Virus record (IMG/VR): IMGVR_UViG_2778261643_000006
DNA from: a virus
Taxonomy: Duplodnaviria > Heunggongvirae > Uroviricota > Caudoviricetes
Reading direction: 5' to 3' (one strand)
DNA: 16,978 nucleotides
Notes under the pieces: generated by a model
What the model was told of the DNA's origin: nothing
Database searches by the model: none
Seen by the model: only the letters and a program-made list of their open reading frames with translations
Position numbers and translations under genes: made by a program
Shown: positions 1 to 16,978 of the stretch, piece after piece
How the letters are laid out: the number at the start of each line of letters is the position of its first letter
How positions within the stretch are numbered: the stretch's first letter is position 1

Positions 1-1009
1 ACAGCTGCCCGGCAGTGACTCCGGCATAATGCCCCGTCAGCGACAACTGGCGGTTAAATTCTTCCCCCCCCTTCTGACCGTCATACCAGGCTTTACCCAG
101 ACCATAGACGGCCGCGGCAATACCGCCAATAACCCAGCCAAGCATCATGCCTTTCGGTGACATCAGTGTGTCTATCCATCCGGCACGGTTAGCCAGCGTT
201 ATCCCGGATCCCCTCAGCGCCCCTAAATTGCCGCGGGCCAGTTCACCTATCAGAACGCCTATCTCCTGGCGGGCTGCTGCACTTTTCAGACCCAGCGAAT
301 GCGTGGCTTTTCCTGCCTGCTCCATTTTGCGGATATACACTTCTGCAGCACTGCTTACCCCCAGCTGGGCTGCCTTAGCACGAAGCAACTCAGAAGATGA
401 AAGATTCAGGCGGGTTGCCTGCTCTTTAAGCTGACGGATAAACGCCACTTTCTGTCGGGTAGCCTCTTCCTCAGCCTGTGTAAGAACACGGGTTTTCGCA
501 GTAACCTCAGAAATCAGCGCCAGATAATCCTGCTGACCAATCCCGCCACTGTTTCTGGCCTGTCGGATCTGCTGCTGAATACGCTGTAATTCCTGCAGCC
601 CCGCACTGGCCTGTTTCACACTGTCAATCTGACGATAAAACGCAGCAGCCGCTTTATCCTGAGCCTCCGCCAGAGCCATGGCCTGCGCCTGTTCCTCGCG
701 CATTTTCTGACTCAGTGCCTCCATGCGCTGGCGGGTTTTCTCCACCTCGCGGGCCATGCGTTCATGAGCCTGTGCGTTCTTCTCCACCGTCTGCGTATGG
801 ACGGATGCGGCTGTTGCAGCCGAAGAAGCTGCCTGCGTTGTCTGCCGGGCGGCCTGAGTCTGACGCTCCATAAAACGCTGCATACGGGCAGAAGACCGTT
901 CTGCATCGCTGGCTGCACCATTCAGAAGGTTTTTGATACGGGGAATTTCATTTTTAAACTCTGCCGCATCAATCCCCAAATCAATGACCAGGTTGGCTAT
1001 CTGGTCCAT
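1..1009 (-). CDS. Tail tape-measure protein, N-terminal part (gene continues beyond the window start)
   Basis: Minus-strand frame is open from ATG at 1007-1009 (GGAGGTG about 6 nt upstream) to the window edge. Translation MDQIANLVIDLGIDAAEFKNE... resembles the lambda gpH N-terminus and contains a hydrophobic GWVIGGIAAAVYGLGKAWY segment. It sits directly downstream of G/T as in lambda. Absent from the ORF track because it runs off the edge. Confidence 0.8.
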   Translation of the reverse strand, partial: MDQIANLVIDLGIDAAEFKNEIPRIKNLLNGAASDAERSSARMQRFMERQTQAARQTTQAASSAATAASVHTQTVEKNAQAHERMAREVEKTRQRMEALSQKMREEQAQAMALAEAQDKAAAAFYRQIDSVKQASAGLQELQRIQQQIRQARNSGGIGQQDYLALISEVTAKTRVLTQAEEEATRQKVAFIRQLKEQATRLNLSSSELLRAKAAQLGVSSAAEVYIRKMEQAGKATHSLGLKSAAARQEIGVLIGELARGNLGALRGSGITLANRAGWIDTLMSPKGMMLGWVIGGIAAAVYGLGKAWYDGQKGGEEFNRQLSLTGHYAGVTAGQL

Positions 1010-1310
1010 AACGCACACCTCCGGAAATACCTTCCCCAAGATGCATCAGTTCTTCGTCCGTTCGCTCCGGTATCCCGTTCTCTTCCGGTAAAAGGCTGAA
1101 ATCAGCCACCGCAGCATCACTGCTGCCGGACACCATTCTCACGATCAATGCCTTCAGCGAGGCAAACTGCGCATCCATCCACACATCACTGAAGCTCTGC
1201 ATCCGGAAATAATCACCCCACTCACCAAGCTCAGTGGCCGACATTTCCGACAGCATCCGCCGCCAGTCTGCCCGCCGGAACTCCCGGGCAAGCCGCATGA
1301 CAAACTGCAT
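981..1310 (-). CDS. Tail assembly chaperone, T-frame segment (gpT-like), probably expressed only as a G-T fusion by -1 frameshift
   Basis: 109-aa ORF in the -1 frame relative to the upstream G-like gene, with the T frame open across the last codons of G. This is the conserved G/GT arrangement upstream of tape-measure genes. Confidence 0.7.
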   Translation of the reverse strand: MQFVMRLAREFRRADWRRMLSEMSATELGEWGDYFRMQSFSDVWMDAQFASLKALIVRMVSGSSDAAVADFSLLPEENGIPERTDEELMHLGEGISGGVRYGPDSQPGH

Positions 1311-1318
1311 TTCCCGCG

Positions 1319-1708
1319 TCAGGACTTTTCCGGCGTCAGCACCTCATGCTCCAAATCCCCGGCATTCTCAATGGCTCCCATACCGCTCAGCGACAGAACC
1401 ATCTCTGCCCCCGCACCCAGGGCATCATACGACCATGTTGTAATAACGGATGCGTAAAGCGTCTCAACATCCTGAGACTGTTCCGCATTCCACAGTGAGC
1501 GGGAAACCAGCCAGGCATTGATATCCATCCCCATCCGCAGAAAAGCAATCTGTCGTTCAGCCTCCGGCAGTTCTCCCTCCCCGGCATCAAACTTTGCCGT
1601 TCGCTGCTGAACAAACGTCAGATATTCAATTCTCTGCAGCCCGGACAGCTCACTGAGCACCACGGACTGTTTTTCATAATTAAACGTGTCCTGTTTCAGA
1701 AACATCAT
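1319..1708 (-). CDS. Tail assembly chaperone gpG-like
   Basis: Translation MMFLKQDTFNYEKQSVVLSELSGLQRIEYL... aligns with lambda gpG (MFLKTESFEHNGVTVTLSELSALQRIEHL...). Start re-assigned to ATG at 1706-1708 with GGTGGAG upstream; the ORF-track start at 1747 would overlap a terminator hairpin. Confidence 0.85.
   Translation of the reverse strand: MMFLKQDTFNYEKQSVVLSELSGLQRIEYLTFVQQRTAKFDAGEGELPEAERQIAFLRMGMDINAWLVSRSLWNAEQSQDVETLYASVITTWSYDALGAGAEMVLSLSGMGAIENAGDLEHEVLTPEKS
1325..1331 (-). other. Candidate -1 programmed frameshift site (G GAA AAG) for the G-T fusion
   Basis: The T frame is open for only about 24 nt upstream of the G stop codon (1319-1321). The only A-rich heptamer in that overlap is GGAAAAG, at the same relative position as the lambda GGGAAAG slippery site. 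P-site re-pairing would be imperfect (GAA to GGA). Confidence 0.45.
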
Positions 1709-1721
1709 GTTCTCCACCTGC

Positions 1722-1745
1722 AAAAAAGCCCCGAATAACCGGGGC
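1722..1745 (-). terminator. Rho-independent terminator downstream of the major tail gene
   Basis: On the minus strand: GCCCCG-GTTATT-CGGGGC hairpin followed by TTTTTT, between the V-like stop (1766) and the G-like start (1708). Confidence 0.6.
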
Positions 1746-1765
1746 AAATGATGAGTATCGTCCTG

Positions 1766-2509
1766 TTAACCTGCTGCGCTGACAGTCACCGCAGCCACAG
1801 CCACAAAATTCCCGTCAGCGGTCATGCCCACAATGCTGACACTGCCCTGCTTCACGCCTTTCACCGTGGCTACAAGCCCGTTCAGGGTCACCGTGGCAGT
1901 CTGTGGATCTGACGAATGCACACTGATCGCTTTGTCACTGGCTCCGTCAGGTTTTACTGTAAAGGTCAGCGTGGTGGTTGCTCCCACTTTTACACTGGCA
2001 GACGCCGGTGATACTGTCAGCCCGGTAACGCTCACGGTTTCAGTGCCTTCCTCTGCCAGATACGGACGCCCCACACCGCTGATTTTCACAGTGCGGGTCA
2101 TCACGTCTTTTGAGGCAATGGTTTTACCCAGTGAGCTCAGCCAGCCACGGAAAACATCAACAGTGCCGTTGGGATATTTGATACGAAACGCGCAGACTTC
2201 ACCGGAGTCGAACAACTGAACCAGTTTTTTCTGCCCGCTGTCACCCGGACGCCAGGCCAGCGTCGCCGAAGTATCACCAACGGATTTCTGCCCCTGGGTT
2301 GTCGTTTTCCAGTCTGCATCTTCATCATCGAGATAAGTGTCATCTTCTGCATCAGCGGTCATTTCGCCAGGTTGCAGATCCTTCACCATCGCAAGACGCA
2401 GCCAGTCAGTGTCCGACAAAGGGTTCGCAAACGCATCGCCGTTGCCGGTATACATCCAGAACGTCGTCCCCGCACCTTTCGTCTTTGCCAGTGGATTTGG
2501 TGTGGTCAT
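1766..2509 (-). CDS. Major tail protein (lambda gpV-like) with C-terminal Ig-like domain
   Basis: Translation MTTPNPLAKTKGAGTTFWMYTGNGDAFANPLSDTDW...YLDDEDADW...FRGW aligns closely with lambda gpV. Start re-assigned to ATG at 2507-2509 preceded by TTAAGGAGGT; the track start at 2584 is an N-terminal extension without SD. C-terminal TVSPASASV...TVTVSAAG resembles a Big_2 Ig-like domain. Confidence 0.9.
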   Translation of the reverse strand: MTTPNPLAKTKGAGTTFWMYTGNGDAFANPLSDTDWLRLAMVKDLQPGEMTADAEDDTYLDDEDADWKTTTQGQKSVGDTSATLAWRPGDSGQKKLVQLFDSGEVCAFRIKYPNGTVDVFRGWLSSLGKTIASKDVMTRTVKISGVGRPYLAEEGTETVSVTGLTVSPASASVKVGATTTLTFTVKPDGASDKAISVHSSDPQTATVTLNGLVATVKGVKQGSVSIVGMTADGNFVAVAAVTVSAAG

Positions 2510-2519
2510 TACCACCTCC

Positions 2520-2921
2520 TTAATTCGTGTACGTGATCTGGTACGTGATTTCCGCCATCGCCCAGGTGGCCATCTCATTATCACGTTGATAGTTAAAACC
2601 GAGTGGGATCAGGGTGTCGATGAGTCCGGAAAGTGCCGGTATATCATTCAGGGCAGGGAAAATGGTGCTCTCCATCCACATATCCAGCTCTGAATCCGGT
2701 GCCTGTGCCCGGATGAAGACGGCAATATGCAGAACAGCCTGCCAGTCATCTTCATCCGTCATTTTTCCGGTGTACTGAGCATCACTCAGCCACACCGCCA
2801 CGGCAGGCAGTTCCTGCGCATCAATAAATGCCGGAAGCCCGTCAAAAAACGTGGCGCTGTCTCCACACTGTTCCCGAAGGCGTGCCAGTACGGCCTGGCG
2901 GATTTGTGTATGTCGGTTCAT
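2520..2921 (-). CDS. Minor tail protein U-like (tail terminator)
   Basis: Translation ...HTQIRQAVLARLREQCGDSATFFDGLPAFIDAQELPAVAVWLSDAQYTGKMTDEDDWQAVLHIAVF...PDSELDMWMEST... aligns with lambda gpU. Start placed at ATG 2919-2921, which matches the lambda U N-terminus and overlaps the Z stop as ATGA; the alternative in-frame ATG is at 2933. Confidence 0.88.
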   Translation of the reverse strand: MNRHTQIRQAVLARLREQCGDSATFFDGLPAFIDAQELPAVAVWLSDAQYTGKMTDEDDWQAVLHIAVFIRAQAPDSELDMWMESTIFPALNDIPALSGLIDTLIPLGFNYQRDNEMATWAMAEITYQITYTN

Positions 2922-3496
2922 CGGGTCAGCCATAACCTCAGTTGTTGTTTCAGTGCATACCCCAGCTGTTTCGGCATTTCCGCAGCAATGATGTGGTCGC
3001 GGGCATCTTCAAATGCCTGTGTCAGCGGTCCGGACAGCGGGATTTTCACCACATCAATGGGGTAACGATTTTTGCCATCAATACGCCGCATCACATGCCA
3101 GCGACCATTCGCCAGTTGCTGAATAAACGCATCCCGGAAAAGATATTTACCCACCTTCAGCACACTGCCACGGTACTGCAGTTTTCCACCACGCCGGGCC
3201 AGTCTGACCCGGGCGGTCCCCAGCTTAATGGCAGGCAGATTGCCCCGGTTAACGCGGATCCTGGCCGTCATTTTTCCTGACGGACTGGCTTTAAACACCC
3301 GGACACGCTGACGTACCAGTTTCAGGGGTATCCCTTTCACCTGGTTATCTCCCGCAACGGTATTCCCGGCAACCTGCCGGGTGGCAACCGAGACCGCTTT
3401 CTGTGCCACACGGTTTATCGCCCATGCGCTGGCCTGTGGCACCATACGGGTATCAAGGCTGTTCAGATTGCGGATGGCATTCTCAAGCCCCTTCAT
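2918..3496 (-). CDS. Minor tail protein Z-like
   Basis: 192 aa, the same length as lambda gpZ, with strong similarity (ours FIQQLANGRWHVMRRIDGKNRYPIDVVKIP vs lambda FIQQLKNGRWHVMQRVAGKNRYPIDVVKIP). AGAGGTG precedes the ATG at 3494-3496. Confidence 0.9.
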   Translation of the reverse strand: MKGLENAIRNLNSLDTRMVPQASAWAINRVAQKAVSVATRQVAGNTVAGDNQVKGIPLKLVRQRVRVFKASPSGKMTARIRVNRGNLPAIKLGTARVRLARRGGKLQYRGSVLKVGKYLFRDAFIQQLANGRWHVMRRIDGKNRYPIDVVKIPLSGPLTQAFEDARDHIIAAEMPKQLGYALKQQLRLWLTR

Positions 3497-3507
3497 CCCA
3501 CACCTCT

Positions 3508-3783
3508 TTACTCAATAAAGATCATTGGCTTACCGTTAAAGCGTTCATGCCGTGTGACCGTCCAATGTTGTCCGTCATAAACAACGCGATCCCCGCGCCG
3601 TGGGCGGTATCCCGAAGAAAACACCACCAGAGAGACCGCAGGTCCGGACAGAGCATTCAGCTCTGCCAGTGTTTCTCCCGGGATCACAGTCATATCGACA
3701 TCATTAATCGAGGCTGTCTTTCCCATCTTTCTGACCGTGATCGCATCCATACGCGCTGCCAGCCGGGAAAAGGGATCAGACAT
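3508..3783 (-). CDS. Head-tail attachment protein (lambda gpFII-like)
   Basis: 91 aa; MSDPFSRLAARMDAITVRKMGKTASI...PRRGDRVVYDGQHWTVTRH parallels lambda FII (MADFDNLFDAAIARADETIRGYMGTSATI...LRRGDTLTIGEENFWVDRV). Position between head and tail genes. Confidence 0.7.
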   Translation of the reverse strand: MSDPFSRLAARMDAITVRKMGKTASINDVDMTVIPGETLAELNALSGPAVSLVVFSSGYRPRRGDRVVYDGQHWTVTRHERFNGKPMIFIE

Positions 3784-4099
3784 TGAGTTTTACCGGCACT
3801 TCTTCTGCACTGGTTCCGGCATCTGCCCAGACAACCCCGACCAGCGGATCAGAGCCGCTGTTAGTCAGCTGAACTTTTCCGGACTTCAGATAAACCTTCT
3901 TACCCGTTTTCATGTCATCCGTTTTCAGCTTAGGCAGCATAAACACACCTTCGGTCAGGACGTCGCCTGTTTCACCCTGTGGAATATCGGTCAGCGCCAC
4001 CGCAAAAACATCACCCACCTGCACCAGGTCTCCGCTGCTGATGGCTGCACTGGCAACAATCGCCACCGTTTTTCCTTCTTCTACAAAATTCTTTGCCAT
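3776..4099 (-). CDS. Small head-associated protein, DUF2190-like (putative decoration or capsid accessory protein)
   Basis: Translation from MAKNFVEEGKTVAIVASAAISSGDLVQVGDVFAVALTDIPQGETGDVLTEGVFMLPK... has the Gly/Val-rich pattern of DUF2190 proteins found next to major capsid genes. Start re-assigned to ATG 4097-4099 with GGAG upstream; the track start at 4144 lies inside the capsid terminator. Confidence 0.55.
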   Translation of the reverse strand: MAKNFVEEGKTVAIVASAAISSGDLVQVGDVFAVALTDIPQGETGDVLTEGVFMLPKLKTDDMKTGKKVYLKSGKVQLTNSGSDPLVGVVWADAGTSAEEVPVKLNV

Positions 4100-4140
4100 A
4101 ACTGTCTCCGCACAGCCCCGTTCAGGGGCTGATTTCAGGT

Positions 4141-4161
4141 ACAAAAAAAGCCCTTACGGGC
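4141..4161 (-). terminator. Rho-independent terminator downstream of the major capsid ORF
   Basis: On the minus strand: GCCC-GTAA-GGGC hairpin followed by TTTTTTTGT, between the capsid stop (4186) and the next start (4099). Confidence 0.65.
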
Positions 4162-4185
4162 CATCAGAATTGTTGTCTGCGACGT

Positions 4186-6213
4186 TTACGCCGTACATTT
4201 CACCAGACCGCGGTGATCAACTGGCGCGACACCGGCGTCAATACGCACTTTCGTTGTCACGCCATCCACACTGAAGCCCTCCATCTGATCAATATATGGC
4301 GTATCCACACCGTTGAGATAAGCCACTTCAATCGTATCGGAGCCTTTTGACGCAGCCAGGTAGAAGGTGGTCTGGCTGTTATCATCAAGACGAGGCTCTG
4401 CAATAACGGTCGCAAAATCTTTCACCGGGTTAATAATACCGGCGTTAATGTCAGCCCCCTTGACACTTGAGGAGCGAATGACCTGGTTAGCAACAGACTC
4501 CATCGCCGTCGGTACCAGTACGAACGCAGGACGAATATTCAGATGACGCTCCCCCTCTTTCTGAACGCGCATCAACTGGCGGGCTTTATCCAGCGATGCC
4601 ACGTCCATTGCAGCGCTCTCCAGTACGTTTGCATGTTTCGCTTTATCGAACAGACTTACATTATCTGTGGAGATTTTCGGGTTAGACGTCAGAATGGCAT
4701 AAACCAGATCGGCAATGGTGGATTTCGCCGCACGGCCCAGTTTCATCGGGACATCGGTCAGCATATTCAGATCATCATTGATAATGGCCTGACGGGTGAT
4801 ACTGAACAGCTCGCCATAGGTCGCCAGTGCAATAGTGGCCTGTTTATCTCCGGTGGTGACGTATTTATATTCCGCCCCTTCACGCACCTGACGCAGAGCA
4901 CTGAAGCCACCCATACCCACACGATGGGCAATTTTAAAATCAGACAACTGACCTTTCCGCGTCCACTGTTCATAGGTTTCAGGGGCATCTTCCCAGCCCT
5001 GCAGAATGGCTTTGTTCGCAACATCCAGCAGAATATTACCGAAGTCAGACGTACTGTGTGTGAACGCCGCACCGACCATCTGCATCGGGTTATAACCGGA
5101 AACCCCAATACCCCGTTCAGTTAGTGACATACGGGCATATTCACGCAGGGTCATCCCGTTGTAGACATTATCACGTTCGGTTTTTTCAAATCCGGCACGC
5201 GCCATCAGCGCCTGGCGGATCCCGTCCCCCACAAAATTACCGTTACCGGCATAAATATGAGCCGGGGTATTTTTATTGGATGGCGTGGACTCGCGCCCCA
5301 TCTCGTTCAACAGCTTTTCACGGGCCTGCTCCAGCGAACATTCAGGATCGGCAAGACACTGGGCCTGCAGCATCTGATAACGCCCGCCAAACATGGCAAA
5401 CAGATCATTAATACCGTTTACACGCGCTTTTTGCTCTGCCAGTACCTGCGCACGGATACTGTTTTCATCCACCACGGGTGCTGCTGCCTGCACTGGCGTC
5501 CGGGAGGCTGCAGGTTCATCATCCTGTACGCGTGGAGCACTGTTGCGTGGCGGAGTAATCATGTTTCGAATGGATTCCGGCATCTTTTTAAATTCCTCTG
5601 TACGTTTTGACTGAATACATGCCATTGCCTTAACGGCTGGTGTCACCTGATCAGCAAATCCCTGTGCCAGACATTCGGCACCGGACATCCAGGTCTCATC
5701 CGCCAGCATGGCAGCAATTTCATCGGTGGTTTTCCCGGTTTTCTGTGCATAAGCGGGTAACAGAACCGCCTCAACTTTATCGAGCAGGTCGGCATAGGTG
5801 CGCATGTCCTCCGCATCACCGCCCGTAAAGCCAAATGGTTTATGAATCATCATGAAGGAGTTTTCCGGCATAATGACCGGGTTTCCCACCATCGCAATGA
5901 CCGACGCCATTGACGCCGCCACACCGTCGACATAAACGGTAATGGACGCACCATGTGTTTTCAGTGCATTAAAAATGGCGATGCCTTCAAAGACATCGCC
6001 ACCCGGTGAATTGATATGGAGATTAATGTGGGTGATATCGCCCAGTGCATTCAGATCACTGATAAACTGCTTCGCTGTAACACCCCAGAAACCAATCTCG
6101 TCATAAATATAAATATCCGCGTCACTCTGGTGACCAGCCTGCATCCTGAACCAGGAATTATTCTTCGGACTGGTCGTCGGTGTGCTGCGGCTACTGTCGT
6201 TTCGTTGCGGCAC
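4186..6213 (-). CDS. Prohead protease (ClpP/S49-like) - scaffold-like linker - major capsid protein fusion
   Basis: One uninterrupted ORF. N-terminal part (DIYIYDEIGFWG...INSPGGDVFEGIAIFNAL...ASMASVIAMVG...MIHKP) looks like a ClpP-like phage prohead protease. A charged, Ala/Gln-rich middle segment is scaffold-like. The C-terminal roughly 330 aa looks like a major capsid protein, of a family not recalled with certainty. Start proposed at GTG 6211-6213 (AAGGAGG 5 nt upstream), overlapping the portal 3' end as lambda C overlaps B; alternative ATG at 6144. Confidence 0.75.
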   Translation of the reverse strand: MPQRNDSSRSTPTTSPKNNSWFRMQAGHQSDADIYIYDEIGFWGVTAKQFISDLNALGDITHINLHINSPGGDVFEGIAIFNALKTHGASITVYVDGVAASMASVIAMVGNPVIMPENSFMMIHKPFGFTGGDAEDMRTYADLLDKVEAVLLPAYAQKTGKTTDEIAAMLADETWMSGAECLAQGFADQVTPAVKAMACIQSKRTEEFKKMPESIRNMITPPRNSAPRVQDDEPAASRTPVQAAAPVVDENSIRAQVLAEQKARVNGINDLFAMFGGRYQMLQAQCLADPECSLEQAREKLLNEMGRESTPSNKNTPAHIYAGNGNFVGDGIRQALMARAGFEKTERDNVYNGMTLREYARMSLTERGIGVSGYNPMQMVGAAFTHSTSDFGNILLDVANKAILQGWEDAPETYEQWTRKGQLSDFKIAHRVGMGGFSALRQVREGAEYKYVTTGDKQATIALATYGELFSITRQAIINDDLNMLTDVPMKLGRAAKSTIADLVYAILTSNPKISTDNVSLFDKAKHANVLESAAMDVASLDKARQLMRVQKEGERHLNIRPAFVLVPTAMESVANQVIRSSSVKGADINAGIINPVKDFATVIAEPRLDDNSQTTFYLAASKGSDTIEVAYLNGVDTPYIDQMEGFSVDGVTTKVRIDAGVAPVDHRGLVKCTA

Positions 6214-7666
6214 TGCTGCCTCCTTTATCACTGGCCGGATCGGTATCAAATACCAGATCCAGCTTGCGGTTTTCATCAATTTCGGCCTTGCGCCGACGTT
6301 TGACATCATCCGGATTACGACCACCTGCACGTACCCAGTCTGATTCTGTCGCCGCTCCACCACGAATCTGAATTTTCCAGGCCTCAGCCTCCTTAACAGG
6401 GTCAATCCACGGCATCACCGGTCCGGAATACACCGCGGTATACAGTGAAGAACGGTCAAGATCGCGGGGTAGCCTGATAACACCGGATGCCACAGCCTGT
6501 TTCAGCCAGGCACGATACATCGGGCGGGTGACGGCACCAATAAACCAGTCCTGCAGGATCAGGTAGCCATCAGTGGATTCAACCAGCTCCTGACGCTGGG
6601 CGCTGTAAGTGCCGTTATAGTTGCGTGCCGTACTGGAAAAACTCAGACGACTGCCCGCCGCCACGGCACGCAACTGACCATTACGAAAAGTTTCAAGGTT
6701 AGGATTGGGACGATCCGACTTCACCATTCCGATTTCTTCGCCGGGTTTCAGATCGTCGTAAATAATGCCTGGCTGAATGGTAAGCTCGCGTTCCTTATCC
6801 TTGCTGCCATTACCATCCGGTTCATAGCTCTGCCCGTCGCCTTTCCGGATGTACATCCCCAGAGCAGCGGCGATCCTTGCTGCAGTCAGCTCAGAATCTT
6901 CATACTCTTTCAGGGCACTGAGGCGGATCAGCACACCGGACAACAAAGACGTCCCGCGCATCTGGTGCAGACGGCGAACAAATTTAAGATGCAGCATTCG
7001 CTCTGCATCCACTTCTTTGGTTTCCATCTGCCGTCCGGATACGGGACGACTTTTATACACCAGATATTTTTCGGGACGCCCCCAGTCATCAACAAACACG
7101 CCCTGATTCAGCCTGTTGCTCTCATCACTGGTCATGGGAATAAAGTCCGGCTCGAGTGCCTCCAGCCAGAAATGAACACCGGCAGAAGGCGTCAGGCTGT
7201 TTATGCGCCCGGAAACCATCTGGGCAAACACCTCACCATCGCGCAGCCAGGTACGCAGCATCAGACGTTCCAGCATCGGACGGGTAAACTGCCCGGTGAC
7301 TTCCGGGCTGACAGACCATTCACTCCATCGGATGCGAATCTCCGCAGCCAGGTCACGGGCAATGGCCCCATTGCGTAATACCGGATGTGGCTCGACAATA
7401 ATCCCGTTTTTCCCCACCACCCGTTCTTCCAGCTTGTCAAATACACCAATGACCAGATCGTGGTTGTTATCAAGGTAACGGGCCTGCTCACGTAACGACA
7501 CGGCCCCGTACTGGCTTAACTGGTCGGCAGTTCGGTTTTCCCGCCGGGCTTTGTGTGTCCGCGTCGTTTTTACGGCCTCATAAGCCTGGATCACCGCACG
7601 GGAACGCAGCCTTGCCGCTTTCCATCCTGGTGAAAAAACGCCAATCACATCATCAAGAATTGCCAT
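6191..7666 (-). CDS. Portal protein (lambda gpB family)
   Basis: About 490 aa ORF between terminase and capsid genes, with portal-like composition and position. Start re-assigned to ATG 7664-7666 (MAILDDVIGVFSPGWKAARL...), which overlaps the W-like stop as TGATG. Confidence 0.88.
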   Translation of the reverse strand: MAILDDVIGVFSPGWKAARLRSRAVIQAYEAVKTTRTHKARRENRTADQLSQYGAVSLREQARYLDNNHDLVIGVFDKLEERVVGKNGIIVEPHPVLRNGAIARDLAAEIRIRWSEWSVSPEVTGQFTRPMLERLMLRTWLRDGEVFAQMVSGRINSLTPSAGVHFWLEALEPDFIPMTSDESNRLNQGVFVDDWGRPEKYLVYKSRPVSGRQMETKEVDAERMLHLKFVRRLHQMRGTSLLSGVLIRLSALKEYEDSELTAARIAAALGMYIRKGDGQSYEPDGNGSKDKERELTIQPGIIYDDLKPGEEIGMVKSDRPNPNLETFRNGQLRAVAAGSRLSFSSTARNYNGTYSAQRQELVESTDGYLILQDWFIGAVTRPMYRAWLKQAVASGVIRLPRDLDRSSLYTAVYSGPVMPWIDPVKEAEAWKIQIRGGAATESDWVRAGGRNPDDVKRRRKAEIDENRKLDLVFDTDPASDKGGSSAATKRQ

Positions 7667-7878
7667 CAGAACCTCGCCAGCCGGTACCCGGGATGCCCCC
7701 GTCGTCGTGTAATCAGAGCCGCAAGGCGGCGCTCCCACTCCTGCCGCCCCTGCCGGATCTCAGATAAGTTTTCCATGGTCATCTGCTGACCATTAAAGGT
7801 GACGGATTTTCCGTCCAGCACCGCCATTTCAGCTTCCGTATAACGCTGAATCATGGCTTCGATATCATTCTGGTTCAT
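7666..7878 (-). CDS. Head-tail joining protein (lambda gpW-like)
   Basis: About 70 aa with C-terminal ...ITRRRGHPGYRLARF, resembling the lambda gpW C-terminus (...TQRRRGPAGFYV). Start at ATG 7876-7878 with GGAGG 6 nt upstream, overlapping the terminase stop as ATGA. Confidence 0.75.
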   Translation of the reverse strand: MNQNDIEAMIQRYTEAEMAVLDGKSVTFNGQQMTMENLSEIRQGRQEWERRLAALITRRRGHPGYRLARF

Positions 7879-9974
7879 AACCATCCTCCGGAAGTCAGCC
7901 AGGGGTTAACATCGTCAGTTACTGTTTTCTTCCGTTTTTGTTTTTTAACAGGCGTGGATACCGGTTCCGGTGTGGGTGACGGTTCGGTACTGTCCGGGAC
8001 ACACTCCAGCCAGGTTTCCCGGCTCGCCCACTCCGGTGCATCCGGCCAGCGGATCTTTTCGTATCCATGCAGAATGACCAGAGCCTCGGCATACACCATC
8101 AGGTCAAAAGCTTCGTTGGCACCGCGACCTGGCTTACTCCATTTCCCGTCACTGCTCCGCTCTTCATACGTCAGTTCGTCGTAAAACCAACTCCCCAGCC
8201 AGTCAGGGAAATGCACATAGCCGGGACCTGGCGAGTCACGCCATAACGCGTTATTCACCCGGTCTTTCAGTGCATCCGTCTGAAGAAGCCAGAGCGGCAC
8301 ATCACCTGCGGCCTGCGCCCGTCGGCCCGTTCGTCCGGTGTTATCAGGGAATGTACGGGTGATCAGTTTTGCGCGCCGGATGCTGTCGCCCTTAAACAGG
8401 TAAATACGTTTACCAAGGCCATCACGACGGCAACGACGCCAGAATTTATAGGCATTATCAGTGACCCCGTCTTCACCGCCGGAGTCCACCGCCATTGCCA
8501 TCAGTCGCATTTGTTGAGAAGGATCGGAGGCCAGCGGCCAGCTTTTATGAAAAACATCCGTCAGCAGGACATCCCAGTCTTCCGGATAGCTGGCCGGATC
8601 AATTCGCTGGCTCTCCCCGTCGCTGTCACCGCGCAATGACTGCGTGATGTTGTAACGATCAATAATCCAGCGTTCGCCACGGCTGCCATAGCCCGTTACC
8701 TGAACCACAAAACGGCGATGACGTCCCGCCTGCACATCCACTGTCGCCACAAGGAAATTAATGCCATCCGGCACACTGCGGGAAGGAACTGGCTCTGCCC
8801 GCTGCTCAAGCAGTTCACTTTTTCGTTGCTCCATGCTGGCACGAGGAAGATAAGGCAATCCCCAGTCGGTGTTGATAACCGCCCTGAGTGTTTCTTCGCT
8901 TCCTGTCGCTTCATACTCCTGTTCTGCAGTCAGTAATTTGTAAACCAGTTGCGCCCAGGTCTGATACGCAGCAGCTGGCCCTTCCATCCAGAAACTGGCG
9001 ATACGGGAGCGGCGCGGTTCACCGGAAACGTTGCCGTTACGATCAATGACCTGACCTTCACGCAACCAGACTCCTGCACTATTGAGCTCACGCTTTTTCT
9101 CCGCAGTGATAATGCCGCTGCAGTGCGGGCAAAGTAGATACGCCGCCTCACTGGCTTTAAAGGGATCCGGTTCATTACGGTAGCCGGTCATGGCATCCAT
9201 GGCTGGCTGAAAATATTCACCGCAGTGCGGACATGACCAGTACCAGCGGCGGCGGTCACCACGATTGTAAAGGGAAAGAATACCAGTCGTCGGTGGCGCT
9301 TCATGAGGCGACTTACGTCGCCATTTGCTGTCGCAGATGTCACGTCCCGGCGAGCTCTCCACCAGAGTCATCCCGGCGGACATAAATGTGGTGGTACGTT
9401 TTGAGGCCAGGGAGAAACCATCACCCTCGCTGTCGATATTCTCCGGAAAACGGTCGTAATCGGTTAAGGCGACAAACCGGTAATCCGACGACGACATAAT
9501 GTTGACCGAGGGCCAACCAATTTTAAGGAACGAGCCATCCCTGAACGTCTTATCATGGACATTATTGTCGTTACGACGTGGACTCATTCTTTTCTTTACC
9601 GCCGCACTGCTTCTGAACGTTCTGTCGAGGCGCTTTTTAGAATGCTCGCGGGCCTTATCTTCGGTCATCTGCACAACGAGCATGTCCGAAGGATCGCAAA
9701 CGATGGTATAGACAATCCATCCATCGATCAGACCAATGGTCTTCCCTGTTCGCGCAGGACCAACAAAAATCACCGCATCGTATTCACGCGATGCCAGGCA
9801 GTTCATGGGCTCAATGATGTAGGGTGTCAGTTCAGGATCCCATGGCACCGAGTTACCAGCCCCCTTGGGAACACGCATGAATTTTTTAACAGCCTCCGAA
9901 ATCGGCATGCGACGTGGTGGGGAAAATCCTGCCGATATGTCCCTTCCCAAATTTCGGGCTGATGAAAAACCCAT
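7875..9974 (-). CDS. Terminase large subunit (lambda gpA-like)
   Basis: 699 aa. N-terminal ATPase region with Walker A-like VGPARTGKT, paired Cys motifs (CPHCGEYF...CPHCSG) and a C-terminal nuclease region, in the arrangement of lambda gpA. ATG 9972-9974 is preceded by GGAGG directly after the Nu1-like stop. Confidence 0.92.
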   Translation of the reverse strand: MGFSSARNLGRDISAGFSPPRRMPISEAVKKFMRVPKGAGNSVPWDPELTPYIIEPMNCLASREYDAVIFVGPARTGKTIGLIDGWIVYTIVCDPSDMLVVQMTEDKAREHSKKRLDRTFRSSAAVKKRMSPRRNDNNVHDKTFRDGSFLKIGWPSVNIMSSSDYRFVALTDYDRFPENIDSEGDGFSLASKRTTTFMSAGMTLVESSPGRDICDSKWRRKSPHEAPPTTGILSLYNRGDRRRWYWSCPHCGEYFQPAMDAMTGYRNEPDPFKASEAAYLLCPHCSGIITAEKKRELNSAGVWLREGQVIDRNGNVSGEPRRSRIASFWMEGPAAAYQTWAQLVYKLLTAEQEYEATGSEETLRAVINTDWGLPYLPRASMEQRKSELLEQRAEPVPSRSVPDGINFLVATVDVQAGRHRRFVVQVTGYGSRGERWIIDRYNITQSLRGDSDGESQRIDPASYPEDWDVLLTDVFHKSWPLASDPSQQMRLMAMAVDSGGEDGVTDNAYKFWRRCRRDGLGKRIYLFKGDSIRRAKLITRTFPDNTGRTGRRAQAAGDVPLWLLQTDALKDRVNNALWRDSPGPGYVHFPDWLGSWFYDELTYEERSSDGKWSKPGRGANEAFDLMVYAEALVILHGYEKIRWPDAPEWASRETWLECVPDSTEPSPTPEPVSTPVKKQKRKKTVTDDVNPWLTSGGWL

Positions 9975-9982
9975 TATTCCTC

Positions 9983-10510
9983 CTAGAGACTCTCTCCTTC
10001 CTCATCAGGAATTAATTCAGCAGCACAAGCCTCGTAGGATTTTTCCTGAAGAGTGTATCGCAGGTCATCAATTGCCTGCTGTACAACGCCGACGGCCTGA
10101 GGAGTCAGGGCGCAATCGCGTTCAAGAACATCCGGAATTGTCTCCAGAACCTGGACGACAGCCTTTCTCATGGACGAATAGACGATGACTACTTCATCAA
10201 CGGGGATGAGTTTTCGCTGCTCCTTTTCCAGCTTGATCCTTTCATTTTCAGACTGGTACCAGTCCTTTCTCTCTTTCGGCTCCATACGGGATGGATCATG
10301 AACAGAGTCTGCTGCCTCATGCTTCACACTAAACAGGGCTGGCCCGACATGCTGCAGGGCGTAAACGGGGTTCCCCCTGACAGTCGCAGCCACAGGAGTG
10401 TTGGCCGCGAGACGCCGTTTTTTTACTGTGTCCCGGTGAAGCCCAAAGGCCTCAGCGATTTTAAAAACACTCCAGTAATAAGCATCACCGATCCCGCTCA
10501 CATTTGACAT
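9983..10510 (-). CDS. Terminase small subunit (lambda Nu1-like)
   Basis: N-terminal helix-turn-helix-like region (YYWSVFKIAEAFGLHRDTVKKR) and ERKDWYQSENERIKLEKEQRKL parallel lambda Nu1 (KWYAERDAEIENEKLRREVEEL). Sits directly upstream of the large subunit. Start re-assigned to ATG 10508-10510 (GGAG upstream). Confidence 0.75.
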   Translation of the reverse strand: MSNVSGIGDAYYWSVFKIAEAFGLHRDTVKKRRLAANTPVAATVRGNPVYALQHVGPALFSVKHEAADSVHDPSRMEPKERKDWYQSENERIKLEKEQRKLIPVDEVVIVYSSMRKAVVQVLETIPDVLERDCALTPQAVGVVQQAIDDLRYTLQEKSYEACAAELIPDEEGESL

Positions 10511-10539
10511 AAGCAACTCCATCTGGCAGGTGAAAATCA

Positions 10540-10734
10540 TGTTTATTTATATATTTCAATTAATTGTAAACTGATCTAATGACAGGGAGAAAAAAATATT
10601 GTACAGGTAAAAAGAGAAATAACTTTTAATTATCAATAAATTACCAAACATGCTGCCGCCGCCATGGAAATGCAAAAACTAGCCTTTTTCCGCGACGCTC
10701 CCGCCCCGTGGCAGGGGCCCCCACCGGGAGGACC
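10540..10734 (-). other. Putative cos region (cosN-like core near 10690-10710, cosB-like AT-rich segment toward Nu1)
   Basis: Minus strand reads CACGGGGCGGGAGCGTCGCGGAAAAAGG, closely parallel to lambda cosN and flanks (TTACGGGGCGGCGACCTCGCGGGTTTTCGC), followed by an AT-rich segment before the Nu1-like start, as in lambda. Confidence 0.45.
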
Positions 10735-10783
10735 CGACAGCCTGACAGCCTGACAGCCTGACAGCCTGACAGCCGTGACGAGC
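10735..10783. repeat. Direct tandem repeat of the octamer CTGACAGC (4 perfect copies with degenerate flanking copies)
   Basis: Read directly: cgacagc ctgacagc ctgacagc ctgacagc ctgacagc cgtgacgagc. Units are head-to-tail with no spacers. Located on the upstream (cosQ) side of the cosN-like core. Confidence 0.9.
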
Positions 10784-10910
10784 ATCTGATACAGCGCTTT
10801 ACATAATGGCATAGGAATAATTCAGAAGGACATCACAGCATGCCCACACAAATTAGTGTGAGTGTCCTGTTTCTTCCTACGCACAGGACTGACGAGCATG
10901 AGGGGAAAAT

Positions 10911-11078
10911 ATGCGAACCATAAATGCCTCATCTTCAGCAATGCAGCCGGCATCCGAACAGGACGATATTGTAAATTCACCTAATTACGAGGACATTGCA
11001 GTAGTTGAATTGCAGCTCTGTATTAGCCTGACAGTGACAGAATGCGATATTGACTCTGTCACAGGTGAAATAGTTTGA
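10911..11078 (+). CDS. Hypothetical small acidic protein (55 aa)
   Basis: ATG at 10911 preceded by GAGGGGAAAAT; translation MRTINASSSAMQPASEQDDIVNSPNYEDIAVVELQLCISLTVTECDIDSVTGEIV. Below the ORF-track size cutoff. Convergent with the 68-aa ORF. Confidence 0.35.
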   Translation: MRTINASSSAMQPASEQDDIVNSPNYEDIAVVELQLCISLTVTECDIDSVTGEIV

Positions 11079-11098
11079 ATGATTAGCAGTTATGGTGC

Positions 11099-11305
11099 TC
11101 AGTCAACCACCAGGGAATAATCCTTCGAATTCTTATCGTGCTTCACCAACGCTGCCTCAATTGCCCTGAATGCTTCCAGAGACACCTGATGTTCTATACA
11201 TGCAATTACAACATCCGGGTAACTCATAGAAATGGTGCTATTAAGCATATTTTTTACACGAATCAGATCCAACGAGAGTTCATCAGCAGATTGTTCTTTA
11301 TTCAT
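11099..11305 (-). CDS. Hypothetical small protein (68 aa)
   Basis: ATG 11303-11305 with GGAG upstream; protein-like composition ([68 protein letters not shown]). The antisense track ORF 11138-11344 is Cys/His/Arg/Phe-rich and looks spurious. Confidence 0.5.
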
Positions 11306-11605
11306 TTTGTCGCTCCATGCGTTTGCTCGTCATCTAGCGGTTAAAATATTACTTCAAATCTTACTGCATAAAAGAGGAAAAGTATGAAAGTTTGAGTACA
11401 TCGACCTTACATACATCTGTCGGTTGCATATCCCTCCTGGATGCCAGCAAGGCTCAATTTTGTTACGCAATCAACACTATTCATTAAAAACAGGCTTAAT
11501 ATTTGACATAAATCATCAACAAAACACAAAGAGGTCAGACCAGATTGAAACAATAAACACGATAATGCAAACTACGCGCCATCGTATCACATGGAAGGTT
11601 TACCA

Positions 11606-12016
11606 ATGGCTCAGGCTGCCATTTTTAAAGAAATATTCGATCAAGTGCGTAAAGATTTAAACTGTGAATTATTTTATTCTGAGCTAAAACGTCACAATAT
11701 CTCACTTTATATTTACTATTTAGCCACAGATAATATTCACATTGTGTTAGAAAACGACAACATAGTGTTAGTAAAAGGACTCAAAAAGGTTGTAAATGTT
11801 AAATTCTCCAGAAACAAACATCTTATAGAGACCTCCTATAATAAGTTGAAATCAAAAGAAATCACATTTCAACAATACAGGGAAAATCTTGCTAAAGCAG
11901 GAGTTTTCCGATGGGTTACAAATATCCAGGAACACCAAAGATATTACTATGCCTTTGATAACTCATTACTATTTACTGAAAGCATCCAGAAAACTACACA
12001 GATCTTACCACGCTAA
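11606..12016 (+). CDS. DUF1398-family protein (YdfO/YbcV-like), 136 aa
   Basis: ATG 11606 preceded by GGAAGG; translation [51 protein letters not shown].... Length and position (between cos/terminase and gnsB) match K-12 Qin ydfO as recalled; the family assignment is from memory. Confidence 0.65.
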
Positions 12017-12024
12017 ACCATAAC

Positions 12025-12053
12025 GTCCGGCTTCTCTCACTCCTGAGCCGGAC
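12025..12053 (+). terminator. Hairpin downstream of the YdfO-like gene (possible weak terminator)
   Basis: GTCCGGCT - 13-nt loop - AGCCGGAC, followed by TGCATTGGTTT; the U-tract is weak. Confidence 0.3.
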
Positions 12054-12104
12054 TGCATTGGTTTAATAAAAACCATCAACAATTGTGATTTAGATATTCG
12101 GAAC

Positions 12105-12140
12105 CATTCAAATATAACAAAACCCCGTAAAAACGAGGTT
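12105..12140 (-). terminator. Putative Rho-independent terminator downstream of the gnsB-like gene
   Basis: On the minus strand: AACCTCG-TTTTTA-CGGGGTT imperfect hairpin followed by TTGTTATATTTG. Confidence 0.4.
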
Positions 12141-12167
12141 TATGGATAAATTTTATTATTGAATACA

Positions 12168-12344
12168 TCAGATTAAATTAATCTTGACATCATAGCTTTC
12201 AAGACCCGTCATTTTTTCCCGTGCGGTAAACTGAATACTGGTAACTTCTTTCCCGGTCTTTTTCTTAAGTTCAATAATTTTTTTTGTTATATATTCAGAA
12301 ATATCTGCTTCTGCTTTTGTTTTTAAGTTTTCAATATTCATCAT
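12168..12344 (-). CDS. gnsB: GnsA/GnsB-family small protein (58 aa)
   Basis: Not in the ORF track (under 60 aa). Translation MMNIENLKTKAEADISEYITKKIIELKKKTGKEVTSIQFTAREKMTGLESYDVKINLI matches the GnsA/GnsB family. AAGAGGAA precedes ATG 12342-12344. Confidence 0.8.
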   Translation of the reverse strand: MMNIENLKTKAEADISEYITKKIIELKKKTGKEVTSIQFTAREKMTGLESYDVKINLI

Positions 12345-12389
12345 TTCCTCTTTTAGTCTGTTATGACTTTCCAGTTACACAGTAAGTCG

Positions 12390-12420
12390 ATTATATGGTG
12401 CAAACGTGTAAAAGATAAGA
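12390..12420 (-). promoter_or_regulatory. Candidate sigma70 promoter for the gnsB-like gene (perfect -10 TATAAT, weak -35)
   Basis: Minus strand TATAAT at 12395-12390, about 45 nt upstream of the gnsB-like ATG; best -35 at 17-nt spacing is TTATCT. Confidence 0.3.
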
Positions 12421-12512
12421 TGAAACATCGCAATAATCAACATACGATAGTCTAAATTTTACACAAACAGACAAAGAGAATTTTCCTGAATTATCAATAC
12501 AATAGCATCAAA

Positions 12513-12743
12513 TCAACTCAAGAGCCTTATTGCTGCTTCCAGAATTTCTTCTGAAGTAACATGTCGATCCGCGGCTACATAAATGACTTTATGATCTCCG
12601 GTCAGAGATGGAAACCCTGCGGCCATTACAGTAAGGTGTGTTTTTTCGCCATTTGGATATTCACGCATGATGGTGTTAACTCCAGTCATCGCTGGCACTA
12701 CCACTGCTGGTTCAGAGTTAAAAAAAACTATGATTTTTTTCAT
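12513..12743 (-). CDS. Small protein, YnfN-like by position (76 aa from ATG)
   Basis: Translation MKKIIVFFNSEPAVVVPAMTGVNTIMREYPNGEKTHLTVMAAGFPSLTGDHKVIYVAADRHVTSEEILEAAIRLLS. The track ORF begins at an upstream TTG; ATG at 12741-12743 chosen, with weak SD. The gene between gnsB and cspI in K-12 Qin is ynfN; the sequence itself was not recognised. Confidence 0.6.
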   Translation of the reverse strand: MKKIIVFFNSEPAVVVPAMTGVNTIMREYPNGEKTHLTVMAAGFPSLTGDHKVIYVAADRHVTSEEILEAAIRLLS

Positions 12744-12785
12744 GATGTTACCGTAGTATGTGAGTATCCATCGAATAGATACCAA

Positions 12786-12807
12786 GCAAAAAAGCTCCCG
12801 AAGGAGC
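12786..12807 (-). terminator. Rho-independent terminator downstream of cspI
   Basis: On the minus strand: GCTCC-TTCG-GGAGC hairpin followed by TTTTTTG, about 200 nt downstream of the cspI stop. Confidence 0.6.
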
Positions 12808-13014
12808 CTTCATTTTCACTTTTTTAAATCCAACGACAGACGGCTGGCATTTAAGTATTGTGAAATATTATCAAATGTAATCATCATTGATTTACAAAAG
12901 ATACATTTTGCCCCGAAAGGATTCATGTCAGAAACATCAAAAGATGATGTTCTATACTGGGAACCATGACAACACGGGCATCTAAAGTGAATATGGTTTG
13001 TAATATTGTCTACC

Positions 13015-13227
13015 TCAAAGCGCCACTACATGAACAGCGGCAGGACCTTTAGGTCCGTTCTCAATACCAAATTCAACTTCCTGATTCTCAGTTAATGTTT
13101 TGAAATCGTTGCTCTGAATTGCTGAGAAATGGACAAACACATCTTTGCTGCCATCTTTCGGCGTGATGAAACCAAAACCTTTTTCAGGGTTAAACCATTT
13201 CACTAAACCAGTCATTTTGTTAGACAT
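13015..13227 (-). CDS. cspI: Cold-shock protein CspI (CspA family)
   Basis: 70 aa, [70 protein letters not shown], with canonical cold-shock RNP motifs (KGFGFI, VFVHF). Matches K-12 Qin CspI as recalled. Confidence 0.9.
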
Positions 13228-13323
13228 AATTATTACCTTTTGAAGAAATTAGCCCTTGGGCAGAATGGTCCGAAAAAAAATATCAGAGAGAAAAACCAAC
13301 AAGGAAATCTCAAGAGGTACAAA

Positions 13324-13345
13324 TAATAAAATTATAACAATGACT
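13324..13345 (-). promoter_or_regulatory. Candidate extended -10 promoter (TGtTATAAT) for cspI
   Basis: Minus strand TG-T-TATAAT at 13339-13331, about 100 nt upstream of the cspI ATG within an AT-rich leader region. No convincing -35. Confidence 0.3.
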
Positions 13346-13590
13346 GCTTCAGATAAATTTGTAACAAACCAGAACACCATTAACGCATGATTAACCACCC
13401 ATAGCAAGGATTACTTTTGTAAAGAAAAACACAGCAATGAAAGAATAGCTTTATTTATTAATAATAACGTGTCATTCTGATTAAGACCTTTTATCTTACC
13501 CTTAAGATTTCAGGAATTTTGGCTCATGGAAGAGTCCTTTTTATTTAAATTTTACATTCCGCGATGTAAATGTTCCGATTTAATATTACC

Positions 13591-14614
<1,024 letters not shown>

Positions 14615-14618
<4 letters not shown>

Positions 14619-14926
14619 ATATATTTATGATGAGGACGCTCGTGCTTATTGGCAGGATTTTCAATCTTAAAGGAGTACTGATGCTGCAGATAAGACTCAA
14701 CTTTTTCTGACAATTTTTCTGCTACTTCCAGGAAGACTTGCCGGACGCTCCTTCTGGCTGCTGCCTCATAAAACTCCAGCGCAGCTCCTTCAACACGGTC
14801 CATGGCGACATCCAGGTCAAAAATTTCACCGTCAAAGCGTTCTTTGTCCTGTAAGGCTACAGTTACCGTAACTTTATTCTCAAAATTACGGACTCCTTTC
14901 ACAACCAGTTCATAGTCTTGAGTCAT
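14615..14926 (-). CDS. YdfR-like protein of unknown function (103 aa), inside the lysis cassette
   Basis: ATG 14924-14926 is 5 nt after the holin stop, with AGGAG inside the holin 3' end; its stop overlaps the endolysin ATG as ATGA. Length and position match K-12 Qin ydfR as recalled. No recognisable catalytic motif or hydrophobic segment. Confidence 0.7.
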
Positions 14927-14930
14927 TGGA

Positions 14931-15146
14931 TTACTCTCCTCTCGCAGCCTTACGCCTGTCTTCTTTAATCTTGAAATAAAGATTTGTCAGATACGTCAGC
15001 AGGCCAAAAACCAGGCTACCCAGCACACCGATTGCAGCCCACTGTGACGGAGTTACTTTATCGAGTAACTGCAATGCCCAGAAACCAGCATTACCCGCCG
15101 ATGTGCCATAGGCAACACCTGTTGTTAACTTATCCATTGATTTCAT
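14931..15146 (-). CDS. Class II holin / pinholin (phage 21 S21-like) with dual-start motif
   Basis: From [71 protein letters not shown] (71 aa), near-identical in pattern to P21 S21 with its Met-Lys-Ser-Met dual start. The track ORF has a 25-aa N-terminal extension, rejected. Coordinates are from ORF-track arithmetic; my base counting near 15060 was off by one. Confidence 0.85.
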
Positions 15147-15365
15147 ATCCTCACCCCGATGTACACGGATGGTGCAATATGTTTGAAAAGATCGGAGTCT
15201 ACGGGGTAGTTTTGACAGCACACGCTGTTCTCAACGGCGCTAAAGAAACATACACATTAAAAATGTGAGTAATTATTTTGAAAGAAAGTCATATATAAAA
15301 TAATAATACGAGAAATGTTTTCATATTTAGTGTACTGTATACGGCCATTTATACAGGAAAAGCCT

Positions 15366-15536
15366 ATGTCAGAACGTAAAGACTCAAAATCACGCCGTAA
15401 TTATCTCGTTAAATGTTCCTGCCCAAACTGCACCCAAGAGTCAGAACACAGTTTTTCAAGAGTACAAAAAGGTGCCCTTTTGATCTGCCCTCATTGCAAC
15501 AAAGTATTCCAGACAAATCTTAAAGCTGTAGCCTGA
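15366..15536 (+). CDS. Small zinc-ribbon protein (56 aa; two CxxC pairs)
   Basis: ATG 15366 preceded by AGGAAA; translation MSERKDSKSRRNYLVKCSCPNCTQESEHSFSRVQKGALLICPHCNKVFQTNLKAVA with CPNC...CPHC. Possibly corresponds to a small Qin zinc-binding protein, but not recognised with certainty. Confidence 0.55.
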   Translation: MSERKDSKSRRNYLVKCSCPNCTQESEHSFSRVQKGALLICPHCNKVFQTNLKAVA

Positions 15537-15594
15537 TTGATTTTATTAGTAACAAGTATTTTTTATATTTTAATAATATATTTAAAGCAGATAA

Positions 15595-15616
15595 TAAAAA
15601 ACCCGCCTGAGCGGGT
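15595..15616 (-). terminator. Rho-independent terminator (strong on minus strand, possibly bidirectional)
   Basis: Plus strand AAAAAA-ACCCGC-CTGA-GCGGGT-TTGAG. On the minus strand the hairpin is followed by TTTTTTATTAT. Lies about 285 nt downstream of the cspB stop and about 60 nt downstream of the zinc-ribbon ORF. Confidence 0.7.
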
Positions 15617-15899
15617 TTGAGATTGTGGTGCTTTTTGTGGGAGTCATCCACTTACGCACTTTGTTTTGCCATGCCAGCAGTTAGCTTCTGCTGTAAAACT
15701 ATTCATGCAGCAAACCTGCACTTCACCACAATGGTTAGCATACTTTTCCTGATTAAGATTTTGCCAAATATGCTGGCCATTGTTTCATGTATTGGACCTC
15801 CTTAATTTTTATTAAAGAAATCCAATATTCACTACTCTGTCCGTATCTCTACTCAGGCATCAGCCTTCTTCGTTATCGTATACAGACGAGCGATGAATT

Positions 15900-16115
15900 T
15901 TAATCAGTAATGATGACATTTGCTGCTGCAGGACCTTTAGCACCACTCTCTATAGAGAAGGTAACCTTTTGACCTTCAAATAAGGTTCGATAATTATCAT
16001 TCTGAATCGCAGAAAAATGCACAAACACATCTTTACTACCATCAACAGGAGAAATAAAGCCGAAACCTTTATCAGCGTTAAACCATTTTACTAAACCAGT
16101 CATTTTATTTGACAT
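15900..16115 (-). CDS. cspB: Cold-shock protein CspB (CspA family)
   Basis: 71 aa, [71 protein letters not shown]. Divergent from cspF as in K-12 Qin. Confidence 0.9.
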
Positions 16116-16415
16116 TCTACATTCCTTAACTTGAGCCTTTCGGCATAAATGGTTTGCATAACAGAAACGACTTCGTACTTAATTGGAGAGACTCAAAGAA
16201 GGAATAAGTGAATAACACCTGAAATGAGAACTGCTTTAGTAAACTACTTCGTATATCGTCTGTTCTTCAAACCGACGCAATCATTAACGCATAGTTGAAC
16301 ATATGAAGCAATGTTTATTTTAGACATCCAGCCATCTTCAACCCCATCAAAAAACTATAGCTTTCTTCAGGAACGTGTGTATAGTGCGCCAAGTTATCAG
16401 TATTAAGGAATTTTT

Positions 16416-16616
16416 TTGTCCCGTAAAATGACAGGAATTGTCAAAACCTTTGACGGCAAAAGCGGCAAGGGTCTTATCACCCCATCCGATGGTCGTATCG
16501 ATGTCCAGCTTCATGTTTCAGCGCTCAATCTCCGCGATGCAGAAGAAATTACCACCGGATTACGCGTGGAATTTTGCCGGATAAATGGTCTGCGTGGCCC
16601 TTCAGCTGCCAGGTGA
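16416..16616 (+). CDS. cspF: Cold-shock-like protein CspF, 3' end interrupted by IS1 (last codons and stop supplied by the IS1 terminus)
   Basis: TTG start at 16416 with TAAGGAA 5 nt upstream; [27 protein letters not shown]...[16 protein letters not shown]. The ORF stops at TGA 16614-16616, inside the IS1 left end beginning at 16612 (GCC AGG TGA). CspA-family proteins normally extend a few residues past GPxAA. Confidence 0.75.
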
Positions 16617-16666
16617 TGCTGCCAACTTACTGATTTAGTGTATGATGGTGTTTTTGAGGTGCTCCA

Positions 16667-16942
16667 GTGGCTTCTGTTTCTATCAGCTGTCCCTCCTGTT
16701 CAGCTACTGACGGGGTGGTGCGTAACGGCAAAAGCACCGCCGGACATCAGCGCTATCTCTGCTCTCACTGCCGTAAAACATGGCAACTGCAGTTCACTTA
16801 CACCGCTTCTCAACCCGGTACGCACCAGAAAATCATTGATATGGCCATGAATGGCGTTGGATGCCGGGCAACAGCCCGCATTATGGGCGTTGGCCTCAAC
16901 ACGATTTTACGTCACTTAAAAAACTCAGGCCGCAGTCGGTAA
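16667..16942 (+). CDS. insA: IS1 InsA (transposition regulator; upstream frame of the InsAB' transposase)
   Basis: 91 aa, [91 protein letters not shown], matching IS1 InsA. Confidence 0.95.
16918..16924 (+). other. IS1 A6C programmed -1 frameshift motif (InsA to InsAB')
   Basis: AAAAAAC within TTAAAAAACTC near the 3' end of insA, at the position of the known IS1 frameshift site. Confidence 0.8.
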
Positions 16943-16978
16943 CCTCGCGCATACAGCCGGGCAGTGACGTCATCGTCT

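Follow-up and report, generated by a model that had tools for sequence, protein, structure and literature searches.

Some tailed phages appear to place prohead protease, scaffold and major capsid protein in a single gene, which raises the question of how one ORF could supply both an enzyme and the shell that encloses it, and whether it does so through one product or two. The locus considered here lies in a 16,978-nucleotide stretch of DNA from a virus of the Caudoviricetes (IMG/VR record IMGVR_UViG_2778261643_000006), hereafter the window; its features are collected in Table 1. The ORF is best read as a standard member of the NF045540 family in a lambdoid siphophage head module that most likely, at a moderate level of confidence, also supports a second in-frame initiation at ATG 5583. 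The original prediction described the gene as encoding one polyprotein. As a statement about the ORF, which is single and continuous, this stands; as a statement about the product it is probably incomplete, because the conserved ATG 5583 likely also gives a protease-less scaffold-capsid protein.

Table 1. Features of the fusion gene and its surroundings (positions in the window; aa, residues of the 675-aa protein)
Feature	Position	Strand	Details
Full fusion ORF: ClpP-like prohead protease / scaffold / major capsid	4186..6213	(-)	675 aa, 73.4 kDa; GTG start, TAA stop at 4186-4188; RefSeq has the same CDS, WP_001136599.1
Shine-Dalgarno AGGAGG	6219..6224	(-)	5 nt upstream of GTG 6213
ClpP-fold serine protease domain (predicted)	5641..6123	(-)	Pfam aa 31-191; structure model aa 22-192
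Catalytic codons (predicted)	5911-5913; 5842-5844; 5695-5697	(-)	Ser101; His124; Glu173
Candidate internal translation initiation region GAGGAATTTAAAAAGATG	5581..5598	(-)	ATG 5583 = Met211
Predicted nested product			aa 211-675; 465 aa, 50.7 kDa
Hypervariable P/A/Q-rich linker, predicted disordered	5473..5553	(-)	aa 221-247; pLDDT <50
Helical scaffold-like (delta-domain-like) segment	5104..5466	(-)	aa 250-370; structure model
Major capsid protein domain, Mu gpT / Phage_capsid_4 type	4189..5103	(-)	aa 371-675, 33.1 kDa
Intrinsic-terminator-like hairpin GGCCC-GTAA-GGGC, then T7	4143..4162	(-)	24 nt after fusion stop
Head decoration / cement protein gene (DUF2190, Phage_cement_2)	3776..4099	(-)	Next gene downstream
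Portal gene (lambda family), longest ORF	6191..7738	(-)	3' end overlaps fusion-gene start

The fusion ORF is an ordinary, already named prophage gene, and its design is not new. The protein scores 984.9 bits against NCBIfam NF045540 (scaf_prot_MCP1, 'ClpP-like prohead protease/major capsid protein fusion protein'; cutoff 475), with residues 32-674 matching profile positions 2-651 of 652, and PHROG 133 matches it end to end. The gene is 99% identical to its counterparts in the isolated phages mEp460, cdtI, phi458, Tritos and Ayreon, and 2125 of 5426 complete E. coli genomes (~39%) carry the PGAP product name of the fusion. Homologues (92% and 73%) are found in Salmonella, and the downstream gene matches Pfam 'Gifsy-2', both in line with the link to Gifsy-2-type head modules drawn earlier. 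The proteins mEp460 gp05, cdtI gp05 and WP_001136599.1 are 99-100% identical to that of the window, with equal length, domains and downstream terminator, and records of the mEp460/cdtI type have the gene order in common (portal, fusion, decoration, FII-like, Z, U, V). Existing records of the family do not agree on the start, which for mEp460 is the ATG equivalent of 6144; they name the gene variously as protease, Nu3 or major head protein, and never annotate an internal start.

A single gene for protease, scaffold and major capsid protein has been proposed for Pseudomonas phage MD8 (gp5, 693 aa) and MD8-like phages (PMC8508860). Like the window gene, MD8 gp5 belongs to a lambdoid genome and joins a ClpP-like protease to a capsid nearest Mu gpT; unlike it, MD8 gp5 comes from another host, is distant in sequence and was described in a bioinformatics-only paper in which one product is assumed (PMC8508860). 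Protease-scaffold-capsid fusions of actinobacteriophages (Microbacterium cluster EE, Arthrobacter AN/AX/FE and Gordonia CW/DM) resemble it in layout, with three functions in one gene, and occur in small genomes of phages with Gram-positive hosts (PMC7302621). In the literature searched, neither experimental work on this fusion or its internal start nor direct evidence of translation from ATG 5583 was found. The new point is not the fusion itself, which is of little import as a curated family already named by annotation pipelines, but comparative sequence evidence for an internal start that would give a protease-less scaffold-capsid protein.

The continuity of the ORF, on which the original prediction of a protease, a scaffold-like middle and a capsid in one reading frame depended, is well established. 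Pfam finds both terminal domains, and the ORF is uninterrupted at 100% identity in other E. coli chromosomes. Relatives had been named as the place to look for a splitting stop or frameshift; there the ORF stays fused down to 35% identity, appearing as one full-length match in more than 100 clusters at 35-60% identity. A Pfam domain search of the module recovered no second capsid gene between the portal and tail genes. The length estimated earlier, about 675-740 aa, likewise agrees with two forms of the ORF, 675 aa from GTG 6213 and 739 aa from TTG 6405 (4186..6405, minus strand).

Whether translation begins at GTG 6213 or ATG 6144 had been left undecided, and the comparison of homologues settles the matter in favor of GTG 6213. 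A start codon occurs at the aligned column in 38 of 40 non-redundant homologues, where the median Shine-Dalgarno duplex energy is -11.6 kcal/mol, and in the window the codon falls within the portal ORF, 23 nt before its 3' end (portal stop 6191-6193). ATG 6144 is present in only 23 of the 40 and lacks a Shine-Dalgarno motif (median energy -2.7), and the RNA around it is folded (-12.4). The GTG is the start given by RefSeq and by most records. Starts at TTG 6405 or upstream ATGs are unsupported, the region being the 3' end of the portal gene in another frame. Within the gene, Met137 (ATG 5805) was rejected as an internal start: only 2 nt separate its GGAGG from the ATG, the GGAGG is part of the codons for the conserved GGDAEDM motif, and the RNA there is folded.

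The N-terminal region, earlier taken for a protease, matches Pfam CLP_protease (PF00574) over aa 31-191 at 2.9e-36. Ser101 and His124 are each kept in 113 of 114 homologues, and at position 173, 99 of them have Glu and 9 have Asp. The Peptidase S14 (ClpP) fold and a triad at the ClpP positions, here Ser-His-Glu, mark the domain as a predicted protease. The linker that follows differs in length across the fusion family, and its amino-acid identity to a 78%-identical homologue drops to 25-55%. Beyond it, the model contains helices at 250-273, 280-288, 294-308, 327-339 and 356-365 (pLDDT 75-88), with R264 conserved; from position and analogy, aa 250-370 would function as a scaffold. The middle part had been called a charged linker, a description that needs replacing: charged residues make up 24-29% there, with a net charge of about 0, versus 17-22% elsewhere in the protein, and the segment consists of a P/A/Q/S/T-rich disordered linker and then helices.

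The C-terminal domain is, by sequence profile, a capsid domain of the Mu gpT-type, HK97-fold kind. Pfam Phage_capsid_4 (PF25209) matches aa 377-672 at 6.6e-55 and PF10124 at 4.1e-08. The assignment is based on profile-to-PDB sequence matches, to the solved capsid chains 8rkx/8rkc (4e-12) and 9jod (1.6e-11), and on structural matches to predicted viral major capsid proteins in BFVD (TM 0.70, E 1.6e-13). Among the PDB fold matches listed for the full-length model there is no solved capsid, because ClpP and crotonase matches fill the ranks. A first structure model, built from an alignment of 75-100% identical sequences, reached a pLDDT of 36 and was replaced by one from a 54-sequence alignment, which is of only moderate confidence (pLDDT 74.6); the low-confidence stretch at aa 425-458 is probably the E-loop. 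The terminator originally placed directly after the ORF is recovered as a predicted hairpin and T7 (4162..4143) with a 5-bp stem (GGCCC/GGGCC), a GUAA loop and U7 directly after it, annotated in the mEp460 record as a rho-independent terminator. Transcription of a Q-antiterminated late operon may continue past it.

Several features of the sequence point to initiation at ATG 5583, between protease domain and linker. In the window's clade (50-100% identity), all 40 distinct haplotypes have ATG211, and the AGGA 10 nt 5' of it is kept in each of them although the encoded amino acids change. A Shine-Dalgarno core at -15..-5 accompanies ATG211 in 40/40, versus 2.6% of 925 other in-frame ATGs. These counts overstate the number of independent events because the homologues are related. 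At the codon level, codon 206 encodes E, Q or K and yet has G as its third base in 39 of 39 sequences (GAG, CAG, AAG); among the 46 columns that can be compared, it is the most extreme. Synonymous diversity reaches its lowest value in the whole gene over codons 199-207 (0.63 of expectation; gene mean 1.00, sd 0.09). The 50-nt segment around ATG 5583 has a folding energy of -1.4 kcal/mol, versus a gene mean of -10.5, and falls within the 0.9% of windows with the least structure. A distant clade offers a parallel: a lone ATG lies within the hypervariable linker in 24 of 26 genes, each of the 24 with GGAG, GAGG or AGGA 5-15 nt upstream, versus 4.9% of 531 other in-frame ATGs (Mann-Whitney p = 2e-12).

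Other points speak against initiation at this site. The motif before ATG 5583 is short (AGGA, -6.0 kcal/mol) and 10 nt away, in contrast to the perfect AGGAGG of the 5' start. Met211 directly precedes a Pro212 that is near-invariant family-wide, distant clades have Ala, Val or Ile at position 211, and the two residues could be conserved for protein reasons. Part of the conservation near Met211 may also come from mosaic recombination blocks. High nucleotide identity near Met211 in one pairwise comparison was set aside in favor of the multi-sequence codon tests, since identity along the gene is patchy and mosaic.

The foremost alternative is that the gene yields only the 73-kDa chain, so that each subunit carries its own protease and scaffold, trimmed after assembly, and the conserved AGGA...ATG follows from constraints on the protein or survives from an ancestral junction between genes. 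This deserves serious consideration, even if it appears rather unlikely. It accords with the 5' start having by far the strongest Shine-Dalgarno motif, with the single CDS in all database annotations and with the literature on MD8 gp5 and on the actinophage fusions, where one product is assumed; the resulting prohead fill of 35-61% would be dense, yet physically possible. However, a single product leaves unexplained the invariant third-position G of codon 206 across E, Q and K, the drop in synonymous diversity, to the lowest level in the gene, immediately 5' of ATG211, the exceptional lack of RNA folding at ATG 5583, and the Shine-Dalgarno motif and ATG that are relocated, and still conserved, in the hypervariable linker of distant clades.

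The internal motif could instead pause elongation, allowing the protease to fold before the scaffold emerges, with no initiation involved. Its location just past the end of the protease domain would suit such a role, as would a second Shine-Dalgarno-like motif, the GGAGG that precedes Met137 by 2 nt, a spacing that makes initiation unlikely on steric grounds. Yet a pause needs no ATG fixed 6-10 nt downstream, and one clade has that ATG without exception, the other in 24/26 genes; nor does a pause predict an unstructured RNA window. Pausing by Shine-Dalgarno-like sequences is itself disputed, and this explanation seems highly improbable. A more radical possibility, that a sequencing error or frameshift merged separate protease and capsid genes or that the locus is a dead prophage remnant, is already effectively refuted. 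Frame errors do occur at this locus, as singleton database entries with portal, protease and capsid merged into 1159-aa proteins indicate, but thousands of independent assemblies, and plaque-forming phages as well, contain the identical 675-aa ORF, the architecture is fused down to 35% identity, and the module contains no other capsid gene.

Taken with the linker Shine-Dalgarno/ATG pairs of distant relatives, the marks of initiation at ATG 5583 make it probable that the fusion gene works as a nested pair like lambda C/Nu3. Translation from GTG 6213 gives the 73-kDa chain, in which a ClpP-fold Ser-His-Glu protease is joined through a flexible linker to a helical scaffold segment and a Mu gpT-type capsid domain, whereas ATG 5583 (Met211) would give a 51-kDa scaffold-capsid chain without protease, the equivalent of HK97 gp5 with its delta domain. 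Both chains would co-assemble on the portal via their capsid domains, and in this way the fused chains would presumably bring the protease into the prohead. There the enclosed protease would digest everything N-terminal of about residue 370, in its own chain and in its neighbors, so that the capsid domain would be released autoproteolytically; the remaining ~33 kDa capsid protein would expand, bind the decoration protein and fill with DNA. Use of the internal start, the product ratio and the cleavage sites are all inferred here, as is a T=7 geometry of the capsid. Packing estimates are in favor of the scheme: 415 full-length chains would place 16.8 MDa inside the prohead (35-61% of its volume) and 415 nested chains 7.3 MDa (15-26%), and rough estimates of our own put the fill of HK97 and P22 procapsids at ~21-22%. 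For the family as a whole, it is reasonably probable, judging from the sequence comparisons, that the 'fusion', its copies in ~39% of complete E. coli genomes included, is a nested pair in which the internal site (Met211 or a linker ATG) makes the bulk capsid subunit and the full-length chain is a minority, self-targeting protease.

Nested protease and scaffold genes are known from lambda (C/Nu3), Mu (I/Z) and HSV-1 (UL26/UL26.5), where an in-frame start past the protease domain yields an abundant protease-less scaffold beside a rarer protease-scaffold chain. The lambda protease belongs to a family other than ClpP. HK97 offers a second comparison, since the predicted nested product (linker, helices and capsid domain) has the layout of a delta-domain capsid protein such as gp5, from which the HK97 protease removes the N-terminal part after assembly. 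The HK97 delta domain is 102 aa long versus ~160 aa in the window protein, and its protease, gp4, is encoded by a separate gene and has another fold family, whereas that of the window is fused. In the archaeal virus HFTV1, Ribo-seq identified a nested protease/scaffold gene (gp17/gp17.5; bioRxiv 10.64898/2026.09.13.751334). In lambda (E), Mu (T), HSV-1 and HFTV1 the capsid protein is a separate gene, in contrast to the nested product predicted here, which includes the capsid domain; with Mu, the window gene nevertheless shares a capsid domain of the gpT type.

If true, the proposal would extend the logic of lambda C/Nu3 and herpesvirus UL26/UL26.5 to a nested product that contains the capsid protein, and would add a third layout to the protease/scaffold nesting of tailed phages, archaeal viruses and herpesviruses. 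A real nested start would explain how few protease copies and hundreds of capsid subunits come from one ORF, and would provide a tractable E. coli system (mEp460, phi458 or the ATCC 25922 prophage) for protease targeting into proheads. There is also value for annotation: many records say only 'head maturation protease', 'Nu3' or 'protease/scaffold', some with a wrong start, and phages whose gene is labelled in this way then seem to have no capsid gene. One sequence, P0228 (468 aa), resembles a free-standing scaffold-capsid gene and was rejected as such, being a contig-end truncation of the fused ORF; its gene call uses the Met211-equivalent start.

The protease-scaffold-capsid ORF of the original prediction is accurate, and the gene it describes is well catalogued and, therefore, already known. 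The fusion protein scores 984.9 bits against NCBIfam NF045540 (cutoff 475; short name 'scaf_prot_MCP1'), whose product name, 'ClpP-like prohead protease/major capsid protein fusion protein', is also the RefSeq name of the E. coli copies, and it matches PHROG 133 end to end. Its DNA is 98.5-99.3% identical to that of the isolated phages phi458, mEp460, cdtI, Tritos, Ayreon, and HannyBb, and 78% identical to that of Stx phages. Of 5426 complete E. coli genomes, 2125 carry the gene, some in as many as six copies. When 1.84 billion cluster representatives were searched exhaustively, 7149 reached E <= 1e-30; the best of them include more than 100 proteins of 640-700 aa that align, at 35-60% identity, in a single stretch over residues about 20-672. 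The proposed check of related genomes for a splitting stop or frameshift is thereby answered in favor of one continuous ORF, and the alignments argue that the fusion is old and stable, excluding an assembly error. Phage records name the gene variously as head maturation protease, Nu3, protease C, major head protein, or protease/scaffold.

The gene order given by Pfam and PHROG matches identifies the window as late-region DNA from a lambdoid siphophage or prophage, read on the minus strand (see table). [quoted passage not shown] Pfam places CLP_protease at aa 31-191 (2.9e-36) and Phage_capsid_4 at aa 377-672 (6.6e-55), with a weaker additional match to Mu-like_gpT. In an alignment of 114 full-length relatives, Ser101 and His124 are each kept in 113, and position 173, which aligns with ClpP Asp171, is kept as Glu/Asp. 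An AlphaFold2 model built from 54 diverse homologues (mean pLDDT 74.6) has a confident ClpP-fold domain (aa 22-192), two short helices (203-219), a disordered linker (221-247), helices at 250-273, 280-288, 294-308, 327-339, and 356-365, and a C-terminal alpha/beta domain. Although originally called charged, the middle part has no unusual charge; a variable tether rich in proline and alanine leads into helices, as expected of a scaffold or delta domain, from which we infer a scaffold function. A profile of the C-terminal 375 residues matches the solved capsid chains 8rkx/8rkc ('Bacteriophage Mu GpT domain-containing protein', 4e-12) and 9jod ('Major capsid protein', 1.6e-11), and the model matches predicted viral major capsid proteins (TM 0.70). 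Because ClpP and crotonase-superfamily chains filled the listed ranks of PDB fold searches with the model, no direct match to a solved capsid appears among them. The mature capsid protein should start at about residues 340-385, which is where the Mu-type capsid proteins encoded by separate genes have their N-termini.

The reading frame is open from TTG 6405 (739 aa), and the choice of start between GTG 6213 (675 aa) and ATG 6144 favors the former. AGGAGG lies 5 nt upstream of GTG 6213, which overlaps the portal gene's 3' end by 23 nt; among 40 non-redundant homologues, 38 have GTG/ATG at this column or an adjacent one, and at the GTG-6213 column itself the median anti-Shine-Dalgarno duplex energy is -11.6 kcal/mol. 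ATG 6144 is kept in only 23/40 (median -2.7), and the RNA there is folded. The RefSeq CDS is exactly 6213..4186; the mEp460 record starts the gene at ATG instead, probably a mis-annotation. The fusion frame continues open for 64 codons upstream of GTG 6213, within the portal gene (6191-6405). Public databases hold singleton 1159-aa 'portal + ClpP + capsid' proteins (P0003, P0006-P0010, and others), for which 1-nt indel errors in this portal 3' end are the simplest explanation.

A candidate source of a second product is an internal start at Met211 (ATG 5583). In the window's own clade (50-100% identity), the linker lacks Met, whereas Met211 is invariant in 40/40 distinct haplotypes and is followed by a near-invariant Pro212. 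AGGA always lies 10 nt before this ATG, contributed by codons 206-207 (xAG GAx). Although position 206 may be Glu, Gln, or Lys, the third base of its codon is G in 39/39, the most extreme bias among 46 comparable columns (other Glu columns have 9-30% GAG); the sole exception is Gly-Asp (GGA GAT) after A, which yields AGGAGA. Among 16 conserved Met columns, the motif occurs at column 211 only. Synonymous diversity reaches its gene-wide minimum at codons 199-207 (0.63-0.68 of expectation; gene mean 1.00, sd 0.09), and the RNA folding energy of the 50 nt surrounding ATG 5583 is -1.4 kcal/mol (gene average -10.5, sd 3.8), within the least structured 0.9% of windows. Judged from sequence, signals in this combination typically indicate a translation initiation region that lies within coding sequence. 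A strongly conserved, Shine-Dalgarno-like GGAGG also lies 2 nt before in-frame ATG 5805 (Met137) in the protease domain (5805-5820, minus strand). Its bases belong to the codons of a conserved GGDAEDM motif, and with a spacing too short for initiation it is probably incidental.

At the nucleotide level, the internal start was tested on the DNA of 80 + 80 related viral loci. In distant relatives, the alignment shows a lone Met, after residues rich in Glu/Gly/Lys, within a linker that is hypervariable elsewhere. At 35-55% identity, 24/26 genes have a single in-frame linker ATG, and all 24 carry GGAG, GAGG, or AGGA at -15..-5 (e.g., CACCAGGAGGGTAATATG and TTAAAGGAGACTCCTATG), a motif found at only 4.9% of 531 other in-frame ATGs (Mann-Whitney p = 2e-12).

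On this evidence, a second, nested product (aa 211-675, 50.7 kDa) that would lack the protease and keep the linker, helices, and capsid domain is reasonably probable. That the ORF yields a single product is a less favored but serious possibility: the Shine-Dalgarno match near Met211 is short and far from the ATG, the Met-Pro pair may be kept for protein-level reasons, and the counts come from homologue sequences that are not independent. Two products have established analogues in lambda C/Nu3, Mu I/Z, and HSV-1 UL26/UL26.5. A further pair, HFTV1 gp17/17.5, was recently shown by Ribo-seq (bioRxiv 10.64898/2026.09.13.751334). By analogy with these pairs, the fusion ORF would supply a capsid subunit bearing the protease and a scaffold-capsid subunit without it; the two would co-assemble via their capsid domains, and fusion to the capsid subunit would guarantee enclosure of the protease in the prohead. 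A rough volume check, for T=7 and inner radii of 20-24 nm, supports the idea that most subunits need to be of a lighter kind: the prohead interior would hold 16.8 MDa (35-61% fill) with 415 full-length chains, and 7.3 MDa (15-26%) with 415 nested chains. By our own estimates, HK97 and P22 procapsids are filled to about 21-22%.

The protease-scaffold-capsid design is already described, and several actinobacteriophage clusters share it (PMC7302621). In the literature searched, we found no experimental study of the enterobacterial fusion protein. The gene itself is known, and the putative conserved internal start, which would vary an expression scheme known from other viruses, is the only element that might be new.

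Annotated features of the late region and neighboring blocks
Feature	Coordinates	Strand	Block or basis
Small terminase, DUF1441 type	9983..10540	-	Pfam/PHROG
Large terminase	7875..9974	-	Pfam/PHROG
Small head-tail gene	7666..7884	-	Pfam/PHROG
Portal, lambda family	6191..7738	-	Pfam/PHROG
Fusion ORF	4186..6213	-	Pfam/PHROG
Decoration/cement protein	3776..4099	-	Pfam/PHROG
FII-like gene, Gifsy-2 family	3508..3783	-	Pfam/PHROG
Tail genes Z, U, V, G	after FII-like gene	-	Pfam/PHROG
DUF1398	11591..12016	+	low-GC block
GnsA/GnsB toxin	12168..12344	-	low-GC block
Cold-shock protein	13015..13227	-	low-GC block
Unassigned small ORFs	11099..11305, 12513..12785		low-GC block
P21-type holin	14931..15221	-	lysis cassette
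DUF1327	14615..14926	-	lysis cassette
Phage lysozyme	14085..14618	-	lysis cassette
Rz-like DUF2514 gene	13591..14088	-	lysis cassette
Embedded Rz1-like ORF, other frame	13641..13913		lysis cassette

The terminator originally placed after the fusion gene corresponds to a real terminator-like hairpin, GGCCC-GUAA-GGGC then U7 (4162..4143, minus strand), which is annotated in mEp460. A stronger terminator-like hairpin, GCCCCGG-TTAT-TCGGGGC then T6 (1745..1728, minus strand; T-run to about 1722), directly follows major tail gene V and mirrors it, so that the two lie 3' of the two most abundant structural genes. Both putative terminators may adjust transcript amounts or shield 3' ends in the antiterminated late operon. 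Another hairpin of 7 bp, CAGCCCC-TGAAC-GGGGCTG (4097-4130, minus strand), lacks a T-run and separates the putative fusion-gene terminator from the GGAG ribosome-binding site that precedes the decoration gene. Records name the decoration gene 'membrane protein' and the FII-like gene 'DNA breaking-rejoining protein'; the Pfam description of the latter is 'ATP-binding sugar transporter'.

Between the lysis genes and the terminase, a low-GC block (10600-13500; 33-37% vs about 54% in structural genes) holds Qin-prophage-like cargo, and the lysis cassette occupies 13591-15221 (minus strand). At the window edge, 15900-16115 (-), 16416-16616 (+), and 16667-16942 (+) hold two further ORFs that look CspA-family cold-shock-like on visual inspection of their translations, together with an IS1 InsA gene, called by Pfam matches.

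Follow-up and report, generated by a model that had tools for sequence, protein, structure and literature searches.

In lambda-like phages the 7-bp cosQ is highly conserved (PMC4669245), and it is needed for the nicking of the downstream cosN at packaging termination (PMC4669245, PMC4856287); a 238-bp lambda segment described as including cosQ, cosN and cosB has served as the cos insert in plasmid substrates (PMC4856287). Lambda cosB contains short repeats, the R sites; located in the interval from cosN to the TerS gene, they are dispersed, some of them in inverted orientation, and correspond to the specificity of the TerS DNA-binding domain. Elsewhere in bacteria, tandem 8-bp boxes make up the operators of MetJ, and VNTRs, or short tandem repeats, are the kind of locus used in MLVA typing. 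Typical features of a bacterial VNTR are perfect head-to-tail units, whole-unit alleles within otherwise identical flanks, an intergenic position, expansion only where a perfect two-copy seed is present, and an allele spectrum dominated by small alleles.

The locus examined here is a tandem octamer array in a 16,978-bp stretch of DNA (hereafter the window), a minus-strand lambdoid prophage of the Qin/cdtI type. Our analysis indicates that the array is probably a VNTR that arose through slipped-strand mispairing in a non-coding stretch just beyond cosQ, where it is most likely neutral. The locus appears to be undescribed, although the kind to which it belongs is already known: we found no paper mentioning the repeat or a VNTR at a lambdoid cos, and a text search with the cosQ heptamer gave only irrelevant papers.

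Results

The genetic setting of the array can be read from a near-identical prophage in the porcine isolate E. coli CV839-06 (L001), whose RefSeq annotation shows tail genes, a ClpP-like protease/capsid fusion, a portal gene, the large terminase and a DUF1441 gene in the TerS position. Beyond the DUF1441 gene there is a gap, followed by ybcW-, ybcV- and gnsB-like genes, cold-shock genes and lysis genes. Upstream of prophage cold-shock genes of the cspI and cspB types, the window has two Rfam matches to the cspA thermoregulator (12988-13373 and 15884-16276, both on the minus strand; 113 and 159 bits). A second tandem repeat, at 11739-11780 (period 21, 2 copies, 85% matches), lies inside an ORF (11591-12016, plus strand) that corresponds in position to the DUF1398 gene of the near-identical prophage.

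The cos nick could be placed from the records of two phages. As the record of phage cdtI begins at window position 10706 and that of phage Tritos finishes at 10707, the cohesive end is GGGCGGGAGCGT and the nick lies between these two positions; the cohesive end matches that of lambda, GGGCGGCGACCT, at 8 of 12 positions. The heptamer GGGTCCT is found 22 nt from the nick in the window and 23 nt from it in lambda, and at a like distance in cdtI and, among the matches listed, in dozens of IMG/VR cos loci. In phage orientation, the right end reads ...GGCTGTCAGGCTGTC-GGGTCCT-CCCGGTGGGGGCCCCTGCCACG in the window, ...CACTTTAC-GGGTCCT-TTCCGGTGATCCGACAGGTTACG in lambda and ...CATTTTGGC-GGGTCCT-TCCGGTGGGGTGGCCTGCCACG in cdtI. 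Lambda cosQ reportedly occupies exactly 48473-48479 (Wieczorek and Feiss 2001), and it is because of these coordinates, the shared heptamer, its distance from the nick and the literature on cosQ that we assign cosQ to the heptamer in the window (Table 1).

The distance from the nick to the array is 28-77 bp, on the side of cosQ, and the array adjoins the heptamer directly, its first degenerate unit overlapping the outer two bases of cosQ. A preliminary description made from the sequence of the window had put the array beside the cos core and on the side where lambda carries cosQ, and both placements are borne out by the record ends of cdtI and Tritos and by the position of GGGTCCT; the direct abutment on a conserved heptamer is absent from that description. 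Its further statement that lambda has no such array also holds, as there is none at the lambda right end.

Table 1. Features of the cos region and the neighboring terminase genes (window coordinates)
Feature	Position	Strand	Basis or remark
Large terminase (TerL), lambda gpA type, ATPase and endonuclease domains	7875..9974	-	Pfam PF05876 E = 4e-80, PF20454 E = 4e-86
Small terminase (TerS)-position gene, DUF1441 family	9983..10540	-	Pfam PF07278 E = 6.8e-44; RefSeq annotation of near-identical prophage
cosB-equivalent, AT-rich, between cosN and TerS start	10541..10694	-	Inferred by position only
12-nt cohesive end (cosN core)	10695..10706	-	cdtI and Tritos record ends
cosQ-equivalent heptamer GGGTCCT	10729..10735	-	Same heptamer in lambda, cdtI and IMG/VR cos loci
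Whole octamer tandem array	10734..10783	.	Sequence read, Tandem Repeats Finder, direct-repeat families D1/D2
First degenerate unit	10734-10741		Sequence read
Perfect core, four units	10742-10773	.	Part varying (1-4 units) among relatives
Degenerate end unit	10774-10783		Sequence read
Non-coding block common to class A and class B before divergence, with one-unit repeat form	10784..10925	.	Alignment

Read directly, the array consists of CCGACAGC, four perfect copies of CTGACAGC and a degenerate end, CGTGACGAGC, and Tandem Repeats Finder reports 10736-10779 with a period of 8, 5.4 copies, 97% matches and a score of 79, so that the four perfect and two degenerate copies of a near-palindromic 8-bp unit noticed at the outset are recovered by both routes. 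The octamer includes a 7-nt near-palindrome, CTG-A-CAG. The start-to-start spacing of 8 equals the length of the unit, and the units are contiguous with no unique spacers between them; a CRISPR array, which would need such spacers, was accordingly rejected, as it had been in the preliminary description. Exact matches to CTGACAGC number four in the entire window, all of them contiguous within the array. When one mismatch is allowed there are 30 matches, compared to 12.1 ± 3.6 in dinucleotide-preserving shuffles (n = 200), none of which (0/200) reaches 30. The copies are thus contiguous beyond chance, and the array is a genuine short tandem repeat.

Partial copies dispersed around the site were considered and set aside as either not beyond chance or not conserved. 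A lone extra repeat junction, AGCCTGACAG, at 11025-11034 lacks conservation in relatives; two copies of the 10-mer TGACGAGCAT are present (10776-10785 and 10890-10899), a number equaled in 16 of 200 shuffles; and a 26-nt direct repeat of 77% identity flanks cos, with one copy in the cosB interval (10563-10588) and the other ~260 bp beyond cosQ (10968-10993), and may be due to chance. The non-coding block that follows the array includes an inverted repeat, GTCCTGT (10864-10870) and ACAGGAC (10883-10889), and the block as a whole gave no Rfam, promoter or terminator match.

What lies at the corresponding position in other phages was established with an IMG/VR scan using a 16-nt cosQ core, CCCACCGGGAGGACCC, which returned at least 120 stretches. 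Among the matches listed, the DNA just outside cosQ sorts into three groups. Class A, the version in the window, has GACAGC followed by one to four CTGACAGC units and then CGTGA(C/T)GAGCAT. Class B, a sister version, has GTCAGC, a single CTGACAGC and then (CA/TC)TGACGAAC; exactly one unit is present in 57/57 of these loci, and three further class B loci carry a point-mutated unit, with no expansion in any of them among the matches listed. In the third group, comprising many phages among the matches listed, the same cosQ and a lambda-like cosN are accompanied by unrelated DNA at the position of the array, for example a GC-rich hairpin with a T-run or the lambda-like TGATAATGATTATCA. We note as a separate observation that lambda (48446-48466; L191 847-867) and loci L042, L050, L066, L085, L086, L089 and L105 have a Fur-box-like palindrome (gatgataatcattatcac / TGATAATGATTATCA) at this position, and that some of these loci add, ~55-75 bp out, TTTAGACGTCTAAACGTCT, which amounts to two tandem MetJ met-box-like octamers.

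Class A was then counted with the GGAGGACCCGACAGC-CTGACAGC junction as query, in a complete IMG/VR scan (51 contigs) and a metagenome scan (30 contigs). One perfect unit is present in 38 of the 81 contigs (24 from IMG/VR and 14 from metagenomes) and two in 37 (24 and 13), with three units found in five (2 and 3) and four in just one (1 and 0). That sole four-unit contig, L125, is an IMG isolate contig 99.98% identical to the window over 11 kb and therefore belongs to the window's own lineage; the allele of four perfect units carried by the window is at once the longest seen and the rarest. Among 5,426 complete RefSeq genomes of E. coli surveyed with the 221-bp cos region, 947 hold at least 80% of the query, and the full-length matches span 213, 205 or 197 bp, corresponding to the loss of one, two or three units. 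The best 17 matches are of the 213-bp kind and the next of 205 bp, with others of 197 bp, and the four-unit allele is absent from the full-length matches in these genomes.

That these are whole-unit differences between otherwise matching sequences is clearest in the closest relatives. Over 16,611 bp (1-16611) the window and the CV839-06 prophage share 99.93% identity, the differences being three substitutions and one gap that is exactly one repeat unit. Identical 300+300-bp flanks carry different counts, three versus four units in one case and one versus two in another. Furthermore, the downstream SNP backgrounds CGTGAC and CGTGAT are each found with one, two and three units; CGTGAT occurs mostly with two and CGTGAC mostly with one, so copy number is partly associated with lineage and the tract is therefore unstable, but not extremely so. 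The isolated phage Tritos has two units, and phages HannyBb and mEp460_ev081 have a mutated unit, CTGACAAC. Phage cdtI has no octamers, and its DNA beside cosQ is unrelated, although its TerS gene and cosB show 97% DNA identity and its cosN and cosQ are the same. The same octamer, in tandem runs of at least three copies, is also found sporadically among unrelated bacteria and archaea (33 stretches in 30 contigs). The check proposed in the preliminary description, a count of units in related prophages, thus yields one to four units in whole 8-bp steps among near-identical relatives, which is what its suggestion of a slippage-prone tract varying between strains had anticipated.

Two variants of TerS are found at these loci, one of 179-185 aa, as in the window, and one of 164 aa, as in loci such as L002 and L005. 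They have the C-terminal half in common and differ in an unrelated N-terminal half, presumed to be the DNA-binding part. The variable array adjoins both variants, which argues against its being a TerS-specific binding array. Both right-end versions also occur with each TerS variant, which makes cos a mosaic recombination joint, and it is at this joint of lambdoid genomes that the array sits.

Signals that would give the array a role in expression were sought and not found. Neither a promoter nor a terminator consensus was detected near the array in the scan; Rfam gave no match at the array either at the gathering score or at E <= 1; and the array folds no better than shuffles on both strands (z = -1.0 as RNA and -0.7 as DNA). 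A structured RNA or Rfam family, for which there was neither a covariance-model match nor a fold beyond shuffles, was rejected, and so was a hairpin or cruciform formed by the near-palindromic units, the folding energies lying within one standard deviation of those of shuffles. No ORF keeps its frame across the alleles, and none of the ORFs of the array has a Pfam match.

Discussion

The array described here has the marks of a bacterial VNTR as outlined above, and differs from the usual case in being modest (an 8-bp unit in one to four copies), in lying in a prophage and in being placed against a cos subsite. Whole-unit differences in copy number separate near-identical sequences in each of the comparisons available, namely the 81 contigs, the matched flanks, the CV839-06 prophage and the E. 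coli genomes. Classes A and B are one base apart: GTCAGCCTGACAGCC in class B corresponds in class A to a perfect 15-nt tandem, GACAGCCTGACAGCC, and, among the matches listed, expansion is seen only in class A (GACAGC, one to four units), the interrupted GTCAGC seed never having expanded. This restriction is what one would expect if a substitution had produced the seed for slippage.

In the model we favor, the ancestral form would be that kept in class B, GTCAGC-CTGACAGC-C(A/T)TGACGA, an imperfect triple. A T-to-A change in the window's lineage would then have created the perfect tandem and, once it was in place, replication slippage would add or remove whole 8-bp units. The array would be dispensable for cos recognition, nicking or termination, and it seems most likely that it is selectively neutral. 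One observation that sits less easily with neutrality is that both right-end versions retain a conserved one-unit core (G[A/T]CAGCCTGACAGC..TGACGA), and this could reflect constraint and not just shared ancestry.

It is natural to ask whether a repeat so close to cosQ might contribute to packaging. As an accessory packaging element, its octamers would bind terminase or a DNA-bending host protein, or alter DNA mechanics, thereby tuning cosQ recognition and cosN nicking, with copy number setting the strength. The array adjoins cosQ on the approach side of the translocating complex (cosQ mechanism: PMC4856287), and the conserved one-unit core would be in keeping with such a role. However, cdtI, lambda and, among the matches listed, many phages with the same cosQ and cosN have no array; copy number varies freely from one to four, one unit being as common as two; the array occurs with two different TerS DNA-binding domains; and no similar motif exists in the cosB interval. 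The lambda segment that serves as a cos insert starts only 27 bp outside cosQ (PMC4856287), and even isolated phages differ in the array, as the two units of Tritos and the mutated unit of HannyBb show. We consider an accessory packaging role unlikely. The specific proposal of the preliminary description, a phased array for binding terminase, IHF or a host factor, fares no better: the array is missing from cdtI, which shares cosN, cosQ and the TerS gene, it varies in Tritos and HannyBb, it accompanies both TerS DNA-binding domains, and its 8-bp period does not match the helical repeat of ~10.5 bp. That description had named, as what would count against such an array, its absence or random variation in packaging-competent relatives together with a lack of effect on packaging when deleted; in the relatives we find the first of these.

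Nor does the array correspond to any of the known cos subsites. It resembles the R sites in consisting of short repeats near cosN in a lambda-like cos region, but it is on the cosQ side, is strictly tandem and accompanies two TerS N-terminal domains; with no octamer copy within one mismatch in 10541-10694 and no co-variation with the type of TerS, the idea that it represents TerS-binding R sites was rejected. The heptamer that the array touches is like lambda cosQ in sequence and in its distance from the nick, whereas the array itself is outside the heptamer, variable in length, and missing from lambda, cdtI and many phages with the same cosQ among the matches listed, and is therefore not part of cosQ. 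More generally, it is not conserved in phages with the same cos and terminase (cdtI, lambda and the IMG/VR matches listed). Relatives with one to four copies, or none, argue for an ordinary slippage-prone repeat and not for a working part of the packaging site.

The main residual alternative, itself improbable, is a quantitative effect on termination, which is conceivable from the sequence since terminase would cross the array just before reaching cosQ and since the first unit overlaps cosQ by 2 nt. One form that this might take is an 'approach ramp', in which the number of near-palindromic units alters DNA mechanics, or transiently binds terminase, in the last 30-80 bp before cosQ and so changes the recognition of cosQ and cosN. 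We think this decidedly unlikely; if it were true, variation in copy number would constitute a heritable, reversible dial on the efficiency or processivity of termination.

A different possibility is that the array is a contingency switch, with the gain or loss of units shifting a small ORF (10812..10633, minus strand, spanning the closed cos) or a promoter or RNA element and thereby making expression phase-variable. Since 8 bp is not a whole number of codons, every unit gained or lost shifts the frame; with any number of copies from one to six, an ORF of 41-59 codons beginning with ATG runs through the array without a stop; and every unit includes CTGACA, a 5/6 match to the -35 hexamer. Against this, the minus-strand ORF has neither a Shine-Dalgarno sequence on reading nor a Pfam match, it crosses the cos cut site, and its C-terminus differs with each allele; it stays open only because the region is GC-rich. 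A plus-strand ORF of 55 codons at 10911 has ACG instead of ATG in relatives, and nothing was found near the array by the promoter and terminator scan, by Rfam or by the folding tests. A contingency switch is, in our assessment, very improbable.

Finally, we find it scarcely credible that the array is an 8-bp-phased operator of the met-box type, or a Chi-like RecBCD signal at the exposed right end. The tandem 8-bp periodicity is indeed one that also typifies MetJ operators, which have two to five units, and the minus-strand unit, GCTGTCAG, starts like Chi (GCTGGTGG) and in the orientation that Chi activity requires. However, no unit comes within 2 mismatches of the met box, AGACGTCT, the best register matching the consensus at only 4/8, and no promoter was found near the array for MetJ to repress. 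Likewise, the units match Chi at 5/8, and neither GCTGGTGG nor a single-base variant of it occurs in 10700-10800. Both candidates were rejected on these grounds.

If the array is the VNTR that we believe it to be, the main value of the analysis lies in a negative result: a conspicuous repeat beside a packaging site proves to be an ordinary length-polymorphic tract, and it should therefore not be annotated as a cos subsite. The alleles also form a natural insertion series, in which circulating prophages and isolated phages tolerate 8, 16 and 24 extra bp lying directly against cosQ, in agreement with the view that cosQ is a compact heptamer and that the sequence on its outer side can vary freely. 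The locus could also be used for typing at a fine scale within this widespread family of E. coli prophages, as its rate of change is comparable to that at which 16 kb of sequence gains a handful of substitutions.

Follow-up and report, generated by a model that had tools for sequence, protein, structure and literature searches.

The accessory region between Rz and cos

The window, as the 16,978-nt stretch of viral DNA analysed here is called, contains at 10800–13590 a segment flanked by Rz, which ends at 13591, and by a lambda-like cos, with the start of the DUF1441 small terminase gene at 10540. The small genes of this segment lie on both strands and are autonomously organised (Table 1). The DNA is about 99.8–100% identical to the Qin region of E. 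coli K-12 and to Tritos, a functional prophage of LF82, and E. coli chromosomes carry 100% matches in which RefSeq names the genes cspI, ynfQ/ymcF, ynfR, ynfN, gnsB and DUF1398. The segment is cargo DNA, annotated before, from an E. coli lambdoid prophage of the Qin/Tritos type, and as such it is real but mostly ordinary.

Table 1. Genes, signals and repeats of the accessory region and the adjoining cos site, in window coordinates
Feature	Position	Strand	Support
Probable cosN cohesive-end sequence, GGGCGGGAGCGT on the minus strand	10695–10706	-	Tritos record ends
Tandem 8-mer CTGTCAGG (minus strand), 5.4 copies	10736–10779	.	TRF score 79
55-aa ORF, phrog_4035	10911–11078	+	PHROG match 1.2e-41
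YbcW-like 68-aa protein, lambda p79 homologue	11099–11305	-	phrog_657
PdhR-box-like palindrome TGGTCTGACC, inside ATCTGGTCTGACCTCTT	11533–11542	-	ybcW/ydfO divergent intergenic region
YdfO/YbcV-type DUF1398 protein, lambda p78 homologue	11606–12016	+	PF07166 2e-43
Strong hairpin at ydfO 3' end, without clear U-tract	12025–12053	.	-20.3 kcal/mol, z -5.2
Intrinsic terminator T2 after gnsB	12120–12141	-	
gnsB, GnsA/GnsB family, 57/58 aa	12168–12341	-	PF08178 3.1e-35
TATAAT, candidate -10 of a gnsB promoter	12391–12396	-	Read from sequence
ynfN, intact 76-aa form	12513–12743	-	
ynfR, 21-aa small protein overlapping T1	12748–12813	-	RefSeq annotation
Intrinsic terminator/attenuator T1 after ynfQ, AAGGCUCC-UUCG-GGAGCUUUUUU	12787–12811	-	Hairpin and U-run
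ynfQ, YmcF-like CxxC...CxxC small protein, 62 aa, ATT start	12816–13004	-	PF23641 6.9e-32; RefSeq coordinates
cspI, CspA-family cold-shock protein, 70 aa	13015–13227	-	PF00313 1.6e-31; RefSeq WP_000066495.1
cspI long 5'UTR, cspA-type RNA thermometer	13228–13373	-	Rfam RF01766
Putative cspI promoter: -35 TTGCTA (13402–13407), 18-nt spacer, -10 TTAATG (13378–13383)	13378–13407	-	

A sequence-only reading of the same DNA had placed several named small genes between Rz and cos, and all of them are found there, on both strands. Its gene list holds for cspI, YnfN, GnsB, the DUF1398 protein and the 68-aa ORF; it missed ynfQ and ynfR, and its 55-aa ORF at 10911–11078 is doubtful. That the region was the best candidate for uncharacterised function is contradicted by the annotation of every gene in K-12 Qin and by published work on several (the cspI UTR, YnfR, gnsB, YdfO and GnsA).

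The cryptic K-12 prophage Qin reads nohA-ynfO-ydfO-gnsB-ynfN-ynfR-ynfQ-cspI-rzpQ (b1548–b1553), with order and orientation shared, and its cspI..gnsB DNA, with promoter, 5'UTR and the two terminators, is nearly identical. It differs in a 1-nt deletion in a T-run of ynfN, annotated there as 51 aa against the intact 76 aa here, and in carrying ynfO (DUF3950) where a ybcW-like gene lies here. The ydfO allele here, unlike that of K-12 Qin, is of the lambda/DLP12 (ybcV) type, and the present prophage, unlike cryptic Qin, is complete (DUF1441 terminase, portal, capsid). Escherichia phage Tritos (OV696610), prophage 3 of AIEC strain LF82 and a functional virion-forming prophage, shares the genes and is 99.9% identical over 95% of 10541–13590; its annotation likewise gives a 51-aa ynfN versus the 76 aa found here. 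The expression evidence cited below comes from the K-12 Qin and LF82 Tritos copies, the present copy having been read as sequence.

The linear Tritos record ends at window position 10707 and restarts at 10706 with GGGCGGGAGCGTCGCGG, which supports the proposed cos, albeit just outside 10800–13590. The lambda cohesive end is GGGCGGCGACCT, and this probable cosN resembles GGGCGGCGACCT+CGCGG of lambda. In the packaging direction the 8-mer tandem repeat precedes cosN by 30–70 nt, with 3 copies in Tritos versus 5 here.

The accessory region is composed of two units, A (about 10950–12035) and B (about 12100–13420). The best overall explanation, held with good confidence, is that a lambdoid prophage of the Qin/Tritos type has here the accessory (moron) end of its late operon and that the two units are independent.

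Unit A, the ybcW-like/ydfO pair

Unit A consists of a divergent ybcW-like/ydfO (DUF1398) gene pair, 89.6% identical to lambda 47023–48090, and it stands beside cos not only here but also in lambda, DLP12 and many other prophages. The right end of lambda reads Rz-bor-lambdap78-lambdap79-cos, in which lambdap78 (DUF1398) and lambdap79 (68 aa) share with ydfO and ybcW the divergent arrangement and the palindrome between them; a 1-nt difference gives lambdap78 a longer annotated N-terminus. Lambda carries a Nu1/A terminase versus DUF1441/TerL here. The bor gene of lambda lies exactly where cspI..gnsB, that is unit B, sits in the present prophage, as the earlier assignment of a moron slot had it.

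The YdfO product, transcribed opposite to the late direction, matches DUF1398 over the whole profile (PF07166, 147.7 bits against a cut-off of 22, positions 1–119 of 119) and matches PDB 2HH8, the NMR structure of YdfO, at 1.1e-66. Its substitutions relative to lambda fall 7/6/21 by codon position, a third-position bias. The 68-aa ORF is intact in lambda (p79), and searches for a Pfam or PDB relative of its product found none. The 55-aa ORF is doubtful since stops and indels disrupt the corresponding lambda sequence and its substitutions are even across codon positions (11/10/12); it looks non-coding and is probably not a gene.

The PdhR-box-like site is a single match where 0.03 would be expected by chance, and it has the same sequence as the SELEX site between ybcV and ybcW of DLP12. 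In a pdhR mutant, ybcV mRNA was reduced 10-fold and ybcW mRNA 8.9-fold (PMC7660256). As these data concern the DLP12 copy, unit A would, by analogy, probably be under the control of the host regulator PdhR. The hairpin at the 3' end of ydfO marks the boundary with unit B, and homology with lambda begins there.

Unit B: cspI, ynfQ, ynfN and gnsB

Unit B runs on the minus strand in the order cspI, ynfQ, T1 (overlapped by ynfR), ynfN and gnsB. CspI is a CspA-family protein with a single cold-shock domain of about 70 aa (PF00313, 108.4 bits against a cut-off of 27); its translation contains both RNP motifs, KGFGFI and VFVHF, and is identical to WP_000066495.1. The cspA thermoregulator family RF01766 matches 13373–12988 on the minus strand over its full model span (1–428), at 112.8 bits where the gathering score is 78. 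In K-12, DMS probing established that the cspI UTR changes structure between 37 and 10 °C (PMC13271884), and by analogy with that copy the present 5'UTR may act as a thermometer. A cspA-type promoter would then yield an mRNA with a 145-nt thermometer 5'UTR that masks the ribosome-binding site and start codon at 37 °C and exposes both in the cold, allowing synthesis of CspI as an RNA chaperone. The candidate promoter block is conserved with that of cspG and is preceded by an AT-rich tract. Three of the four signals listed in the sequence-only reading keep their place (12786–12807 is T1, 12105–12140 is the gnsB terminator and 12390–12420 holds the TATAAT), and genes on both strands do have their own terminators; the fourth, a candidate promoter at 13324–13345, falls by the RF01766 match inside the cspI 5'UTR, with the cspA-type promoter lying upstream of it.

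Could the cassette instead serve anti-phage defence or superinfection exclusion, by way of cold-shock-domain effectors (retron Se72, PADLOC CSD_V) or a nuclease-like DUF1398 protein? Exclusion genes are common in moron slots, and CspI weakly matches the retron effector model NF038236 retron_eff_Se72 (50 bits, cut-off 82) and PADLOC CSD_V (3.2e-15), as YdfO does REase_II (2.8e-4). CspI, however, is a bona fide CspA paralogue (137.8 bits with the CspG model), so that its retron and CSD_V matches reflect generic cold-shock-domain similarity; the YdfO match lies far below family-assignment significance; and no partner reverse transcriptase, ATPase or nuclease was found. A PADLOC-DB search of the island proteins returned the CSD_V and REase_II matches without partner genes and no defence system, in keeping with the earlier statement that defence hallmarks are absent, and a defensive role is very improbable.

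YnfQ is YmcF-like (PF23641, 109.9 bits against a cut-off of 27), carries the motif CPCC...CIFC, is 66% identical to YmcF and appears zinc-ribbon-like from its sequence. Its ATT start, conserved in four lineages, lies 10 nt past the cspI stop codon, which an SD-like GAGG overlaps. Translation of YnfQ from this ATT may be coupled to that of cspI and would keep the protein at a constant, low proportion of CspI. YmcF-like genes that begin with ATG can also stand by themselves, e.g. in Klebsiella, so that the family is not strictly tied to csp. Next comes T1 (-14.9 kcal/mol, z -2.7, U-run), with a hairpin at the same position in the cspG locus and in loci L168 and L169; ynfR itself is not conserved in L168. 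In K-12, YnfR-SPA, whose tag lies downstream of T1, was strongly cold-induced (PMC6001520). Most transcripts would end at T1, and regulated read-through, presumably frequent in the cold or under stress, would give YnfR and the 76-aa YnfN.

GnsB matches PF08178 at 120.3 bits against a cut-off of 27 over profile positions 1–54 of 54, is 67% identical to K-12 GnsA and matches PDB 4XO1/4XO2, the crystal structures of GnsA. The TATAAT upstream of gnsB is perfect and is paired with a weak -35; the promoter scan gave no report of this site. Multicopy gnsB raises unsaturated fatty acids and pCA-gnsB rescues a cold-sensitive relA fadR strain, and the paralogue gnsA restores 16:1 and 18:1. GnsB may be made from a weak promoter of its own, ahead of its own terminator, and when abundant would shift membrane lipids toward unsaturated fatty acids.

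The Pfam/RefSeq name of PF08178, 'GnsA/GnsB family addiction module toxin', points to a different function, in which gnsB and the upstream ynfN form a toxin–antitoxin pair that stabilises the prophage. GnsA-YmcE is given in the literature as a type II pair, and YnfN resembles YmcE in length (76 aa each) and in gene position. Yet the two proteins are without detectable similarity and their DNA does not align, ynfN and gnsB are separated by 171 nt with no overlap, L169–171 have gns and csp-ymcF without any 76-aa gene, L172 has ynfN without gns, K-12 ynfN is frameshifted while gnsB is intact, and multicopy gnsB rescues growth instead of arresting it. The adjacent, co-inherited cognate antitoxin expected of a type II system is not found for gnsB/ynfN, and an addiction role is very unlikely.

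AZT induced cspI, ynfQ and ynfN 6.5-, 5.9- and 5.8-fold, with SspA dependence of 38-, 42- and 51-fold (PMC11228462); in long-term stationary phase the log2 fold changes of cspI and ynfN were near-identical, and a cspI mutant lost in competition (PMC7406224). From these K-12 co-induction data and the cold induction of YnfR-SPA, cspI-ynfQ-ynfN may be read as one transcription unit here as well. In the 99.9% identical Tritos, grown in LB, CspI and YnfN stood 93x and 27x over the prophage background and were classed as morons, a list from which gnsB, ydfO and ybcW are absent (PMC9928086). By analogy with Tritos, expression in the lysogen would be independent of the lytic programme, as the earlier reading had suggested for late transcription. 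The position between Rz and cos, the cspA-type promoter and the terminators T1 and T2 likewise fit a moron, as does dispensability for lytic growth, lambda lacking cspI..gnsB and phage mEp460 lacking ydfO. The proposed cold-shock and lipid theme holds for part of the island only: gnsB is absent from the genes co-induced with cspI/ynfN in all three expression data sets (PMC11228462, PMC7406224, PMC9928086), and its link to the cold response therefore comes from synteny and overexpression phenotypes. Unit B as a whole may be a cold-shock cassette from which the lysogen gains additional capacity for RNA chaperoning and membrane fluidity when it is cold or during long stationary phase.

Distribution and origin of the units

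Among 5426 complete E. coli genomes, 2152 have a match to unit B, and in 2095 of them (97%) the block is at least 80% covered in one piece; the intact unit is thus present in 39% of complete genomes at 90% identity or more. In viral contigs anchored on GnsB, cspI lies at a fixed 855-nt spacing in all 79 that could be assessed, and 75 of the 77 anchored on YnfQ carry gnsB.

The sequence-only reading had treated the 2.8 kb as a single island, and its six to eight genes, which share one AT-rich, intergenic-rich stretch between Rz and cos, might be imagined to act together as one host-physiology or defence system, the full island being at least 80% conserved in 439 genomes. Against this, unit B is intact in 2095 genomes and unit A in 1402, with both in the present combination in only those 439; lambda has unit A and bor without unit B; mEp460 carries ybcW along with unit B but lacks ydfO; in other prophages unit B is accompanied by another ydfO allele, by ynfO and by a Nu1/A terminase; and PADLOC matches are only weak or of the generic cold-shock-domain kind. 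Joint action of the whole island is very unlikely, and the island resolves into two independently assorting units. Random distribution of the genes among related prophages, which would have told against a common module, is not seen within cspI-ynfQ-ynfN-gnsB and is seen between that block and ydfO/ybcW.

The frameshifts in K-12 ynfN and in ymcF of L168, together with the non-coding look of the 55-aa ORF, could also be taken to mean that the small genes are decaying hitch-hikers without selected function. This is very unlikely given the prevalence and intactness of unit B in E. coli, the conservation of its gene order across genera at 60–80% protein identity, the third-position bias in YdfO, the strong expression of cspI and ynfN in Tritos (PMC9928086) and the defeat of the cspI mutant in long-term stationary phase (PMC7406224).

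With the region already known as a well-annotated moron cluster, the result mainly corrects the earlier map, and what is mildly new is confined to the close linkage of csp, ymcF and gns, which apparently originated in prophages.

The E. coli core locus cspH<->cspG-ymcF-ymcE-gnsA is a DNA-level paralogue of unit B over the csp promoter and coding sequence, ymcF/ynfQ, the terminator position and gnsA/gnsB. It differs in being chromosomal and devoid of phage genes and in its middle gene, ymcE, which is unrelated to ynfN. Its promoter and 5'UTR are closer to those of cspB in the present prophage than to those of cspI, and for this reason the locus looks like a cspB x cspI recombinant minus the lysis cassette. 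It is tempting, if only tentatively, to speculate that csp-ymcF-(ynfN)-gns is a mobile cassette for cold adaptation which arose in the late region of lambdoid phages and was repeatedly domesticated, that the core locus is what remains of a Qin-like prophage whose holin, endolysin and Rz were lost when its cspB-like and cspI-like genes recombined, and that T1 is a Csp-responsive attenuator. Such an attenuator would allow YnfN, and perhaps GnsB, to be made only after the RNA chaperone accumulates, coupling membrane-lipid adjustment to the RNA cold-shock response. The tight linkage of gns and ynfN to a csp-ymcF pair would also have implications for the view that some of the E. coli cold-shock regulon (cspG, cspH, ymcF, gnsA) came from the late regions of prophages.

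The order csp-ymcF-(ynfN)-gns recurs in the Citrobacter chromosome, in a prophage with a different terminase and in a ybjP/ybjQ insertion, and csp-ymcF-(76 aa)-gns is shared by Citrobacter, other prophages and the E. coli core locus. Among 80 species-representative ymcF loci, 21 have gns 0.5–0.95 kb downstream on the same strand, and this cross-genus linkage of gns and ynfN to the csp-ymcF pair hints at a role in the cold-shock response.

Two units between the spanin genes and the packaging genes

The small-gene region (window 10800-13590) lies among late genes carried on the - strand (Table). Megablast recovered copies that are 100% identical in many E. coli chromosomes, where RefSeq names the genes cspI, ynfQ/ymcF, ynfR, ynfN, gnsB, DUF1398 protein and hypothetical protein, confirming the cluster that a sequence-only reading had placed between the lysis genes and cos. 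The cryptic Qin prophage of K-12 shares the gene order (nohA-ynfO-ydfO-gnsB-ynfN-ynfR-ynfQ-cspI-rzpQ) and differs from the window by a few bases only from cspI to gnsB, and Tritos, a functional prophage of E. coli LF82, is 99.9% identical to the region. These annotated copies establish that the observation is real and that the region has already been explored: the feature is known as Qin/Tritos morons plus a lambda-type ybcW/ydfO pair. Modest novelty attaches only to the nested gene order csp-ymcF-(ynfN)-gns and to the probability that it arose in a prophage.

Table. Features of the region and its surroundings (window coordinates)
Feature	Position	Strand	Remark
Endolysin	14085-14618	-	
Rz	13591-14088	-	Rz1 nested within
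cspI promoter block	13378-13407		conserved with cspG
T1 terminator (after ynfQ)	12787-12811		folds as terminator
T2 terminator (after gnsB)	12120-12141		folds as terminator
DUF1441 small terminase	9983-10540	-	
Large terminase	7875-9974	-	

The interpretation of these genes as one cargo island is partly supported: the cluster stands, but it is two units, not one island. Unit A (10950-12035) is the divergent pair formed by a ybcW-like 68-aa gene and ydfO (DUF1398), and unit B (12100-13420) comprises cspI-ynfQ-ynfR-ynfN-gnsB on the - strand. Lambda 47023-48090 is 89.6% identical to window 10953-12035 and encodes lambdap79 (68 aa) and lambdap78 (DUF1398), divergent in both phages, whereas bor occupies in lambda the slot held by cspI to gnsB in the window. 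In a set of 5426 complete E. coli genomes, 2152 have unit B, and in 2095 of these at least 80% of it lies in one piece. Unit A was found in 2620 genomes, but only 1402 have 80% or more of it; fragments with ydfO alone or ybcW alone occur, and a genome may hold as many as five copies. For the whole island, coverage of 80% or more was seen in only 439 genomes. Three or more packaging modules accompany unit B: DUF1441/TerL, as in the window; lambda Nu1/A with K-12-type ydfO and ynfO; and Terminase_4/TerL. Phage mEp460 has unit B and ybcW without ydfO. The ybcW/ydfO intergenic region contains ATCTGGTCTGACCTCTT, identical in sequence to a PdhR SELEX site reported between ybcV and ybcW of DLP12, both of whose mRNAs are approximately 10-fold down in a pdhR mutant (PMC7660256).

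Synteny and likely origin of the csp-ymcF-gns block

Pattern counts across loci were used to assess linkage within unit B. cspI stands at a fixed distance in all 79 assessable GnsB-anchored IMG/VR contigs and gnsB is present in 75 of 77 YnfQ-anchored ones; as the contigs in both sets are close relatives, the search was widened beyond them. Gns is a small family (188 clusters, in Escherichia, Citrobacter and a few others), and YnfN a smaller one (60 clusters). Citrobacter chromosomes carry the order CSD-YmcF-YnfN-Gns, with YnfN at 76% identity and a remnant of the 3' end of Rz preceding the block. A second prophage (L168) has the same four genes with Rz on one side and a different terminase on the other, and here too an Rz relic lies in front of them. 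Because this Rz (DUF2514) fragment sits immediately upstream of the csp promoter, at 3566-3796 in one Citrobacter chromosome (L166) and, as a second copy, at 3548-3703 in L168, the cassette seems to move as Rz'-csp-ymcF-ynfN-gns. Shorter versions also exist: one lineage has CSD-YmcF-T1-Gns, lacking the 76-aa gene, as an insertion between ybjP and ybjQ, and a distant icd-linked locus has CSD-YmcF-YnfN (60% identity) without Gns. Across 80 species-representative YmcF loci, csp occurs at exactly the same spacing in about 50, and gns lies 0.5-0.95 kb downstream on the same strand in 21. These counts identify ymcF as the widest element and csp-ymcF as a common pair; among the loci examined, gns and ynfN always lay downstream of csp-ymcF. 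Cross-lineage synteny of the cspI-ynfQ-ynfN-gnsB block thus replaces the individual, random distribution that the sequence-only reading had named as telling against it.

Several of these loci have features of their own. In L168, ymcF is frameshifted at 4300-4430 (CIFANQQ*), which may reflect a sequencing error or genuine decay, while cspI, ynfN and gns are intact. After the cassette, the Citrobacter loci L165/L166 encode YnfU-like zinc-ribbon and YnaM-like small proteins (5872-6036 and 5437-5553). Qin and Rac also have members of these families, a hint that more small proteins of prophage origin travel with csp genes. Enterobacterial ymcF loci in records of a Veillonella parvula MAG, a Mucilaginibacter MAG and a Chryseobacterium sp. 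(L178, L228, L249), one of them 100% identical to E. coli, most likely reflect contamination or mis-binning.

The K-12 core locus cspH<->cspG-ymcF (L002, 1950-2900) was compared with window 15700-16650 and 12790-13420 as identity per 40-nt bin. Its cspH, intergenic region, and cspG promoter and 5'UTR match prophage cspF<->cspB at 70-95% per bin, and the 3' half of the cspG coding sequence together with ymcF matches prophage cspI-ynfQ at 62-82%, with no match to the region downstream of cspB. Judged from these alignments, the core cspH<->cspG-ymcF locus looks like a mosaic of the prophage's two csp loci with a crossover inside the csp coding sequence, and the simplest reading would be that cspB and cspI recombined long ago in a Qin-like prophage, deleting the lysis cassette (holin, endolysin, Rz). 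The mosaic suggests that the core locus is a prophage relic lacking these three genes, and the Rz relics in Citrobacter point likewise to a prophage origin with loss of the lysis cassette.

Expression and proposed working of the cassette

A full-length cspA thermoregulator was detected at 13373-12988 (112.8 bits; gathering score 78) and is the sole Rfam match in 10400-13700 at E<=1. Its start agrees with a cspI 5'UTR that we take to be 145 nt long. A promoter proposed earlier at 13324-13345 was not borne out, as the Rfam match places this segment inside the 5'UTR, downstream of the conserved promoter block. A generic promoter scan returned 7 sites versus 10.8 in shuffles, missed the real cspI promoter and was not used as evidence. 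A second, stronger thermoregulator match (15884-16276, - strand, 158.8 bits) spans cspB, which lies between Q and the holin gene; this prophage thus carries two predicted cold-shock thermometers, one on either side of the lysis cassette, as well as cspF.

In K-12, the cspI 5'UTR acts as a thermometer (PMC13271884), YnfR carrying a tag downstream of T1 is strongly induced in the cold (PMC6001520), and cspI, ynfQ and ynfN show matching responses to AZT, LexA and SspA (PMC11228462). cspI and ynfN also change together during long-term stationary phase, a condition under which a cspI mutant is outcompeted (PMC7406224), and in Tritos they are transcribed 93x and 27x, respectively, above the prophage background (PMC9928086). 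Supplying gnsB in multicopy rescues a cold-sensitive relA fadR strain and its paralogue gnsA restores 16:1 and 18:1, an effect likewise reported for gnsB by Sugai 2001. From the published K-12 and Tritos data, we infer that cspI-ynfQ-T1-ynfR-ynfN would form one cold- and stress-induced transcription unit with partial read-through of T1 into ynfR-ynfN, and that gnsB is probably promoted separately, from a TATAAT at 12391-12396. CspA-family proteins reportedly act as transcription antiterminators, a finding attributed to Bae et al. in 2000, so T1 could be Csp-sensitive.

A PADLOC scan of all ten ORFs yielded nothing usable as a defence system, and no evidence of one emerged. YnfN was considered as a YmcE homologue and rejected, as the two are unrelated. 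The 'toxin' label of GnsB is unsupported, YmcE being the reported antitoxin to which YnfN is unrelated, and ynfN-gnsB is unlikely to be a toxin-antitoxin pair: the genes lie 171 nt apart and each is found without the other.

Gene map and cos

The cspI (CSD), ynfQ (YmcF-like), gnsB (GnsAB) and ydfO (DUF1398) products match their families well above curated cut-offs in Pfam, NCBIfam and PHROG scans, and in the same scans YnfN and the 68-aa protein match only PHROG families of unknown function. ynfQ, missed in the original gene list, starts with an ATT codon at 13004, 10 nt past the cspI stop, which itself sits within a GAGG Shine-Dalgarno-like motif (the whole junction occupies 13001-13017). The ATT start and spacing are repeated in the cspG-ymcF locus, the L168 prophage, the ybjP/ybjQ insertion (L169) and the icd-linked locus (L172), and in all these csp-linked copies the ATT start is kept along with the motif across the csp stop (TGAGG or TAAGG). 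Stand-alone ymcF in Klebsiella starts with ATG. The T-run at 12720-12727 in ynfN is T8 in the window and T7 in K-12 Qin, which accounts for the K-12 annotation of 51 aa; Citrobacter conserves the intact, 76-aa protein.

A 55-aa ORF at 10911-11078 was rejected as a gene and is regarded as probably non-coding despite a strong PHROG match, being broken in lambda and having codon-position substitutions of 11/10/12 versus 7/6/21 for YdfO. The PHROG label 'head protein' for DUF1398 (phrog_413) was treated as annotation carry-over, as the gene runs opposite to the late operon and falls outside the head module; 'putative envelope protein', also applied by PHROG/RefSeq, seems a similarly unsupported carry-over. 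A 1-nt difference upstream of the ydfO start (window 11606 versus lambda 47575, GGT-AAACC versus GGTAAAACC) accounts for the annotation of lambdap78 at 177 aa and of the window gene at 136 aa. Structures have been solved for YdfO (NMR, 2HH8) and GnsA (crystal, 4XO1/4XO2), and structure-database comparison found no solved relatives of YnfN, YnfQ or YbcW. An AF2 model of YdfO from a shallow alignment was unusable (pLDDT 49).

A strong hairpin that lacks a U-tract lies at the ydfO 3' end. The Tritos record stops at window 10707 and resumes with GGGCGGGAGCGTCGCGG, a sequence similar to the cohesive end of lambda; these record ends support the earlier placement of cos. Repeat scans gave chance pairs and a single 8-mer array: CTGTCAGG (- strand), five tandem copies at 10736-10779, 30-70 nt upstream of the probable cosN, with three copies in Tritos. 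An extra copy lies at ~11020, within a lambda-conserved inverted repeat after ybcW, and the position of the array resembles that of cosQ.

Follow-up and report, generated by a model that had tools for sequence, protein, structure and literature searches.

Sequence analysis places ydfR, a DUF1327 gene, in a recombination-prone cargo slot between the pinholin and SAR endolysin genes of Escherichia lambdoid phages

Introduction

Why does a 103-codon reading frame sit between the pinholin and SAR endolysin genes of a phage lysis cassette, and does its position mean that its product acts in lysis? The question is raised by the window, the 16,978-nucleotide stretch of tailed-phage DNA analysed here (IMG/VR record IMGVR_UViG_2778261643_000006). 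A first-pass annotation, made from the letters alone, had described the frame as an extra gene of unknown function, coupled to both of its neighbours within a lysis cassette of the phage 21 type. It took this coupling to imply co-expression with the lysis proteins, and proposed a lysis-timing regulator, an endolysin partner or an unrelated passenger. We compared the gene, its product and its surroundings with phage, prophage and metagenome sequences, and set the results beside published data on the protein.

Results

We identify the reading frame at 14615..14926 on the minus strand as ydfR, which encodes a 103-aa protein of the DUF1327 family and is an accessory late-operon gene of lambdoid phages and prophages in Escherichia. 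Its product matches PF07041 with 179.9 bits against a cut-off of 25 (E 1e-53), residues 1-93 aligning with profile positions 1-93 of 93, and 102 of its 103 residues are identical to those of E. coli K-12 YdfR (b1555, UniProt P76160), from the Qin cryptic prophage. Phage Tritos carries a gene, TRITO_47, whose product is 100% identical to the window protein. The gene is already a catalogued E. coli prophage gene of an uncharacterised family, and the novelty attached to its 'unknown function' falls away: it is the annotated K-12 ydfR, for which an RNase E interaction has been published (PMC13232886). All five PHROG matches of the window protein are families of 'unknown function', and it had no match in NCBIfam, nor among the PADLOC-DB defence profiles at E <= 0.01. 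The K-12 copy has the neighbours essQ, rrrQ, rzpQ, cspI, cspB and ynfU in common with the window, and the same junctions. Qin, however, is truncated, whereas the window prophage has an intact-looking late operon that includes terminase, a lambda-type portal, a protease-capsid fusion, a cement protein, a tail tube and further tail genes.

Many E. coli chromosomes contain the 2.1-kb cassette at 100% identity, with its genes annotated as essD or essQ, ydfR, rrrQ and rzpQ. With the window gene as megablast query, a ydfR match was present in 3572 of 5426 complete E. coli genomes, about two thirds, and the full-length 103-aa class in 1789 of them, which places YdfR/DUF1327 among the commonest uncharacterised E. 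coli prophage genes. Across 185,579 species sampled at one genome per species, the family was confined to Escherichia, bar two metagenome bins. An exhaustive HMMER pass over 1.8 billion representatives returned only 57 DUF1327 clusters. Judged by this distribution, the family is small, young and host-restricted.

The two bins are a Veillonella parvula contig (L085, JAGZPX010000007.1) and a Bacillota MAG contig (L088, JAEWTL010000010.1), with ydfR cassettes 100% and 84% identical, respectively; both are almost certainly Escherichia prophage DNA placed in the wrong bin. The classical Stx1 phage H-19B (AF034975.3, L266) carries an unannotated 114-aa DUF1327 ORF at 1501-1845, starting 4 nt past S and ending 50 nt before R, and many Stx1a and Stx2c phage records likewise have no annotation beneath their DUF1327 match. 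E. coli ECGI0523 (CP178306.1, L092) has a diverged copy at 4001-4299 that is frameshifted and contains in-frame stops; ydfR therefore decays in some prophages.

Upstream of ydfR lies an S21-type pinholin gene (essQ/essD-like; 14931..15146, minus strand), whose 71-aa product, read from MKSMDKL, matches PF04971 at E 1e-33. RefSeq records annotate this product as a phage lysis protein, its Met1 and Met4 are possible dual starts, and a 96-aa GTG-started version of the ORF is probably over-extended. The holin stop codon, TAA, occupies 14931-14933 on the minus strand and is followed by four intergenic bases (TCCA) and then by the ydfR ATG at 14926, so the start is the fifth base past the stop, as first reported. 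A putative Shine-Dalgarno (SD) sequence for ydfR, AGGAG at 14936..14940 (minus strand), falls within the last codons of the holin gene, nine bases 5' of the ATG. At the other end, the ydfR TGA and the endolysin ATG share the ATGA at 14615..14618 (minus strand). The first-pass annotation was thus right that an ATG-started 103-aa ORF lies between the two lysis genes and is physically coupled to both. The SAR-type endolysin (rrrQ; 14085..14618, minus strand; 177 aa; PF00959 lysozyme, E 1e-23) has a hydrophobic N-terminus (KD19 1.67 at residue 9), and its stop overlaps by 4 nt the GTG start of an Rz-like i-spanin gene (rzpQ, DUF2514; 13591..14088, minus strand; PF10721, E 8e-39; phrog_312 'Rz-like spanin'). 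An Rz1-like ORF lies inside rzpQ at about 13641-13913, in line with the K-12 annotation rzpQ/rzoQ.

The prediction of a cytoplasmic protein without a transmembrane segment agrees with the hydropathy profile: the highest Kyte-Doolittle 19-residue mean of YdfR is 0.67, whereas the holin, endolysin and Rz proteins reach 1.7-2.2. With a pI of 5.6, YdfR is predicted to be a soluble, acidic protein. Scans of ydfR for promoter-like and terminator-like sites and for Rfam families returned nothing within the gene.

The lysis cassette is bracketed by the cold-shock genes cspB and cspI. To these belong two full-length cspA-type thermoregulator RNAs (Rfam RF01766), at 15884-16276 and 12988-13373, both on the minus strand, scoring 158.8 and 112.8 bits. 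Between cspB and the holin gene, the other strand carries a YnfU-family zinc-ribbon ORF (15315-15536, plus strand; PF23499, E 5e-31) of 73 aa, against 56 aa annotated in K-12. A terminator-like hairpin at 15599-15618 (minus strand), with eight pairs followed by a T-run, also lies between cspB and the holin gene, on the late-gene strand, and is possibly a terminator that late antitermination must read through. At the end of the window a 91-aa ORF (16667-16942, plus strand), recognised by its translation, is presumably InsA of IS1; if so, it would mark an IS1 insertion beside cspF, upstream of the late genes. Expression-database records cited with the RNase E work list the ydfR gene cluster as up-regulated under cold stress (PMC13232886).

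Alignments of the cassettes show ydfR in a recombination-prone cargo slot between the pinholin and SAR endolysin genes, the contents of which have been shuffled among phages. DNA homology between the window and other classes of DUF1327 gene is unbroken from the holin to about codon 69 of ydfR (14721) and is restored from 14628 on, 10 nt short of the endolysin ATG. This break places the slot, as present in the window cassette, at 14629..14720 (minus strand; codons ~70-99 of ydfR). The E. coli megablast matches listed with only about two-thirds gene coverage stop at this break too, at nt 200-206. As aligned, the slot has a constant left edge, 3-4 nt past the stop of the S21-type holin, where DUF1327 starts in 226 of the 228 loci with enough upstream sequence, and its right edge is the AU-rich leader of the endolysin gene.

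The distance from DUF1327 to the endolysin is a property of the class. All 81 loci of the 103-aa class have the ATGA overlap, which is confined to this class; the others are gapped, by 63 nt in the 116-aa class, by 36-42 nt in most long forms and by 28-63 nt across the non-overlap classes overall. Several other forms have gaps of 320-450 nt, which in the individually examined cases hold an opposite-strand gene. The endolysin leader of other classes is tcctgataaatatccATG, which includes the stop triplets TGA and TAA, and in its place the class of the window reads tcctcatcataaatatatATG. Our reading is that the window class lost the leader stop, so that the ORF runs on into the ATGA; because of this loss, the final residues of the 103-aa protein would be endolysin leader translated in frame.

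All cassettes with an occupied slot (L213, L142, L155, L004 and others) share an AU-rich, SD-less leader with tandem GATAAAT (gataaatcctgataaatatccATG) in the ~25 nt 5' of the endolysin ATG (14619-14640 in the window), and the window class has one GATAAAT copy and a 3-nt insertion. The leader may enhance translation, or may anchor recombination at the right-hand end of the slot.

The slot also holds larger cargo. The 174- and 206-aa forms have the tail of the window protein and then 360-580 nt of extra sequence just before the endolysin gene. A second module, which we call module B, consists of a coiled coil and a ~110-aa domain with a GRCMGYLQVAAEIE motif. Module B (L261-L263, 3001-4189; L264, 452-1009) may be joined to DUF1327 in one protein, may form its own gene 5' of a 75-aa DUF1327 gene, or may be the sole occupant of the slot between holin and endolysin, and it had no match in Pfam, NCBIfam or the PDB.

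These arrangements raise the possibility that DUF1327 is one half of an accessory system for anti-defence, exclusion or host takeover, acting with module B, opposite-strand genes or both, and that the window copy is a stripped-down remnant. The two modules are found fused (268-330 aa), adjacent in the order B then DUF1327, or singly, always in the same slot, and an opposite-strand small gene follows DUF1327 in the individually examined Stx-type and tail-cluster contexts. However, only 5 phage records contain module B, whereas 100 contain DUF1327, and the two commonest sampled classes (103 and 116 aa) lack both module B and any opposite-strand gene. Opposite-strand genes are spread over different PHROG families, some having none, the one pair that was compared gave no alignment, and those downstream of DUF1327 had no Pfam or PADLOC match. 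Beyond DUF1327 itself, the system yielded no significant PADLOC, Pfam or NCBIfam match (PDC-S11 was marginal, at E 0.003), and the structural model of module B was of low confidence and its fold search uninformative. We consider a two-module system unlikely.

Returning to ydfR as cargo of the slot, we asked how its presence bears on translation of the endolysin. Starts were scored by their pairing energy with the 16S rRNA 3' end, for which background 22-mers have a median of -2.2 and a 5th percentile of -6.1 kcal/mol. The ydfR start in the window scores -9.5 kcal/mol and the DUF1327 starts of other classes -8.5 to -9.4 kcal/mol. Endolysin starts directly after the holin score -8.5 (phage 24B) and -7.1 kcal/mol (phage 434), the endolysin start of the window +1.1 kcal/mol, and those of the other DUF1327-bearing classes scored +0.3 to -2.8 kcal/mol. 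In the 933W-like phage 24B, whose R protein is 89% identical to the window endolysin, R starts 4 nt past the S stop, exactly where ydfR starts in the window, and the holin-embedded SD that serves ydfR in the window there serves the endolysin. These energies argue that whichever gene occupies the slot captures the SD in the holin 3' end, and that the endolysin is left with an AU-rich leader lacking one.

Since ydfR takes the SD and the endolysin has none, endolysin translation probably depends on ribosomes that terminate at ydfR. We therefore judge it fairly probable that in the 103-aa class the endolysin is coupled to ydfR through the ATGA. The translational coupling proposed in the first-pass annotation is in this respect supported by both the SD-less endolysin and the overlap. 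Against it, the same SD-less leader works in other classes across gaps of 28-63 nt, so the endolysin is evidently translatable without overlap. A practical consequence is that deleting or marking ydfR would be likely to alter endolysin expression, because the slot occupant takes the endolysin's ribosome-binding site, and such an effect could be mistaken for a ydfR phenotype.

ydfR does not belong to the lysis core: phages with this holin type mostly lack it, and its distant homologues lie among tail genes. The S21-type holin was found in 438 phage records and DUF1327 in about 100, and phages 434, cdtI and 24B have no DUF1327 gene; relative to a minimal S-R-Rz cassette the gene is extra, as first described. 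In these relatives, rather than in phage 21 itself, we also see the contiguous arrangement that had been ascribed to phage 21, S and R overlapping by 1 nt in 434 and cdtI. YdfR has no transmembrane or SAR segment, no muralytic domain and no lipoprotein or spanin signature, DUF1327 being its sole Pfam match, and it lacks the consistent presence expected of a lysis protein.

Genes of 76 aa with DUF1327 were found between the tail genes gpM/gpL and gpK of lambda-like siphophages from metagenomes (L093, 511-966; L094, 4001-4821; L095, 3788-4607). Downstream of each lie opposite-strand genes of 70 to 182 aa that belong to no known family. Matches to the tail-cluster locus among phage records reached no more than ~65-68% identity across roughly a tenth of its length, and an IMG/VR search with the tail-cluster variant P0159 returned no loci.

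The common denominator of these contexts is the late operon, not lysis. The step from coupling to a lysis role is not supported: the upstream junction is a slot in which the next gene uses the holin-embedded SD, and in 24B the endolysin itself takes that slot. Could YdfR nevertheless be a regulator of lysis timing or a lysis partner that binds the basic cytoplasmic C-tail of the pinholin, or the nascent SAR endolysin? Such a role would suit an acidic protein meeting a basic holin C-terminus, co-translation with the lysis genes, and the position of the gene directly after the S21-type holin in Escherichia phages (226 of 228 loci). Additionally, the envelope screen of Paradis-Bleau et al. is cited as having identified ydfR (PMC13232886). 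However, the main text of Paradis-Bleau 2014 does not mention ydfR, the holin linkage is explained by a shared DNA block with its embedded SD, the gene is optional in S21-type cassettes (100 of 438 records), and the distant homologues have no lysis genes nearby. The passages of Pinto et al. 2021 on the lytic cassettes of Stx phages do not describe the slot. In a survival-gene screen, ydfR was reported with a 3-fold higher streptomycin MIC (PMC12924614). Phenotypes of marked ydfR deletions, including any in the envelope, could act through the downstream endolysin. A direct part in lysis seems improbable to us, and among the three options originally offered the unrelated passenger fits best. That the ORF is ydfR and that it is a passenger is, taken jointly, highly probable.

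A passenger may still encode a functional protein, and conservation points to its N-terminal part. Family alignments show conservation ending near residue 78, with tails that are unrelated between classes, and DUF1327 gene lengths span 103 to 330 aa. Two distant stand-alone members of only 76 aa (P0157 and P0159; ~31% identity, confirmed by Pfam and PHROG) define the conserved unit, which in the window corresponds to codons 1-77 (14696..14926, minus strand). AlphaFold2, run with a 24-sequence alignment, modelled YdfR with a mean pLDDT of 80.8 as antiparallel strands at 5-14, 18-27 and 34-43 followed by one long helix at 50-84; block-mean pLDDT is 83-96 across residues 11-80 and below 50 for residues 93-103. 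The most conserved residues are Y5, E6, L7, V9 and K10, with G47, L50, E51, Y53, E54, A55 and A57 at the start of the helix, and the net charge of the core, counted from sequences, is about -3 to -6 in every class. Conservation thus delimits an acidic core of ~76 residues, modelled as three beta strands and a helix, which we infer to be the functional part. The last ~26 residues form a class-specific tail, its end predicted to be disordered, part of which is translated endolysin leader.

Between the 103-aa and 116-aa classes, core dN/dS is 0.25-0.30 at a dS of about 0.4, which indicates moderate constraint on a real protein. The tail of the 103-aa class has 1 synonymous and 2-3 nonsynonymous substitutions, too few for a dN/dS reading. 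As the ORF combines a full-length DUF1327 match, a strong SD energy and this dN/dS, we take ydfR to be a genuine protein-coding gene rather than a chance ORF.

Structural relatives of the core were not evident. PDB sequence searches with the YdfR protein and with a long-form profile gave nothing meaningful, Foldseek of the YdfR model against viral structures gave nothing at E <= 1e-3, and fold searches with YdfR gave weak results, also with regard to double-stranded RNA-binding domains and HPF-like beta-beta-beta-alpha RNA-binding folds. A profile-profile comparison, A2 against A4, was uninformative because A2 includes a long-form fusion sequence. P0135, a 3128-aa protein of near-identical ~260-aa repeats, has six matches to the DUF1327 core at ~30% identity (for example, IFELDVSQAEIVGSELEFFTNAA against IFDLDVAMDRVEGAALEFYEAAA). 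We set it aside as uninformative, since its E-value sums six near-identical weak matches and is probably inflated by the repeats; one repeat gives a pairwise E of 3e-7.

Constraint on the core also bears on whether ydfR matters mainly in cis, as a translated spacer that sets the amount of endolysin while its protein is near-functionless, or as decaying prophage cargo. In keeping with this, an occupied slot always leaves the endolysin with no SD, the tail is partly endolysin leader in frame after loss of a stop codon, very close ydfR alleles differ mostly by nonsynonymous changes, one genome holds the frameshifted copy described above, and overexpression is reported to be almost without phenotype (PMC13232886). 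Yet the core is under purifying selection between classes, its fold is confidently predicted, homologues at ~31% identity persist in an unrelated genomic context, and the gene is kept in the viable phages Tritos and mEp460. We regard a mainly cis-acting or decaying ORF as very unlikely.

Published data suggest a partner for YdfR. Gopel et al. 2026 (PMC13232886) report that a two-hybrid screen baited with RNase G yielded a YdfR fragment, residues 1-72, three times, and that this fragment gave a stronger signal when paired with RNase E constructs. The full-length protein was positive with only one Rne construct, Rne1-597, and Strep-YdfR from lysate co-purified Rne1-598 together with DNase-resistant nucleic acid (PMC13232886). 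According to the same report, overexpression of YdfR caused no growth defect, and RNA-seq on overexpression revealed few transcript changes, mostly shared with other overproducers (PMC13232886), a result that so far lends no support to an effect on RNase E-dependent RNA decay.

Residues 1-72 coincide with the conserved core, and the RNase interaction is thereby more credible as a property of the family. Overexpression without phenotype disfavours global inhibition of an essential enzyme. The acidic charge of the core suits protein-protein contact better than direct RNA binding. The link to RNase E comes from one study (PMC13232886), and the co-purification from lysate could be RNA-bridged. We consider a role of YdfR at RNase E possible rather than probable.

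Discussion

We have identified the extra gene of this cassette as ydfR and placed it in a slot whose contents vary among phages and whose left junction supplies a ready-made ribosome-binding site. The question raised by its position can be answered in part: proximity to the lysis genes is a feature of the slot, and the gene is an optional member of the late operon.

Our best explanation is a composite one, and we hold it tentatively. ydfR would be an optional passenger in the cargo slot, expressed late, the conserved core of which would bind a host factor late in the lytic cycle. The leading candidates are RNase E, through its catalytic N-terminal half, and the paralogous RNase G, along with RNA, and YdfR may then act as a modulator or adaptor of RNA processing and not as a global inhibitor. 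At the same time, ydfR would reorganise translation of the endolysin, by taking the strong SD that otherwise serves it, and ribosomes terminating at the ydfR UGA would restart at the overlapping endolysin AUG.

[quoted passage not shown] We give this extension little weight. Should the RNase E link hold during induction, lambdoid and Stx phages would join T4, T7 and phiKZ in manipulating the RNA-decay hub, and the link, if true, could bear on late gene expression and hence on toxin release.

Phage proteins that act on RNase E offer parallels. Srd of phage T4, a small protein, is reported to contact the catalytic half of RNase E, as is YdfR (Qi et al. 2015, cited in PMC13232886). However, Srd belongs to a virulent phage and is described as stimulating host mRNA decay, whereas YdfR is encoded in a temperate late operon and has almost no effect on the transcriptome; the comparison is by description. 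Dip (gp37) of phage phiKZ likewise targets RNase E; it is described as binding and inhibiting the host RNA degradation machinery and as associating with two RNA-binding sites there (PMC4980113). YdfR is set apart from Dip, again by description, in that its reported interaction is with the catalytic half of RNase E and in that it has no inhibitory phenotype.

As a genomic element, ydfR resembles the morons, such as bor and lom of lambda and the ant gene of 933W-like phages, in being optional late-gene cargo with mosaic boundaries; in the Stx phages that we examined, ant lies between R and Rz. Classical morons bring a promoter and a terminator with them and are expressed in the lysogen. ydfR differs from them in that our scan found no promoter-like or terminator-like site and in that it is co-oriented with the lysis genes and, as its junctions suggest, translationally linked to them.

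Follow-up and report, generated by a model that had tools for sequence, protein, structure and literature searches.

The interrupted locus and its prophage

The window analysed here, a stretch of 16,978 bp, is the whole of draft contig NLWS01000024.1 from E. coli assembly GCA_002513315.1, and the same contig is recorded for three samples. It carries the late genes of a Qin-like lambdoid prophage and ends, on the right, inside an IS1 element joined to the 3' end of cspF. In the proposed arrangement, cspF would be a cold-shock-domain accessory ('moron') gene placed between the Q antiterminator and the lysis genes. The features needed below are, by window position:

13591–15146, minus strand: lysis cassette, lying beyond the insertion in the direction of late transcription; the cassette and each of its genes are identical to those of strain CV839-06
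13591–14088, minus strand: rzpQ
14085–14618, minus strand: lysozyme gene rrrQ
14615–14926, minus strand: ydfR
14931–15146, minus strand: holin gene essD
15599–15618, minus strand: hairpin and T-run downstream of cspB, a strong native terminator, antisense to the region after ynfU (terminator scan)
15884–16276, minus strand: intact cspB mRNA, comprising the 5' UTR thermoregulator and the cspB coding sequence at 15900–16115 (Rfam RF01766, 158.8 bits)
16416–16616, plus strand: truncated cspF, from TTG at 16416 to the TGA ending at 16616, 66 codons and a stop (open reading frame translation)
16603–16611, no strand: predicted 9-bp target CAGCTGCCA, based on three other IS1 copies of the region that are flanked by 9-bp duplications
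16612–16634, plus strand: IS1 left terminal inverted repeat (IRL), 23 bp, GGTGATGCTGCCAACTTACTGAT
16612–16978, plus strand: left part of IS1A, 367 bp, up to the contig end (identity to the IS1A of strain CEA106S)
16619–16646, plus strand: inward-facing promoter-like site CTGCCA-16-TATGAT in the IRL, upstream of insA (promoter scan), which we take from established IS1 knowledge to be the insA promoter
16667–16942, plus strand: insA, intact, 91 aa (Pfam Zn_ribbon_InsA and HTH_Tnp_IS1)
16752–16738, late strand: weak hairpin and T-run inside IS1 (terminator scan)
16918–16924, plus strand: A6C motif AAAAAAC for -1 frameshifting; insB' lies almost wholly past the contig end

The prophage has a close uninterrupted relative in the Qin-like prophage of the porcine strain CV839-06, to which window positions 1–16611 are 99.9% identical over 16.6 kb. 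The two differ by three SNPs (one synonymous in the terminase gene, one R43L substitution in a DUF1441 protein and one in the tape-measure gene) and by one 8-bp repeat unit, a distance small enough to suggest that the insertion is young. The repeat unit belongs to a non-coding tandem array of the octamer GACAGCCT (5.4 copies, 10736–10779) upstream of the DUF1441 and terminase genes; the array holds one unit more than in CV839-06 and is the sole indel between the two prophages.

The late genes annotated in CV839-06 are intact in the window, namely the tail genes, a ClpP-protease/capsid fusion, the portal, the large terminase and essD-ydfR-rrrQ-rzpQ. The exception is the tape-measure gene, which the contig's left end truncates (window 1–1009; positions 9944–13009 of the CV839-06 locus, L006). 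This left end is probably another assembly break, at sequence common to other lambdoid prophages. Compared with the cryptic prophage Qin of E. coli K-12 (essQ-cspB-cspF-ynfS-ydfT), gene order and orientation are the same at 98.2% identity over 5.1 kb, and a TTG start is annotated for cspF in both. K-12 Qin lacks terminase, portal, capsid and tail genes, whereas the window retains them, and its cspF is intact where that of the window is not.

The IS1–cspF junction

Native cspF sequence ends at 16611 and the IS1 left inverted repeat begins exactly at 16612. The first-pass annotation had placed the IS1 left end there, within the last codons of cspF and followed by Arg-stop, and this proved right to the base. 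In the window the junction reads ...ggcccttcagctgcca joined directly to GGTGATGCTGCCAACTTACTGAT..., or over a wider span ...aatggtctgcgtggcccttcagctgcca joined to GGTGATGCTGCCAACTTACTGATTTAGTG..., with GCTGCCAGGTGATGC as the junction-spanning string. The element is attached to cspF through its left repeat, and insA lies on the same strand as cspF.

The element itself is readily recognized. Positions 16612–16978 match the complete IS1A copy of strain CEA106S with 0 mismatches in 367 bp, and the 23-bp IRL also bounds complete IS1 copies in five complete genomes (L001, L002, L010, L012 and L013). Both Pfam matches in InsA are full length (PF03811, E = 1.3e-21; PF12759, E = 4.7e-31). Against the IS1A of E. 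coli K-12 (768 bp), the IRL, the insA promoter region, insA and the A6C motif are all identical, in a comparison that covers the left 48% of the element, with the right repeat, insB' and the target duplication lying past the contig end. Short-read assembly failed at the repeat, so that the contig breaks off inside IS1, with the IS1 right end and the target duplication of this strain out of view. The junction reflects a genuine IS1A transposition into cspF codon 66, and a recent one; element, gene and prophage type are all known.

A shortened CspF

The interrupted protein was identified as CspF by synteny and by identity at 65 of 65 residues, and NCBI lists it under that name for E. coli. It has 66 aa and ends in ...GLRGPSAAR*, whereas the uninterrupted protein of K-12 MG1655, CEA106S and CV839-06 has 70 aa and ends in ...GPSAANVYLS*, translated from ...gctgccaATGTTTACCTTTCATGA; across the insertion site, intact cspF reads ...GCTGCCAATGTTTACC.... 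The intact alleles thus show that IS1 has exchanged the last five residues, NVYLS, for a single Arg. The Arg codon AGG (16611–16613) is composed of native A16611 and the first GG of IS1, and the stop codon TGA (16614–16616) is formed by IS1 nucleotides 3–5. Comparison with uninterrupted alleles, which the first-pass annotation had proposed, therefore gives a native C-terminus four residues longer than the one here, not one of the same length.

The loss falls within the fold. The cold-shock domain (CSD) Pfam match covers profile positions 1–61 of 66 in the truncated protein, compared with 1–65 in the intact one; a complete five-stranded CSD barrel takes about 66 profile positions, and the domain of truncated CspF falls short of this. 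CspF residues 1–67 align one to one with CspA 1–67, and the residues lost are 66–70 (CspA 66–70). The last strand of the CspA fold spans approximately residues 63–70. On this position-for-position alignment, the missing residues amount to most (over half) of the last beta-strand of the barrel. As judged from the sequence, the barrel of truncated CspF probably cannot close, and cspF has probably been inactivated by IS1. A further 66-aa member of the same protein cluster (P0014), on a 4.7-Mb contig, was considered as another truncated allele and rejected, being an alternative start call of an intact cspF.

Distribution of the junction

The exact junction in this orientation occurs in 0 of 5,426 complete E. 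coli genomes, and so does a junction at the same site in the opposite orientation (0 of 5,426). Apparent full-length junction matches in complete genomes were rejected, as the IS1 copies concerned lie 172 bp or approximately 354 bp further right. The left junction was also absent from the genome_contigs scan. For a simple insertion, the right junction is predicted to read ...GTTGGAGTCATTACC followed by CAGCTGCCAATGTTTACCTTTCATGA, and the IS1 right end to be followed by CAGCTGCCAATGTTTACC; this predicted junction was absent from the genome_contigs and metagenome_contigs scans. Literature searches yielded nothing usable on IS1 within cspF, on hot spots for IS1 insertion or on IS1 polarity under antitermination. 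The earlier description of the insertion as strain-specific is borne out by these counts together with K-12, where the MG1655 allele of cspF is intact at 70 aa, as the first-pass annotation had it.

Recurrent insertion at one nucleotide

Two other draft contigs, JUCS01000004.1 and JBJQKB010000088.1, encode an identical 66-aa CspF, and in both IS1 abuts the same cspF nucleotide as in the window. Both differ from the window in the orientation of the element, which is opposite, so that the right repeat lies next to cspF: the junctions read gctgcca followed by GGTAATGACTCC in JUCS01000004.1 and gctgcca followed by GGTAGTGACTCC in JBJQKB010000088.1. These opposite-orientation copies (L004, 10197–10545; L005, 5591–5699) sit in K-12-like Qin backgrounds, their flanks being 99.8% and 99.96% identical to MG1655 and diverging from the window by 1.8%. 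The two contigs also differ from each other, at 12 of 5,590 flank sites and 6 of 109 IS1 sites, and they carry different IS1 isoforms, the copy in JUCS01000004.1 being IS1A-like and that in JBJQKB010000088.1 a divergent isoform. Since homologous recombination between IS copies cannot swap the IS end that meets a flank, the insertions must have arisen independently at least twice and, on the simplest reading, three times. No other mapped IS1 site in the interval recurs. Both contigs were found through an identical-protein match, an ascertainment that prevents a proper estimate of the significance of the recurrence.

That one nucleotide should be hit repeatedly is more in keeping with target preference than with selection against cspF or against late transcription. 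Homology to the ends of the element is part of the general background on IS1 hot spots. Here the target GCTGCCA with the next native base A (GCTGCCAA) equals positions 7–14 of the IS1 IRL. However, 36 8-mers in 18 kb of the uninterrupted relative are shared with the IS1 repeats, among them an 11-mer not known as a target, so the GCTGCCAA match is weak evidence, to be expected at about 3% for a random site. We therefore put forward only tentatively, as something possible rather than probable, that the bond after GCTGCCA, at codon 65/66 of cspF, is a true and orientation-independent IS1 hot spot that has been struck at least three separate times, and that GCTGCCAA may attract the transposase or InsA.

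The cspH paralog of strain 19SZHZ869Rt was considered as a fourth strike at a homologous site and rejected, its junction lying 11 nt upstream and being linked to a deletion. In that strain (L014, 2570–3345) the IS1 right repeat is joined inside the 3' end of cspH, with gfcB' on the other side. IS1 stands beside cspH in many genomes; in K-12 (L015, 1779–2546) an IS1D copy lies 417 bp beyond it.

Simple insertion or deletion junction

A single visible IS1 end may belong either to a simple insertion or to a rearrangement. In a simple insertion, CAGCTGCCA would be duplicated, and IS1 would be followed by the remainder of cspF and then by ynfS, the terminator, the late promoter and Q. Alternatively, the junction could be the edge of an IS1-mediated adjacent deletion or rearrangement, by which the lysis and morphogenesis genes would have been cut from the late promoter and Q, leaving the prophage late-gene dead; the position of the IS1 right end, past the end of the contig, leaves room for this.

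IS1 copies in the same region of other genomes offer a guide. In six complete genomes (EC06, Z1323CEC0012, CEA106S, F3_13_1_3, PI24 and CUPS03) the 1.3-kb ynfU-cspB-cspF-ynfS interval contains an IS1 oriented as in the window. All of these copies differ from that of the window in lying at other nucleotides, and none of the six truncates the CspF C-terminus. In EC06, Z1323CEC0012 and CEA106S both ends were mapped, and each copy is a simple insertion flanked by a 9-bp duplication. In F3_13_1_3 the IS1 splits ynfU; it was mapped at the right junction only and is counted among the insertions, which thus make up 4 of the 6. The remaining two are IS1-linked deletions, with the IS1 left ends in or next to cspF and with ydfT (Q) and the relBE/hokD region lost. 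In PI24 (L012, 3650–4417) the element is joined at the equivalent of window position 16448, its other end lying approximately 10 kb away in the early region, and in CUPS03 (L013, 3498–4265) it is joined at the equivalent of 16296, its other end lying just upstream of flxA.

That two of six comparable copies are deletion junctions which removed Q keeps a deletion alive as an alternative for the window, and that four are insertions favours a simple insertion, roughly two to one. The recurrence described above points the same way: deletion end-points should scatter, whereas a nucleotide struck in two other lineages is better explained by primary insertion at a preferred target. We accordingly regard a deletion as a live but doubtful reading. 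A genuine and recent simple insertion of IS1A, with cspF probably inactivated, late transcription largely reading through the element and cspB unaffected, is the best explanation as a whole, with a probability of about 0.65.

Late control to the right of cspF in relatives

The control elements expected to the right of cspF can be examined in relatives. In CV839-06, in K-12 and in phage PhiR42_1, the order is cspF, ynfS, a hairpin, a promoter-like site and Q. The corresponding positions in the CV839-06 locus (L006) are:

28913–28936: hairpin AAAACCCGCTGATGAGCGGGTTTT (from the sequence)
29011–28982, late strand: promoter-like site TTTGCA-18-TAAAAT (sequence scan)
29042–29794: ydfT, the Q gene (annotation)

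YdfT is a lambda-type Q (E = 4.6e-36 to PDB 7UBM). K-12 Qin, phage PhiR42_1 and phage SfV all conserve the sequence that runs from the stop codon of Q through the hairpin; in SfV the same hairpin is annotated as a rho-independent terminator, and the homology to SfV stops exactly there. The module Q-ynfS-cspF-cspB-holin also occurs in deposited phage genomes, namely those of PhiR42_1 (99.7%), 2H10, Tritos and HannyBb.

Late control in lambdoid and Stx phages follows a scheme of Q, the late promoter pR' and the terminator tR' (PMC7547250). The relatives resemble it in presenting a lambda-type Q, a promoter-like site, a terminator hairpin and then the lysis genes, and differ from it in that approximately 1.9 kb of moron genes (ynfS, cspF, cspB and ynfU) and an extra terminator stand between tR' and the holin gene. 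From the gene order in CV839-06, the probable pR'/tR' pair would precede the IS1 site by approximately 300–400 bp, and cspB and the holin gene would come after it. The first-pass annotation had located IS1 between the lysis genes and the Q/late-promoter region. By synteny with CV839-06 this holds, and the promoter-like site there lies to the right of the IS1 site, not on the lysis side of it; for the strain of the window it is a prediction, Q, pR' and tR' all being outside the window.

Predicted transcription across IS1

Late transcription would enter IS1 from its right end, antisense to insAB. For ordinary transcription, IS1 is strongly polar in both orientations. This classical polarity, the weak terminator-like hairpin on the late strand inside IS1 (16752–16738) and the location of the site, which in relatives has the putative late promoter/terminator on one side and the holin gene on the other, together speak for a simple insertion whose strong polarity on Q-dependent late transcription abolishes lysis or assembly, as had been suggested when the element was first noticed.

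The native path from Q to the holin gene, however, already holds a tR'-like hairpin and the cspB terminator (15618–15599), as it does in the phage records with the module; in a phage type built in this way, late transcription must already read through 15599–15618. [quoted passage not shown] Q-modified, terminator-resistant polymerase would thus be expected to read largely through IS1. Because Q-modified polymerase passes terminators and the native path already contains two, strong polarity of cspF::IS1 on the late genes is judged unlikely, and the suggested lysis or assembly defect is not supported.

The companion suggestion, that an outward promoter of IS1 alters cspF or cspB expression, fares no better and is unlikely in the same measure. 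A promoter scan across the junction found none: on the minus strand the -35-like TTGGCA (16625–16620) is followed after 17 bp by AAGGGC, with no -10 element after the -35 of the IRL. In this the window junction is unlike the IS1 insertion of CEA106S, which does form a hybrid TTGGCA-17-TATTAT. The full-length Rfam cspA-thermoregulator match places the 5' end of the cspB mRNA near 16276, 336 bp from IS1, and an effect of the element on cspB expression appears unlikely from the sequence. A second full-length match to the same Rfam family, corresponding to the cspI mRNA, lies on the minus strand at 12988–13373 in the late region of the prophage.

The weakest alternative, that the junction is an assembly artefact at a chimeric contig end and that the real genome has no IS1 in cspF, is very improbable: although the contig does end in a multicopy repeat, where assemblers err, native sequence gives way to the element at precisely IS1 nucleotide 1, the position that transposition dictates, and the 367 bp that follow are flawless IS1; the contig is on record from three samples, and two independent assemblies place IS1 at the same nucleotide.

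Implications

For annotation, the locus holds two lessons: a truncated and probably dead cspF allele still carries the name CspF in databases, and whether Q and the late promoter remain linked to the lysis and head genes cannot be read from a contig that breaks off within IS1. Should the site prove a true hot spot, it would provide a convenient natural substrate for studies of IS1 target choice.

For the prophage, the case shows IS1 eroding a nearly intact Qin-like element. In CV839-06 the early region is already decayed, with a partial ISEsa1 transposase, truncated ydfB and ydfD, and an IS3 copy (L006, 33997–35067 and 38073–40603), and prophages of this lineage may be non-inducible whatever the fate of cspF. 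The insertion of IS1 into cspF is most plausibly a further stage in the decay of the prophage region by IS elements, not a regulatory device.
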